NCBI GenBank assembly: GCA_021650915.1
Contig: CP091279.1
Location: 1,860,001 to 1,892,000, forward strand
Source of the DNA: Candidatus Brocadia sp.
GTDB taxonomy: Bacteria > Planctomycetota > Brocadiia > Brocadiales > Brocadiaceae
Direction of reading: 5' to 3'
Length of the DNA stretch: 32,000 nt
The notes under the pieces were generated by a model. That model saw nothing but the letters and a program-made list of their open reading frames with translations. It made no database searches and was not told where the DNA came from. Below are positions 1 to 32,000 of the stretch, piece after piece. How positions within the stretch are numbered: the first letter of the stretch is position 1; the number at the start of each line of letters is the position of its first letter. The translations under genes and the position numbers were made by a program.

Positions 1-354
1 GACTTTTTTTACCAAATGGCCGATGAACTGGACAAAATCTCTCTTGGTACGACGGGTTGTCACTTCAACCTGTCTACAACCACCCTTAGGTTCAACTGCC
101 ATGAAAATATTACGGGTGCCGGCACGTTTATACTCGCAGTCCTCTTTGACAGGATTGCCCGGACTGGCAGGAATTGGGAGGCGCGGTTGTTCCAAAAGCT
201 GCTTACTCTTCTCGTCTACGCAAATCACTGGCTCGTCCTCACAATAAGACCTCGTGTAGAGTTCCAGCAAATCATACATCCTTTGGCGGTATTCCTCAGT
301 CAATTTACCAATACACCACATCAATTTCCGCCACGGCTTACAGTCGTTTTTTTT
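1..354 (-). CDS. IS630 transposase OrfB (DDE domain start), -1 frame relative to OrfA, partial at window edge
   Basis: My translation of the reverse complement of 1-354 gives an uninterrupted IS630 DDE-domain sequence (see the element entry). Codons occupy 3k-2..3k, one nt back from the OrfA frame. Confidence 0.8.
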
Positions 355-776
355 AGAAAGAGACGGATACTTTCACGACTAATCTTTCTAAGTTTTAGCT
401 GTTGCCTTATTGCTTCAGTCAACAGGGCGATTGTCCAGCGCCTGGCACCCTTCGGTGGTGCACTACATGCCAAAGCTACGACTTCGGCTTGTTGGTTGGT
501 TCCGTATTTTACCGGCTGACCGGGTCTGACAACATCGTGAAGTGCATAATCCAAGCCCTTCTCAAGATATGCAGAGCGTGTCCGCCAAATGGCAGTGCGG
601 CCAACACCCAGAACAGACAGAATATGTTTTTCAGGCACATTTTGGTCTAAAGCCGATAATATATGCGCACGATTGACTTCTCTTGTCATGTGCTGCCCCT
701 TGGAGCGAAATGACTTCAAGGCTGCTCGTTCTTCCTCGGTAAGTTGAATTTTTGCTTGTCTCATGAAGCACAGCAT
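321..776 (-). CDS. IS630 transposase OrfA (helix-turn-helix / winged-helix DNA-binding part)
   Basis: 151-aa ORF: 'LTEEERAALKSFRSKGQHMTREVNRAHILSALDQNVPEKHILSVLGVGRTAIWRTR..PGQPVKYGTNQQAEVVALACSAPPKGARRWTIALL'. This is the usual IS630 N-terminal double-HTH layout. It ends just after an A8 run. Confidence 0.85.
   Translation of the reverse strand: MLCFMRQAKIQLTEEERAALKSFRSKGQHMTREVNRAHILSALDQNVPEKHILSVLGVGRTAIWRTRSAYLEKGLDYALHDVVRPGQPVKYGTNQQAEVVALACSAPPKGARRWTIALLTEAIRQQLKLRKISRESIRLFLKKTTVSRGGN
347..354 (-). promoter_or_regulatory. A8 run placed as A_AAA_AAA in the OrfA zero frame: candidate -1 ribosomal (or transcriptional) slippage site joining OrfA and OrfB
   Basis: Minus strand reads cta aaa aaa acg in the OrfA frame. 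Stepping back 1 nt gives aaa aaa aac gac tgt aag ccg tgg = KKNDCKPW, continuing the transposase. Confidence 0.5.
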
Positions 777-804
777 AATGTATTGTAATTAATTTGTCAA
801 CACA

Positions 805-2052
805 CTAGTATAACGTTTCACAAAAACATTGACAAATACTATGTTAGTAGATCGAATTTTTTCCAGCGATGAATAACGGGGGCTTCATTAATTTCAGATA
901 TTCCTTTTAATATTCTATTTCGCAATTCGACAACAGAATCAACCCTAATGTGCTTTAAGAAGGTTCGGGCCATTTTACCAAATAGTGTTTCCACCAGATT
1001 AAGCCAGGAGCCGTGCTTTGGAGTATGAACATAAACGAATCTATTTGGCCGGCTTGATAGATATCGCAAGGTCTCTTTTGAAATATGCGCAGAATGATTG
1101 TCTAAAACAATTCGTATCGTATATGCTGATGGATAAAAGGCATCCAGTTCTTTTAAAAGCTCGATAAATTCTTTGCTTCTGTGACGTTCATGAACCTGGG
1201 CTATTACATGCCCTGTATGCAAATCTAAAGCGGCTAATATGCTCACGGTTCCCAAGCGTTTATATTCATAATCTCGGAGAACCTGAGGACATTTACCAGC
1301 TATAGGTTTTAAGTCTGGTGCAATATTTTTTATTGCCTGAACACCGGGCTTTTCATCTACGGAAACGGTAATCGTTCGATTGCCAGAAATTTTTTCTGAA
1401 GCATCTTGTTTGTTTTGCAGGTTAACCTCTTGGTAAACCATAAGGACGTCTTCCATTTTACGCTTAAATTCTGGATCCCGTTTCTCTAAATAATAGCGTA
1501 TCTTATGTGGTTGTACGGGATGTTCTTTTAATATTCTATGAATCGTGGCTTTTGAGGCCTTTGAAAGACACGCATATCCCTCCTGGGGGGCATATTTTCT
1601 TGTGTGTTTTGCTAAAAGGCTTTGCGTCCACAGTTCTGCTGCATATCCATGGTCTTTGGGTTTTGTGCATGCAATATTTACAACCCACATCTTTGCATTC
1701 TCGGTAATTGTGGGCTCTTTGGGCCGATGATATTTATCTCTTAGCGCTTCTTCCGGGCCTAACGCCAATGCCTTTTCAATGTATTTATAAATGGTTTCCC
1801 TGCTTAGCCCTATCGATTTTTGAATTGCTGTTATAGATTCTTCTTGATACTTCTTAAGAAGCACTTATGCTCTCTTTACTTCCCGAAGAGGAGCAGTGCG
1901 AGATCGAGCAGTGTTTTCTAATTTGCATAACTGTTCCGGACTAAGAGATAATTTTGGCTTTTTACTAATTCCCGACACCTTGGCCTCCTTTTTTAAGGCC
2001 AATATAAATGCCGGATACTTATTTGTCAAGGTTTTTACGAAACGTTATACTG
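805..2052 (-). mobile_element. IS630-family insertion sequence, copy 2, complete with terminal inverted repeats (boundaries +/- about 5 bp)
   Basis: The reverse complement of 805-838 (tatttgtcaatgtttttgtgaaacgttatactag) matches 2020-2053 (tatttgtcaaggtttttacgaaacgttatactgg) with 4 mismatches in 34. The match can be extended to 802/2056. That extension overlaps the end of the neighbouring ISNCY-type element. Confidence 0.8.
839..1978 (-). pseudogene. IS630-family transposase interrupted by one in-frame TAA (codon at 1865-1867)
   Basis: GTG at 1978 is preceded by AGGAGG (1984-1989). It opens 'VSGISKKPKLSLSPEQLCKLENTARSRTAPLREVKRA' then TAA. The same frame continues 'LLKKYQEESITAIQKSIGLSRETIYKY..VDEKPGVQA..LDNHSAHISKE..GSWLNLVETLF' (track ORF 839-1864). 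1140 nt = 380 codons in one frame. Confidence 0.8.
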
Positions 2053-2210
2053 GTGTCTGAACGAAAACACGTTTTTTTTTAAAAAGCGGCAGGATGGTTT
2101 TTCACTTACGAAAATCTTTTCTTAAAATTTGTGCTAAGCTTTTGGTAAAAGCAAGCTTCTTTTCCTCATTTGTCTTGTTTTCTTACTATTTTCGATAAGT
2201 CTGGGCATAC

Positions 2211-2319
2211 TATACTCAGTGAGTTCACAAAATGTGATTTTTGAAACACTTTAACCATTTATGTAAAAAAAAGTTATATAGAATATCAGAAATCATTGTT
2301 TGCGAACCCTTAGAGTATA
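2211..2319 (+). repeat. 109-bp terminal segment of the IS1380-like element, nested in the ISNCY derivative; inverted copy of 14445-14553
   Basis: Manual alignment of 2211-2319 with the reverse complement of 14445-14553 gives 97/109 identical with no gaps. Homology stops abruptly on both sides. Confidence 0.75.
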
Positions 2320-2954
2320 TAATTTCAACAACTCCTTGTTCTCTCGCTTATAAAACCCCTTGTCAAAACTTATGCACTCTATCGCATCTCCTCCAAATCG
2401 ATTCAACAACCTCTCTGCCAGCGAAATCGACACCGACACCTCCGCCTGCCTCTCGACAACCTGATGCTCTACGAAAAAACCTCATTGACGCTTGCCACCA
2501 GAATGTTATGCCCCAATTCCACCCGTTTGTTTGCCTTTCCCTTGTGCAGCCACTCCGTATGCGGCTCAAATAACGAATATACCTTCTCTTCCACCGGTAT
2601 CTGCTCACCTCTGACCACCATTCTCTCCACAAGCTCAATGTGCCTTTTCAACATCCGATGAAAATACTCGAGTCTATCGAGTTTTACTCCACATACTGCC
2701 GCCTGATTTATTGCGAGCATCCTCCCGTAGATCGCCAACATGCGCTCATCTATCTTTTCACTCAAGCACCTTGCCAATCCAAGATACCGTTTTACCTGAT
2801 CCTTCGCTGCCTCTTCGTTCAATTCCTGGGTGACGTAGATATGTTGCAATGCCCTCAATATCGGAGGTAGCTCATCCCTGCTTTTTAATGGTAGTTTTAC
2901 TTCTGAAATGGATATGACTCTCAGCTTCCTCTGCTGCTCAAATCGCTTTCTCAT
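2317..2954 (-). pseudogene. ISNCY-type transposase remnant (N-terminus fused to a C-proximal part, frameshifted, 3' end replaced)
   Basis: ORF 2469-2954: 'MRKRFEQQRKLRVISISEVKLPLKSRDELPPILRALQHIY..EYFHRMLKRHIELVERMVVRGEQIPVEEKVYSLFEPHTEWLHKGKANKRVELGHNILVAS'. A shifted frame then reads 'FFVEHQVVERQAEVSVSISLAERLLNRFGGDAIECISFDKGFYKRENKELLKLY'. This parallels the copy at 30747-31508. About 200 aa of the middle are missing. Confidence 0.75.
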
Positions 2955-3583
2955 CTTTTCACTAATATCCTTTGCCTTTTTTGTTTATGCCTCGAATACG
3001 AGGACTCTTCCACCTAAGAATCCCTTCATTTTCTCCCTATTTTACCCTTTTACCCGTAAGATATTTAACGACTTCCATGAATGCTTTTCACCTGCTTAGC
3101 CTTATTTTACAGAGCTTTGGTCTGTTTCCGTTCAAACACCAACTACGAGAAAGACGTACGGCTTAAAAAGTTGCGTTGCTTATTGCTCTGTGCTTCTGGC
3201 GACGATTGGGGGCTGGAGGCGATTCGTCTCCTTCCTGCCAGCTAATGTCGCTGAGTGTAGCGTTCGGCTAGAAAGTAATTTTTGCCTTTGATTCCAGGTA
3301 TTTTGGATGCTCAGAATGCAGCAGAGAAGAATGGTATGTCTCCATCCCGGTTTTTGTTGCTCAGAATGGTTTGGGCCTGGCTATTTCCCAGGCCTTTTCG
3401 CCTACAATGCCACCGGGTAACTCCGCAAACCGCCAGATATTGAAGTTTATTACTGATTTTTGTATAGCAAAGGTATTATGAAAGGCCGATTTTCGCTACG
3501 TGAAAATCATTTGCAGAATTTAGGTAATAAAAGGGCTTGACAAACCAGTCCACTTCTCAGAGCAACATCTTCGCTAACAAAAT

Positions 3584-4726
3584 CTACAAGGCTCCTGCAT
3601 CCTTATAAACTCTGGCTGTTTGTTCTAAGATTATCCCTTCATCAAAGATATCGACTGCCCGCTTGCGACTTTCTACACCCATTTTATTTATCAAATCTGG
3701 CTCTTGAACAAACTTAAGCATACACCTTGCTAATGATTCAACATCTTTGGGCGGTGTCAAAAAACCATTGATACCGTCCACAACCACTTCCTTACAACCC
3801 TTAGTATTTGTAGTAATAATCGACTTCCCTTTAGCAGCAGCTTCTATTAATGCACGGGGAACTCCTTCTGGATAATACGAGGGTAAGACGACAACGTCCG
3901 AGTCATCCAACAAAATCAATACCTCTTCAAAAGGGATGCTTCCAACCCATCTAGCAATTCCTCTTGCATTAACATCGTTTAGCCATTTTTCAGGAATTGC
4001 GTCTGGATTTCCTTTTGCACCAGCACCAGAAGCACCGCCAGCCAAAACAAAATTGATTTCAGGGAACTGCTTTTTAATCTTCTCTGCTGCATGAACAAAT
4101 TCATTTATGCCTTTACTCCAAAGCATCCTTGAGATCAGGAGAAATTGCAAGCTATTGTTGCGTCGTCTAGTTGTATTTGGATAAACAACTTTCGTATTAA
4201 CTCCTGAGCCAAGAATAACTCGAGCATTTGCTTTTTTAACGAGATTATTCGAAACAAATAATTGATAATCGTCCTTGTTTTGGAAAATTACCTGTGGTCG
4301 ACCCGACAAAGCAAATTTATAGAGCATCATTGAAGTGCGCATCAGGAGACCATCTTTTGCAAATACATAACCTAGTCCTGTAATTGAATTTAAAACAACA
4401 GGAACTTTTGCCCATTTAGCAGCCAATGAACCAAAAATAACGCATTTTACGGTGAAGTGGTGAACAAGAGTTGGTAACTCTTGATTGTAAAGTAACTTTA
4501 ATCGCCAGATAAGTAAAGCATCGGCAATAGGATTCTTCCCCTTATGATCGATACGAATATTGATAAATTTTATACCTTCTCTAGAAAACTTATCAGCATA
4601 ACCAGCTTCATCGTTGGCTACTGCAACAACAGACCATCCTTCATCAGCAAGATATTTCATTAAAGGAATTCTAAAGTTAAACAATGCAAATCCCGTATTG
4701 GCAACAAATAAAGCTTTTTTCCCCAT
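3584..4726 (-). CDS. GT4-family (GT-B fold) glycosyltransferase
   Basis: 380 aa. N-terminus 'KKALFVANTGFALFNFRIPLMKYLADEGWSVVAV' and C-terminal 'LPSYYPEGVPRALIEAAAKGKSIITTNTKGCKEVVVDGINGFL' (E-x7-E type motif) are typical of capsule/O-antigen GT4 enzymes. Confidence 0.85.
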   Translation of the reverse strand: MGKKALFVANTGFALFNFRIPLMKYLADEGWSVVAVANDEAGYADKFSREGIKFINIRIDHKGKNPIADALLIWRLKLLYNQELPTLVHHFTVKCVIFGSLAAKWAKVPVVLNSITGLGYVFAKDGLLMRTSMMLYKFALSGRPQVIFQNKDDYQLFVSNNLVKKANARVILGSGVNTKVVYPNTTRRRNNSLQFLLISRMLWSKGINEFVHAAEKIKKQFPEINFVLAGGASGAGAKGNPDAIPEKWLNDVNARGIARWVGSIPFEEVLILLDDSDVVVLPSYYPEGVPRALIEAAAKGKSIITTNTKGCKEVVVDGINGFLTPPKDVESLARCMLKFVQEPDLINKMGVESRKRAVDIFDEGIILEQTARVYKDAGAL

Positions 4727-4737
4727 ATCTCTATTTA

Positions 4738-6648
4738 TTATTTCCTATGCAAATATTTCGGAGGTAGTGCCCCACGATATCTTCCTCCATCTTGACCTGG
4801 CCAACCTTTAGGTAAAGTAACGGCTCCTTCTGCCGCAGGACCATCAGGATCGGGATAATAATTGATATCCAATTGAGGATTGGCTTGGATACCAGAATTT
4901 TCAAACCCTTTAGCATATATTGATTTGGAAGATGTAAAGAAAGATGACTTCTTGAATACAGCTAAGGAATTAAAATTTCTTATGCTTAAGCCGTCACTAA
5001 AATTTTCAAAAATTGGATTTGTTAGTGGAGTTGAAGAGAAATAATATAAATTACCATCAAGTATCTGTGATCCATCTGCTACTCGCACTGACCTTGCGAC
5101 CATGTGGTTTGCTGTCTGAACGAAGATATTATTATAAACTTCATGAGGATTGCCAGGAAAAAATGTACTATAAGCATATTCATAGCCAGCACCCAAACGC
5201 ACCCAATTCCCATTACGTGCATCTGCCATCAAAATCGTATTATTGTATATTTTCCAAGGATCTCCTTGTCCGATGCCCCTGATGCCATGCCTCCCAAAGG
5301 GGGGGCCTGCGAGCATCCCATCGCCTGTCTTTTTCCATATAAATGATCCTGGACGGCTATGGAAAAATTTTCTCCTTGCATCGATGATATTATGATGAAT
5401 ATACTTTGTCCCTGGATCAAGCGGTGTCTGCCCTTGTTCTTGTCTTGACACACTCCTTGTTACATTTAGAAATCTGTTGTGGTCTATTTCAAAATGGTAG
5501 CCTCCCGAATTAATCTGCATTATGTCATCTACTATATTATCAAAAGTATTATTATGTACATGGAAATTATAAAGAATTCTATTAGTAACTATTCCATCAA
5601 ATAAATTCATAAAAGTGGAATTCTTTATTTCAATATCATGATTATTTTCACCCAAAATTAAAGGTGATAACTTCAAAGACCCTGCAACATAAGTAGTACT
5701 GTCACCCGGTGGACTTGTTTCAACTTTAACATCCGAATAACATATCCAAGGAGGAAAATAATCAATTATGGTAATCCCATCAAGCGTAAGGTGATGAGTT
5801 TCGCCGATAACCCGGATATGTGTTCTTCCGCCCAATATGTTGCAATTTTTTACTATAATATGATGGGCATAAGAATTGATTAATAAGGCATTTAACCCAG
5901 AACGGATAGCCAAGCCTTCCATATGAATATGAGATACTCCTCGGGAAATTTGGATAAATTCTCTGGATGGATAGAGATAAATCACTGTCTGTCGTGGATC
6001 AGTATTTGAGGGATAGAGATACCTTCTTTGCTCTTGGATATCGCTATGTTGCAGTCTTATAAATATTTTCTTTTTGGTAGGACTGTCACTTCTTTTGTCA
6101 TAATATACACCAGGTCCCACGTAAATATATCTGCTTTTAGAAAAATTCTCATTATCTGATGAAAAATCCCCATATCTGGCATAGGGAACTAATCGGTACT
6201 TATTATTGCCCTCCTGAAAATATCCCTGAATGTTAGCAATGCTAAAACTCCTTGAGGACACAAAAATCTTCCGTTTGGCGTCAACAACCTGCCATTCTGA
6301 ATTGGGGATGCTACGAAATTCTAGAAAATCCCCTGCATCTTCGAGTAAAGGAGTTTCTCCAGGATAATTTTTAATAGTGATGGGTTCTGCTTCTGTTCCA
6401 CTTCTGGAAAGGGTTATGTTGCTTTCAAGGTAAGTTCCACCACGCAGATATAACGTATCCCCTGGTTGCATTTTAGAGATACTTTTTCCTACGGTTTTCC
6501 AAGGGTTACTTATATTTCCCGTTTTCGCATCATTACCATTATTCGGATCGACATAGTATATATTCCCAAATGCCAAACTCTGTTCATAAGAAAAATGACT
6601 ACAGCACAAACTTGTACAAAGCATAAATAAAATAAGGAAAATATTCAT
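4738..6648 (-). CDS. Secreted right-handed parallel beta-helix protein (polysaccharide lyase / glycanase / C5-epimerase-like)
   Basis: 636 aa. Signal peptide 'MNIFLILFMLCTSLCCS'. 'YYVDPNNGNDAKTGNISNPWKTVGKSISKMQPGDTLYLRGGTY' is the usual N-terminal cap of DUF1565/pectate-lyase-fold proteins. There is a recurrent Asn-ladder of rungs: IVKNCNILGG, IEIKNSTF, HVHNNTFDNI, EIDHNRFLNV, IHHNIID, IYNNTIL, VYNNIFV. Confidence 0.7.
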   Translation of the reverse strand: MNIFLILFMLCTSLCCSHFSYEQSLAFGNIYYVDPNNGNDAKTGNISNPWKTVGKSISKMQPGDTLYLRGGTYLESNITLSRSGTEAEPITIKNYPGETPLLEDAGDFLEFRSIPNSEWQVVDAKRKIFVSSRSFSIANIQGYFQEGNNKYRLVPYARYGDFSSDNENFSKSRYIYVGPGVYYDKRSDSPTKKKIFIRLQHSDIQEQRRYLYPSNTDPRQTVIYLYPSREFIQISRGVSHIHMEGLAIRSGLNALLINSYAHHIIVKNCNILGGRTHIRVIGETHHLTLDGITIIDYFPPWICYSDVKVETSPPGDSTTYVAGSLKLSPLILGENNHDIEIKNSTFMNLFDGIVTNRILYNFHVHNNTFDNIVDDIMQINSGGYHFEIDHNRFLNVTRSVSRQEQGQTPLDPGTKYIHHNIIDARRKFFHSRPGSFIWKKTGDGMLAGPPFGRHGIRGIGQGDPWKIYNNTILMADARNGNWVRLGAGYEYAYSTFFPGNPHEVYNNIFVQTANHMVARSVRVADGSQILDGNLYYFSSTPLTNPIFENFSDGLSIRNFNSLAVFKKSSFFTSSKSIYAKGFENSGIQANPQLDINYYPDPDGPAAEGAVTLPKGWPGQDGGRYRGALPPKYLHRK

Positions 6649-6715
6649 AGTTTCGTGTTACAAAGGTATTAAAATTAAGAAAGATATGAAATAAAATACT
6701 CTTCAATTCAGCATG

Positions 6716-7975
6716 CTAAGGTTTACAATTCTGATTTAGTGGTTGTAGTTCTGATAGTTGGTAATATTTGTCGGCTTGGCGCTTGTAAATAATAAAAGAG
6801 ACGATAGAAACCAACGCAATAGACACCCACATACACCGAAAGCGGATACCATTATGTAACATGTTAAATAATAATAAAGACATAAAAAAGAACCATTTAT
6901 AGGGAAAATTTCCAAGTCTAATAAAAAAAAATATTGAACCCCCTAAAAATAATACAATGCCAATCATGCCATAAGAATCAAAAATCTCCGTTATTATGTT
7001 ATGGGCTTCTTGCCCTGTCGTACTGTCACCAACACTTATTTCTCCGAATCTACCTTTATCACCGCCTCTTCCAAGTATAACTTCAAATTTATTCTGCTCT
7101 TTAACATGCCCTAAAATTCGCTTATATAAGCTTGCTTTAATATCATAATTAGTGAATCTCTTAGTCATTAATTGCGTATATTGAGTTTGAGTCGGATCAT
7201 TTAGAGACTTCATATTAAAAACAGCATCACTTTGCATAATGACTATCGAAGTGACAACTAACATAGTTACTGGTACGAAAAATGATTTTTTATATTTTCC
7301 AAGTAATTTATAGAATAGATAAATATCTAACAAAATGATAACAGCAAGACCAGCCCTTGAAACAGATACCATAACAAAGACGTTCGAAAATATCAAAATT
7401 ATAATATTTAATATCCAGTACATTGCCTTTTTATTTCGTGTTTCTGTGTTAGCATAATTGATTAATATAAGCATGGAAATTATTAAAATTGCGTAGTAAG
7501 CCAATTGATTTGGGTTGTTAAATGATAGGGCATTTCTCACTGTTCCACCCTTAGCTTCTATCAGCCATGGGGTTATACAGGACACTAACAAACTCCAATA
7601 AAGATAAAATACTCCTTTTGGATTTGAGAAAATCCGATTAAATACAATAGAAAAAAGAAATACTATATAAAATCCGAAAATAAGTTGTATCAAAGTGAGG
7701 AAGTATCCCCCTTTAGAAATAGTTTCCATTGAATAGTACGAATTAACGATAACTGCCCATGAAACAAAGGGTATAAATGGACCTATTAAATATATTCCAA
7801 TTTGAATTTCACTAACATTAACTGCAATTAAAGTAGCTAGTGAAAGCAAAATAATTATCACATCAACGAATTGAAATCCACCTGAGGGCAATAAATAAAT
7901 TGGAAGCATTGCAAACGTAAGAATTGTCAGAATAACCACGGGGGTATGTAGATTTTTTTGTGCAAAAATATTCAT
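6716..7975 (-). CDS. Polytopic membrane protein, O-antigen ligase / Wzy polymerase-like
   Basis: 419 aa, about 10 or more hydrophobic spans. 'VSVSRAGLAVIILL' and the loop 'GDSTTGQEAHNIITEIFDSYGMIGIVLF' resemble the Wzy_C/O-antigen-ligase signature. No exosortase-type CSG motif. Confidence 0.7.
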   Translation of the reverse strand: MNIFAQKNLHTPVVILTILTFAMLPIYLLPSGGFQFVDVIIILLSLATLIAVNVSEIQIGIYLIGPFIPFVSWAVIVNSYYSMETISKGGYFLTLIQLIFGFYIVFLFSIVFNRIFSNPKGVFYLYWSLLVSCITPWLIEAKGGTVRNALSFNNPNQLAYYAILIISMLILINYANTETRNKKAMYWILNIIILIFSNVFVMVSVSRAGLAVIILLDIYLFYKLLGKYKKSFFVPVTMLVVTSIVIMQSDAVFNMKSLNDPTQTQYTQLMTKRFTNYDIKASLYKRILGHVKEQNKFEVILGRGGDKGRFGEISVGDSTTGQEAHNIITEIFDSYGMIGIVLFLGGSIFFFIRLGNFPYKWFFFMSLLLFNMLHNGIRFRCMWVSIALVSIVSFIIYKRQADKYYQLSELQPLNQNCKP

Positions 7976-8032
7976 TTTAGAAACACATAAAAATAAAAGA
8001 GAAACAATAGTGTTTTTATAGAACTTAGACTT

Positions 8033-9904
8033 CTAAAAATGTTTACTCCACCACCAAGACCATACAAAAATCAGCCACAATACCCTACTATTATCAAATT
8101 TTTCAGTTAAATGTTCTTTATATATAATATCAATAGGCTTAATATTTAAACCGCCTTTATTATGAGCGGTAGTAATTATGTCCCAAAACATATCTTTATA
8201 CTCGTTTCTAAACCATTCTCCTATGGGAATGTTAAAACCTTGTTTTCGTCGAATAAGAATTTTTTTGGGCAATAAATCACTGCATACCTCTAATAAAATT
8301 GCCTTTTTTTTACCATTTCTTAGTTTGAAATTCCCTGGCATCGAATTAACTAATTCTATAATCCTAAAATCTAAAAATGGGGAGCGAACTTCTAAACTAT
8401 TTTGCATACTTGCAAAATCTATCTTGGGAAGCATGTCACCCTCGAGGAGAATCGACTGATCTGTGTGCAGGATCTTATTTAATATGTCGTCTTCTTGTAC
8501 TTCTTGAAAAAGCTTTTCAATATCCGACCTGATAATATTTGTTGACACCTGTGTGATATTATTAATAACGTCATTCAAATTGGCACCGGTACTTAAACTC
8601 ATCCATTTCAAGTGTCTAAATACCGGATTTGTCTCAATTCCTGATAAGAAGCGTTTTATCCTACGATTATACTGCGTAAACGGGTTACGATAAGATGCAG
8701 GTAGGATATTTGACAAGTTTTTCAGAAAGGGATGTGCTATTTTTACCCACCATTTCTTCATGTAATACTCGCCCAAATATTTGCTATATCCTGCAAAAAC
8801 CTCGTCAGCTCCATCGCCAGAAAGCGCAACGGTAACATATTTTTTTACTTCTTTACACATAATATACGTTGGAATATAGGCTGCGTCAGCGAAAGGCTCG
8901 TCTAGGGAATCTAAGATATTCGGCAAAAAACTTTTTACTTTCTCAGGAGTAACCATGATTTCAGTATGATCTGTTTTGAATCTCCTTGATATAAGGCGAG
9001 CATATTTTGAGTCATCATTATAATTTACAAAATCATTGTATGCGACAGTAAAGGTTTTAACACTTCTCTTAGAAAACTGACTCATAAGCCCTACTACTAT
9101 TGAAGAATCGATTCCACCACTCAAGAATGCCCCCACAGGAACATCCGATAACAAGCGAATTTTTACCGCATCTTCGAGTTCTCTTCTAAGCAATAGCTTA
9201 CCAGTTTTCCAATCTTTAATTTTTTCAACCATTTGGTTCGGCTCATACCATTTTCTTAATTCACTTTTTCCATTTTTCCATTTTAAAAAATATCCACCGG
9301 GAAGTTTACAAATATTTTTCCAAATAGTACGAGGGGCATAATTATATCCGATTGTAAAATATACACTCACACTATCAAGATCTATGGTTTGATTTGAATA
9401 TAATTTCTTAATAGCCTTAATTTCTGAAGAAAAAACAACACCTCCCTTTGTTTCTTCATAAAATAAGGGTTTCACTCCAAATCTGTCTCTTGCTAAAACT
9501 AATTCCTTTGTCTGGCAATCATACCATGCTATGGCAAACATCCCATTAAATTTATTCAAAGCCTTTTCACCCCAATGTATCAAGGCTGCCAAAACCACTT
9601 CAGTGTCTCCAGAAGATTTAAAATGAATACCCTTTTTTGATAGCTCTTCCCGTAGTTCTAAAAAATTGTATACTTCTCCATTGTAGACCAATATGTGTCC
9701 TTTGTTTTCAGATAACATCGGTTGATGAGCCATTTCTGATAAGTCTATTATCGATAAACGTGTATGCCCAAAAATAGCATCTTTATCTCTCCATATCCCA
9801 CTATCATCAGGGCCTCTGTGTCTTATTGAATCTAATGCATTTAGAATATGATTATCTTCTATACTGTTGGCTATTGAACCGACTATTCCTAATATCCCGC
9901 ACAT
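8033..9904 (-). CDS. Asparagine synthase (glutamine-hydrolysing) family amidotransferase, EPS-locus type
   Basis: 623 aa. 'MCGILGIVG' is the N-terminal Cys nucleophile of class II GATase. 'VPVGAFLSGGIDSS' is the PP-loop SGGxDS motif. Confidence 0.9.
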   Translation of the reverse strand: MCGILGIVGSIANSIEDNHILNALDSIRHRGPDDSGIWRDKDAIFGHTRLSIIDLSEMAHQPMLSENKGHILVYNGEVYNFLELREELSKKGIHFKSSGDTEVVLAALIHWGEKALNKFNGMFAIAWYDCQTKELVLARDRFGVKPLFYEETKGGVVFSSEIKAIKKLYSNQTIDLDSVSVYFTIGYNYAPRTIWKNICKLPGGYFLKWKNGKSELRKWYEPNQMVEKIKDWKTGKLLLRRELEDAVKIRLLSDVPVGAFLSGGIDSSIVVGLMSQFSKRSVKTFTVAYNDFVNYNDDSKYARLISRRFKTDHTEIMVTPEKVKSFLPNILDSLDEPFADAAYIPTYIMCKEVKKYVTVALSGDGADEVFAGYSKYLGEYYMKKWWVKIAHPFLKNLSNILPASYRNPFTQYNRRIKRFLSGIETNPVFRHLKWMSLSTGANLNDVINNITQVSTNIIRSDIEKLFQEVQEDDILNKILHTDQSILLEGDMLPKIDFASMQNSLEVRSPFLDFRIIELVNSMPGNFKLRNGKKKAILLEVCSDLLPKKILIRRKQGFNIPIGEWFRNEYKDMFWDIITTAHNKGGLNIKPIDIIYKEHLTEKFDNSRVLWLIFVWSWWWSKHF

Positions 9905-9934
9905 AACAAAATTAATACACTTTCTTTTAAATGG

Positions 9935-10072
9935 TTATTTAGTTAACAATGAAAATATGACATTAGGAGAAGTAACATAATCAGTAACCAGCCTGTCGAA
10001 TAGTTGGTTTTCAGACCATCGGCGGTTAAATCGATAACAAAACTCATCGAGATTGGCTTGTAAACGCTTTTT
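9935..10072 (-). pseudogene. C-terminal scar (45 codons plus stop) of an IS1595-family transposase
   Basis: My minus-strand translation: 'KKRLQANLDEFCYRFNRRWSENQLFDRLVTDYVTSPNVIFSLLTK*'. 'LDEFxxRFNRR' is the conserved C-terminal motif of IS1595/ISXO2-like transposases. No upstream part is present. Confidence 0.6.
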
Positions 10073-10074
10073 AT

Positions 10075-10902
10075 CTAGTTAACCCTTCTCCATCCAGTCA
10101 ATGGACGCCCAAGCAGCTTTTCTACGTAAGCTATGTCTGGCTCAAATTCTTCAATCAAATTCCTTCTTATGTCAGGCTCTAATTTTGGGAGAACTCCCGA
10201 GGTGCTTGTATAGATTCGCTTCAAGCCGAGATTTTTAAAAAAATTAACGGGACTGTGTAGACGTCTGCCCCGCAGAAAATTTGCCATACTATTGCAAAAC
10301 CGAGACAATGATGGGAATACTGTATACGAAGCAATATTTACATGTTCCTCTGCCAAAACCGGCAAGGGTACATCATCAATTCCAATAAAATTGTATACCT
10401 GTTTCAATACTTGCCCGGGAAAAGCTGCAATATCGTCTTGCAAAATAATAAGAACATGTTCTTTCCCAAATATCTCCAACCATCTGCCCAAGTGCATGCG
10501 ATAGCGGCTGGATTCGATAATCCTTGGCATATGCATAATGGCTTCATGAAACTCACATCTTAATTCACCGTATAATTTATAATGTAAATATAAAGAAAAG
10601 CTGCGAGATGCTGGATCTCGAAGAGTAATAATGATGCGGCAGTTTTGATTATGTCGATAAAGCCTTGCTGCTGCTTCTGGTACATCAAAATAAGTAGGAC
10701 CTATCTCAGCGCAAAATTGACTATTCATACAATATCGAAAGTGTGTCCAATACCACGACCAACCTTTATCGAATCGTTCGTCAAAGAAAAAAGTTTCTTT
10801 TGTACCTTGTGGAAAGCAGAGTTGTGGATGTTCTCGCAAGCACCTATCAAGCCACGTTGTGCCTGTTTTTTGTGGCCCCACACCGACAACTTTTAGTTGC
10901 AT
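10075..10902 (-). CDS. Sulfotransferase (PAPS-dependent, Sulfotransfer_1-like)
   Basis: The track ORF runs to 11034, but its first 44 codons lie in a palindromic repeat. The likely start is ATG 10902 ('MQLKVVGVGPQKTGTTWL'). 5'-PSB loop 'PQKTGTT'; 3'-PB motif 'ITLRDPASRSFS'. Confidence 0.8.
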   Translation of the reverse strand: MQLKVVGVGPQKTGTTWLDRCLREHPQLCFPQGTKETFFFDERFDKGWSWYWTHFRYCMNSQFCAEIGPTYFDVPEAAARLYRHNQNCRIIITLRDPASRSFSLYLHYKLYGELRCEFHEAIMHMPRIIESSRYRMHLGRWLEIFGKEHVLIILQDDIAAFPGQVLKQVYNFIGIDDVPLPVLAEEHVNIASYTVFPSLSRFCNSMANFLRGRRLHSPVNFFKNLGLKRIYTSTSGVLPKLEPDIRRNLIEEFEPDIAYVEKLLGRPLTGWRRVN

Positions 10903-10921
10903 AAAAACATCCTCATTATTT

Positions 10922-11074
10922 TGTAACACTTTAGTTTTTTGAAAAATTACCATAATAACGATGTTGCCGCACGGTGTAGGGGCGAAGCATTTGCCATAAA
11001 TTGGCATACATGGATTCACACCCCAAGCAGGCAAATGCTTCGCCCCTACCTTTTCAAAAAACTAAAGTGTTACA
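10922..11074. repeat. 153-bp nested palindromic (MITE/REP-like) element in the GT2-sulfotransferase spacer
   Basis: Outer arms 10922-10945 (tgtaacactttagttttttgaaaa) and 11051-11074 are a perfect 24-bp inverted repeat. Inner arms 10976-10995 (gtaggggcgaagcatttgcc) and 11030-11049 are a perfect 20-bp inverted repeat with a 34-nt loop. Confidence 0.85.
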
Positions 11075-11084
11075 TTATTTTTAA

Positions 11085-11945
11085 CTAAACAACCTTATAA
11101 GCGTTGCGTTTACACTTCCTTCTATACACCACAATTACGCGACGAAGATATTTCAACAAAGAAAACGCGCATAAGACTATCGTTAGAACCCAACTTATGC
11201 GTCTTTCAGCCTGTAACCGCCAATAGGTATCCAAATTTCCCTTTTCCATCTTCCACAAATCAGCAGTTTGCCCCCTTTCACCATATCGAGCCTTGTAAAG
11301 AAATACAAGGGGAAGTTCCAAACGCCAGGTTTCATTTCCATCCAATACAATTTGGAGTTTAAAGAGATAGTCCTCTGAATGTCGCTTCATTGGTTCGAAA
11401 CGGTAAGGCAAATTACGTCGCATTATAATGGAAGGTGTCGAAAAACCATCGCGACCGCTAAATAGCAAAAAACGATAAGGGATTACCGGTGTTGCACGCC
11501 AAGTGTCTGGCAATGTAAGATCAGGCATCCCGGAGAGCACCACAGTACAATTGTGTACCGTCATGGCCACATGAGGGTGTGCCAGCATCCAGCCAAACTG
11601 AATTTCTAATTTGCGTGGGTGCCAGGCATCATCTGCATCCAAAAAGGCAATAAAAGGTTGAGTGGCAACCTCCCAACCTGTATTACGGGCCACCGATGGC
11701 CCACCGTTATGTTCTAACTTAACCACACGAATCCAATTTTTATCATAACGATTCTGTAATTTCATTATAACATTCAGCGTGTCATCGTCACTCGCATCAT
11801 CTACAAGCATAACTTCTTTGGGCAGATGTGTCTGTGCTGCGACCGAATCCACTGATCTCTGAATGGTTTGGGCACAGCGAAAGCAAGGGATCACAACACT
11901 GATCGGTGCGGTGGGCTTATTCATACTAAGACTATTAGGATTCAT
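11085..11945 (-). CDS. GT2-family glycosyltransferase
   Basis: 286 aa. 'ISVVIPCFRCAQTIQRSVDSVAAQT', 'VMLVDDASDDDT' and 'FLDADDAWHPRKLE' (DxD) give the classic GT-A/GT2 N-terminal layout. Confidence 0.85.
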   Translation of the reverse strand: MNPNSLSMNKPTAPISVVIPCFRCAQTIQRSVDSVAAQTHLPKEVMLVDDASDDDTLNVIMKLQNRYDKNWIRVVKLEHNGGPSVARNTGWEVATQPFIAFLDADDAWHPRKLEIQFGWMLAHPHVAMTVHNCTVVLSGMPDLTLPDTWRATPVIPYRFLLFSGRDGFSTPSIIMRRNLPYRFEPMKRHSEDYLFKLQIVLDGNETWRLELPLVFLYKARYGERGQTADLWKMEKGNLDTYWRLQAERRISWVLTIVLCAFSLLKYLRRVIVVYRRKCKRNAYKVV

Positions 11946-12034
11946 AGTTCAACCGAAATTCTATGTTCAACCCAAAACCCAAGATAGGGTTTTAAAACGA
12001 GAGGTTAGCAAGTAATTAGTAACGTTGTCAAGTG

Positions 12035-13385
12035 GAGACCTGAGAAAAGTCCTCCAATGTATAGTTGTCACGCATCAAAGCCGTTGTAGTAATAGGCAAG
12101 CCGAATTTTGGTAACGTTCAGCGCCCCGGCAACACTCCATTTGCTCACATTCACCCGCAGGTTAACCGTACGCATGACGCGCTCTACTTTACTTGTCGTT
12201 CTGCCATTGAGCCTCTTTTCTATCGCCGTAAACATATCAGGCCTGGCATTCTCAAGATAGGATGCGGTATGAGTATATCCCTTCGACAAACAATGCTGAA
12301 TCACCGCATCCAATCGTTTCCTCTTGGACTCTATCATTTTCTCGATGGTCTTCTGACAATCAACCAATGGCCGTATCGCACAGACCTCCATAAGCTCCGA
12401 CATCACCTCCAGCCATTCTTTCCCCTTGCTCTTGACCCCATCTTGCCACAATACATACTTTGCCTGATACGGAATATGCCACAAACATCTCTGTACAAGC
12501 ACCTTGATCTTACCTTTCAAACTATCCAAAATAGAGGTGTCTCCATCGGTTATCAAAAGAAACTGGGAAAACTTCCTGAACACCTTAACACTCTTACCAA
12601 ACAGCGTATCCCAACTACCGTTGTAATCCCCTATGTCAAGCCCTGCCACTCTCACCCCTCCACCTCTTATATTGCACAAAGACCTTGAGCTCCTTGCCTC
12701 GTTTTGCTATCCCCTTAATCCCTACCCCTGTCCCGTCTGCTTCTCCCAGGGGAAGTCCCTTCTCGTCGAGTTGAAAATCTATCTCTGCTGCCGTCTTTTG
12801 TACCGATTTCCATATCGTCATCTTGTCTACTGTCCAGCCAAACATCGACACGATCTTCTTCGCTACCCGGTAGGTCGTTAACGATCCTACCAGCCCAAGC
12901 TTCCGATACGTCTCCGGTGGTATTCGCTTCATCCGCTCCATCCCCAGAAGCTTTCGCGTTATATACATCTTATGACCGCACCTCTTGCACTGCACCTGCA
13001 ACTGCTCTAATCTCAACCACTGAAAGACCGTCAGTATCTTCGTCTCTTTTCCATGCCTCGTCTTCCAGATAAACTCCTTGTCATTCCCACATTCGTCGCA
13101 GCAAAATGGCTTCCGTGATTGCGCCATCGCACTCTCACCAAAACCAACCACGATCTTCTGAATAAAATCCCTTAATATCTCCGGCAGTATCTTGCAAAAT
13201 GCCTTGAGAATCGACTCCAGGCTGCCGTCCTTTAATTCAACCCGAATTTGACAACCAAATTCTATTGTGATACCATCTGTGCATGGGGTTGCTCCCATAT
13301 AGCCCTCCTTTTCTTTATGGTTTAGTTTCTTGTATCAAAACTATTTTTTACCATATTTGGAGGGCTTTTTCTTTAACCAAGTCTC
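12035..13385 (-). mobile_element. IS element with imperfect ~30-bp terminal IRs; zinc-finger plus DDE transposase of ISLre2/ISKra4/UPF0236-like architecture (family tentative)
   Basis: The left end 12035- (gagacctgagaaaagtcctccaatgtat) aligns with the reverse complement of the right end 13385- (gagacttggttaaagaaaaagccctccaaatat), with one 4-5 nt indel. The transposase has an AGGAGGG RBS at about 13303-13310. Confidence 0.6.
12068..13298 (-). pseudogene. Transposase split into two overlapping ORFs (12636-13298 and 12068-12679) by a +1 frame change with no slippery run
   Basis: ORF1 contains 'CDECGNDKEF..CKRCGH' (CxxC..CxxC) and 'GEADGTGVGIKG'. ORF2 contains 'LLITDGDTSILD' and 'VQRCLWHIPYQAKY'. 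The join reads ..KVFVQY / NIRGGGVRVAGLDIGDY.. . Confidence 0.65.
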
Positions 13386-13699
13386 TCTTTTTCTACTCTA
13401 CCAAGTAATTTGTACCGAATTTCAGCAATATGCAGGATAAAAAATAACCGTTACATGAATTTCTCCGTGATTTTCGCTATTTTCACAAATTACGGACGCA
13501 GTATCTCCGTAATGAGTAGTTTTTCTTTCATACTATGGAGCAGGTATCGATTATAAGAATCCCCGAACAAACCGAAATAATCTGTCTTCAGACTGCTGAA
13601 ATACTTCTATAAACCGGTGCAACGAAGGGAGACTCACCCGGAAACCTCTGCCGTATCTGAAGACCTTACAGGGAATCTTAATCAGGAATTTTTGATGGT

Positions 13700-14553
13700 C
13701 TTCAAGCTCCTTGTTTTCCACACATCTTCCAGAATCTGCAGATGAAACACTGAACGATGTTGTAGGTAATGCATTTCATGATCATAAATGCGTTGTTTGC
13801 AGACTCCCGTGAGTGCGCTTTGTCAATATAGAACTCATAGCTTCGCTCTTTGATAAAATTCTCTACCTGACAGCCTGAATTGTAGGCACGAAAGATTTCC
13901 TCTTTGGTCTCATTGTCATCGGCATGGGTAACAATCGACTCGTACTCATACGAAGGCGGTAGCTCAAAGAGTGATTTCTAGTGTTTGCCTTTGTTCTGAC
14001 AGGGACGAGTTTCCTTATGACGACAAATCTCCGTTCCTTACCCCCGGCATCAGGGCGATAGTACGCCACGGCCAGATCAAAGGGTGTACCCTCAATATGG
14101 GTAAACGGTTCTTCTGGAATACGAGCAAAGCAACTTTGCATCTTTGGATTTACCATGACCTTGAGGTAATACGCAATAGTCTGCTGTTGCCTCAAGGAAT
14201 AACCAAGGGTCTTCAGAGAAGAACCCCGTACCCGGCTGAGCCAGCAGTCTTTGGGAAGCAGGGCTATGGTTTTCCCGATGAAGGTGCGAAGTCTGTCTTT
14301 GTGATGACTCTCCCGTCGTAGAGCTGGAAATTGATTAACCAGCCCGTATTGTACAGGAATGCCACTTTGGGCTGAAAACTCGGGATGTCATGTTTTTGGG
14401 ATTATATCCAACCTCTGTGTTCTCCTGATGCCCATAAACGGTGTTATACTCTAAGGGTTCATAAACAATGATTTCTGGCGTTTTACATAACTTTTGTTCA
14501 CATGAATGGTTAAAGTGTTTCAAAAATCACATTTTGTGAACTCTCCGAGTATA
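13700..14553 (-). mobile_element. Degenerate IS1380-like (DDE_Tnp_1_6-type) element; outer end at 14553, inner/left boundary uncertain
   Basis: The transposase is broken over three frames. One frame reads 'GKTIALLPKDCWLSRVRGSSLKTLGYSLRQQQTIAYYLKV'. ORF 13863-14195 reads 'FARIPEEPFTHIEGTPFDLAVAYYRPDAGGKERRFVVIRK'. About 13745-13975 reads 'YEYESIVTHADDNETKEEIFRAYNSGCQVENFIKERSYEFYIDKAHSRESANNAFMIMKCITYNIV', the C-terminal E/K signature region. The terminal 109 bp recur at 2211-2319. Confidence 0.6.
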
Positions 14554-14770
14554 TGTTGACCTCGAGTCGTTGAGTAATCAAAGGCTCTATAAGGCAAGGA
14601 TGGCACATTACAATTCCCATCTTTCTTTGAATACCAGACTTGTTTAAAGGCAGATGGAGGATTCCGAAAAGTTTCTTTCCTTCATGGTGGAAGAAAAAGG
14701 CCTTTTCATGTAAATTATCTTCTTGATCAACCCGATTTGAAAACTGGTCTAGTTTTAATAATTTGTTCAT
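14554..14770 (-). pseudogene. Truncated third alpha/beta-hydrolase copy (paralogue of 15704-16642) cut by the IS1380-like end
   Basis: 'FSNRVDQEDNLHEKAFFFHHEGKKLFGILHLPLNKSGIQRKMGIVMCHPCLIEPLITQRLEVNI' parallels residues ~16-79 of the 312-aa protein. Similarity stops exactly where the IS terminus (tatactcggagag..) begins at 14553. Confidence 0.8.
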
Positions 14771-14784
14771 CCCATAATTTCAAA

Positions 14785-15684
14785 TTAATTCATTATCAAA
14801 TATCTTGAAACAATCCATTTTAAAATTTTTGCAATAACGGTTTCCTGTACCAGGACATCTACAACAAGACCATGCGCCTTTTCCCCTTGTATCTCATAAA
14901 ATTCAACATTCTTGCGTTTCTCAGGGTCTATTTTTTGCAGAAATAACTTCATATTTTCATAGAATTCGTCCCTGGTGCCATAAATCATTAAAGACGGTAT
15001 CCCTTTTTTCACAAGGGTGGAAAGTTGATTTGAAAAGCTTTCACTGATAAGTAAATTGGTGTTAATCCCCGCCCATTTATTATGAATCCTCTTGATGAAA
15101 AAAATAAAATTCCTTTTTATTCTTTCGGTATTCAAAAAAGTTCCCCACCTTTGCCATTTCAGTTTATTAATGTAATGTGTAATATCCTTTCTGCCCGCTT
15201 GATGAGTTACCCTTTCAGCATTATTTATCGTTGGAGCAGCAAGAAAGACTAAGCCATGAAATTTTATTAAATTTACCATACTTAAAGCCGTTCGTGCGCC
15301 AAAACATTCGCCTACGAGTATAATCTTGCCTGGGTTAATAAGATTCGTCAAGAAATTTATAATGTGCAGTAAATCTTGACTGAGCACCTTGTCAATACTT
15401 ACATCTTCAAAAAGCCCTGTGCTTTCACCGAGTCCCCTATAGTCAAAGCGAAAAGAAAAGAATCCTGATTCGGCTAATTGGCGCGCCAATATTACCCACA
15501 TTCGGTTTCGATGGGTTCTCGGTATTGACGCCCCGGTTAATAAAATAACAACTACTTTGTCACGTGATGAAGATGTATCAGGTATATGTAAAATACCAAA
15601 TATATCATAATTCCTGGTTTGAATAAAAACTGGCTTTTCCGTACATTGAGATCCAGGATTTTTTGTTGAATAAATATGAGACAC
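14785..15684 (-). CDS. Alpha/beta-fold hydrolase with Cys at the nucleophile elbow (GECFG)
   Basis: 299 aa. GTG start at 15684 with AGGAGG at 15694-15699. The fold signature is 'VVVILLTGASIPRTHRNRMW..FRFDYRGLGESTG..KIILVGECFGARTAL'. The elbow Cys127 codon is at 15304-15306. Confidence 0.7.
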   Translation of the reverse strand: MSHIYSTKNPGSQCTEKPVFIQTRNYDIFGILHIPDTSSSRDKVVVILLTGASIPRTHRNRMWVILARQLAESGFFSFRFDYRGLGESTGLFEDVSIDKVLSQDLLHIINFLTNLINPGKIILVGECFGARTALSMVNLIKFHGLVFLAAPTINNAERVTHQAGRKDITHYINKLKWQRWGTFLNTERIKRNFIFFIKRIHNKWAGINTNLLISESFSNQLSTLVKKGIPSLMIYGTRDEFYENMKLFLQKIDPEKRKNVEFYEIQGEKAHGLVVDVLVQETVIAKILKWIVSRYLIMN

Positions 15685-15703
15685 TTTATTATGCCTCCTA
15701 AGA

Positions 15704-16642
15704 TTATATTATGACCTTATTTGCAGGACAAACAATAAGTTTTTTACACCATTGTAAAATAGTTTGTACAATCTTTTCTGAACGGAAAGGAGGATGCAAT
15801 ATGAAATTCCAGGCAAGTCTTCGTTCATGTATTAGTGTAATGTCACAACTTCCGCCGTTTTTTTGAATCTGGTTACCAAGATCTCGAAATGCCTTTGTAA
15901 CTTTTATGGAAAGCCCTGATACTTGAATCAAAAGGGTTTTCCCTGAAAAATATTTTGCACTCTGCATCAAATTAAAAGATGCCGTTTCAACAAATATTTC
16001 TTTGTAAAGAGGATAACCAAGAACAGTTACCATTCCGTGAGTCATTAAATGTTGAATCATTTGCTCCGTAGAAATTATTTTTTCTTGTCTTACTACAGCA
16101 GAAAACTTGGCCGTACGGAAAAGATCGAGAAAACAACTTTTGGGTTCTATTATCGGTTCACAAAGCACCACAAACTCGATTCGCTTTTCAACCTCGGCCG
16201 CCATAAGGGCCACCGTACCCCCAAGTCTTATTCCCAAAAGACCTATCGAATCTAAATCTTCCTGTTCTGTAAAGACCTTTATGGCCATTGCGGTATCTGA
16301 AATCTGAGAGGAAAGCGTTGTGTCTTTAAAATCTCCTTCACTATCACCACATCCCCGGTAATGAAAACGAAACACCGAAAAACCATTTTGGGCCAGACTC
16401 CTGGCTATATCGATTTCCAGTCTCTGAGTAATCAAAGGTTCTACCAGATAGGGCTGGCACATTACAATTCCAATCTTTCTTTGACCATCAGATATATTTA
16501 AAGGTCGATGAAGAATTCCAAAAAGTCTCTTTCCTTCATGCTGGAAGAAAAAGGCCTTTTCATGTAGATTGTGCTCTTGATCAATCCGGCTTGCAAAACG
16601 GTCTATTTTTGACCAATCATTTTCTGATAATGTATTCAACAT
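15704..16642 (-). CDS. Alpha/beta-fold hydrolase-like protein with Arg in place of the nucleophile (GIRLGG)
   Basis: 312 aa. 'IGIVMCQPYLVEPLITQRL..FRFHYRGCGDSEGDF..IGLLGIRLGGTVALMAA'. The Arg139 codon (aga) is at 16226-16228. Confidence 0.7.
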   Translation of the reverse strand: MLNTLSENDWSKIDRFASRIDQEHNLHEKAFFFQHEGKRLFGILHRPLNISDGQRKIGIVMCQPYLVEPLITQRLEIDIARSLAQNGFSVFRFHYRGCGDSEGDFKDTTLSSQISDTAMAIKVFTEQEDLDSIGLLGIRLGGTVALMAAEVEKRIEFVVLCEPIIEPKSCFLDLFRTAKFSAVVRQEKIISTEQMIQHLMTHGMVTVLGYPLYKEIFVETASFNLMQSAKYFSGKTLLIQVSGLSIKVTKAFRDLGNQIQKNGGSCDITLIHERRLAWNFILHPPFRSEKIVQTILQWCKKLIVCPANKVII

Positions 16643-16659
16643 CTTATTCTCAAGTCAGT

Positions 16660-16682
16660 AACCACCCGCATAGCGGGTGGTT
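16660..16682. promoter_or_regulatory. Perfect GC-rich hairpin (10-bp stem, 3-nt loop) in the sulfotransferase-hydrolase spacer
   Basis: aaccacccgc-ata-gcgggtggtt. It has no flanking U-tract on the coding (minus) strand. It ends 18 nt upstream of the ATG at 16642. Confidence 0.5.
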
Positions 16683-16771
16683 TAGCTCAGGAATTAGTTC
16701 GTATTTATAATAATCTGATTTGAAATACTCCTTTAAAACCATACTACATACAATTGATTTGACGCAATCCT

Positions 16772-17803
16772 TCATTTCTCTCTTAGTACATTATTAGCCT
16801 CAATTTTTTTATGAGGTGCCCAAATTCTCCGTGTAAATTTCAATAAAGTACTCCGAAGAATTAAATTTACCCAACTATGAAGTAGCGCTAAATAACGACG
16901 ATACCTAGGTGGGGGTGGCATGAAATCAAATTCCAGATCATACCCATATGTCATCAGCGTGTTCCACATATACAATTCTAACGCTTTCCGCTGATCCTGT
17001 TTTAAAGTCTTCTTATATCCACCAACTGAATCAGAAAAAATTGGCTTTGCCACATTACCGTGATGCTTTATATTAGAGGCCGTTTGTGCATCTGAACTAG
17101 CATAATATTGCAACATCGATTCTTCATAATTTATTTTTAAATAATTACAAATTGTTAAGAGAGTCTTTTTTGGATCAGAGACTAAATCTTCATATCGAAC
17201 GGTCATAACCCTATCAGGTCCAAAATACCTTTCTGCAAGCATTCCATTTAATACACACTCATTCCATTCCAGAGAGATATCAGCAAGATTCGTTCCTCCC
17301 AATTTCGCCCTTAGCGCTGAAACTGCCACATCACGCCCATCACGTACTATATTTATGAACTTAGATATAGGGAATAGTTTTCCAAGGAATATGATAGAAT
17401 TCACATAGAGCGGAGTTTTGTCGCCCCATATCTCAACGGTGCTTTTCGTGTTAAAATAGGCATTAATATTCATAACTATATCTTGAAATGTCCGTTTCTT
17501 TAATCTTTTTATTATCACTTCAGCAGATGGTAATTTTTCCCATCCATGCACTCTTCGCTTTAAATATTTGTTTATTTCATGTAACAATGTAAATAAATTG
17601 CTATCTATTGAAAGATCACCGAATGCATTCAATTGTGCACCAAAGATTGGTATATATCCTGTTTCTCCCCCTATGTATATCTTAGAATGTGCGTTTAAAA
17701 TAAGACGTAAAAGCGACGTACCTGAGCGATAGCACCCCACAACAAAAAGAGGTGCATTACAATCAAGTGCATTTACCCTATTATCAGATTCCATGGTTTC
17801 CAT
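16772..17803 (-). CDS. Sulfotransferase (Sulfotransfer_3/Stf0-like), paralogue A
   Basis: 343 aa. 5'-PSB loop 'VVGCYRSGTSLLRLIL'; 3'-PB 'NIVRDGRDVAVS'. Confidence 0.8.
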   Translation of the reverse strand: METMESDNRVNALDCNAPLFVVGCYRSGTSLLRLILNAHSKIYIGGETGYIPIFGAQLNAFGDLSIDSNLFTLLHEINKYLKRRVHGWEKLPSAEVIIKRLKKRTFQDIVMNINAYFNTKSTVEIWGDKTPLYVNSIIFLGKLFPISKFINIVRDGRDVAVSALRAKLGGTNLADISLEWNECVLNGMLAERYFGPDRVMTVRYEDLVSDPKKTLLTICNYLKINYEESMLQYYASSDAQTASNIKHHGNVAKPIFSDSVGGYKKTLKQDQRKALELYMWNTLMTYGYDLEFDFMPPPPRYRRYLALLHSWVNLILRSTLLKFTRRIWAPHKKIEANNVLREK

Positions 17804-17897
17804 ATTCGACCAAATTTATCCATTTAAATAGTCTAGACTTGGCTATTCTTTCATTGCACCCACCTCATTGATGAGACGTTAATCTTTTTCATACATA

Positions 17898-18944
17898 TCA
17901 CTTAGCAACTCTTTTACGAAAGAACCAAGATCTACGTACCAATTTCTTTGGAGCACCCCGAAGCAATAACTTTACACAACTATGAAATAGCGATAAATAG
18001 CGATAATGTTTAGGTGGAGGCGGCAGGAAGTCAAACTCTAAATCGTACCCATATGTCTTCAGCGTGTTCCACATATACAACTCTAATGTTTTACGCTGAT
18101 CTTGTTTTAAAACTTTCTTATATCCACCAACTGAATCTGATGAAATTGGTTTTATAACATTACTATGATGTTTTACCTTGGAAAGTGCTTGTGCATCTGA
18201 AGTTGCATAATATTGGGTCATTGATTCTTCGTAATTAATGTTTAAAAAATCACAAATCATTAGTAAAACTGTTTTTGGATCAGAGGCTAAATCTTCGTAT
18301 CGAATGGTTTTAACCCTTTTGGGTCCGAAATACTTCTCTGCAAGCATCCCATTTAATATACACTCATTCCATTCCAGAGAGATATCAGTAAGATTCGTTC
18401 CACCCAATTTCGCCCTCAACGTTGAAACAGCTACGTCACGCCCGTCACGTACCATATTTATGAATTTAGACCTAGGGAATAGCTTTCCAATGAACAGTAT
18501 GGAATTCACATAGAGCGGGGTTTTATCGCCCCATATTTCAATGGTACTTTTCGTATTAAAATATGTATTAACATGCATAACTATGTCTTGAAATGTCCGT
18601 TTCTTTAACCTTTTTACTACTTCTTCGATGACCGGTAGTCTTTTCCACCCATATACAATTCGTTCTAACTGTTTATTTATATCCTGTATCAAAGTAAATA
18701 AATTGTTATCTTCTGAAAGATCACCATACTTATGTAAGTTTGCACCAATGATTGGTATATATCTCGTTTCTTCCGGAATACATATTTTAGAGTGTGTGTT
18801 TAAAATGAGGCGCATAAGCGTAGTACCAGAGCGAGAGCACCCGACAATAAACAGGGGCGCATCCCTGTCAAGCGTATTTATCATAGCACTGTATCTTTCA
18901 TGTTCGAATAAACCTATCCAAGTAAATGGTCCAGACTTGACCAT
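17898..18944 (-). CDS. Sulfotransferase (Sulfotransfer_3/Stf0-like), paralogue B
   Basis: 348 aa. 'IVGCSRSGTTLMRLIL' and 'NMVRDGRDVAVS'. Collinear with paralogue A and identical at most positions by eye. The alternative ATG at 18884 ('MINTLDRDAPLF') would remove the overlap with the upstream gene. Confidence 0.8.
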   Translation of the reverse strand: MVKSGPFTWIGLFEHERYSAMINTLDRDAPLFIVGCSRSGTTLMRLILNTHSKICIPEETRYIPIIGANLHKYGDLSEDNNLFTLIQDINKQLERIVYGWKRLPVIEEVVKRLKKRTFQDIVMHVNTYFNTKSTIEIWGDKTPLYVNSILFIGKLFPRSKFINMVRDGRDVAVSTLRAKLGGTNLTDISLEWNECILNGMLAEKYFGPKRVKTIRYEDLASDPKTVLLMICDFLNINYEESMTQYYATSDAQALSKVKHHSNVIKPISSDSVGGYKKVLKQDQRKTLELYMWNTLKTYGYDLEFDFLPPPPKHYRYLSLFHSCVKLLLRGAPKKLVRRSWFFRKRVAK

Positions 18945-19885
18945 TCGTTCGTTACGATTCTTTTAAAGTAAAAACTGTCTTGCTTCACATGATTGTATCC
19001 GCGAATATTCAGTAAACAGGATTGAAATCCTGTTTTTTTAAAATGGTCGATCAATCCATACGCACAATCGTTATGACCACCAAAAGGAAATGCAAAATGG
19101 ACACAGGGTTTCCCAATCTGGTTTTCAATAATCGATTTACTCCGGTCTATTTCTTGCTTCGCTTCTTCAAGAGGCAATCTTGACAAAGAGCGATGAGTGA
19201 CACCGTGAGCGCCGATTTCCATACCGCACACACTCATTCGCTTTGCCTGTTCCCAAGAAATACCACAATCTTGTCTGATATCTGTTAATTTATTTGTTGA
19301 ATGCTTTCTCAAAAACCCTGTGACTTCCTGTATTTTATCAACGGTTATTGATTTCATACTATCAATGACACGTACGGCAAAAGATAATCTCGGTTCATGC
19401 ATTCTTTGTTCAAGTAATTTATTCTCTATTTCAATGCTATGAGTATCGGTACAGTCCCTCATCACTAGGGTGAAAACTTCCCAATCCCACACAGGTTCAT
19501 TCTTGCCAACATAATCTGTAGTCAGAAAAAATGTGGCGGGCAATCCCCTTTCTCTTAAAATGGGAAACGCCACCTCATAATTATCCCAATATCCATCATC
19601 AAATGTTAGTACAACTTGAACCTTTGCTTTTGCCTGTCCTGTGTGACATTGGTTTATTGCATCGGTTAATGAAATTATCGGATACCTTTTCCTTAATATA
19701 TCGATCTGTCTAATAAACGTTTTTTCGGTTATCACGGTATTCCTAGAATTAAATCGTACTTCTGGCAGCACACGATGATATAACAAAATTAAAAGTTTGT
19801 TTTTTTGATCAGTAAGTTTATTTTTCCAGTGGTTTACTCTATAAATAAGATTTTTTGCTGTAGTTTTTATCAAAATACTTTCCAC
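18914..19885 (-). CDS. Polysaccharide deacetylase (NodB homology domain)
   Basis: 323 aa, GTG start. 'VVLTFDDGYWDNYEVAFPILRERGLPATFFL', 'MEIGAHGVTHRSL', 'HFAFPFGG'. Confidence 0.85.
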   Translation of the reverse strand: MESILIKTTAKNLIYRVNHWKNKLTDQKNKLLILLYHRVLPEVRFNSRNTVITEKTFIRQIDILRKRYPIISLTDAINQCHTGQAKAKVQVVLTFDDGYWDNYEVAFPILRERGLPATFFLTTDYVGKNEPVWDWEVFTLVMRDCTDTHSIEIENKLLEQRMHEPRLSFAVRVIDSMKSITVDKIQEVTGFLRKHSTNKLTDIRQDCGISWEQAKRMSVCGMEIGAHGVTHRSLSRLPLEEAKQEIDRSKSIIENQIGKPCVHFAFPFGGHNDCAYGLIDHFKKTGFQSCLLNIRGYNHVKQDSFYFKRIVTNEWSSLDHLLG

Positions 19886-19918
19886 GATAAAAAATTTTTT
19901 ACAGAATTAGTTTAACGA

Positions 19919-21478
19919 TTATCCCTCAGTAGTACCATAACTTACCCTTTTCCTAATCAGATTTAACATAATATAATCTTCTTCATCTAAACCTAACAAT
20001 CTGAATACAACAAAATAGAGACAAAGGCATCCTAATGTTATACCAGCGATGAAAGGGATACCACAATGAGGAAAGATAAAATGCTTTGCGGATATTACTG
20101 AACCGATCAAAACTAAACCCGATAAGAAGTGTTTGACATACGAGGCATTGTATGGATGTATTTTCAGAATCGTATATACTTCAAATATCCTGATCAAGTT
20201 TATTAATGTAACAGATATGGTAGTTGCTATAGCTGCGCCGACAATGCCGTATTTTGGGATTAAAAATAGATTCAGAATTATATTGAGCACAAATGTGCCT
20301 AATTCATTATATAGATTTACCAGGGGTTTCCCAATCATAGTGATTATTAAGCCACACGGGCCTGTCAATACATCGATAATACGAGCAAAACTCAAAATTA
20401 TCAAGCAGTTTATGCCGGCCAAATATCCCTCTCCAAAAATATTCAGGGCATAATCAGGTAGCAAGATTAACAATAAGTAATATGGAAAAGTCAAAACAAA
20501 CGCCCACTTGGTCACTACTGCATAATACCTCTTTAAAGAATCAAGATCTTTTTTATAATAAGAAGATGAAATAATTGGAGCAAATATAGTCCCAAAAGAA
20601 TAGAAAATAAGAGTCCCCAAAAGGATAAGACGACAAACAATATTGTAAACACCAACATCTTTTGAGGTCATAAAATACCCTATCATAAATGTATCTGTCC
20701 ATACACAAAAAAAGATCACCAACTGAGAAAAAAGCCGGGTTGCTGAAAATTTTGCTAATTCACTAAAATTGTAAATTGCTGTTATCTTTTTATCGAATAT
20801 AGCAAATTTTTTTCTAAAAAAATACAGCGCAAAGAAGGCGCCTAAAACAATTGACACTGTATACGATATTAAAGCACTTTTGAATTGCATGCCCAAGGAA
20901 AGCAAGATTAAAAAAATGACAACCTGAGTAATAGGTATTATTAACCTTTTTACATATACTTTATATTTCATTATTCTCAGAGCCTGAATTGAGGATAACA
21001 ATACTTCTGAAGCGGCCGCAAATGGGATTGCAAAAACCATAATTTTTGTAACTGAAGAGACCTCAGGTTTATGGAAGAATGAAACAGATATTGTATCTGA
21101 CATAGAATACAATACGATCGCACACAATATGCTTAAAGGAATAACTATTATCAACCCAGAAATAATAGCCCCCTTCGTTCTTTGAATATCTCTTTCCTGG
21201 TAAAAAATAGACACATACCGTAAAATACCATAGCCAAAACCACAAACTGACATGTCTGTGACAAAACGATTTATACACATCCCCAAAAAGAATAAGCCTA
21301 CATAGTCTGCCGAAAGCCATCTGGCGAGGATAAGGTTGAAAACAAAGGCAAAAATAGTTCCTATTATCTCGCCAAAACAATTTATCCCTGCGCCTTTGGC
21401 AATAGTCTTAATATCTTTTTGATAGAGTGTTTTTTCCCCTTCTTCCGTAATAGCACTATTTTCCATATTTATTCCCAA
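19919..21478 (-). CDS. wzx: Wzx-type (MOP superfamily) polysaccharide flippase
   Basis: 519 aa with about 12-14 hydrophobic spans. The 'polysaccharide biosynthesis protein' layout is typical. The track start 21478 is TTG; the ATG at 21466 ('MENSAITEEG') is the more likely start. Confidence 0.85.
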   Translation of the reverse strand: MGINMENSAITEEGEKTLYQKDIKTIAKGAGINCFGEIIGTIFAFVFNLILARWLSADYVGLFFLGMCINRFVTDMSVCGFGYGILRYVSIFYQERDIQRTKGAIISGLIIVIPLSILCAIVLYSMSDTISVSFFHKPEVSSVTKIMVFAIPFAAASEVLLSSIQALRIMKYKVYVKRLIIPITQVVIFLILLSLGMQFKSALISYTVSIVLGAFFALYFFRKKFAIFDKKITAIYNFSELAKFSATRLFSQLVIFFCVWTDTFMIGYFMTSKDVGVYNIVCRLILLGTLIFYSFGTIFAPIISSSYYKKDLDSLKRYYAVVTKWAFVLTFPYYLLLILLPDYALNIFGEGYLAGINCLIILSFARIIDVLTGPCGLIITMIGKPLVNLYNELGTFVLNIILNLFLIPKYGIVGAAIATTISVTLINLIRIFEVYTILKIHPYNASYVKHFLSGLVLIGSVISAKHFIFPHCGIPFIAGITLGCLCLYFVVFRLLGLDEEDYIMLNLIRKRVSYGTTEG

Positions 21479-21560
21479 CGAAAATTATTTTAATATTATT
21501 CTTTTAAAGCGCATAACACTTTTTAATGTATTCGTTAATCGAATACATTAAATATTTCTG

Positions 21561-22580
21561 TTAAGCGTTCTGGAAAAAAGATTCGAATGTCTTTCTTAAC
21601 CCGGTCATCAAATCATATCGTGGTTCAAAACCCAGTATTTTCCTGGCCTTTGAGATATCAGAGAAATTCCTTTTAACATCGCCAGGCCTGTGGTTACCAA
21701 ATACGATGTTTACTTTTTTGCCCGTTTTCCTTTCAACGAGTTCTTTTACAACTCTGGCTATCTCATTGACAGTCGTTTCTTTGTATGTGGCGATTTGAAA
21801 CACTTCTCCTCCTGTTTCAGCCATAGATGCCAGCATAATTGCCATCACAAGATCATCAATATATATAAAGTCTCGAGTTTGTTTGCCATCCCCATATATC
21901 TCAAGGGTTTCGCCTTTCAATGCCTGTTTGATGAATTTTGCCACTACACTATTTTTATGTTTCGACAAAGGGCCGTAAACATTTCCAAAACGCAAAGAAA
22001 TTGTCTTTATGCCAAAAGTCCTATAGTAGACAGAACAATAACCTTCACCCGCAAGCTTGCTTGCCCCATACGGGGAGACTGGCCTTGGTGCCTTTTCTTC
22101 ATGGATTGGAGGGTCCACCTCTCCGACCGGCGCTCCTGATGATGCAAAAATAAATTTTCCAACACTGTTTTGTCTGGCTGCCTCGAGCATGTTGAACGTG
22201 CCAATAACGTTGGCTTCCATATCACGTCTTGGATTCTCTACTGAAGTCCCTACGCCAGTATTTGCAGCAAGGTGAACAATACAATCTATATCTCTACAAC
22301 ACATCGAGCAAGTATTATAATCCTTAACATCTCCAATAATAAGCTCTACTTCAGGATAGTCGGATGGGTCCACGATATTGGATGAGTGTTGAGAATTAAA
22401 ACGAGATGTGCTTAACTCTACAAAGTTACAAACTTCTGCTAAATCGTCTTTGGTTCCAACGGAGAGGTTATCGAGCACCCTTATCTTAGCCTTTGGATTC
22501 TCTCCACGGAGACGGGCAATGAGACTTGTACCGATGAAGCCACAACCACCGGTAATCAAGTAATGGTTAGCAATATTCAT
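21561..22580 (-). CDS. NAD-dependent nucleotide-sugar epimerase/dehydratase (extended SDR, GalE-like)
   Basis: 339 aa. 'LITGGCGFIGTSL' (Rossmann fold), 'SPYGASKLAGE' (YxxxK), 'RFGNVYGP'. Confidence 0.85.
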   Translation of the reverse strand: MNIANHYLITGGCGFIGTSLIARLRGENPKAKIRVLDNLSVGTKDDLAEVCNFVELSTSRFNSQHSSNIVDPSDYPEVELIIGDVKDYNTCSMCCRDIDCIVHLAANTGVGTSVENPRRDMEANVIGTFNMLEAARQNSVGKFIFASSGAPVGEVDPPIHEEKAPRPVSPYGASKLAGEGYCSVYYRTFGIKTISLRFGNVYGPLSKHKNSVVAKFIKQALKGETLEIYGDGKQTRDFIYIDDLVMAIMLASMAETGGEVFQIATYKETTVNEIARVVKELVERKTGKKVNIVFGNHRPGDVKRNFSDISKARKILGFEPRYDLMTGLRKTFESFFQNA

Positions 22581-22780
22581 AATGCTGTCGTTTCGAGGTC
22601 ATACACAAACGGATTTGGAATAAATCAAGATAAATGCTGCCTTATGTTCTGCGGTAATAAATTCCGGTTTGTTATCGACAGAAACTTCCAGAATCTTCTT
22701 CGAAAGCCTTATCTTTGTCTCCCAATTCCTGCTGTTAAAAAAACAAATAAACAACTTTACCGACTCCACGAAAATTACTG

Positions 22781-23953
22781 CTAAGCAGTTCCACTCAATG
22801 TTTCAGCACTCCATTTTATACCCCGAAAAATCGCGTCTCTGTTTATTTGATCTTTATATTGCTCAACTTTTCTAAATATACCCGTAAGCTCATCATCAGT
22901 AAGATAATTAGGTTTTAATCCGAGTTCCAGAAGTCCAGTATATTTTGGATTATAATAATGTTCTTCTTTCTCTTTCCTCGGGTTTTCTATATGATTAATA
23001 TTAACATTATATCCAAGTTTATTCCCTACTGCACAAACCTTATCGGCCAGTTCATTAACGCTAAAAGTCTCCGTTACCTGATTGAATATCCTTAGTTCTC
23101 CATTTTTAACAGGCTGTGTTGCAGAAAGGTAAACACACTGCATGGTATCTTTCAGATTCAAATATCCCCTTATCTGTCCGCCTTTGCCATAAACAGTAAG
23201 AGGATAGTTGGCTACGGCCTGCACAACAAAACGATTGAGAACGGTCCCAAATACTTCATCGTAGTGAAAATTGGGCACCAATTGAGAATCACGGTCTGCT
23301 TCATCAGTAGAAATACCATAAACAGGCCCCTGCATAAGATCGGTTACTCTGATACCCCATGTCCTTACATAAAACCAAAGCATATCAGTATCCTGTATTT
23401 TTGTTGTATGATAAAGAGAACTTGCCTGCCTAGGGAAAAGGAATTTATCTTTTTTCCCCTTATGGTTTATTTCTAACCATCCCTCTTCGATATCAATGTT
23501 AGGTGTACCATATTCACCCATTGTGCCTAGTTTTATTATATGGCAATCCCTATTAGCCTCTTTAACTGCGTACACGATATTTAAGGTGCTTATAAGGTTA
23601 TTCTGGAGGGTAAAAGCTGCCTTTTCCTGATTTATCATTGAATAAGGGGCAGAAGGCTGTTCTGCATAATGAACAACTGTATCAGGTTTATATTCTTTGA
23701 ATATTTTAAGAAGAAATGCGTAATTAGTTGCATCTCCTACATGAATATTGATTCTTTTCCCCGTGATTTTCTCCCAAATCTTCGCTCTTTGAATCAGATT
23801 TGGAGTTGGCAATAGTGGCTCACAGTCAAGCGCAATTGCAGCATTACGCCTAAAGTAATTATCAATCCCTACGACATCGTGCCCTCTCTGAGAAAAATAC
23901 ATGCAAGTAGGCCAGCCGAGATATCCGTCCGCACCCAAGATTAAAATTCTCAT
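22781..23953 (-). CDS. sqdB: UDP-sulfoquinovose synthase (SQD1/SqdB/Agl3 family)
   Basis: 390 aa, collinear by eye with plant SQD1 over its whole length. Matching blocks: 'GADGYLGWP', 'VVHYAEQPSAPYSM', 'IIKLGTMGEYGTPNIDIEEG', 'PRQASSLYHTTK' (SQD1: SFYHLSK), 'YDEVFGTVLNRFVVQA', 'PLTVYGKGGQIRGYL', 'FNQVTETFSVNELA', 'NPRKEKEEHYYN'. Confidence 0.85.
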   Translation of the reverse strand: MRILILGADGYLGWPTCMYFSQRGHDVVGIDNYFRRNAAIALDCEPLLPTPNLIQRAKIWEKITGKRINIHVGDATNYAFLLKIFKEYKPDTVVHYAEQPSAPYSMINQEKAAFTLQNNLISTLNIVYAVKEANRDCHIIKLGTMGEYGTPNIDIEEGWLEINHKGKKDKFLFPRQASSLYHTTKIQDTDMLWFYVRTWGIRVTDLMQGPVYGISTDEADRDSQLVPNFHYDEVFGTVLNRFVVQAVANYPLTVYGKGGQIRGYLNLKDTMQCVYLSATQPVKNGELRIFNQVTETFSVNELADKVCAVGNKLGYNVNINHIENPRKEKEEHYYNPKYTGLLELGLKPNYLTDDELTGIFRKVEQYKDQINRDAIFRGIKWSAETLSGTA

Positions 23954-25098
23954 ATAGCACTCTCGAAAAAATCTGCCTCTGATTTTTCTACACTTTTACT
24001 GGCCAGCAAATAATTCTTGCCAGCTTCCTTGCTCTCTGGTTTTTCATTTCTATGAAAACCTTCTTCTATTTGCCCGAAAATCTTATTATCCATTAAATAT
24101 TTTTTAATAGCATTCTTGCTCAAGGGTTCTTCTGTTGTCGACACATAAGATTTTTGCAACCTGTCGGAAATAATATCAGGATATTCATATTTTATTGCTT
24201 CATATATGGACTTAAATGCTGGGGTAATTACAAACATATCCTTTAATTCTAAGGAACGATGTACCTCTTCTTCACTCATAAGTTCCTCATATAATTTTTC
24301 TCCTGGTTTGGCGCCAATTTTTTCGATCTTTATGTCGGAAGGTCTATAACCATACCGCGGAGCAAGAAACTCAATCATAACCTCAGCGAGATCCGGAATT
24401 CTGACTATAGGCATCTTTGTTACGAAAACCTCACCACCCTTTGAAATGGTAACAGACTTTAAAACCAATCTCGCAGACTCTTCTATCGTCATGACAAAAC
24501 GGGTCATTCTCATGTCTGTAACAGTAACAGGACCGCCATTCCTGATTTGTTTCATAAACACCGGGACTACAGAACCTCTCGAGCCTATGACATTGCCAAA
24601 CCTTGTGCTGCTGAAGATAGTTTGAGTATTGCTTTTTACAGCATTTGCGGCTGTTACAAGCCTTTCACCCATAAGTTTTGATGTCCCCATTACGTTTGTG
24701 GGATTCACAGCCTTATCACTGCTTGTGAAAAGGACATTTTTTGCATTACATTTCCTCGCTGCACTAATCACATTTTCAACTCCTATGATATTCGTCCGCA
24801 CTACATCAAAGGGGTTATACTCAGAGAGAATAACATGTTTAAAGGCAGCACAATGAATAATAATATCTATATCAGATGAGAGTTTCTCTATTTTTTCTTT
24901 ATCTCTTACATCGCCAAGAAAACAAAAGACATTTTTGTTTTTGTACTCTTCCATCAGGAAAAACGTTTCAGATTCGTTATTATCCACAAGCCTGAGTTCG
25001 CCTGGTTTAAAAAAAAGGAGTTGTCTTACTATTTCCCTTCCAACAGTTCCAGCTGCACCGGTTATAAGGATTTTTTTATTATTGTAAAAGTCTTTCAT
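23950..25098 (-). CDS. CapD/PseB/FlaA1-like nucleotide-sugar 4,6-dehydratase (Polysacc_synt_2)
   Basis: 382 aa. 'KKILITGAAGTVGREI', 'HCAAFKHV', 'SSDKAVNPTNVMGTSKLMGE'. Its stop overlaps the sqdB start (ATGA at 23950-23953). Confidence 0.85.
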   Translation of the reverse strand: MKDFYNNKKILITGAAGTVGREIVRQLLFFKPGELRLVDNNESETFFLMEEYKNKNVFCFLGDVRDKEKIEKLSSDIDIIIHCAAFKHVILSEYNPFDVVRTNIIGVENVISAARKCNAKNVLFTSSDKAVNPTNVMGTSKLMGERLVTAANAVKSNTQTIFSSTRFGNVIGSRGSVVPVFMKQIRNGGPVTVTDMRMTRFVMTIEESARLVLKSVTISKGGEVFVTKMPIVRIPDLAEVMIEFLAPRYGYRPSDIKIEKIGAKPGEKLYEELMSEEEVHRSLELKDMFVITPAFKSIYEAIKYEYPDIISDRLQKSYVSTTEEPLSKNAIKKYLMDNKIFGQIEEGFHRNEKPESKEAGKNYLLASKSVEKSEADFFESAI

Positions 25099-25357
25099 AA
25101 ATGTCCTTACTGCAAATTAACTTTTAATAAGATAGCCATTGTACCGAATCAGTAAAATAAAGCCTCAACGGAAGAACTGCCACGATTGCTTTACGCTTCG
25201 ATACCAACAAAAATTCCCATCAATGACGTTACTACAACCTTGAAAGTTGTATGAAAAGTGCGAATTATAGTTAACGACTCAAACAAGCATTTTGCAATTA
25301 ACACAATAAATATCACCAAACCTAACGATTTTGTCTATGAACATTATTACCCTTAAT

Positions 25358-27949
25358 TCATTTTCGCTTATAATAAAAATAATAATCAGGTACTATCTTT
25401 GCCTGATTCAGGATAGCTCCAATTATATTTGTTTTGGCTTCTTTCATGCATTCTGTAACCCTATTGATACGATCAATGGACACCTGGCCTGATTTTATCA
25501 CGAATATTACACCGTCAACCAAAGAAAGCAAAGGTGTTACATTATTCAACGTATCCAGTAATGGTGGGGCATCTACAAGTATGACATCATACCTCTGTTT
25601 CAAAATATCTAAAAACTTTGCAAAAAGTGCAAAATAAAGCGGCCCATCTGGTGTTGTACGTCCTATCCCGGCAGGCAAAAGGGATAAATTTGGTTCATTC
25701 ACTGGCTTTATATAGGAAAAGACTTCATTTTCTAATAAGCGGCTCCCAGACATACGACTCAAACGACTGATAATTGGCGTGTAATCCTCTTCAAAGTAAA
25801 TCCTTTTATCTTCATATCTTTCTATTCTGCCCGGTTCAAAAGTAAAAGTTCCCTGTTTCCAGCTAAATAATTTCTGAAGACGCTCCTCTATTTGCAGTTT
25901 TAAAGGACCTTGCAGTTGCTCTTGATTAATGTATCCGGCATTGATGAGGATGTAACCTAATGGTTGTCCCGTTCGCTGGTTTCGCTCTAAAGCATCTTTG
26001 AGCTGATCTTCTGTAATAAAACCGCCACGCAAAAGCATATTACCTAATCCATTTGAAACTGGATTATCCTGACTTTGAATGTGGAAGAAACGACCATTCA
26101 CGAAGGCGGCAGTCATGGTTTGCGTGTCATTTCTGATAGTAAGCTGTCCGCTTTGTTTTTTAAGGGCTATAAGGGAAAAAAGATCATCAACACTGTATTT
26201 GCTTAATGTCCCCTGTCGTATTTCATGAGACATAACGCCCTTCATTGCATTAACCAAGCCACTCTCCTTGCCATTTTTTACTGCAAACAAATGGTGTAAA
26301 GTTGGTCGATCGAGGTCAGCATCTACCATAAGTACGCGCAATCCGCCACATGCTAAACTAATGGCTGATTTTGCCAAGACGGTAGTTTTTCCCTCACCAG
26401 CAGCTGTACTTTCTACCAGAAGTACCTGTCCAGATGTTCCAAGTTGCATTAAAGGCAATTTTGAAATGAATCCACCAGAGATAGCATATTGATTATAACC
26501 TTCCCGACGTTTATTTTGATTGTTATGAGACTCGCCCGCTGATAAAGCAAGCGACTTGTTTCCCTTCAAAGATTTATCATACGGCAGTATACCAAGCACT
26601 GACAATCCTAACCGTCTCATGATATCTTCTGGAGTCCTTATCGTCTTGTCCATATATTCAAGGAAAAAACAAAGCCCTATACCAAACGTCGAACCCAGTA
26701 GAGCAGACAAAAAAATATTTAAAAATATTTTTGGTTTAGCTGGAGAAAGCGGCACCTCAGCCTCGTCCACAATACGGATATTATTCCTCTCCATGTTCCC
26801 AGTAAGATTAATCTCTTTTGCATGTTTAAGAAGAATATCATATATTTCCTGATCACCTTCCGCCTCTAATTTCAACATGTCATAATTGATAGCTTTTTCA
26901 CCATGGGAAACTATCGGTCTCTGCGTATCCCGAATTTGCTGTGTAGACTTTTCAAGAGCTACAATCCGATCCAGTTCTGCCTTAAGAGTCTTTCTTATTG
27001 CCTCTACCTCATTGATAATATCCTGCTCCAATTGTTTAATACTGGAATTAATTTCGATCATTTTCGGATGCTTGGGACCGTACTTGGTAGCAAATTCCGA
27101 TCTCCGTGTCTTGAGTTCACTCAATTTGCTATAGAGCCCTTGAATGACGGTACTTCCCGAGATTTCTGGCAAGGAAAACAGATTTTTGTCATCAATAGAA
27201 AATGCCCTGAGTATCTCGTATTTGTATTCATAAACCTCTCGTTGAGATGTTCCTACTTTTGTTTTCTGATCCCTAATTTGTGTTTTAAGCCATTCTATTG
27301 CTTGCTGAGAGAATAAATGCTGCATTTGCATATTTTTAGCAATAAACGCATGGGCATGTGCGTTAGCAACGCGCGCAGCGATTTCAGGCGATTGGCTTAT
27401 GAAGTTAATATTGACGAGATTAGTCCCTGAAATGGGGATAATCATAAGATTCGACAAATACCAGTCAACAATCCAGGCTGGGTACGGTGGAACAAATTTT
27501 TCTGAAGCCTCTTGAGGAATATTTGATATGCCAATCTCTGATGAAGCGGAAGGTTTGACAGATGTGTTAGAAGATACAGCCAAATTGTCTGAATTTTGAG
27601 TTTCAGAAATGCCTAGTTCTCTCCAGAGTTTTAACTCTTGAATGACGTCTTTTGCGAGATTTCTGCTCATTAGTAAATTATATTGTGTTTGATAATAATC
27701 CTGATCAATGGTATTTGTCGCCATTACATCTGCCATTTCATTTATAAAGGAAGATTGTCTTTCAATAATGATCTGTGTGGCGGCTTTATAGAGAGGGGTT
27801 GTAGAAAATGAGACGATAGTTACGGCACATACTACAATGAAAAGGAAGATAATGGCTACCCATTTACGCTTTCTTATGATGTCGATATAATCGGTTAGAT
27901 GCGCTTGCTGTGGAAATAATTTTTGGTTTGATGGAAGCTCAAGATTCAT
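25358..27949 (-). CDS. Fused polysaccharide co-polymerase (Wzz/GNVR) and bacterial tyrosine autokinase carrying an inserted DUF4388/T2SSE_N-like module
   Basis: 863 aa. TM1 is aa ~30-50, followed by a periplasmic coiled-coil region. 'NNIRIVDEAEVPLSPAKP' is followed by TM2 at aa ~408-430. Walker A is AAGEGKT (516-522), Walker A' VLMVDADLDRP (539-549), Walker B YDVILVDAPP (787-796). The C-terminal Tyr cluster is DYYFYYKRK. Confidence 0.85.
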   Translation of the reverse strand: MNLELPSNQKLFPQQAHLTDYIDIIRKRKWVAIIFLFIVVCAVTIVSFSTTPLYKAATQIIIERQSSFINEMADVMATNTIDQDYYQTQYNLLMSRNLAKDVIQELKLWRELGISETQNSDNLAVSSNTSVKPSASSEIGISNIPQEASEKFVPPYPAWIVDWYLSNLMIIPISGTNLVNINFISQSPEIAARVANAHAHAFIAKNMQMQHLFSQQAIEWLKTQIRDQKTKVGTSQREVYEYKYEILRAFSIDDKNLFSLPEISGSTVIQGLYSKLSELKTRRSEFATKYGPKHPKMIEINSSIKQLEQDIINEVEAIRKTLKAELDRIVALEKSTQQIRDTQRPIVSHGEKAINYDMLKLEAEGDQEIYDILLKHAKEINLTGNMERNNIRIVDEAEVPLSPAKPKIFLNIFLSALLGSTFGIGLCFFLEYMDKTIRTPEDIMRRLGLSVLGILPYDKSLKGNKSLALSAGESHNNQNKRREGYNQYAISGGFISKLPLMQLGTSGQVLLVESTAAGEGKTTVLAKSAISLACGGLRVLMVDADLDRPTLHHLFAVKNGKESGLVNAMKGVMSHEIRQGTLSKYSVDDLFSLIALKKQSGQLTIRNDTQTMTAAFVNGRFFHIQSQDNPVSNGLGNMLLRGGFITEDQLKDALERNQRTGQPLGYILINAGYINQEQLQGPLKLQIEERLQKLFSWKQGTFTFEPGRIERYEDKRIYFEEDYTPIISRLSRMSGSRLLENEVFSYIKPVNEPNLSLLPAGIGRTTPDGPLYFALFAKFLDILKQRYDVILVDAPPLLDTLNNVTPLLSLVDGVIFVIKSGQVSIDRINRVTECMKEAKTNIIGAILNQAKIVPDYYFYYKRK

Positions 27950-27982
27950 TTTGTTCCCGTTGTGTTTCTCTAAGTGTAGAAT

Positions 27983-28573
27983 TTAGAAATACCGTCCTGG
28001 CACCCGAATAATGTCGTCGGGCATTACAATATCGTCCATTTTCGCCTTGAACTCCTTTTCTACGCCATCTTTTTTGCGGACAATAATCGCGCGCTTAGGA
28101 GAGGCGCGCTCAGTCTGTCCACCTGCCATAGAAATCGCTTGCCTTACCGTCAATTCTCTTTCCCATTTATGCTCACCTGGGTTTATTACTTCCCCAGTCA
28201 CAAATATTCTTTGTTTCTTATATTCTTTTAAGCTAACCTTCACTTGAGGTGCAATCAAATAACCATCAGCCAATTTTTTCTCAATAATGTTTTCAAGCTC
28301 AAATATCGAAAGACCGCTTGCATGAACCTTTTCAATAAAAGGAAAACTGAAATCTCCTTGCTGTGAAACTTCAACAGTACAGTTTAAGTCATCATTATCC
28401 CACACTTTTATATCTAAAACATCCCCTACATTTATAATGTATTCATCCTCAAGGTTTGCTGCGCACAGCGTCAAAGACGATACAAGAAACATGCTTATGA
28501 GAAAAGGAGTTATAAACGCTACTCTCCTGCTTAATGCATTACCCATATAATATCTGATTTTTTTAAAAATCAC
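27983..28573 (-). CDS. Wza/EpsE-like outer-membrane polysaccharide export protein (Poly_export + SLBB)
   Basis: 196 aa. 'YIINVGDVLDIKVWDNDDLNCTVEVSQQGDFSFPFIEKVHASGLSIFELENIIEKKL' followed by 'RIFVTGEVINPG'. An N-terminal signal sequence is present. The track start is GTG 28573; ATG 28546 is an alternative. Confidence 0.85.
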   Translation of the reverse strand: MIFKKIRYYMGNALSRRVAFITPFLISMFLVSSLTLCAANLEDEYIINVGDVLDIKVWDNDDLNCTVEVSQQGDFSFPFIEKVHASGLSIFELENIIEKKLADGYLIAPQVKVSLKEYKKQRIFVTGEVINPGEHKWERELTVRQAISMAGGQTERASPKRAIIVRKKDGVEKEFKAKMDDIVMPDDIIRVPGRYF

Positions 28574-29134
28574 CTGACAATTAACGAACTATTAATTCCC
28601 TAATCGAAACGTAAACCAACAACACCAACGAAAAGCATTGTATTATTTAATAGTACTTAATTTTGATCAATTTTTCAAAAATAAATCACCTGAATCATAC
28701 ACATTCATCTTTTTGCATATAATGTCTTTTATTACCTTTTAGTTGCATCTAATACCTTTTTATTATCGGAATGGCGATAAAATAATTAAGCAAAAACCTA
28801 GCGATACTTCTGCTTTCGCATCTCTTACAAGCAAACAAACATGCCTTTATGAAGCTACACAGAAAATGAAACATCCATTCTATACTCCATAGGCTTACAA
28901 TTTGTGATTTATAGTAGTTCAACACGGACAAACAGAGTTTGTCCATACCACCTTATTATCAATTTAAAATTCACATTTTATGAGCATCTTGAGTATATTT
29001 ACCTTGCCTCATTAAAAAAACAAAAGAGATGCCCATCACCCAGAATATTAAATTTAAATCCTCTTTTGTGGTTTTAATTATATAAATACTTGAACCAAAA
29101 ATCTCCAGAAAGAAACACCTATAACGTAAAACCT

Positions 29135-30115
29135 TCATTGACCTCTCTGAAACAATACCGTTGATATCGTTTTTAAAACAATAAGGATATCAAAAAAGAT
29201 GGATTGATTTTGAATATAATATAGGTCGTACTCAAGCTTCTCAACCTGACCTTCTTCAGTACCGAAATAACCTCCTTGCACCTGTGCCCAACCGGTAAGT
29301 CCTGGTTTAATAAGAAAACGAAGTCGATAATGTGGAATATCCTTGGCTAATTTTTCAGCAAAATACTTGCGTATGGGACGTGTCCCAATAAAACTCATTT
29401 CTCCTTTTAGAACATTAAATAATTGAGGTAGCTCGTCAAATCTTATTTTACGCAATAATTTACCAATTTTTGTAATTCTCGGATCATTTTTGTCGGCCCA
29501 TGTTGGGCCAGTAACTTTTTCTGCATCGTTGATCATCGTACGGAATTTTAGCAAAGTAAATGGCCGCTCATGCAGCCCCAGACGTTCTTGTTTAAAAAAA
29601 ACCGGACCTTTTGATGACACCTTAATAACTAAGGCTATAAGCAGCACAAATGGCAATGACGCAATTATTCCAACTAACGATAAAAAGATATCCATACATC
29701 TTTTTGCAATTTTGTATAACGGGGGATTAAATTTTTCCCCCTGATTACGAAATAAAAACCACTCATCCTTAGCATAATGTATGGGCGCCTTCTCTGTAAG
29801 TGCTTCATAAAAATAAAGGGAATCATAAATGGTAACATTAGCAAATTTTATTTCCAATAACTGTTTTCTTAGTACAGGAAAATTCTCGAGCCTATGCGAA
29901 ACAACTACCGTACCAAACTTGTTTTCTCGGATTATGCTGAGAAGACTTTTCAACGACTCTGAACCATCAATACAAACTGTTCCAGATTTCTCTGAATAAT
30001 TTTTCATTACCGACAAGTCATAAGTTTTTAAATACTTACGGTCTCTAAGTAGAGACTCGATCTCATTTATTAGGGAATCATTACCCAGAAGAAGAACCTT
30101 TTGCTTCGTAAACAT
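29135..30115 (-). CDS. Initiating polyprenyl-phosphate glycosyl-1-phosphate transferase (bacterial sugar transferase family)
   Basis: 326 aa. 'KRCMDIFLSLVGIIASLPFVLLIALVIKVSSKGPVFFKQERLGLHERPFTLLKFRTM' and 'DELPQLFNVLKGEMSFIGTRP'. First gene of the co-directional array. Confidence 0.9.
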   Translation of the reverse strand: MFTKQKVLLLGNDSLINEIESLLRDRKYLKTYDLSVMKNYSEKSGTVCIDGSESLKSLLSIIRENKFGTVVVSHRLENFPVLRKQLLEIKFANVTIYDSLYFYEALTEKAPIHYAKDEWFLFRNQGEKFNPPLYKIAKRCMDIFLSLVGIIASLPFVLLIALVIKVSSKGPVFFKQERLGLHERPFTLLKFRTMINDAEKVTGPTWADKNDPRITKIGKLLRKIRFDELPQLFNVLKGEMSFIGTRPIRKYFAEKLAKDIPHYRLRFLIKPGLTGWAQVQGGYFGTEEGQVEKLEYDLYYIQNQSIFFDILIVLKTISTVLFQRGQ

Positions 30116-30543
30116 TTGGTTTGGGAAAAGCTTTTATATCAGGACAAAGATCGATAGGATTGCTCTACTAATTATGACTTCAGTGGTTAAAATGCACGAA
30201 AAACCTATCCTGCTAATAACGTTTTATTAATCCAACTGAAGTGAAGGCAGCTAAAACTTTTGGTAAGGTCATCTTTTACAACTCAACAAAAGTATGTAGT
30301 CATGGCCTCTTCCTCTACATCCATGTATTAAGAAGTTCCCCCCCTTCTAACCACTTTGCACCCAATGGTCACAGGTGATTTACTTTTGTATTAACAGGTT
30401 ATCCGAAAATCAAAACCCATAAAAGTGCGGCCATTGATTTACAAGAATTTATACCTTAGAGATATTTCTTTCAGCATAAAATGCTTTTCGTTATAATAAC
30501 ACTATTATTAAAAAATACAACTGAAAAAACCCGAGACTCTATT

Positions 30544-32000
30544 TAGTGTCTGAACGAAAACGCACTTTTTGTAAAAGTGCGAGGTCGATTTTCTATTTAC
30601 CAATAGATAATTTTAAGATTTGAGATTAGGGTTTTTGGCAAAAATACTGTTCTTTTACATATTTCCCTTGTTTTCCCCTTTATTTTAGCCTTGTCTGGGC
30701 GTACCTGCCTCCCGGCAGACTGTTTTTCTTCGTGTTTTTTGCTTGCTTAGGCGGCTTTTCGCAACTTTTCGCACTGCTTCCGTGCCTTCTCCTGCAGCAC
30801 GTTTCCCAGCTTGTGCAAATTCGCAGCTAACACGCCCATTGCACAATATCTTTTAAAGGCATGCAGCCCTTTGTCCGGACACCTATCCAAGCCGTGATGC
30901 TCCAAACGATTGATATCCGATTCTACCGCCGAGTGCTTGTGCCTTAGCTTCTTAAATGTCTTACCCGATTCCTCTTCCTGTTCCGCCTTATTCTTCTTGC
31001 CCTTCTTGGGAAGGATTACCTCTGGTATATACAAACTCAGCAACTCTTTATTCTCTTTCTTGTAAAAACCTTTATCAAAACTTATACTCTTTATTGTGCC
31101 TTCTCCGTAACGGCTCAACAACCTATCTGCCAATGGAATTACCAACGATACATCCGCCTGTTTTTCTCCTACCACATGGTCCACGATGAAACCCCACTGA
31201 TCGCTTGCTACCAGAATATTATGTCCCAACTCTACCCTTTTGTTTGACTTGCCTTTGTACAGCCACTCCGTATGCGGCTCAAACAACGAATGAACCTTTT
31301 CTGCCGCCGGTATTACCTCATCCCGGATCACCCTTCTCTCCACCAGGTCTATCTGTTTATTCAACATCCCGTGAAAATACTCCAGTGTCCCTATTTTCCC
31401 TGCATGCTTGTCTACCTGGTTCGTCGTTAGCACCTTTTCGTAGATGGCTAACAGACTCGCTCCTATCTTTTCACTCAAACCCCTCGATAATTCCAAGTAA
31501 CTCCTCACATGCTCTTCCTTGTTTTTCCCCCCCGCTGCTTGACGCCTTTGCGCTTATCCTCATCAGCTTTTTTAACTCTCTCCTCCAATATTTGCTCTTG
31601 CGCCATCCTTTCCCCGCCAGGATGCCTTCCTCTATTGCATCCTCTATCATGTCCAGACTCTTGCGTCCCGCATCCCACAATAAATTCATATCGGCGGAAA
31701 GTGTACATTCGTCTCTAACACATACGTATCCACCTTAATACACAGTCCTTCGTCCTTTTTTTTAACCAACTGATGCCCCGATGATATCACCACTTCATTT
31801 ATCTGCCTGAGGGTCTCCTCATCCAACAATCTTATATTGTCCTTGATGCTCTGCATCGAAAAAACCTTCGCCTCTCCAAATGCCGTCTCAACCCCCATTA
31901 TCTGCCTGATAAGTTTGTGATGGTTGGCAAAATCCTCCAACCTGTCATAATCGGCATCTAACCCTAATCTTACCACCGACAACACCAAAATATGCCATAA
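30544..32000 (-). mobile_element. ISNCY-type insertion sequence, copy 2 (runs off the right edge)
   Basis: The end 'tagtgtctgaacgaaaac' at 30544 matches the 2051 end of copy 1. Segment 30546-30704 is homologous to 2053-2210. The orientation is the same as copy 1. Confidence 0.75.
30747..32000 (-). pseudogene. ISNCY-type transposase broken by two frameshifts, 5' partial
   Basis: There are three consecutive frames. Frame 1, to 31686: 'LWHILVLSVVRLGLDADYDRLEDFANHHKLIRQIMGVE..DTYVLETNVHFP'. Frame 2, 31471-31689: 'NLLWDAGRKSLDMIEDAIEEGILAGKGWRKSKYWRRELKKL'. Frame 3, 30747-31508: 'EYFHGMLNKQIDLVERRVIRDEVIPAAEKVHSLFEPHTEWLYKGKSNKRVELGHNILVASDQWGFIVDH..SFDKGFYKKENKELL..LRHKHSAVESDINRLEHHGLDRCPDKG'. 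Confidence 0.8.

Follow-up and report, generated by a model that had tools for sequence, protein, structure and literature searches.

Gene content of the locus

We analyzed a window of 32,000 nt, that is, the whole stretch of DNA under study. Positions 13345-28944 are 100% identical to contig LAQJ01000124.1 of NCBI assembly GCA_000987375.1, which appears among the anammox genomes in PMC10156729, and the host is, judged by sequence, Candidatus Brocadia, an anammox bacterium. The features are listed below, with profile matches in brackets.

3584-4726, minus strand: GT4 glycosyltransferase (Pfam Glycos_transf_1, 3.6e-30; Glyco_trans_4_2)
4738-6648, minus strand: right-handed beta-helix protein, candidate glycan lyase or modifying enzyme (Pfam Beta_helix)
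6716-7975, minus strand: membrane protein of the Wzy_C family, polymerase or perhaps ligase or O-oligosaccharyltransferase (Pfam Wzy_C, 1.9e-07; 31.4 bits, cutoff 31.7)
8033-9904, minus strand: AsnB-type glutamine amidotransferase (Asn_synthase, 2.9e-86; GATase_6/7)
10075-10902, minus strand: ST-A, 275-aa PAPS-type sulfotransferase, XssA-like and heparan-sulfate 3-O-/N-sulfotransferase-like
11085-11945, minus strand: GT2 glycosyltransferase (Pfam Glycos_transf_2, 2e-30)
about 11946-14509, no strand: insertion-sequence scar (ISH6-like transposase, unassigned DNA, repeat)
14510-14770, minus strand: fused double-hydrolase gene (619 aa) cut to an 86-codon remnant by rearrangement
15704-16642 and 14785-15684, minus strand: two alpha/beta-hydrolases, like exosortase-A-associated hydr2 and hydr1
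16772-17803, minus strand: ST-B, 343-aa sulfotransferase, like XssE and TPST, tandem paralogue of ST-C
17898-18944 (or from 18884), minus strand: ST-C, sulfotransferase of 348 or 328 aa, like XssE and TPST
18914-19885, minus strand: CE4 polysaccharide deacetylase without signal peptide, directly upstream of ST-C (Pfam Polysacc_deac_1, 1.9e-25)
19919-21478, minus strand: Wzx-type flippase (Pfam Polysacc_synt, 5e-20; MatE)
21561-22580, minus strand: SDR nucleotide-sugar epimerase/dehydratase (Pfam Epimerase, 4.9e-54)
22781-23953, minus strand: SQD1/SqdB-type UDP-sulfoquinovose synthase homologue
23950-25098, minus strand: PseB/CapD-type UDP-GlcNAc 4,6-dehydratase-like SDR (Pfam Polysacc_synt_2, 8.8e-98)
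25358-27949, minus strand: Wzc-type co-polymerase/tyrosine kinase (Pfam Wzz, GNVR, CbiA/AAA_31)
27983-28573, minus strand: Wza-type outer-membrane polysaccharide export protein (Pfam Poly_export, 1e-20; SLBB)
29135-30115, minus strand: priming polyprenyl-phosphate glycosyl-1-phosphate transferase (Pfam Bac_transf, 1e-66; TIGR03025, 328 bits, above the cutoff of 295.6)

The window holds three glycosyltransferases, the priming transferase included. The sequence-only reading had proposed a glycosaminoglycan-like product, but the cluster is of the Wzx/Wzy type and neither a glycosaminoglycan synthase nor a UDP-sugar dehydrogenase was found in the 32,000 nt. A sulfated heteropolysaccharide, modified as a lipid-linked repeat unit, is the best reading. 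The ATPase domain of the Wzc-type protein carries a DUF4388 (PatA_N; residues 579-710) and MshEN-like c-di-GMP-binding insertion, with a match to NF053729 at residues 635-681 (54.2 bits, cutoff 38).

The earlier calls of a SqdB, an amidotransferase and a deacetylase held up, and the three genes are located at the margin of the 10075-18944 interval or beyond it. The SqdB-like protein aligns over its full length (residues 2-382) with Arabidopsis SQD1 (PDB 1qrr, E 6.4e-132) and retains GTMGEYGTPN and SSLYHTTK, with the catalytic Thr and the YHxxK motif of SQD1; its score for NCBIfam NF041015 is 470.9 bits, below the cutoff of 575. The start of its gene overlaps by 4 bp with the PseB-like gene, whose product scores 288 bits against a cutoff of 408 for NCBIfam PseB. 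The overlapping pair recurs in Jettenia, in a deltaproteobacterium and at loci L092 and L093. For the SDR at 21561-22580, no NCBIfam equivalog attained its cutoff.

The AsnB-type enzyme retains the N-terminal Cys and scores above the cutoff for TIGR01536 (467 bits) and below that for TIGR03108 (474 bits, cutoff 817). It had been counted towards an anionic decoration of the glycan, but amidation of the WbpS type (AsnB-type) would neutralise a carboxylate and add no negative charge. The translated deacetylase carries TFDDG and HGVTH. The beta-helix protein has a hydrophobic, signal-peptide-like N-terminus, a 44-residue match to the N-terminal part of Chondroitinase_B (28.5 bits) and a match to the N-terminus of NCBIfam PelN (1e-11).

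Three sulfotransferases of two families

Profile searches and conserved residues confirmed the earlier prediction that the three minus-strand ORFs at 10075-10902, 16772-17803 and 17898-18944, all of them intact, encode PAPS-type sulfotransferases of two families inside a polysaccharide cluster. All three matched the Sulfotransfer_1/3 profiles: ST-A matched Sulfotransfer_1 (1.1e-13, 51.6 bits, cutoff 22) and Sulfotransfer_3 (5.5e-12), whereas ST-B and ST-C matched Sulfotransfer_3 at 4.7e-32 and 8.2e-34, respectively. The division into two classes is, on these comparisons, real. In BLASTP the P-loop alone aligned between ST-A and ST-C, and profile-profile comparison detected no more than remote homology (probability 97.5%, 18% identity). 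The catalytic Glu is kept along with the motifs, and the dN/dS values of the sulfotransferases, 0.2-0.3, indicate purifying selection.

The 5'-PSB and 3'-PB motifs quoted in the sequence-only reading are literally present. In ST-A, GPQKTGTT lies at 10855-10878 and RDPASRSFS at 10594-10620, and in an alignment of 32 family members K/R12, T/S15, T/S16, E36, R95, R100 and S103 were invariant or at least 90% conserved. The closest solved structures were 3rnl (9e-21), followed by the heparan sulfate sulfotransferases 3-OST-3 and 3-OST-1 and the NST domain of NDST1 (1e-14 to 1e-15); Foldseek returned the same set at a TM of about 0.7 for the AlphaFold2 model (pLDDT 89). A GAGGA ribosome-binding site and the lengths of homologues back the start of ST-A at 10902; the NCBI annotation gives a 310-aa product from an ATG further upstream. 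ST-A is 100% identical to a protein of Candidatus Brocadia sp. UTAMX2.

ST-B and ST-C are tandem paralogues with 73% identity (dN/dS 0.28). The motifs are GCYRSGTS (17714-17737) and RDGRDVAVS (17318-17344) in ST-B, and GCSRSGTT (18819-18842) and RDGRDVAVS (18423-18449) in ST-C. ST-B retains R26, S27 and G28 in its 5'-PSB loop, as well as RDGRDVAVS and two single residues, the Glu in GGETGY and the Lys in WGDKTP. Among 36 aligned sequences of this family, R38, S39, G40, R166, D167, R169 and D170 were invariant, and E59, K141 and S174 were conserved in at least 94%. The start of ST-C may be at 18884, giving 328 aa and matching database clusters. Its matches in the PDB were TPST2 (4e-18) and the CurM sulfotransferase domain (9e-13), and the top Foldseek hits of the AlphaFold2 model (pLDDT 89.5) were TPST1/2 (E about 1e-13). 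The pair had been described as Stf0/Sulfotransfer_3 type, of which the second half stands. No Stf0-family Pfam match was obtained, and in both sequence and fold the pair comes closest to TPST1/2 and to the sulfotransferase domains of CurM/OLS.

To our knowledge, the synechan cluster is the only genetically proven bacterial pathway for a sulfated slime. It has the same two types of sulfotransferase as the Brocadia cluster: XssA is 30% identical to ST-A (E 2e-18) and XssE 28% identical to ST-C (E 8e-21). The earlier remark that loci for sulfated bacterial EPS are poorly defined is thus correct in part only, as this cyanobacterial xss cluster with its two sulfotransferases is a characterised locus (PMC8205485).

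Relatives of both families were found near glycan genes. The nearest ST-B/C relatives outside Brocadia (42-43% identity) lie within Wzx/Wzy clusters, immediately after the PseB-like/SqdB-like pair, and at 33-37% identity tandem sulfotransferases adjoin GT4/GT2 genes. Distant relatives (25-34% identity) adjoin glycosyltransferases only sometimes, with GT2 at 7 of the 34 loci that span 8 kb or more. For ST-A, 80 loci with relatives, spread over many phyla, were searched by tblastn (hits at E<=1e-8 and no further than 10 kb away), which detected GT2 at 31, GT4 at 26, the priming transferase at 17 and Wzx at 8.

An insertion-sequence scar within the cluster

The description of the genes as one EPS operon applies to a close relative, in which they are contiguous; here, a scar and deletion divide ST-B and ST-C from ST-A. 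The scar contains an ISH6-like transposase split across two frames (13298-12636 and 12679-12068; NCBIfam transpos_ISH6, 5e-16) and a 109-nt repeat (14445-14553). The stretch is missing in relatives L007 and L010, which instead have the rest of the double-hydrolase gene and six further genes between ST-B and ST-A. The remnant follows the intact 619-aa gene of L010 from its start only to window position 14559. Across 205 nt it also shares 81% identity with the 5'-terminal part of the hydrolase gene at 15704-16642. The two alpha/beta-hydrolases score below the cutoffs (TIGR03101, 85.9 bits; TIGR03100, 59.5 bits). By this comparison, an IS-associated deletion has split the Brocadia cluster between ST-B and ST-A.

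Downstream of the scar, GT2, ST-A, AsnB, Wzy, the gene for the beta-helix protein and GT4 may now lack a promoter. In the uninterrupted relative GT2 starts 46 bp after its upstream gene, suggesting that it probably has no promoter of its own. The block 6110-11970 is 98.8% identical to this relative. Contigs from several independent sequencing runs match the window at 100% through the breakpoint at 14559 and on into the repeat, which indicates that the scarred arrangement is stably kept in a lineage that recurs across several runs. Both flanks of the cluster carry transposase genes and fragments.

Proposed pathway and alternative readings

We propose that three transferases, the priming enzyme, one GT2 and one GT4, assemble a repeat unit on undecaprenyl phosphate. 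The sugars would come in part from the PseB-like dehydratase, the further SDR and the SQD1-type enzyme, the last probably supplying UDP-sulfoquinovose, a C-sulfonate. At the cytoplasmic face, the lipid-linked unit would be de-N-acetylated by the cytoplasmic CE4 enzyme, amidated by the AsnB-type enzyme and sulfated from PAPS, through O- or N-sulfation, by the XssA-like ST-A and the tandem XssE-like ST-B and ST-C, the latter two presumably at different positions. The translations of ST-A, ST-B and ST-C revealed no signal peptides and the AlphaFold2 model of ST-C has a basic C-terminal helix (residues 312-347), suggesting a cytoplasmic site of sulfation. The sulfated unit would then be flipped, polymerised and exported. 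Acceptor specificity of sulfotransferases is not readable from sequence, and the best solved relatives of ST-B/C act on protein tyrosine or a polyketide and on no sugar; a glycan acceptor is favoured by the glycan genes near relatives of both families. The window as the main envelope/exopolysaccharide cluster of the genome, Wzx/Wzy-dependent with Wza/Wzc export, and the whole mechanism are taken together as one reading, which we consider somewhat better than an even bet. No genes for PAPS supply (APS kinase, ATP sulfurylase) were found within the 32,000-nt window, and the anammox literature that we found reports sat and aprAB, with no mention of cysC.

The part of this pathway most open to another explanation is the C-sulfonate. 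The characterised SqdB/SQD1 enzymes function in SQDG synthesis, and the homologue here might well, though with the smaller share of probability, serve this sulfolipid or make another sugar, leaving an O-sulfated polymer with no C-sulfonate and no relation between this enzyme and the sulfotransferases. The missed equivalog cutoff is consistent with this, as is the 4-bp overlap with the PseB-like gene, which may point to a pathway shared by the two enzymes. However, the window showed no recognisable partner of the SqdX/SQD2 type, the pair lies within Wzx/Wzy clusters in Brocadia, Jettenia, the deltaproteobacterium, L092 and L093, and the end-to-end alignment with retained SQD1 catalytic residues argues for sulfoquinovose. 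It is unlikely that the cluster is a decaying remnant, in which the IS deletion ended expression of the downstream half, including Wzy and ST-A, so recently that the ORFs are still intact while the complete sulfated polymer is no longer made. The reduction of the hydrolase gene to 86 codons, the loss of six genes, with some 2.5 kb of transposase fragments and DNA without assignment in their place, the probable lack of a GT2 promoter and the transposases on both flanks all point that way. Yet every other ORF is intact, ST-A and the block 6110-11970 are identical or nearly so to the uninterrupted relative, the arrangement is stably maintained, and IS elements often provide outward promoters; the pathway may still run in this strain.

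Two further alternatives concern the acceptor. Pfam Wzy_C includes WaaL ligases and PglL-type O-oligosaccharyltransferases, and the match here falls just short of the cutoff, so the Wzy_C protein could be a ligase or O-oligosaccharyltransferase that transfers the glycan to protein (e.g. the anammox S-layer glycoprotein) or to lipid A-core, with the sulfotransferases decorating a glycoconjugate. Sulfated glycoconjugates, beyond free polysaccharide alone, have been described in granular sludge (PMC10483923). We regard this as rather improbable, as the cluster has a full Wza/Wzc pair, typical of capsule and EPS export, and loci L092, L093 and L177 unite Wzx, Wzy and several glycosyltransferases in a classical repeat-unit layout. 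Sulfation of tyrosine in a secreted protein or peptide by ST-B and ST-C, in the manner of RaxST or TPST, seems very improbable. Human TPST1/2 are the top matches by both sequence and fold, and ST-B/C keep R78, E99 and K158 of the TPST2 catalytic set with the 3'-PB Arg and Ser. These residues are, however, the general PAPS-binding and catalytic set, common also to CurM, which has no tyrosine activity. Every informative homologue in the 33-43% identity range lies within a glycan cluster, XssE of the synechan cluster belongs to the same family, and neither a candidate precursor peptide nor a peptide exporter is encoded nearby.

Sulfated glycosaminoglycan-like polymers have been reported in anammox granules. 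The orthologous cluster of Jettenia lacks sulfotransferases, and those of Brocadia are, to judge from gene content, accessory to the cluster. Close homologues of the Brocadia sulfotransferases were seen in two Brocadia lineages only; therefore, together with the Jettenia arrangement, these enzymes cannot account for the sulfated polymers across anammox granules generally. The Brocadia cluster, in a copy cut here by a mobile element, is a candidate source of such matrix polymers.

A polysaccharide cluster between mobile elements

The window has a G+C content of approximately 38%, and nearly all of its long ORFs are located on the minus strand. Based on matches to Pfam and NCBIfam profiles, the stretch from 30115 down to 3584 represents a single polysaccharide cluster, which includes the genes for the three PAPS-type sulfotransferases, here called ST-A, ST-B and ST-C.

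Features of the polysaccharide cluster in the window
29135-30115, minus strand, priming polyprenyl-phosphate sugar-phosphate transferase (TIGR03025, above cutoff)
27983-28573, minus strand, Wza-type exporter
25358-27949, minus strand, Wzc-type co-polymerase/kinase
23950-25098, minus strand, PseB/CapD-like dehydratase
22781-23953, minus strand, SQD1-like enzyme
21561-22580, minus strand, further SDR
19919-21478, minus strand, Wzx flippase
18914-19885, minus strand, CE4 deacetylase
17898-18944, minus strand, ST-C
16772-17803, minus strand, ST-B
15704-16642 and 14785-15684, minus strand, two alpha/beta-hydrolases
14510-14770, minus strand, 86-codon ORF
Between the 86-codon ORF and GT2, about 2.5 kb of transposase fragments and unassigned DNA
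11085-11945, minus strand, GT2
10075-10902, minus strand, ST-A
8033-9904, minus strand, AsnB-type amidotransferase
6716-7975, minus strand, Wzy_C-family protein
4738-6648, minus strand, secreted beta-helix protein
3584-4726, minus strand, GT4

The cluster is flanked on both sides by transposase genes or fragments (321-2954 and 30747-31508). An IS630-like DDE_3 transposase with an HTH ORF is located at 321-1864, and two related DDE_Tnp_1-type transposase fragments in direct orientation (2489-2691 and 31202-31404) are 79% identical; mobile-element genes bracket the cluster (321-2954 and 30747-31988). A scan of the window against Rfam returned no match. Contig LAQJ01000124.1 of assembly GCA_000987375.1, which we take to be Candidatus Brocadia fulgida, was 100% identical to window positions 13345-28944, and protein B6D35_00200 of Candidatus Brocadia sp. 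UTAMX2 was 100% identical to ST-A. The former assembly has been counted among the anammox genomes (PMC10156729).

The priming transferase (29135-30115, minus strand) is a short form of 326 amino acids, which lacks the usual N-terminal membrane segment since its match is confined to positions 124-443 of the 445 positions in TIGR03025. No remnant of this segment was found in the 630 bp up to the neighbouring transposase gene. In the Wzc protein (25358-27949), a DUF4388/PatA_N domain (residues 579-710) is inserted between the Walker-A part (residues 508-577) and the remaining ATPase (residues 776-841), and an MshEN-type c-di-GMP-binding motif was identified within the insertion (NF053729, 54.2 bits versus a cutoff of 38, residues 635-681). 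The Wzc orthologue in Candidatus Jettenia shares the PatA_N insertion. The Wzc insertion suggests that export of the polymer is under direct c-di-GMP control. For the secreted beta-helix protein, the match to Chondroitinase_B covers the 44 N-terminal residues only, which is too short to be over-read.

Identity of the sulfotransferases and their precedents

The sequence-only reading had proposed three PAPS-type sulfotransferases of two classes. Profile searches confirmed that all three are real, exceeding the gathering scores of both Pfam Sulfotransfer_1 (PF00685) and Sulfotransfer_3 (PF13469), with respective scores of 51.6 and 46.8 bits for ST-A, 112.4 and 41 bits for ST-B, and 118.2 and 54 bits for ST-C. 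The quoted motifs were found in place, GPQKTGTT and RDPASRSFS in ST-A, and RSGT(S/T) and RDGRDVAVS in ST-B and ST-C, and the PAPS-binding residues were kept on alignment, both motifs being conserved in 32 homologues of ST-A and 36 homologues of ST-B/C. For ST-B and ST-C the label Stf0/Sulfotransfer_3 was correct in its second part only, as the Pfam matches are to Sulfotransfer_1 and Sulfotransfer_3 and no other family. No Stf0 structure was present among the PDB sequence matches or the 50 listed Foldseek matches.

In the 32 members of the ST-A family, little or no variation was seen in the 5'-phosphosulfate loop (G9, P10, Q11, K/R12, T13, G14, T/S15 and T/S16), the triplet K35-E36-T37 and the 3'-phosphate motif (R95, D96, P97, R100 and S103). 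The counterpart of E36 in heparan-sulfate 3-OST-3 is the catalytic Glu184. ST-B and ST-C are tandem paralogues with 73% identity. Residues R38, S39, G40, R166, D167, R169 and D170 are invariant among the 36 members of their family, while E59, K141 and S174 are conserved in at least 94%; all of these residues are present in both ST-B and ST-C. E59 and K141 of ST-C correspond to Glu99 and Lys158 in human TPST2, and E47 of ST-B also aligns with Glu99. Only remote homology links the two families (hhalign probability 97.5%, 18% identity), and their catalytic Glu residues align with each other in the profile-profile comparison. The dN/dS ratios were 0.2-0.3, both between the paralogues and between alleles, and the sulfotransferases are therefore under purifying selection.

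AlphaFold2 models built on the family alignments were confident (pLDDT 89.0 for ST-A and 89.5 for ST-C), and Foldseek matched both to PAP/PAPS-bound sulfotransferase structures with a probability of 1.00. The matches to the ST-A model were 3rnl, the heparan-sulfate 3-OST-1/3/5 and the NST domain of NDST1 (TM approximately 0.7, E 1e-12 to 1e-14), and those to the ST-C model were TPST1/2 (E about 1e-13), followed by the sulfotransferase domains of CurM and olefin synthase. None of the three proteins has a signal peptide, and a long basic helix forms the C-terminus of ST-B and ST-C; such a helix would fit enzymes working on a lipid-linked repeat unit at the inner membrane face. The equivalents of R78, E99 and K158 in TPST2 are conserved in ST-B/C; these residues do not tell acceptors apart. 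The neighbours of the sulfotransferase genes are glycan-synthesis genes, both in Brocadia and in the homologous loci L092, L093, L174 and L175, and no precursor peptide or exporter was seen. Neither family matched an NCBIfam equivalog or had a characterised close relative.

The genomic context of relatives was analyzed for both families. The best 80 loci in a scan of genome contigs with the ST-A family came from many phyla and included Anaerolineae (the best, a MAG with 59% identity), Longimicrobium, Gemmatimonadota, a large number of cyanobacteria (41-46%), Planctomycetota, Bacteroidota and Binatia. GT2 genes were found nearby in 31 of the 80 loci, GT4 genes in 26, priming transferases in 17 and Wzx in 8 (tblastn E<=1e-8, within 10 kb). 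No Brocadia was found among these 80 loci, and distribution within the genus was therefore read from the protein database only, in which close relatives of ST-B/C are confined to two Brocadia lineages. The next-best relatives of ST-B/C (42-43% identity) are located in Wzx/Wzy clusters, straight after PseB-like and SqdB-like genes, with 60-62% identity between their SqdB-like proteins and that of the window. At 33-37% identity, the relatives are tandem sulfotransferases adjoining GT4/GT2 genes, and at 25-34% identity the context is more mixed. A metagenome scan with the ST-B/C family returned distant relatives only (25-34% identity). No gene for APS kinase or other PAPS supply was found within the 32-kb window, and a literature search on cysC or APS kinase in anammox bacteria gave nothing usable.

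The strongest precedent for the Brocadia locus is the synechan (xss) cluster, which is the only genetically characterised bacterial pathway for a sulfated EPS. It is located on plasmid pSYSM in Synechocystis sp. PCC 6803 and encodes two sulfotransferases, XssA and XssE, of distinct subfamilies according to the authors (Maeda et al. 2021, PMC8205485). The xss genes have also been expressed in a heterologous host, Synechococcus (PMC13125312). ST-A showed 30% identity to XssA (E 2e-18) and ST-C 28% identity to XssE (E 8e-21), whereas the matches of the cross pairs (ST-A/XssE and ST-C/XssA) were confined to the P-loop. Both clusters contain Wzx/Wzy and a co-polymerase, GT2/GT4 glycosyltransferases, a priming sugar transferase and sulfotransferases of the XssA type and the XssE type, although the Brocadia copy is split by insertion-sequence remains. 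The hosts differ, a cyanobacterium versus an anammox planctomycete, and the XssE-type gene is tandem-duplicated in Brocadia. The Brocadia cluster also adds an SQD1-type enzyme, a PseB-like dehydratase, a CE4 deacetylase, an AsnB-type amidotransferase and alpha/beta-hydrolases, carries three glycosyltransferases versus eight in xss, and has a Wzc with a c-di-GMP-binding insertion. The XssQ, XssR and XssS regulatory set has no counterpart in Brocadia, with no two-component or STAND regulator among the window ORFs. XssA- and XssE-type families are widespread beside glycosyltransferases, and a Wzx/Wzy cluster carrying both is a known kind of system, here with an unusual accessory set.

A predicted polysaccharide cluster from the PVC superphylum, putatively for a sulfated GAG-like EPS, in Pontiella sulfatireligans F21, likewise contains a PF13469 sulfotransferase among GT2/GT4 genes, and a sulfated polymer was detected with dye in this species (PMC7356697). 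As compared by description only, it differs in having one sulfotransferase versus three in Brocadia and no SqdB-type gene.

Interruption of the cluster and variation between relatives

The proposal that the genes form one operon did not hold for the window genome, in which the cluster is cut between ST-B and GT2/ST-A by insertion-sequence remains (11946-14509). The uninterrupted order was obtained from UTAMX2 contig MWTE01000005.1 (L007) and the 3.25-Mb contig JAJTXD010000001.1 of GCA_021463075.1 (L010), which are 99.5% identical over the shared stretch and represent the same close relative. The order in the relative is Wza, Wzc, PseB-like, SqdB-like, SDR, Wzx, deacetylase, the counterparts of ST-C and ST-B, two hydrolases, a module, GT2, ST-A, AsnB and Wzy onward. 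The module, between ST-B and GT2, is kept in L007 (1-9016) and L010 (14215-20987) and is absent from the window.

Genes of the module in the relative
Gene 1, double hydrolase of 619 aa, a fusion of hydr2 and hydr1
Gene 2, carrier protein of 81 aa
Gene 3, PigA/RedW-like L-prolyl-carrier-protein dehydrogenase (459 bits versus a cutoff of 500)
Gene 4, amino-acid adenylation enzyme (TIGR01733, 375 bits, above the cutoff of 317)
Genes 5 and 6, ETF beta and ETF alpha
Gene 7, Fe-S/CCG oxidoreductase

Homology to L010 ends at window position 14559, around codon 70 of the 619-aa gene, and resumes at 11970, just upstream of GT2. The window thus lacks the rest of the double-hydrolase gene and six more genes, in place of which we observed an ISH6-like transposase split over two frames and a 109-nt repeat. 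Because the homology breaks inside the 619-aa gene, the 86-codon ORF is a gene remnant; it is also 81% identical over 205 nt to the 5' end of the hydrolase gene at 15704-16642. It was also considered as an acyl carrier protein, which was rejected, as the ORF (14510-14770) is the 5' end of the hydrolase and the true carrier-protein gene is found only in the relative. Contigs from several independent sequencing runs were 100% identical to the window beyond the breakpoint and into the repeat; the cut arrangement therefore belongs to a recurring lineage. In the relative, a gap of 46 bp separates GT2 from the gene before it. In the window, transcription of the downstream half of the cluster, which contains Wzy and ST-A, may come from read-through or from a promoter within the scar. 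A consensus scan for promoters and terminators around the scar gave results at chance level, no terminal inverted repeats were found at the IS boundaries, and no plasmid match was obtained.

A repeat of 109-125 nt is present in the window at 14445-14553, exactly at the deletion breakpoint, and in inverted orientation at 2211-2319 (89% complementary). The relatives have a single copy, lying between the carrier-protein and dehydrogenase genes (L007 2121-2245; L010 16631-16755), and several public assemblies have contigs that break at or inside the repeat. The element may be MITE-like or a recombination-prone repeat. The lost module resembles the machinery forming the pyrrole-2-carboxyl group in the prodigiosin and clorobiocin pathways, here placed within an EPS cluster. 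The module may attach an aminoacyl or pyrrolyl group to the glycan as an ester or amide.

The orthologous cluster of Jettenia contains no sulfotransferase, and the sulfotransferases are thus accessory even within anammox bacteria. Between genomes with flanks that are 97-99.6% identical, the proteins encoded by the ST-C alleles differ by 24%. In the comparison of window 17843-22643 with L010 6235-11042, the block is 93% identical and its flanks 97.7-99.6%; the ST-C allele itself shares only about 79-80% of its nucleotides and 76% of its amino acids with its counterpart, which is about as distant as its paralogue ST-B. The mosaic pattern between these two close Brocadia genomes suggests that the first sulfotransferase gene was replaced by another allele or recombined. 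The distal ends also differ. The window has an intact gene for a 636-aa beta-helix protein between Wzy and GT4 (3594-6648), whereas UTAMX2 (L007/L008 14292-16626 and 17801-19693) has a short beta-helix remnant, a GT4 with 79.8% identity, and a methyltransferase and a 630-aa beta-helix gene on the opposite strand.

The SQD1-like enzyme and the nature of the polymer

The earlier identification of an SqdB enzyme was borne out, as the protein encoded at 22781-23953 aligns end to end with Arabidopsis SQD1 (1qrr, E 6.4e-132, residues 2-382). It keeps the catalytic Thr (GTMGEYGTPN) and the Tyr-His-x-x-Lys motif (SSLYHTTK), and scores below the cutoff of the NCBIfam equivalog NF041015 (470.9 versus 575 bits). 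Its close homologues are labelled UDP-sulfoquinovose synthase or generic epimerase, depending on the source. The first 4 bp of its gene overlap the end of the PseB-like gene (window 22781-25098, minus strand), and unrelated bacteria carry the pair in Wzx/Wzy clusters that may or may not contain sulfotransferases. We located it in four further loci (L176 8865-11149; L177 8940-11149; L092 1204-3402; L093 670-2905), with the same 4-bp overlap in L176 and L177. Its occurrences include the orthologous Jettenia EPS cluster (88% identity) and a deltaproteobacterial Wzx/Wzy cluster. Versions of the SQD1-like protein in Jettenia, Nitrospira, Desulfobacterales and even in a Nitrosotenuis MAG share 75-88% identity.

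The window encodes no recognisable SQDG synthase partner. On the simplest interpretation, this SQD1-like subfamily would supply a sulfo-sugar to glycans, not to lipids. A precedent for a glycan destination is Agl3 of Sulfolobus, which feeds sulfoquinovose into a protein N-glycan. In contrast to SQD1, SqdB and Agl3, the Brocadia gene is translationally coupled to a PseB-like dehydratase in a bacterial Wzx/Wzy cluster. We know of no characterised bacterial polysaccharide containing sulfoquinovose, and a literature search for sulfoquinovose in bacterial exopolysaccharides found no paper.

The polymer had been described as glycosaminoglycan-like, which did not hold in the biosynthetic sense. No GAG synthase (heparosan, chondroitin or hyaluronan type), C5-epimerase or UDP-glucose dehydrogenase (UDPG_MGDP_dh) was found within the window; a true GAG pathway was rejected, with neither the synthase nor the dehydrogenase present there. 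The glycosyltransferases of the window are one Bac_transf, one generic GT2 and one GT4, of the repeat-unit Wzx/Wzy type, and the AsnB-type enzyme would amidate, and hence neutralise, a carboxylate if one is present. In the looser, operational sense used for granular sludge the locus is consistent with the description, since the term there denotes a dye-binding, sulfated, hexosamine-containing polymer that is partly N-sulfated (PMC7356697, PMC10483923). A cytoplasmic deacetylase encoded directly upstream of a sulfotransferase would allow N-sulfation, and this adjacency recalls the N-deacetylase/N-sulfotransferase logic of animal NDST. ST-A also shares the fold and PAPS motifs of NDST and 3-OST, with the Glu of its KET triplet matching the catalytic Glu184 of 3-OST-3. 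However, the identity to the animal enzymes is only about 20%, the His of E-x-H is a Phe in ST-A, and the sulfotransferase beside the deacetylase is TPST-like and not NST-like.

An XrtA/PEP-CTERM system was also considered, because the best or near-best NCBIfam matches of the amidotransferase, the two hydrolases, the priming transferase, the export protein and the chain-length determinant were to XrtA models, and the lost module of the relative includes a match to an exosortase-A-type AMP ligase. This alternative was rejected, as all XrtA-specific models scored below cutoff (TIGR03108, 474 versus 817; TIGR03100/03101, TIGR03013, TIGR03027 and TIGR03007) and the window contains no exosortase gene. 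The module also differs in having a PigA/RedW-like dehydrogenase with ETF and not the usual decarboxylase.

We tentatively propose, as a possible and on balance rather unlikely product, a Wzx/Wzy heteropolysaccharide of this Brocadia lineage with two types of charge from sulfur, the C-sulfonate of sulfoquinovose, provided by the conserved PseB-like/SQD1-like pair (itself a mark of many uncharacterised glycan clusters in bacteria), together with sulfate esters or N-sulfates on de-N-acetylated hexosamine, provided by the XssA- and XssE-type sulfotransferases. If true, this would be the first case of sulfoquinovose in a bacterial polysaccharide, and the sulfated GAG-like matrix of anammox granules would gain its first genetic basis; sulfated polymers were reportedly found in such granules by Boleij et al. 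in 2020. Measurements on anammox and other granular sludges have revealed sulfated GAG-like polymers; according to the literature, their producers and pathways are unclear, and the reference sulfotransferases used in genome mining were possibly the wrong ones (PMC7356697, PMC10483923). A literature search found no paper that pairs Brocadia with a sulfotransferase. The value of the locus is limited, because everything beyond gene identity is deduced and the sulfotransferases were seen in only two Brocadia lineages. Its genes are nevertheless specific candidates from an anammox bacterium, and they belong to the two sulfotransferase types of the synechan pathway. Among bacteria, sulfated polysaccharides have been viewed as confined to cyanobacteria (PMC8205485), which is contradicted by a Brocadia locus with both synechan-type sulfotransferases. 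The Brocadia fulgida type (sulfotransferases in a cut cluster), the UTAMX2 type (sulfotransferases in an intact cluster) and Jettenia (the same core with none) form a natural comparison set for the sulfation genes.

Follow-up and report, generated by a model that had tools for sequence, protein, structure and literature searches.

The making of sulfoquinovose is credited to phototrophs, along with a few rhizobia and Sulfolobus. Its sulfonate is acid-stable and resists sulfatases, unlike an O-sulfate ester. Only two sugars with a carbon-sulfur bond are known. The other one is 6-C-sulfofucose from the N-glycan of Thermoplasma acidophilum, which differs from sulfoquinovose at C4. For sulfofucose, the genes of the biosynthetic pathway are not known (PMC12421959).

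Known synthases are SQD1 of Arabidopsis and SqdB of cyanobacteria, Rhodobacter and Sinorhizobium (EC 3.13.1.1), which work in a lipid context. Agl3 of the archaeon Sulfolobus acidocaldarius is an SQD1-family enzyme that feeds a non-lipid glycoconjugate, by way of a lipid-linked oligosaccharide in protein N-glycosylation; no dehydratase partner has been described for it. Alanine mutants of Agl3 at His96, Met146, Glu148, Tyr149 (the last three in TMGEYG), Ser181 and Thr/Ser186 are inactive or impaired, and R101A is inactive (PMC4388408).

Two further bacterial systems are close in other ways. In the Pen/Pal system of Bacillus thuringiensis, a UDP-GlcNAc 5,6-dehydratase works with a second short-chain dehydrogenase/reductase (SDR) that acts on the 5,6-ene. 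Such a 5,6-ene is also what the SQD1 family sulfonates. The synechan (xss) locus of Synechocystis likewise is a bacterial Wzx/Wzy-type locus with sulfotransferases, leading to a sulfated exopolysaccharide (EPS); according to the abstract of its description, sulfation is by sulfotransferases only (PMC8205485).

In the literature searched, no report was found of sulfoquinovose or sulfoquinovosamine in a bacterial polysaccharide, and a 2026 review of sulfoquinovose cycling does not mention polysaccharides; none of the papers covered dealt with anammox EPS in this respect. This agrees with the original prediction for this DNA, which called a sulfonated sugar in a bacterial EPS rarely if ever documented genetically.

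Results

The window is the whole stretch of DNA that was analysed, 32,000 nucleotides long. Its features are listed in Table 1. They include the parts of a Wzx/Wzy-dependent locus: a priming phosphoglycosyltransferase, a Wzx flippase, a Wza/Wzc pair and three sulfotransferases. The original prediction had described an operon with flippase, polymerase, exporter and chain-length regulator. Three of these are clearly there, while the polymerase call is weak and falls just short of its cut-off. The candidate does have a syntenic orthologue in Jettenia loci, also weakly called Wzy_C. For the amidotransferase, the two hydrolases and the glycosyltransferases, the best TIGR matches are to families of the XrtA/PEP-CTERM exosortase EPS type, all under their cut-offs, and no exosortase was found within the window.

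Table 1 Features of the polysaccharide locus, by position in the window
Feature	Coordinates	Strand	Basis
GT4 glycosyltransferase, not SqdX-like	3584..4726	-	no match to SqdX-like or SqdD query
Right-handed beta-helix protein, lyase/epimerase-like	4738..6648	-	orthologue in Jettenia loci
Wzy-like polymerase candidate (weak)	6716..7975	-	PF04932 (Wzy_C), 31.4 bits vs cut-off 31.7
AsnB-type amidotransferase	8033..9904	-	PF00733, 291 bits; TIGR03108, 474 bits, below its cut-off
Third sulfotransferase	10075..11034	-	PF00685, 51.6 bits
GT2 glycosyltransferase	11085..11945	-	PF00535, 106 bits
Two alpha/beta hydrolases, like exosortase-A-associated hydrolases 1 and 2	14785..16642	-	below cut-offs
Tandem paralogous sulfotransferases (17898-18944, 16772-17803)	16772..18944	-	PF13469, 118 and 112 bits; 72.6% mutual identity
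Polysaccharide deacetylase	18914..19885	-	PF01522, 89.6 bits
Wzx-like MOP flippase	19919..21478	-	PF01943, 72.5 bits
Third extended SDR (SDR3), 4-epimerase-like, relative of WbpP/WbgU/GalE	21561..22580	-	best solved relatives are UDP-hexose/HexNAc 4-epimerases
SQD1/SqdB-family extended SDR, 'PRM' subfamily, predicted sulfosugar nucleotide synthase	22781..23953	-	SQD1 alignment, AF2 model, signature residues
ATGA stop/start overlap of the SQD1-like and dehydratase genes	23950..23953	-	sequence read
PseB/Pen/CapE-family UDP-GlcNAc dehydratase-like partner, SSDK...MGTSK	23950..25098	-	PF02719 (Polysacc_synt_2), 327 bits
Wzc-like chain-length regulator/tyrosine-kinase-type ATPase, with DUF4388 and a c-di-GMP-binding motif inserted	25358..27949	-	Wzz + GNVR + P-loop
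Wza-like polysaccharide export protein	27983..28573	-	PF02563 + SLBB
Priming polyprenyl-phosphate glycosylphosphotransferase	29135..30115	-	TIGR03025, 328 bits, above cut-off

The SQD1-like gene was said to sit between a CapD-like dehydratase and a GalE-like epimerase, and this is what is found: a PF02719 protein upstream and a 4-epimerase-like SDR (SDR3) downstream. SDR3 has orthologues (63-69% identity) directly downstream in loci L004 and L006, and also in 12 GTDB loci. The position of the SQD1-like gene in its locus is kept in Jettenia and across phyla.

The open reading frame begins with an ATG and its product is 390 amino acids long. The start at 23953 is correct, since the GxxGxxG NAD motif falls inside the protein and homologues begin at the same place. 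The 373-residue gene call P0001, of otherwise identical sequence, places the start too late.

Residues 2-382 align with residues 3-383 of the SQD1 chain (1qrr) with zero gaps (phmmer, E 6.4e-132), as the collinearity noted earlier implies. Identity to Arabidopsis SQD1 is 49%. SQD1 and the SqdB of S. meliloti, a synthase validated genetically, are no closer to each other (45%), which places the protein in the SQD1 family. The AF2 model matches 1qrr best (Foldseek, TM 0.85, with other SDR families at most 0.68), its loop 100-106 around Pro100 being of low confidence. The protein scores 470.9 bits against NCBIfam NF041015, where the curated cut-off is 575. We dropped this as an argument against function: Arabidopsis SQD1 itself scores only 484.7, which means that the cut-off cannot separate true synthases. 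Judged by its sequence, the product is a true SQD1/SqdB-family protein and no generic epimerase.

Every motif string quoted in the original prediction, including the Thr..Tyr-His-x-x-Lys region, can be located: GTMGEYGTP at residues 143-151, SLYHTTK at 179-185, VFGTVLNRFVVQA at 234-246 and EEHYYN at 330-335. T144, Y181, H182 and K185 are the counterparts of T145, Y182, H183 and K186 in SQD1. In an alignment of 103 family members the last three are at least 90% conserved; T144 is invariant within the clade of the window protein and stays below this threshold family-wide. H95, M145, E147, Y148, S179 and T184 are also present, matching His96, Met146, Glu148, Tyr149, Ser181 and Thr/Ser186 of Agl3. 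Of the residues at which an alanine abolishes or impairs Agl3 activity, all are kept with the exception of R101.

Arg101 (EQRSAP) is common to SQD1, Agl3 and the S. meliloti SqdB, which are all three validated synthases. The window protein and 119 of its 120 closest homologues have Pro100 (EQPSAPYS) instead. Of the expected active site, the catalytic motifs are kept, Arg101 has become Pro100, and two further signature positions have changed.

On sequence, the window protein sits in a distinct 'Pro-Arg-Met' (PRM) subfamily, apart from canonical SqdB. Its signature is Pro100, Arg175, Met207 and Glu233, corresponding to the swaps Arg101 to Pro, Lys176 to Arg, Asn208 to Met and Ala234 to Glu relative to SQD1. 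By alignment to GalE K84/N179, two of the positions 100, 207 and 233 presumably line the sugar pocket, and it is for this reason that the substrate or co-substrate of the PRM enzyme may differ from that of SQD1. The K176R and N208M changes track the presence of the partner dehydratase.

The subfamily occurs in at least nine phyla, including anammox bacteria, Nitrospirota, sulfate reducers and marine Alpha- and Gammaproteobacteria. A neighbour-joining tree with 100 bootstraps recovers the window clade (95%). Its deeper nodes have less than 35%, so no sister group is proposed from it. Relatives of a 'PKN' type also carry Pro100. In high-GC genomes, the neighbours of PKN-type genes are housekeeping genes or ORF-calling artefacts, and are uninformative.

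The ATG of the SQD1-like gene (23953-23951) overlaps the TGA (23952-23950) of the upstream dehydratase gene. The predicted coupling can be read directly in the sequence, and the same 4-nucleotide overlap is found in relatives (L001-L007 and 13 GTDB loci). A promoter and terminator scan of positions 21400-25500 found no promoter beyond the level of shuffled sequence and, where the gene stops, only one weak hairpin of 5 bp at the stop codon.

The best solved relative of the partner is Pen (6bwc, 292 bits, 46% identity). The partner keeps the [ST]DK acid/base pair as SSDK. A Met replaces the catalytic Tyr of YxxxK in 39 of 40 partners (MGTSK in the window), as in CapE, FnlA and PglF. Usable flanks were available for 45 PRM loci at species level; in 36 of them the dehydratase gene adjoins the PRM gene, and in 43 (96%) it lies within 10 kb, compared to 3 of 25 for the PKN type. 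It is 54-80% identical across phyla. The original prediction treated the dehydratase as locus context. The coupling is real, and the dehydratase turns out to be more than context, a near-obligate partner. By these counts, the PRM gene and its translationally coupled dehydratase are a conserved two-gene nucleotide-sugar module.

Sulfite is the expected sulfur donor of an SQD1-type enzyme. A CysH-type (P)APS reductase with the ECG[LI]H motif lies beside the cassette in five PRM loci (L031, L066, L024, L068, L040) and one PKN locus (L095), and five of these six reductases also have the CC..CxxC motif. The number expected by chance is about 0.4. Two cultured bacteria carry the cassette: Histidinibacterium aquaticum 176SS1-4, to which L031 belongs, and Roseovarius nitratireducens TFZ (L048). 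There is no cysH within the window itself. A 'PAPS_reduct' match in L035 was rejected as sulfite evidence: it is a CysD beside CysC and CysN, which is PAPS supply. The cysH neighbours in six related loci lend independent, if indirect, support to sulfite use by the PRM subfamily.

Discussion

The PRM protein is like SQD1 and SqdB in fold, length, GxxGxxG, TMGEYG, YHxxK, NRF and EEHYY. It differs in its polysaccharide context, in the near-constant neighbour from the UDP-GlcNAc dehydratase family, and in never being found beside SqdX or SqdD. Agl3 differs from it in having kept Arg101 and in being archaeal. The resemblance to Pen/Pal lies in the partner and in the two consecutive SDR genes; here the catalytic Tyr of Pen is a Met in the partner, the second enzyme is SQD1-like and not Pal-like, and pseudaminic-acid genes are absent.

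Taken together, the two enzymes probably form a nucleotide-sugar module from which a 6-deoxy-6-sulfo sugar goes into a sulfated EPS. Candidates for this sugar are sulfoquinovose, the corresponding 4-epimer and an N-acetylated analogue. With SQD1-type chemistry, the PRM enzyme would oxidise C4 with NAD+, form or accept a 4-keto-5,6-ene, add sulfite at C6 and re-reduce C4 with NADH. The product would be a UDP-6-deoxy-6-sulfo-hexose. The downstream epimerase-like SDR might turn this into the 4-epimer of sulfoquinovose, and the N-acetylated analogue would be possible if the partner dehydratase provides the substrate. A glycosyltransferase of the locus would then add the sulfo sugar to a lipid-linked repeat unit, to be flipped, polymerised, O-sulfated and exported as the anionic EPS of an anammox planctomycete closely related to Ca. 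Jettenia. The changes at Pro100, Met207 and Glu233 count against this reading, as do the window's lack of cysH and the low bootstraps deep in the tree.

A more specific version is possible, and we hold it only tentatively. In this version the coupled pair acts on UDP-GlcNAc: the partner would make a Pen/CapE-like 5,6-ene and the PRM enzyme would add sulfite at C6, giving UDP-2-acetamido-2,6-dideoxy-6-sulfo-hexose ('N-acetyl-sulfoquinovosamine' or an epimer).

The original claim that a C6-sulfonated sugar is part of the repeat unit is partly supported, by the SQD1 family membership, the polysaccharide locus with no sulfolipid transferase nearby and the cysH neighbours. That the sugar is sulfoquinovose itself is not established, as Arg101 is missing, the subfamily is separate and the gene is coupled to a dehydratase.

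It is conceivable, at somewhat long odds, that in line with the original prediction the PRM protein is a plain UDP-sulfoquinovose synthase using UDP-glucose and sulfite, with dehydratase and epimerase making another sugar of the repeat unit, a 6-deoxy-HexNAc. The gapless 49% identity to SQD1 and the presence of all catalytic motifs would fit. Arg175 co-varies with the absence of Arg101 and could stand in for the missing guanidinium. Many PRM loci hold DegT aminotransferases or SDR3-like enzymes, of the kinds that usually come after a 4,6-dehydratase, and the Pro100-bearing PKN relative L095 has a cysH without having the partner. However, nothing in the system is more conserved than the dehydratase coupling, and a plain reaction of UDP-glucose with sulfite leaves both the 96% co-occurrence and the conserved overlap unexplained, as well as the tracking of the partner by K176R and N208M. 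Each glycosyltransferase family is found in five PRM loci at most, and among 36 loci with good flanks there are 13, Jettenia among them, in which no reductase or aminotransferase that could take a 4-keto-6-deoxy product was detected. If instead the PRM protein has lost sulfonation, it would dehydrate, epimerise or reduce what the partner makes and so stand in for Pal or CapF on the way to a 6-deoxy-HexNAc. We consider this unlikely, even though the gene comes after the dehydratase, just as genes for CapF, Pal or PseC-type enzymes come after CapE, Pen or PseB, and the product of Pen, the partner's best solved relative, goes to a second SDR. The loss of an arginine essential in Agl3, the change of Asn208 to Met and the acidic residue gained at 233 also point this way. 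Yet the CysH-type reductases beside five PRM cassettes would then have no role, and the family-specific Tyr-His, TMGEYG and further SQD1 blocks are invariant across the PRM subfamily. The missing Arg101 as proof of lost sulfonation is further weakened by the PKN group, which has Pro100 and clusters with the SQD1 group (31% bootstrap).

The classical role of the SQD1/SqdB family would be to make UDP-sulfoquinovose for the membrane sulfolipid SQDG, which would make the position in an EPS locus incidental. This is highly improbable here. A search with SqdX-like and SqdD queries found no sulfolipid transferase within the window and 80 related loci: there was no SqdD-like match, and for SqdX only generic GT4 matches of at most 31 bits. 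R-type homologues (L010, L013), unlike PRM genes, do adjoin such transferases, and the conserved locus position argues against an incidental one. A cyanobacterial sqdB-sqdX pair was also sought via P0284, which has a non-cyanobacterial context and no sqdX.

If the preferred reading is right and the module makes a sulfonated sugar, then sulfosugars would have a large source that has gone unrecognised, namely non-phototrophic bacteria living in sediments, groundwater, wastewater granules and the ocean. Such a source would help explain sulfosugar catabolism where phototroph lipids are scarce. This includes growth on the 'rare' sulfofucose, which has been documented; the order seen here, with a 4-epimerase-like SDR after an SQD1-like enzyme, is a plausible route to that sugar. 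The sulfofucose known so far belongs to an archaeal glycoprotein glycan. Should the pathway start from UDP-GlcNAc, the product would be a third natural carbon-sulfur sugar, displayed in the surface polysaccharides of bacteria from at least nine phyla. With its dependence on a partner and its change from Arg to Pro in the pocket, the PRM subfamily is a test case for substrate change on the SQD1 scaffold. For anammox granules, whose EPS is strongly anionic and rich in sulfur, the module would make this polymer accessible to genetics.

The SQD1-like gene

The SQD1-like gene starts with ATG and encodes 390 amino acids. Every sequence string quoted for it in the original prediction is found in its translation. 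Among all PDB sequences the top match is Arabidopsis SQD1 (1qrr, E 6.4e-132), where residues 2-382 align to 1qrr 3-383 without gaps at 49% identity. GalE, UXS and RmlB follow at E 1e-9 or worse. The AlphaFold2 model (mean pLDDT 79.9, pTM 0.86) matches 1qrr with a TM of 0.85, other SDRs all scoring 0.68 or less. T144, Y181, H182 and K185 correspond to T145, Y182, H183 and K186 of SQD1. The start codon (ATG, 23953-23951) overlaps the TGA (23952-23950) of the dehydratase-like gene upstream, the partner. Given these strings, alignments, residues and this overlap, the predicted SQD1/SqdB homology and the coupling to a dehydratase are confirmed, far beyond chance. Judged from its sequence, this is a real, intact SQD1-family enzyme gene in a polysaccharide locus.

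By pairwise identity, the protein is no farther from SQD1 than S. meliloti SqdB is (49% and 45%). The NCBIfam equivalog NF041015 matches it end-to-end with 470.9 bits. The cut-off of 575 is uninformative here, because SQD1 itself scores just 484.7. The closest homologues, at 86-88% identity, are from Candidatus Jettenia; together with the syntenic locus on Jettenia contigs, they suggest an anammox planctomycete near Jettenia as the source.

The polysaccharide locus

The gene is part of a long run of genes, all on the minus strand. By gene content, this locus is of the Wzx/Wzy type, for an O-sulfated polysaccharide, which bears out the predicted operon placement. Three sulfotransferases make multiple O-sulfation of the polymer probable, whether or not it also carries a sulfonate. 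Synechan of Synechocystis is a sulfated EPS made via a Wzx/Wzy locus with sulfotransferases (PMC8205485). Transposases DDE_3 and DDE_Tnp_1 flank the window locus.

Genes of the window locus in gene order, followed by further mobile-element debris (window positions)
Feature	Position	Strand	Remark
Priming phosphoglycosyltransferase	29135-30115	-	TIGR03025, above cut-off
Wza-like exporter	27983-28573	-	
Wzc-like regulator	25358-27949	-	
Partner, dehydratase-like	23950-25098	-	Polysacc_synt_2
SQD1-like gene	22781..23953	-	
SDR3, third extended SDR	21561-22580	-	
Wzx-like flippase	19919-21478	-	
Deacetylase		-	next after flippase
Two tandem paralogous sulfotransferases	16772-18944	-	72.6% identical
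Two alpha/beta hydrolases		-	after sulfotransferase pair
Mobile-element debris, interrupting the run	12068-13298	-	two overlapping ORFs without Pfam/family match; may be a frameshifted insertion
GT2		-	after the interruption
Third, divergent sulfotransferase	10075-11034	-	
AsnB-type amidotransferase		-	after third sulfotransferase
Wzy candidate	6716-7975	-	weak
Beta-helix protein		-	after Wzy candidate
GT4	3584-4726	-	
Mobile-element debris	839-1864	-	
Mobile-element debris	321-776	-	
Mobile-element debris	30747-31508	-	

Residues ~579-710 of the Wzc-like regulator hold a DUF4388/PatA_N domain and an MshEN-type c-di-GMP-binding motif (NF053729, 54 bits, cut-off 38), splitting the P-loop ATPase into two halves. 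The insert points to EPS export being controlled by c-di-GMP. Jettenia (L001-L003) shares this architecture, on contigs where the locus is syntenic with the window. The Jettenia versions have an ABC_tran and ABC2_membrane pair (positions 6579-8471 of L001-L003) between Wzc and partner that is absent from the window, and in their variable central part NTP_transf_5 replaces SDR3. No sulfotransferases were found in 21 kb of these locus versions.

Active site

In Agl3, the UDP-sulfoquinovose synthase of Sulfolobus acidocaldarius, mutants H95A, R101A, M145A, Y182A and K186A are inactive, and E147A, Y148A, S180A and T185A are impaired (PMC4388408). The R101A primer places R101 in AEQRSAP (PMC4388408), the same place as R101 of SQD1 (GEQRSAPYS). 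The genetically validated sqdB of S. meliloti, from a plasmid collection record, reads AEQRAAPYS, and an sqdD-like glycosyltransferase gene follows it with a 4-nt overlap. AEQPSAPYS is the sequence found in the window protein and in 119 of the 120 homologues closest to it. Every other Agl3-tested residue is kept, so the expected SQD1 active site is there except for one defining feature, since Pro stands at the Arg101 position.

An exhaustive HMMER survey, run over 1.84 billion representatives, identified 494 family members (E<1e-30). Across a 103-sequence family alignment, this position is Pro in 75 and Arg in 21. The best separators of Arg-type from Pro-type proteins are, in the numbering of the window protein, positions 100 (R versus P), 175 (K versus R), 207 (N/H versus M) and 233 (G/A versus E). 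SQD1 R101 and N208 align with K84 and N179 of E. coli GalE, which we take to be walls of the sugar pocket.

A distant SQD1-like subgroup (P0229, P0270) has Cys at this position (AQQCSAPYS), and P0229 also carries a fused class-V aminotransferase/cysteine-desulfurase-like domain. The subgroup may thus use another sulfur donor, perhaps a persulfide, and the R101 position may be where the sulfur co-substrate is handled. Six family proteins of 680-1160 aa (P0124, P0143, P0144, P0160, P0221, P0256) contain inteins (Hint, LAGLIDADG) in the conserved core, at varying insertion sites.

Subfamily and partner

In a neighbour-joining tree with 100 bootstraps, the 22 sequences of the window clade group at 95%, with no validated synthase among them. 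The phylogeny proposed as a check supports the clade, but not its deeper placement, where all nodes are below 35%. A GTDB scan (one genome per species, clade alignment as query) found 80 loci at 49-86% identity, in at least nine phyla plus one archaeon. The window protein belongs to the PRM class (P100, R175, M207), with 50 loci at 56% identity or more. Another 28, at 49-53%, are PKN, differing from SQD1 (RKN) at position 100 only. This PKN group (L071-L095) is mainly from Actinomycetota, Chloroflexota and Acidobacteriota, usually without the partner.

Archaeal Pro-type homologues on a Haladaptatus plasmid (L012, 6001-7167) and in a Nitrosotenuis MAG (L008, 10001-11152) neighbour sulfatase-like/alkaline-phosphatase-family and LPG-synthase-TM genes, not a Pen-like gene. 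The Haladaptatus protein has TTTGVYG in place of TMGEYG.

A Polysacc_synt_2 gene is also directly upstream in Jettenia (L001-3), a deltaproteobacterial MAG (L004/5), another MAG (L006/7) and a Brocadiia MAG (L009), in most with the 4-nt overlap. Counting loci with at least 1.3 kb on both sides, the partner is adjacent on the same strand in 36 of 45 PRM loci (within 10 kb in 43) and in 3 of 25 PKN loci (within 10 kb likewise 3). Partners are 54-80% identical across phyla, and 39 of 40 share an SDK...MxxxK motif. The best solved relative is B. thuringiensis Pen (6bwc, 292 bits, 46% identity), then PseB/FlaA1, FnlA-like, CapE and PglF. Like CapE, FnlA and PglF, and unlike Pen and PseB, the partner has Met instead of the catalytic Tyr. 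Pen reportedly turns UDP-GlcNAc into free UDP-6-deoxy-GlcNAc-5,6-ene, which a second SDR, Pal, takes over. SDR3, similar to UDP-hexose/HexNAc 4-epimerases, is kept in some loci (63-69% identity), directly downstream in 12. Any one glycosyltransferase family is seen in five PRM loci at most. With at least 5 kb on each side, 36 of 37 loci bear the partner; in 13 of these, Jettenia included, no other extended SDR or DegT aminotransferase was detected. The window gene's subfamily is separate, widespread and uncharacterised, and its hallmark is the coupled UDP-GlcNAc-dehydratase-family partner.

Sulfite, lipid or polymer

In the cultured Histidinibacterium aquaticum (L031), the SQD1-like gene is followed after 45 nt by a PAPS_reduct-domain gene. 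Seven genes of this kind came out of an iterative search that covered the window and all loci, none of them in the window. The one in L035 was set aside as sulfite evidence: it is CysD and has CysC and CysN as neighbours. The remaining six encode sulfonucleotide reductases of the CysH type, all with a C-terminal ECG[LI]H motif and five with CC..CxxC iron-sulfur cysteines. These six occur in PRM loci L031, L066, L024, L068 and L040 and, 84 nt upstream, in PKN locus L095 (Saccharibacteria), always co-oriented with the cassette. The order is cysH-partner-SQD1-like in L040 and L068, and cysH-SDR-partner-SQD1-like-SDR3 in L024. Such reductases make sulfite, and a genome has roughly one cysH; with ~1300 genes sampled, ~0.4 such neighbours are expected by chance. 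Of the evidence at hand, these neighbours speak most strongly for Pro100 enzymes, the PRM subfamily included, still using sulfite. That the enzyme makes no sulfosugar at all, as the missing Arg101 might imply, is rather improbable.

Arg-type homologues on plasmids and chromids adjoin SqdD/SqdX-like sulfolipid transferases. In the window and 80 loci, S. meliloti SqdD found no match, and an SqdX-like GT4 adjoining Arg-type sqdB in Microbulbifer found generic GT4 matches only, at 31 bits or less. Going by the window and these loci, a lipid pathway role for the SQD1-like gene, the competing explanation recognised in the original prediction, is very improbable.

The literature searched gave no sulfoquinovose in bacterial polysaccharide (EPS, capsule, O-antigen, anammox) and no match for sulfoquinovosamine. 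A 2026 review of sulfoquinovose cycling never mentions polysaccharides. A 2024 review states that, among sugars, only sulfoquinovose and 6-C-sulfofucose have a C-S bond; a 2025 paper, in which a soil Paracoccus grows on sulfofucose, calls the biosynthetic route to it not known.

The predicted sulfonated EPS sugar keeps its basis in an intact SQD1-family gene within a polysaccharide locus. The analysis shows to which family the protein belongs, its residue pattern, the linkage of the genes, the type of locus and, in relatives, the association with cysH, whereas the chemistry, the product and its entry into the polymer are inferred. Its identification as sulfoquinovose is doubtful, given the absent Arg101 and the separate, partner-coupled subfamily. 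An equally tentative candidate is a relative, N-acetylated or epimeric, that the enzyme and its partner would make together. With moderate confidence, the most likely function of the SQD1-like gene would be to supply a UDP-6-deoxy-6-sulfo sugar for EPS.

Follow-up and report, generated by a model that had tools for sequence, protein, structure and literature searches.

Export of polysaccharides through the Wzx/Wzy-dependent pathway has been described as gated by a tyrosine-phosphorylation cycle of Wzc-type proteins, and direct post-translational control by c-di-GMP is textbook knowledge for synthase-dependent systems (BcsA-PilZ, Pel, PGA and NfrB). The MshEN_N motif was defined by Wang et al., together with a relaxed search pattern that permits Asn at position 24, and the guanine specificity of MshEN domains comes from the backbone amides at G3 and the next residue. 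NfrB is a validated c-di-GMP binder with a Kd of 1 μM, one of its motifs having Pro at position 1 and a residue other than Gln at position 24. In PilF GSPII-A, a non-Arg residue (Ser) at position 1 of motif 2 abolished binding and the His at position 24 of motif 1 had to be changed back to Gln; restoring the complete consensus in full-length GSPII-A was still insufficient for binding, so context matters. This non-binding alpha-clip domain has been proposed to be a "landing pad" for partners. Methylobacillus EpsG, with the layout "MshEN_N - AAA_31", was catalogued in 2016 as a predicted c-di-GMP target. PATAN domains, finally, consist of an alpha/beta core with a two-repeat helical insertion, the "alpha-clip", and are protein-interaction or output domains by experiment: the PATAN domain of PixE suffices for membrane localisation and for binding of the PilB1 N-terminal domain and PilC.

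A co-polymerase/kinase with a nested insert

The window analysed here, a stretch of DNA of 32,000 nt, contains a gene whose product of 863 aa is predicted to be a tyrosine autokinase with a Wzz/GNVR co-polymerase region, two TM-like stretches and a Wza-type neighbour (Table 1). Pfam assigned Wzz, GNVR, AAA_31/CbiA/ParA and DUF4388 to the protein, NCBIfam gave partial matches to EpsF, eps_transp_fam and Wzc, and the top 40 Foldseek matches of the whole model were CapB, Wzc, Etk, VpsO and BceF, all with a probability of 1.00. An Rfam scan of the whole window returned no matches.

Table 1. Coordinates of the co-polymerase/kinase gene, its parts and its neighbours in the window
Feature	Position	Strand	Evidence and remarks
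Whole gene, 863-aa ORF; PCP-2a-type polysaccharide co-polymerase fused to BY-kinase (Wzc-like)	25358..27949	(-)	ORF, Pfam, NCBIfam
Wzz (chain-length determinant) domain, aa 18-106	27632..27898	(-)	Pfam PF02706, 38.9 bits; TM1 (aa 30-51) within, a hydrophobic stretch
GNVR domain, aa 359-429, leading into TM2 (aa ~412-430, a hydrophobic stretch)	26660..26875	(-)	Pfam PF13807, 53 bits
Kinase N-half, aa 508-572: Walker A, Walker A', helix GLVNAMKGV	26234..26428	(-)	Aligns to CapB 83-138 and to Wzc/Etk
PATAN N-terminal beta-alpha-beta-beta-beta part, aa 578-630	26060..26218	(-)	Pfam DUF4388; AF2 secondary structure, pLDDT >90
Alpha-clip, MshEN_N-type four-helix bundle, aa 634-686	25892..26050	(-)	NCBIfam NF053729, phmmer, Foldseek
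PATAN C-terminal strand (aa 701-706, GTFTFE) and linker, aa 696-722	25784..25864	(-)	AF2; conserved "LQKLFSWKxGxF" in alignments
Two return helices, aa 723-746	25712..25783	(-)	AF2 secondary structure
Kinase C-half, aa 747-855: NLSLLPAG turn and Walker B	25385..25711	(-)	Aligns to CapB 157-266, VpsO, BceF and Wzc
C-terminal tyrosine cluster YYFYY (Tyr 856, 857, 859, 860)	25370..25384	(-)	Sequence; aligned with CapB tail "SYYHYY"
Wza-like outer-membrane polysaccharide export gene (Poly_export + SLBB)	27983..28573	(-)	Upstream neighbour; Pfam
Initiating phosphoglycosyl transferase (Bac_transf), same EPS cluster	29135..30115	(-)	Pfam PF02397, 224 bits

Direct inspection of the kinase motifs confirmed their positions, the intact catalytic residues and the tyrosine cluster, as given in an earlier sequence-only reading of this DNA. 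Walker A (AAGEGKTT, aa 515-523, with GEGKT at 518-522) contains Lys521, and its columns G37, K38 and T40 in alignment A1 are at least 90% conserved, while columns D310 and P313 of the same alignment, in Walker B (ILVDAPP, aa 790-796), are invariant. The C-terminal tail DYYFYYKRK carries four Tyr residues. Walker A' (VDADLDRP, aa 542-549) has both Asp residues with the Arg shifted by one position, giving DxDxDR as against hhhhDxDxR; compared by eye, the form in close relatives is DxDx[Q/F/L]R and that in canonical and stand-alone relatives DxDxRKP. The EX2RX2R oligomerisation motif upstream of Walker A is absent from the 863-aa protein and its close clade, whereas canonical CapB-type kinases and stand-alone insert-bearing kinases possess it.

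The P-loop domain is broken after the Walker A' helix by ~166 residues (aa ~573-738), at a place where CapB has ~18. Using phmmer against PDB sequences, CapB 83-138 aligned with aa 508-565 and CapB 157-266 with aa 752-860, which means that ~18 CapB residues correspond to ~187 in the 863-aa protein. In a 48-sequence alignment the CapB-type kinases show a single clean gap opposite aa ~573-738 and re-enter at "ENEVFSYIKPV"; the second return helix (RLLENEVFSYI) is equivalent to the short helix before the NLxxLPxG strand of ordinary BY-kinases. The split of a BY-kinase P-loop domain by an insert of ~165 aa, as first read from the sequence, is thus borne out by both alignments, and in structure the two kinase halves match CapB, Wzc and Etk. 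The bounds proposed at the time, aa 580-745, convert exactly to 25715..26212, but the position of the alignment gap places the true insert ~7 residues upstream, at about 25736..26233. In the AF2 models the insert forms a discrete and confident domain (pLDDT 86 for the insert alone; pLDDT 86 and pTM 0.82 for the kinase with insert).

The insert had been taken for a DUF4388/PATAN domain, and the Pfam DUF4388 profile (PF14332) supports this identity (E = 1e-22): with the cutoff at 25 bits, the full-length protein reaches 80.7 and the insert by itself 85.2 bits. The match spans aa 579-710 and places 132 residues on profile positions 1-98 of 122. The AF2 topology is beta-alpha-beta-beta-beta, four helices, then a beta strand, and the two-repeat helical pattern is also found in ordinary PATAN proteins. 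The nesting is two-level, with an alpha-clip inside a PATAN domain and the PATAN domain inside the kinase.

As a survey of domain architectures revealed, the same nesting is not unique to this gene. It occurs in at least 42 protein clusters at 50% identity in an exhaustive profile search of the protein database, and in 36 other species genomes, from every anammox genus, from Desulfobacterales and from a few others, in a genome survey that was seeded with 8 close sequences and therefore covers the anammox/Desulfobacterales subtype. An assembly or fusion artefact was ruled out, since the identical protein is present on contigs of 29 independent-assembly blocks and the same ORF structure is kept in the 36 genomes. 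Most of the 36 related loci have a Wza-like homologue as the immediate upstream neighbour of the kinase gene; no partner gene beyond Wza was consistently linked across the 36, and a Bac_transf gene is found at the matching position in GCA_000987375.1. A regular-expression search for GGDEF/EAL genes near the kinase found none in the 36 genomes or the window, a negative that would speak against c-di-GMP control but is uninformative.

The MshEN_N-type motif of the alpha-clip

The alpha-clip, as had been missed in the sequence-only reading, is a tandem 24-residue MshEN_N motif placed inside the PATAN domain. Motif 1 (GLGNMLLRGGFITEDQLKDALERN, aa 634-657) and motif 2 (PLGYILINAGYINQEQLQGPLKLQ, aa 663-686) are separated by the 5-residue spacer QRTGQ (aa 658-662). 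The NCBIfam model NF053729 (c-di-GMP_motif) gave 54-60 bits against a cutoff of 38, and phmmer gave matches to the N-termini of PilF, MshE and PilB. Foldseek aligned it with 5htl, 8pdk, 9gl5 and 8pfa at an rmsd of 0.7-1.2 Å over ~52 columns with 36-39% identity, and the model superposes on c-di-GMP-bound MshE and PilF GSPII-B within the same 0.7-1.2 Å. Every position of the Gly/hydrophobic skeleton (L2, G3, h6-7, G10, h11-12, L17, L21) is present in both motifs.

This skeleton is kept among 31 close relatives: G3 in both motifs and L17 in all 31, G10 in 28-30, and the Gln of motif 2 in 29. Position 1, where guanine stacking calls for Arg or Lys, is Gly634 in motif 1 (codon GGA at 26048-26050) and Pro663 in motif 2, so that the 863-aa protein lacks the stacking residue in both. 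The Pro of motif 2 is shared by 27 of the 31 relatives. In motif 1, Arg is found in 26 of the 31 and in all 32 of the other species genomes with a parsable motif, and the loss of this otherwise invariant residue is seen in the present orthologue alone. Position 24 is Gln686 in motif 2 (Gln in 29/31) and Asn657 in motif 1 (Asn or His in 30/31). With a mean pairwise identity of 70%, compared with 47-52% for the kinase halves, the alpha-clip is by sequence comparison the most conserved cytoplasmic segment, with a stronger constraint on its sequence than on the catalytic core. In the stand-alone subtype motif 1 is degenerate, with G3 replaced by A or V; the alpha-clips of thousands of PATAN/DUF4388 proteins lie even nearer to the MshEN consensus. 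The c-di-GMP_motif score was considered as a predictor of binding and rejected, since it puts a known non-binder level with known binders (863-aa protein 60, NfrB 55, non-binding GSPII-A 53, MshE 87). No report of c-di-GMP binding by any PATAN alpha-clip was found in the searchable literature.

Candidate roles of the insert

The MshEN_N-type motif gives the idea of a "sensor-type" domain, raised in the sequence-only reading, a concrete candidate ligand, but the PATAN domain itself is known from experiment as an interaction/output domain and not as a sensor. We consider it evenly balanced whether the insert as a whole is a module for direct c-di-GMP control of the co-polymerase/kinase. In this proposal, a Wzc-like inner-membrane co-polymerase would have gained a complete regulatory module in its cytoplasmic BY-kinase domain, placed right after the Walker A' (switch-I-equivalent) helix. 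The alpha-clip would bind a ligand, most probably c-di-GMP, in the manner of its homologues in MshE, PilF and NfrB, and, with the module spliced into the stretch linking Walker A' to Walker B, changes that depend on the ligand could reach the handling of nucleotide, the contacts among subunits of the kinase ring, or both. This might shift the autophosphorylation/dephosphorylation cycle by which Wzy-dependent polymerisation and Wza-dependent export are gated, with post-translational c-di-GMP control of EPS output in a Wzx/Wzy pathway as the net outcome. More tentatively, and on balance short of probable, the alpha-clip may be a working c-di-GMP receptor and the first c-di-GMP sensor to form a direct part of the catalytic domain in a co-polymerase/tyrosine kinase of the Wzx/Wzy pathway. 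With Gly634 in place of the motif-1 Arg, the affinity of this orthologue is probably below that of the others; the variant may be weakened or independent of any ligand.

A possible, if rather doubtful, alternative is that the PATAN insert serves in protein-protein interaction or assembly and does not sense a nucleotide. It could recruit a partner to the co-polymerase (a glycosyltransferase, Wzx/Wzy, a phosphatase, an MglA-like GTPase or a PilB-type ATPase), much as the PixE domain suffices for localisation and partner binding and as the "landing pad" role was proposed for GSPII-A, or it could supply subunit contacts in the kinase ring that replace the absent EX2RX2R, the alpha-clip being conserved as a contact surface. 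The latter form is consistent with the anammox/Desulfobacterales subtype having neither EX2RX2R nor the Walker A' Arg in its usual place, where canonical and stand-alone kinases keep both. The departures from consensus at positions 1 and 24 of the motifs, including R634G, which is tolerated in this orthologue, fit a loss of nucleotide binding; however, the invariant set (G3, G10, L17, L21, the motif-2 Gln and the motif-1 Arg in 32/32 genomes) is made up of MshEN ligand contacts, and NfrB binds c-di-GMP despite comparable deviations. Recruitment of a partner also has to be set against Wza being the sole consistently linked gene. An interaction role is in any case compatible with c-di-GMP binding, as partner binding may be ligand-gated.

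The alpha-clip might instead sense another small molecule on the MshEN_N scaffold, such as a different cyclic dinucleotide or a nucleotide-sugar/pathway precursor. The deviations are strongly conserved (motif-2 Pro in 27/31, Asn or His at motif-1 position 24 in 30/31) and hence look like derived specificity rather than decay, and the strongest constraint in the domain falls on the alpha-clip; but the guanine-specifying backbone amide positions (G3 and the next residue) are retained, and an MshEN_N domain with a different ligand is not reported in the MshEN literature covered, which leaves this explanation improbable. Least credible of all is a decayed or pseudo-kinase carrying the insert as a tolerated passenger without regulatory role: the missing EX2RX2R, the non-canonical Walker A' (DxDxDR) of the subtype and the few or absent C-terminal tyrosines of several family members would fit, but here the Walker A Lys, Walker A' aspartates, Walker B and four-Tyr tail are all intact, the insert has a fixed length of 170-195 aa and is conserved beyond the catalytic core across phyla, and one frameshifted copy, L040, illustrates the look of real decay.

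If control by c-di-GMP is correct, a c-di-GMP-type module in the kinase would unite the two regulatory mechanisms, phosphorylation cycle and second messenger, in one polypeptide, and would provide a post-translational switch of EPS export in anammox bacteria and sulfate reducers. Anammox bacteria rely on EPS-based granules in wastewater nitrogen removal and, according to reviews, employ c-di-GMP to promote EPS production and granulation; correlations of c-di-GMP with their aggregation have been reported repeatedly, with no known effector. Sulfate reducers of the Desulfosarcina type form consortia, and the hypothesis is testable, as Desulfosarcina variabilis is cultured and has a complete genome. 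By extension, it is tempting to ask if PATAN domains at large act as effectors of c-di-GMP, in which case thousands of PATAN/DUF4388 proteins would have gone unrecognised as such. A natural two-level nesting of domains at the switch-I-proximal loop of a SIMIBI-class NTPase may also be useful for ideas in allosteric engineering.

Comparison with described kinases, PATAN proteins and MshEN receptors

With Wzc, Etk, CapAB and VpsO (PCP-2a and PCP-2b), its best structural matches, the 863-aa protein shares the Wzz and GNVR domains, two TM segments, a P-loop domain with Walker A, A' and B, and a C-terminal Tyr cluster, and as in Wzx/Wzy clusters encoding Wzc-type kinases a Wza-like exporter gene lies beside it. 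It differs from them by ~166 additional residues, folded as a domain of their own, that follow the Walker A' helix and precede the NLxxLPxG strand, by the absence of EX2RX2R and by DxDxDR in place of DxDxR in Walker A'.

The insert has the layout of PatA-type regulators (PixE, PixG, PatA) and of myxobacterial and other PATAN proteins, including the alpha-clip. In contrast to known PATAN domains, which are terminal, stand-alone or linked to REC or other signalling domains, it is inserted within an enzyme fold, a placement described for none of them. The known PATAN targets are motor components of type IV pili and not polysaccharide machinery.

MshE, PilF GSPII-B/C and NfrB have in common with the alpha-clip the two 24-residue motifs, the 5-residue spacer, a four-helix bundle that agrees to ~1 Å and the Gly/hydrophobic skeleton, and NfrB likewise governs an exopolysaccharide machine. 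Compared with the MshEN receptors (Vibrio cholerae MshE, Thermus thermophilus PilF, E. coli NfrB), the position-1 Arg is gone from both motifs (Gly, Pro), position 24 of motif 1 is Asn, and the MshEN_C/T2SSE_N1 subdomain is missing.

A literature search found no description of a BY-kinase carrying a PATAN insert, in line with the view in the sequence-only reading that the architecture was not known to be described, but a different fusion of MshEN_N with a BY-kinase, EpsG, was catalogued as early as 2016. The N-terminus of the EpsG profile (TIGR03029) matches the MshE motif. The 863-aa protein reaches 63.5 bits against this profile, far from its equivalog cutoff of 313.8, with the C-half alone aligning, and is not EpsG-type. 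Both proteins combine a BY-kinase P-loop domain with an MshEN_N-type motif in an EPS pathway; EpsG is a stand-alone cytosolic kinase with a bare N-terminal MshEN_N, whereas in the 863-aa protein MshEN_N lies inside a PATAN domain, and the PATAN domain inside the P-loop fold of a full-length co-polymerase.

A nested insert in the BY-kinase fold

The co-polymerase/kinase keeps Walker A (GEGKT, residues 518-522, including Lys521), Walker A' (VDADLDRP, 542-549) with both aspartates, Walker B (ILVDAPP, 790-796) and the four tyrosines of the C-terminal tail DYYFYYKRK; the sequence-only reading had placed these motifs correctly and regarded them as intact, which holds apart from a Walker A' Arg displaced by one residue. 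In a sequence search against PDB chains, CapB residues 83-138 aligned with residues 508-565 and CapB residues 157-266 with residues 752-860, leaving ~187 residues in place of ~18 in CapB. A 48-sequence alignment showed one clean gap in CapB-type kinases opposite residues ~573-738. The insertion in the BY-kinase domain proposed in that reading is real; by alignment it begins ~7 residues earlier than had been noted.

The suspected DUF4388/PATAN identity of the insert was borne out by Pfam, which matched residues 579-710 at 80.7 bits against a cutoff of 25, the isolated insert reaching 85.2 bits. Only 98 profile positions were covered by these 132 residues, so an extra element lies inside PATAN, and the same stretched mapping was found in ordinary PATAN proteins recovered here. 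Residues 635-681 scored 54 bits with NCBIfam profile NF053729, the 'MshE-related cyclic di-GMP-binding motif' (cutoff 38), and NCBIfam also detected similarity to the NfrB C-terminus. A phmmer search of PDB sequences with the insert found PilF, MshE and PilB through their GSPII/MshEN domains. Two stretches were compared with the 24-residue motif in the literature, RLGxx(L/V/I)(L/V/I)xxG(L/V/I)(L/V/I)xxxxLxxxLxxQ. Because two MshEN-type motifs lie inside a PATAN match, the protein is a three-level nest, an alpha-clip/MshEN_N within PATAN within the kinase. Two helical-hairpin repeats ('alpha-clip') have already been recorded as common in PATAN domains and as relatives of T2SS/T4P ATPase N-termini.

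AlphaFold2 models of kinase plus insert (pLDDT 85.9, pTM 0.82) and of the insert alone (pLDDT 86.2) gave an insert topology of one beta strand, a helix, three strands, four helices, a strand and two helices returning to the kinase. The best PDB matches of the full model were exclusively BY-kinases (CapB, Wzc, Etk, VpsO, BceF). The four helices of the insert-alone model superposed on c-di-GMP-bound MshE (5htl) and PilF GSPII-B (rmsd 0.7-1.2 A, ~52 aligned columns, 36-39% identity), and the beta part had no significant solved relative in the structure search with this model.

Coordinates of the co-polymerase/kinase, its insert and the surrounding cluster
Feature	Window position	Strand	Remark
Transposase, HTH + DDE_3 (IS630-like)	321-1864		one cluster end
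Sulfotransferases, polysaccharide deacetylase, AsnB-like, Chondroitinase_B-like genes	4738-6648, 8033-9904, 10075-11034, 16772-18944, 18914-19885		
Two consecutive CxxC ORFs	12068-13298	-	220 and 203 aa
Stretch of ~1.5 kb without long ORFs	13299-14784		beyond the CxxC ORFs
Hydrolase-like fragment	14510-14770		
Co-polymerase/kinase ORF	25358..27949	-	863 residues
Residues 580-745	25715..26212		exact match
Codon 634	26048-26050		GGA
Motif 1			GLGNMLLRGGFITEDQLKDALERN; read against published 24-residue motif
Spacer			QRTGQ; 5 residues, between motifs 1 and 2
Motif 2			PLGYILINAGYINQEQLQGPLKLQ; read against published 24-residue motif
Transposase, DDE_Tnp_1	30747-31508		other cluster end

Distribution and subtypes of the split kinases

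A survey of domain architectures showed that the split kinase recurs across genomes. A first search for proteins with a P-loop and DUF4388 gave ~59 clusters at 90% identity. An exhaustive insert-profile search against 1.84 billion representatives returned 24,648 matches at E <= 0.001 and 130 at E <= 1e-30; sorting the top 150 with kinase-half profiles identified 42 split kinases with inserts of 170-195 aa, ~27 full-length (850-930 aa) and ~15 stand-alone cytosolic (~400 aa), the others being ordinary PATAN proteins (N-terminal PATAN, REC-PATAN, multi-PATAN). Database labels were generic only ('DUF4388 domain-containing protein', 'polysaccharide biosynthesis tyrosine autokinase', 'Mrp family ATPase').

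Species-representative genomes, scanned for the close anammox/Desulfobacterales subtype, yielded 36 loci. All anammox genera carried them (Brocadia, Jettenia, Kuenenia, Scalindua, Anammoxibacter, Loosdrechtia), as did Desulfobacterales (Desulfosarcina variabilis with its complete genome, Desulfatitalea, Desulfosudis and Desulfobacterium), one Deferribacteres MAG and one Nitrospirae MAG; the remainder were a few short contigs in MAGs under other labels. The nested module defines a family across at least two phyla. At every locus surveyed a single ORF encodes the periplasmic co-polymerase region and both kinase halves with the module between them, and in most a Wza-like gene lies directly upstream. 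One copy is frameshifted, splitting the co-polymerase/kinase (a Desulfobulbia locus), and one locus, in Desulfatitalea, holds two tandem insert-bearing paralogues. Scalindua SCAELEC01 has three loci; the two or three paralogues in several genomes presumably serve one EPS cluster each.

Canonical BY-kinases carry EX2RX2R directly before Walker A, whereas this helix motif is absent just before Walker A in the anammox/Desulfobacterales subtype, where the Walker A' Arg is also displaced by one residue. The stand-alone subtype retains EX2RX2R and an unshifted Arg, and its motif 1 is degenerate, with A or V at G3, a point against c-di-GMP binding. This inverse pattern, EX2RX2R being lost where the alpha-clip is well kept, fits a possible takeover of part of the inter-subunit function by the insert.

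Candidate c-di-GMP sensing

Conservation speaks for c-di-GMP binding. Among 31 close relatives the putative ligand-contacting skeleton is almost invariant: G3 (both motifs) and L17 occur in 31/31, G10 in 28-30/31 and the motif-2 Gln in 29/31. The motif-1 Arg is present in 32/32 other species genomes with a parsable motif. Mean pairwise identity reaches 70% in the alpha-clip and 47-52% in the kinase halves, and no other part of the cytoplasmic domain is as well conserved as the alpha-clip. Given this conservation pattern, it is very improbable that the kinase is decaying and the insert a passenger, and a response of the alpha-clip to a different ligand is also unlikely.

Characterised domains point both ways. 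E. coli NfrB, whose first motif carries Pro at position 1 and lacks Gln at position 24, has a Kd of 1 uM for c-di-GMP and stops functioning with L490A or G491L, so one deviation of this type per domain is tolerated. In PilF GSPII-A, binding is abolished by Ser at motif-2 position 1, His at motif-1 position 24 needed changing to Gln, and the full-length domain context did not bind even with a perfect consensus. The kinase-PATAN family deviates at exactly these positions (Pro at the former in 27/31, Asn/His at the latter in 30/31). NCBIfam motif scores (window 60, NfrB 55, MshE 87 bits) were rejected as a test, since the non-binder GSPII-A scores 53.

Also against binding, the window protein has Gly634 in place of the motif-1 Arg, its GGA codon (AGA/CGN in the family) being one transition away from AGA. 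Among >60 family members examined, only this orthologue has Gly here. The allele is real, because the identical protein occurs on contigs of 29 assembly blocks; it is also found in GCA_000987375.1, listed among anammox genomes. R634G probably attenuates the window orthologue. In the best profile matches, a set (P0163-P0266) biased to good matches to the insert-derived profile, non-kinase alpha-clips are nearer the canonical motif than kinase-embedded ones, so PATAN domains may be c-di-GMP effectors in general; no published test of c-di-GMP binding by any PATAN domain was found in the literature searched.

We put at about even chances that a ligand-responsive PATAN/alpha-clip module, most likely sensing c-di-GMP, modulates the kinase and so polymerisation and export. 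Spliced beside the Walker A' (switch-I-equivalent) helix, the predicted module would modulate ring assembly and/or autophosphorylation, changes that would in turn alter polymerisation and export. The main alternative, more doubtful though still credible, is that PATAN is a protein-interaction surface, as in cyanobacterial PatA-type regulators, recruiting partners or replacing the lost EX2RX2R contact. The ligand-response and interaction readings can be combined as a ligand-gated interaction.

The polysaccharide cluster and known systems

A single long Wzx/Wzy EPS cluster on the minus strand, lying between transposase genes, makes up the window. It encodes an initiating transferase, Wza-like exporter, the co-polymerase/kinase, three nucleotide-sugar epimerases/dehydratases, Wzx, Wzy, one GT2, one GT4, one deacetylase, three sulfotransferases, two alpha/beta hydrolases, one AsnB-like amidotransferase and a Chondroitinase_B-like beta-helix protein. 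From the sulfotransferase, deacetylase, AsnB-like and Chondroitinase_B-like genes, a sulfated, heavily modified heteropolysaccharide is predicted. GC content falls to 31-35% around the Wzy region (6-10 kb), typical for horizontally exchanged glycan clusters. The two CxxC...CxxC ORFs coincide with a local GC peak (0.478) and have no Pfam match; the fragment in the ORF-poor stretch beyond them resembles the start of neighbouring alpha/beta-hydrolase genes, and the whole (12068-14784) looks like a mobile-element insertion with a pseudogene scar. No phosphatase, GGDEF or EAL genes were recognised in the window or within 8 kb at the 36 related loci, nor any LMW-PTP or PHP phosphotyrosine phosphatase or HD-GYP in the 32-kb window, which also matched no Rfam family.

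According to a 2025 review, direct c-di-GMP activation is confined to synthase-dependent systems, and Wzx/Wzy systems are regulated as PCP-2a/b proteins cycle through phosphorylation. Wang et al. (2016), in their supplement, list 'MshEN_N - AAA_31' for Methylobacillus EpsG, put forward as a chain-length-determinant tyrosine kinase, along with an MshEN-HD-GYP-REC-DUF4388 protein, and the TIGR03029 EpsG profile matches the MshE motif at its N-terminus. The idea of a c-di-GMP input to a BY-kinase therefore already existed, and the literature searched yielded no experimental test of one. New here are the position and the nesting: MshEN_N lies within PATAN, and PATAN within the P-loop fold of a Wzc-like protein of full length.

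Follow-up and report, generated by a model that had tools for sequence, protein, structure and literature searches.

What does a tandem repeat that resembles a c-di-GMP-binding module do inside the kinase domain of a polysaccharide co-polymerase? The question is raised by a gene of Candidatus Brocadia fulgida in which a sequence-only reading had recognized a 24+5+24-residue repeat of MshEN/T2SSE_N type with the leading arginine of both motifs replaced, and had left a divergent second-messenger receptor and a ligand-blind fold as its two possible identities. We analysed the gene within a window of 32,000 nucleotides from Candidatus Brocadia sp. (GCA_021650915.1, CP091279.1:1860001-1892000). Positions are counted from the first letter of this window, and every feature given below lies on the minus strand.

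The gene occupies positions 25358..27949 (-) and encodes a protein of 863 amino acids (NCBI record KKO20123.1, Ca. Brocadia fulgida) that matches the Pfam Wzz, GNVR and P-loop families and the NCBIfam models eps_transp_fam, EpsF and eps_fam. A Wzz (chain length determinant) domain spans aa 18-106 (27632..27898; PF02706, E 1.1e-9), and a GNVR domain spans aa 359-429 (26663..26875; PF13807, E 3.4e-14), ahead of the second of two hydrophobic segments (approximately aa 30-49 and 408-435 by hydropathy) that are predicted to span the membrane. This is the PCP-2a layout, in which an N-terminal Wzz-type periplasmic domain between two membrane segments is fused to a kinase. The N-terminal half of the BY-kinase P-loop domain, aa 505-566 (26252..26437), matches Pfam ParA, CbiA and AAA_31, aligns to residues 84-138 of the CapB chain, and carries Walker A (AAGEGKTT, aa 516-523, 26381-26404) and a DxD-type Walker A' (LMVDADLDR, aa 540-548, 26306-26332). 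The C-terminal half, aa 751-863 (25361..25699), aligns to CapB chain residues 156-266, tyrosine cluster included, and carries Walker B (VILVDAPP, aa 789-796, 25562-25585) and a C-terminal tyrosine cluster (YYFYY, aa 856-860, 25370-25384); the NCBIfam model TIGR01007 matches this half at aa 747-860. A model of the kinase matches the folds of CapAB, Wzc, VpsO, BceF and Etk in Foldseek searches. The protein is a Wzc-like BY-kinase of the PCP-2a type, with putative tyrosine autophosphorylation.

The kinase gene lies inside a Wzx/Wzy polysaccharide cluster, with OPX, phosphoglycosyl transferase, Wzx and Wzy genes as neighbours. Immediately upstream is a gene for a short, Wza-like OPX outer-membrane polysaccharide export protein of 196 aa (27983..28573 (-); Pfam Poly_export and SLBB), and OPX proteins are the functional partner class of PCP-2a proteins. 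The head of this same-strand cluster is formed by a gene for the initiating sugar-phosphate transferase (Bac_transf, 29135..30115 (-); PF02397, E 1e-66). The window contains no gene for a Wzb or PHP phosphatase, and a crude motif scan revealed no GGDEF, EAL or HD-GYP genes in the window or beside 37 related loci, a finding that weighs against a c-di-GMP input to the kinase.

The repeat had been placed inside an insert in the kinase, and a two-piece alignment of S. aureus CapB (CapA1B1), which flanks aa 566-750, bears this out. The protein shares with Wzc, Etk, VpsO, BceF and CapAB (PCP-2a and PCP-2b) its Wzz/GNVR region, two hydrophobic segments, Walker A, A' and B motifs, tyrosine cluster, fold and gene neighbours, but it differs from them in possessing a module of approximately 170-185 residues (185 residues in this protein, 25700..26254) where CapB has 17. 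The insert is matched at aa 579-710 by the Pfam profile PF14332 (gathering score 25 bits): the E-value is 1.1e-22 when the full-length protein is searched and 1.5e-24 when the insert is taken alone, with scores of 80.7 to 86.8 bits, and the match extends over positions 1-98 of the 122 in the profile. Cut out by itself, the clip still matches positions 48-77, and the precomputed annotation of the insert is PatA_N. In the AlphaFold2 model of the insert (pLDDT 87.6), a PATAN beta-strand and helices come after the clip. The 53-residue repeat is therefore the alpha-clip of a PATAN (DUF4388/PatA_N) domain, an identity that the sequence-only reading overlooked, and this domain sits inside the kinase fold, with Walker A' before it and Walker B after it. 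As in cyanobacterial PATAN proteins of the PatA/PixG/PixE type, the Pfam match is above threshold and the beta-sheet/helix core is broken by two helical hairpins. However, known PATAN proteins are stand-alone or joined end-to-end with REC, HTH, TPR, Roadblock or ComFB domains, whereas here the domain is nested in the fold of another. The Han et al. preprint, which cites Makarova 2006, states that PATAN alpha-clip repeats recur at the N-termini of GspE/PilB ATPases. We found no paper tying DUF4388 to a tyrosine kinase in the literature searched, and a structure search with the AlphaFold2 insert model found no solved PATAN structure.

Reverse-strand translation of positions 25892-26050 yields GLGNMLLRGGFITEDQLKDALERN-QRTGQ-PLGYILINAGYINQEQLQGPLKLQ as aa 634-686 of the 863-aa open reading frame, and the exact 24/5/24 spacing that had been read is correct. 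Motif I (aa 634-657, 25979..26050) aligns to V. cholerae MshE R9-Q32, and motif II (aa 663-686, 25892..25963) aligns to MshE R38-Q61; the five-residue spacer QRTGQ between them (aa 658-662, 25964..25978) was delimited by translation and family alignment. The motif that had been given agrees with that of Wang et al. 2016 (PMC5013675), and the leucine, glycine and hydrophobic positions that had been said to match do so in both halves: Leu2-Gly3 (L635-G636 and L664-G665, invariant or nearly so in the family), the hydrophobic pairs, G10 (G643 and G672), and L17 and L21 (L650, L654, L679 and L683). Likewise, motif I begins with Gly634 and motif II with Pro663, in neither case Arg, and motif I ends in Asn (N657) rather than Gln, all as had been reported, while motif II ends in Q686. 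The G634 codon, in place of the family Arg, is GGA (26048-26050). Nor is G634 a sequencing error: contigs from NCBI and from independent Logan runs, at least 23 in all, carry the identical 863-aa protein, and SNGLG is retained in every allelic variant of its 90% cluster.

The likeness of this repeat to MshEN holds at the level of the MshEN_N motif. The profile NF053729 ('c-di-GMP_motif, MshE-related', 53 positions; curated cutoff 38 bits) scores 54.2 bits on the whole protein (E 9e-15) and 60.1 bits on the excised piece (E 1e-16), and phmmer against PDB sequences aligns the repeat residue for residue to PilF (E 1.4e-11) and to MshEN 5HTL (E 5.9e-5). The alignment is gapless to MshE residues 5-61 (57 residues) and to all three PilF GSPII domains. 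The paired helical hairpins expected of an MshEN domain are predicted in the AlphaFold2 model, in which helices at aa 634-641, 647-660, 664-670 and 676-695 form a compact four-helix bundle that superposes on c-di-GMP-bound 5HTL_B, 8PDK and 9GL5 with rmsd values of 0.7-0.9 Å (Foldseek; 52 columns, 38% identity, probability 1.00). AlphaFold may just echo 5HTL-like geometry out of its training data. What does not hold is the assignment to a T2SSE_N domain: Pfam T2SSE_N (PF05157) has no match in the full protein, in the insert or in the clip at E-values as high as 10, and the T2SSE_N1 half is absent. Judged by the refuting conditions that had been set for the repeat, the outcome is thus mixed, with no hit from the Pfam profile but a hit from the dedicated NCBIfam model and predicted hairpins. 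A complete T2SSE_N domain is N-terminal on a GspE/PilB-type ATPase, whereas this repeat is internal in a BY-kinase.

A chance resemblance of an amphipathic helical repeat could be imagined, with the motif being degenerate (mostly hydrophobic residues and Gly) and Pfam T2SSE_N giving no match, but it is ruled out, to a negligible residual probability, by E-values of 1e-15 to 1e-16 for NF053729 and 1e-11 for PilF; the 57-residue MshE alignment is gapless at 38% identity, and the motif is conserved across phyla. Residues 634-686 are homologous to the MshEN_N c-di-GMP-binding module. However, NF053729 also gives the non-binding PilF GSPII-A fragment 52.7 bits, above the cutoff, and the match therefore shows homology, not function. 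Binding of c-di-GMP by aa 634-686 is putative and may, in Ca. Brocadia fulgida, be weakened.

The best explanation of these findings, and the one towards which we lean, is that the nested PATAN alpha-clip is a c-di-GMP receptor acting on the BY-kinase/co-polymerase. In MshEN, backbone amides at positions 2-3 bind phosphate and guanine N7/O6, L17 and L21 provide triangular guanine platforms, G10 makes a turn, and Gln24 forms hydrogen bonds with the 3'-OH of the ribose and with phosphate. Each of the six leucines that make up the two guanine platforms has its counterpart in the B. fulgida clip. One c-di-GMP would bridge both motifs as in MshEN, with each guanine on a three-leucine cluster (L635 with L679/L683, and L664 with L650/L654), hydrogen bonds to guanine from main-chain amides (G636/N637 and G665/Y666), and N657 and Q686 gripping the ribose-phosphate. 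Ordering of the clip by its ligand would shift the PATAN insert and, because the insert is attached right after Walker A' of a MinD/ParA-like fold, this movement may alter ATP handling and/or ring assembly. An altered autophosphorylation cycle would in turn change the gating of Wzx/Wzy-dependent (probably sulfated) polysaccharide polymerisation and export. Both the direction in which regulation would run and its coupling to Walker A' are purely inferred here.

A different ligand, such as 3',3'-cGAMP, c-di-AMP, pGpG or another dinucleotide, seems quite improbable. Gly and Pro as first residues and Asn at I-24 do alter the lid and the ribose-phosphate contacts, and a section heading of Wang 2016 has MshEN able to bind cGAMP too. 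Another heading of that paper describes MshEN as specific for c-di-GMP, however, and guanine is recognised in MshEN through the leucine platforms and the main-chain amides of positions 3 and 4, every one of which the clip keeps; moreover, no MshEN-type domain with a different primary ligand was found in the literature searched.

The two first residues bear on whether c-di-GMP is the ligand. The B. fulgida clip shares with MshE MshEN_N (5HTL) and PilF GSPII-B/C (8PDK and others) the 24+5+24 arrangement, L2, G3, G10, L17 and L21 in both motifs, and the Gln that ends motif II, but it has Gly and Pro at position 1 where MshE has Arg and GSPII-B has Lys and Leu, and its motif I ends in Asn. The replacement of both leading arginines is real, yet its significance is smaller than had been supposed, because Pro is found family-wide and in validated binders and only G634 is unusual. 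The family keeps P663 almost without exception (44/48). PilF GSPII-C, which has P335 at motif II position 1, binds with an affinity about that of MshEN, and the high-affinity c-di-GMP binder NfrB has P489-L490-G491. The search pattern of Wang et al. 2016 (PMC5013675) takes [RKPN] as the first residue and [QN...] as residue 24; N657 lies within the relaxed pattern [QNKRYWST] and outside the strict motif, and relatives have Asn, Gln or, in many cases, His there. The extended consensus of the PilF GSPII-B paper is Arg/Lys/Leu at position 1, for stacking on guanine, and GSPII-B itself, with Lys and Leu at its two first positions, binds c-di-GMP at 6 nM. Neither G634 nor P663 fits the Arg of Wang 2016 or this extended consensus; Pro is admitted by Wang's relaxed pattern, and Gly is in no published pattern.

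Among close relatives, position 634 is Arg in 39/44 and Leu in 4/44; in genome loci it is nearly all Arg, the two exceptions being Gln; and among more distant representatives R accounts for 52/65 and K for 9/65 of the residues at I-1, a position whose sole role in MshEN is guanine stacking (Wang 2016, PMC5013675). In these alignments only Ca. Brocadia fulgida has Gly at 634; its relatives keep Arg, Lys or Leu. The family may consist of receptors from which this lineage has departed, the R634G change (with N657) having made the B. fulgida kinase insensitive to c-di-GMP while the domain was kept structurally. G634 is unique among the 44 close relatives and approximately 36 genome loci and is fixed in every allele of the species cluster. 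R9 variants of MshE, which lack the stacking residue, bind less tightly, by a factor below five according to Wang, and in a GSPII-A construct that was already weakened, binding disappeared once the Arg at the corresponding place in motif II was reverted to Ser. We nevertheless consider such a loss unlikely. Single substitutions seldom abolish binding in MshE or NfrB, and a Gly introduced beside position 1 of GSPII-B (L166G) raised affinity, so that a Gly opening helix 1 may make the unwinding required for binding easier. G634 aside, there is no decay in the B. fulgida clip, whose remaining consensus differences are at variable positions. Because Gly at 634 removes the guanine-lidding side chain, the B. 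fulgida protein would most likely be a lower-affinity receptor, not a dead one.

Nested PATAN BY-kinases form a family of at least 89 clusters at 50% identity, with membrane-fused and stand-alone forms in anammox Planctomycetota, Desulfobacterota, and MAGs labelled Nitrospirae and Deferribacteres. The alpha-clip is the most conserved cytoplasmic segment of these proteins, with a mean commonest-residue frequency of 0.81 versus 0.60-0.66 in the PATAN core and in either half of the kinase, and its codons differ from those of B. sapporoensis by 31 synonymous and only 4 non-synonymous changes. Across 47 relatives, the ligand-contact positions are kept at G636 (44/44), G665 (48/48), L679 (47/48), Q686 (45/48) and R634 (39/44).

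Conservation of this kind can also be read as that of a docking site, with PATAN and its alpha-clip serving only as a ligand-blind protein-protein surface for kinase-ring subunits, the polymerase/flippase machinery or a regulator. It is the whole clip that is conserved, not just the ligand-contact residues: conserved positions include RTGQ of the spacer (R659 in 45/48, T660 in 48/48) and surface residues without c-di-GMP contact in MshEN. Cyanobacterial PatA-type PATAN binds PilB1 and PilC with no nucleotide reported (Han et al. preprint), and PilF GSPII-A, a proposed 'landing pad' with the same fold and a near-consensus motif, binds no c-di-GMP. Even a perfect consensus is insufficient in GSPII-A, where binding was regained only after removing inter-subdomain contacts and the N-cap, and where a His33 to Gln change was required for the recovered binding. 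A further difference from Wzc, Etk, VpsO, BceF and CapAB is that, when the 75 residues preceding Walker A are inspected by eye rather than aligned on a structure, neither the kinase nor its orthologues show an ExxRxxR ring-interface motif; they share Y-D-[IV]-S-x-x-[LF]-[IV]-x-R-L-P there, and a different interface may therefore be required. A purely docking role is, in our estimation, possible but somewhat unlikely. Arg/Lys at I-1, Gly3 of both motifs and Gln at II-24 have ligand-only roles in MshEN and are kept across wide divergence, the full set of guanine-platform leucines is in place, and Pro at II-1 and Asn at I-24 are tolerated by validated binders or by Wang's relaxed pattern. No report of c-di-GMP binding by the nested-PATAN kinase family or by any PATAN alpha-clip was found in the literature searched.

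A c-di-GMP receptor in this position would have partial precedents. Unlike MshE and PilF, the B. fulgida kinase lacks T2SSE_N1 (MshEN_C) and the T2SS/T4P ATPase, its clip lies inside a PATAN domain inside a BY-kinase, and its binding is putative. The closest parallel in domain content is EpsG of Methylobacillus sp. (TIGR03029), an MshEN_N-AAA_31 BY-kinase fusion already present in Suppl. Table 4 of Wang 2016 (PMC5013675), which likewise combines an MshEN_N-type motif with a BY-kinase P-loop in a polysaccharide cluster. However, the EpsG motif is N-terminal on a stand-alone cytoplasmic kinase with no PATAN core, whereas here it lies between Walker A' and B of a membrane-anchored PCP-2a protein. 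The N-terminus of TIGR03029 matches MshE; on the 863-aa protein the model scores 63.5 bits against an equivalog cutoff of 313.8, with only the C-terminal kinase half matched. The coupling of c-di-GMP to a BY-kinase is not a first, since it was proposed bioinformatically for EpsG, the only earlier proposal of direct c-di-GMP input to a BY-kinase; the nested PATAN setting is a new form of it. NfrB, the c-di-GMP-activated GT2 exopolysaccharide synthase of E. coli, also has an MshEN-type motif with Pro at one position 1 (P489), and this motif confers post-translational c-di-GMP control on polysaccharide production; NCBIfam NfrB models weakly match the clip. In NfrB a complete MshEN is found at the C-terminus of the glycosyltransferase of a synthase-dependent system, whereas here the system is Wzx/Wzy-dependent and the target is the co-polymerase/kinase.

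The Wzx/Wzy-dependent pathway is not known to be under direct c-di-GMP control, unlike synthase-dependent systems. The location of the insert suggests that production of slime (surface polysaccharide) in an anammox bacterium may be under direct c-di-GMP control. We think it quite possible, while stopping just short of expecting it, that these proteins are a widespread, undescribed class of BY-kinases with a PATAN/alpha-clip c-di-GMP sensor beside Walker A', of which the B. fulgida protein would be a natural Arg-to-Gly affinity variant. If so, c-di-GMP would gate Wzx/Wzy-dependent polymerisation and export directly and post-translationally. According to a review (PMC13188143), c-di-GMP promotes aggregation in anammox bacteria, and the nested-clip kinase would then be the missing anammox receptor that links c-di-GMP to granule formation.

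The 863-aa protein encoded at 25358-27949 on the minus strand is a Wzc-like PCP-2a co-polymerase and BY-kinase. Pfam assigns a Wzz domain to aa 18-106 and a GNVR domain to aa 359-429, hydropathy analysis reveals two hydrophobic segments at approximately aa 30-49 and 408-435, and the cytoplasmic P-loop domain carries Walker A (AAGEGKTT), Walker A' (VDADLDR), and Walker B (VILVDAPP) motifs as well as a C-terminal YYFYY cluster. An AlphaFold2 model of aa 500-863 (pLDDT 87.1, pTM 0.83) matches CapAB, Wzc, VpsO, BceF, and Etk in the PDB with E-values of approximately 1e-7. The sequence-only reading had placed a tandem repeat within an insert of the kinase, and this placement is borne out by S. aureus CapB, which aligns in two pieces (query 10-66 with chain 84-138, and query 252-361 with chain 156-266) on either side of aa 566-750, a stretch of 185 residues in the host kinase as compared to 17 at the same place in CapB. 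The insert is a PATAN domain (PF14332, DUF4388/PatA_N), recognized with an E-value of 1.1e-22 in the whole protein and 1.5e-24 when searched alone, and it is nested in an apparently intact BY-kinase. Inspection by eye reveals no canonical ExxRxxR motif, the ring-interface element located ahead of Walker A in Wzc and CapB, at aa 465-505 (window positions ~26440-26560) or in the corresponding region of loci L005-L039 of the PATAN-containing kinase family; in its place, the orthologues share Y-D-[IV]-S-x-x-[LF]-[IV]-x-R-L-P. Therefore, the subunit interface of this kinase family may differ.

Reverse translation of positions 25892-26050 on the minus strand yields GLGNMLLRGGFITEDQLKDALERN-QRTGQ-PLGYILINAGYINQEQLQGPLKLQ (residues 634-686), which recovers the 24/5/24 repeat exactly as it had been read. 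The motif to which the repeat had been compared appears in Wang et al. 2016 (PMC5013675), and L2, G3, the two hydrophobic pairs, G10, L17, and L21 fit it in both halves. The deviations that had been claimed are present as well: the two motifs open with G634 and P663, respectively, at position 1, and the first of them closes with N657 at position 24. A gapless alignment with residues 5-61 of V. cholerae MshE pairs R9 with G634, Q32 with N657, R38 with P663, and Q61 with Q686, and L10 and G11 are kept. Comparison with domain profiles, which the sequence-only reading had proposed as a check, gave a divided result. The Pfam T2SSE_N/MshEN profile, PF05157, matches neither the whole protein nor the 176-aa insert nor the 62-aa clip at E-values up to 10, and the repeat is therefore not classed as a T2SSE_N domain. 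PF05157 covers mainly the N1 subdomain, which the host protein does not have. The MshE-related part of the expectation stood: NF053729, a 53-position NCBIfam model named 'cyclic di-GMP-binding domain-containing protein, MshE-related' with a curated cutoff of 38, matches aa 635-681 of the whole protein at 54.2 bits (E 9.4e-15) and the excised clip at 60.1 bits. When the sequence of the insert was searched against all PDB chains, it retrieved all three GSPII domains of T. thermophilus PilF (E 1.4e-11) and V. cholerae MshEN (5HTL; E 5.9e-5). Judged by these sequence searches, the repeat is more than a chance resemblance to the MshEN motif.

The repeat is the 'alpha-clip' of the PATAN domain, an insertion made of two repeats of antiparallel helices that, according to a preprint by Han et al. 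citing Makarova 2006, is also present in the N-terminal regions of the ATPases that serve T2SS and type IV pili. In the predicted model of the insert (pLDDT 87.6), strands and a helix are followed by four helices (aa 634-641, 647-660, 664-670, and 676-695) and then by a strand and two helices. Foldseek superimposes the four clip helices of this model on c-di-GMP-bound MshEN (5HTL_B) and on PilF GSPII-B (8PDK/9GL5) over 52 columns with an rmsd of 0.7-0.9 Å, 38% identity, and a probability of 1.00; the E-values are weak (the best is 0.075, for 5HTL_B), which presumably reflects how few residues are aligned. These data establish both the homology of the clip and its predicted fold. The PATAN core of the predicted model has no reliable Foldseek match in the PDB, in which we found no solved PATAN structure, and matches of the insert to actin, EutJ, PilM, and topoisomerase were dismissed (probability ≤0.84, with an rmsd of approximately 10 Å for the actin type).

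The two arginines missing from position 1 are different cases. Of 48 close relatives, 44 share the proline of P663, as do all genome loci, and among distant representatives the residue is Pro in 38, Arg in 23, and Lys in 9. Proline at position 1 is also present in experimentally validated c-di-GMP binders. In PilF, GSPII-C, a domain with three motifs, starts motif II with P335 and has an affinity about equal to that of MshEN. Motif II fully fits the relaxed search pattern of Wang et al. 2016 (PMC5013675), [RKPN]hGxxhhxx[GAS]hhxxxxhxxxhxx[QNKRYWST], and motif I fits it at every residue except the first, G634. At that position, close relatives have Arg (39/44) or Leu (4/44), distant representatives have Arg (52) or Lys (9), and genome loci outside Ca. 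Brocadia fulgida have Arg nearly throughout, with two Gln. Among the compared sequences, Gly begins motif I only in the Ca. Brocadia fulgida protein (KKO20123.1), where its GGA codon is one change from AGA or CGA. At least 23 contigs drawn from independent data sets encode the identical 863-aa protein, and the Gly is retained in the remaining alleles of the species cluster, which rules out sequencing error or chance as its source. Given this constancy and the prevalence of Arg among relatives, G634 is a fixed species-level substitution at the residue that would otherwise be most indicative of ligand binding.

Published work describes both tolerance and loss of binding upon changes to this motif. 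The side chain at position 1 of MshEN only stacks on guanine, and substitutions of MshE R9 shift the affinity less than fivefold (Wang et al. 2016, PMC5013675). In PilF GSPII-B, Lys and Leu replace both arginines and the affinity is 6 nM, which led to an extended consensus of (R/K/L)LG…. Binding requires the first helical turn to unwind, and the L166G variant of this domain, with Gly next to position 1, has a better affinity because that turn is looser. Single substitutions in NfrB reduce function only in part. Binding by a resurrected GSPII-A construct is abolished when its Arg39 is changed back to Ser, and the His at position 24 had to become Gln. Full-length GSPII-A given a perfect consensus does not regain binding because its N-cap and inter-subdomain contacts block the site. 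A fragment of this non-binder scores 52.7 bits against NF053729, near the scores of the clip from the window (60.1), Jettenia (55.9), and Desulfosarcina (58.2), with MshE itself at 86.6. Therefore, a match to NF053729 proves homology and not function.

The GSPII-A precedent favors the main rival explanation, in which the PATAN/clip module is a ligand-blind docking unit. PATAN domains are known to bind proteins, and the conserved surface residues of the clip include some that make no ligand contact in MshEN. Across 47 relatives, the clip is more conserved than the kinase halves or the PATAN core (mean frequency of the commonest residue 0.81 versus 0.60-0.66), and relative to the B. sapporoensis orthologue 31 of its 53 codons differ synonymously and only 4 non-synonymously. 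Comparison across the family shows strong purifying selection at the putative ligand-contact positions, as these are known in MshEN. We consider the docking explanation less likely and c-di-GMP binding by the family somewhat more probable than not; for the B. fulgida protein itself, physiologically relevant binding has at best an even chance.

If the clip does bind c-di-GMP, a single molecule would be held as in MshEN, on two platforms of three leucines each and by backbone amide and Gln/Asn contacts. Binding would order the clip and shift the PATAN insert, which branches off the P-loop fold just behind Walker A'. This point corresponds to switch I of MinD/ParA/Get3-type NTPases, so movement of the insert would be expected to alter ATP handling and/or ring assembly, and hence the phosphorylation cycle that gates polymerization and export. 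By analogy with other c-di-GMP-controlled polysaccharides, high c-di-GMP would be expected to favor export.

The architecture is widespread. Word-indexed searching retrieved 47 clusters (90% identity) that share the P-loop and DUF4388 arrangement, and 37 loci with a PATAN-containing kinase emerged when one genome was scanned for each species. Their hosts include the anammox genera Ca. Jettenia, Brocadia, Kuenenia, Scalindua, Anammoxibacter, and Loosdrechtia, as well as Desulfosarcina variabilis, Desulfatitalea, Desulfosudis, other Desulfobacterota, and MAGs labelled Nitrospirae and Deferribacteres. When 1.84 billion representatives were searched exhaustively with a profile, both kinase halves were present in 122 of the 150 top matches, and 89 of these 122 have an insert longer than 120 residues (median 176). 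These relatives occur in a long form (~850-950 aa) and a short, stand-alone kinase form (~390-420 aa), and 58 of them score at least 25 bits against an alpha-clip model built from close relatives. Several genomes have two or three PATAN-kinase paralogues (L017, L021, and L025 in Ca. Scalindua SCAELEC01; L014/L019; L018/L026; L034/L036), with L021 and L025 lying approximately 27 kb apart on one contig. The profile search also retrieved two non-kinase proteins made of six tandem alpha-clip units (P0175 and P0183, 394-397 aa) and giant proteins of 1455-1492 aa with five matched stretches each (P0147, P0169, and P0213); Pfam confirmed five DUF4388 stretches in P0147.

The kinase gene belongs to a same-strand Wzx/Wzy-type polysaccharide cluster flanked on both sides by transposase genes (839-1864, DDE_3 with an HTH domain, and 30747-31508, DDE_Tnp_1, both on the minus strand). 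The cluster starts with a phosphoglycosyl transferase, a short OPX protein, and then the kinase. The OPX (Wza-like) protein (27983-28573, minus strand) has a Poly_export and one SLBB domain in 196 aa, and E. coli Wza is much larger; the protein is so short that a separate outer-membrane partner may be needed. Further genes encode three NAD-dependent dehydratase/epimerase-family proteins, a Wzx-type flippase, two hydrolases, GT2 and GT4 glycosyltransferases, a Wzy-like protein, and, adjoining the latter, a right-handed beta-helix protein of 636 aa (4738-6648, minus strand) whose weak match to the Chondroitinase B N-terminal domain is noted here; it may be a polysaccharide lyase or epimerase-like enzyme. 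Genes at 10075-11034, 16772-17803, and 17898-18944 (all minus strand) and at 18914-19885 and 8033-9904 encode three sulfotransferases, a polysaccharide deacetylase, and an AsnB-like glutamine amidotransferase, which suggest that the exopolysaccharide is sulfated and possibly amidated or N-deacetylated. Mirror-image ORFs of ~205 aa lie on opposite strands (12065-12688, plus; 12068-12679, minus) beside a 220-aa ORF (12636-13298, minus), and Pfam matches none of them.

Among the scanned ORFs of the 32-kb window, Pfam finds no GGDEF, EAL, or HD-GYP gene, and no tyrosine phosphatase of the Wzb (LMW-PTP) or PHP type is detected. A crude regular-expression scan of 41 loci found no GGDEF, EAL, or HD-GYP gene; since such expressions are insensitive, this absence near related loci is weak evidence. 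The same scan found no LMW-PTP next to related loci. A STAS-PilZ gene (PilZ E 1.2e-6, STAS E 1.1e-4) lies a few kb upstream of the PATAN-containing kinase in two loci, one from an uncultured Planctomycetota MAG (L023, ~2376-3130, plus strand) and the other from Ca. Scalindua SCAELEC01 (L025, ~826-1716, plus strand); its domains mark it as a potential second c-di-GMP receptor in the same neighborhood.

By sequence, the clip is homologous to MshEN_N, the c-di-GMP-binding unit of MshE, but position 1 in each half and position 24 in motif I depart from the strict motif, and the host protein lacks the N1 subdomain of a complete MshEN domain. The clip is therefore not classed as an MshEN domain; the insert belongs to PATAN/DUF4388, and the protein carrying it to the BY-kinase/PCP-2a class. 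That an MshEN_N motif might feed c-di-GMP into a BY-kinase is not a new idea: Wang et al. 2016 (PMC5013675) list 'MshEN_N - AAA_31' for Methylobacillus EpsG, and the EpsG family model starts with an MshEN_N-type motif. What is new is the way the domains are arranged: the kinase fold encloses an entire PATAN domain, clip included, and this arrangement is widespread in anammox and sulfate-reducing lineages. Our literature search found no description of a PATAN-in-kinase architecture, no paper joining DUF4388 with 'tyrosine', and nothing relevant for MshEN with 'tyrosine kinase' or for BY-kinase with c-di-GMP and MshEN/EpsG. Public records name the host protein 'DUF4388 domain-containing' or 'exopolysaccharide biosynthesis protein'.

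Direct control by c-di-GMP is established for synthase-dependent polysaccharides, including cellulose (through the PilZ domain of BcsA), alginate, Pel, PGA, and NfrB. To our knowledge, it is absent from current models of BY-kinase-gated, Wzx/Wzy-dependent capsules and exopolysaccharides. A 2025 review mentions c-di-GMP only under the synthase-dependent pathway. There is also a practical side, as wastewater treatment makes use of this anammox bacterium. Its granulation relies on extracellular polymers, and a review that names no receptor ties that process to c-di-GMP (PMC13188143). The feature is real and directly testable. If the proposal is true, a function would have been proposed for a PATAN alpha-clip for the first time, and P-loop kinases would offer a case in which a regulatory domain sits nested beside Walker A'. 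A BY-kinase family with a built-in MshEN_N-type sensor would also make such control of the Wzx/Wzy pathway testable with a soluble domain of ~180 residues, and the family offers a natural control because B. fulgida has Gly where its orthologues have Arg.
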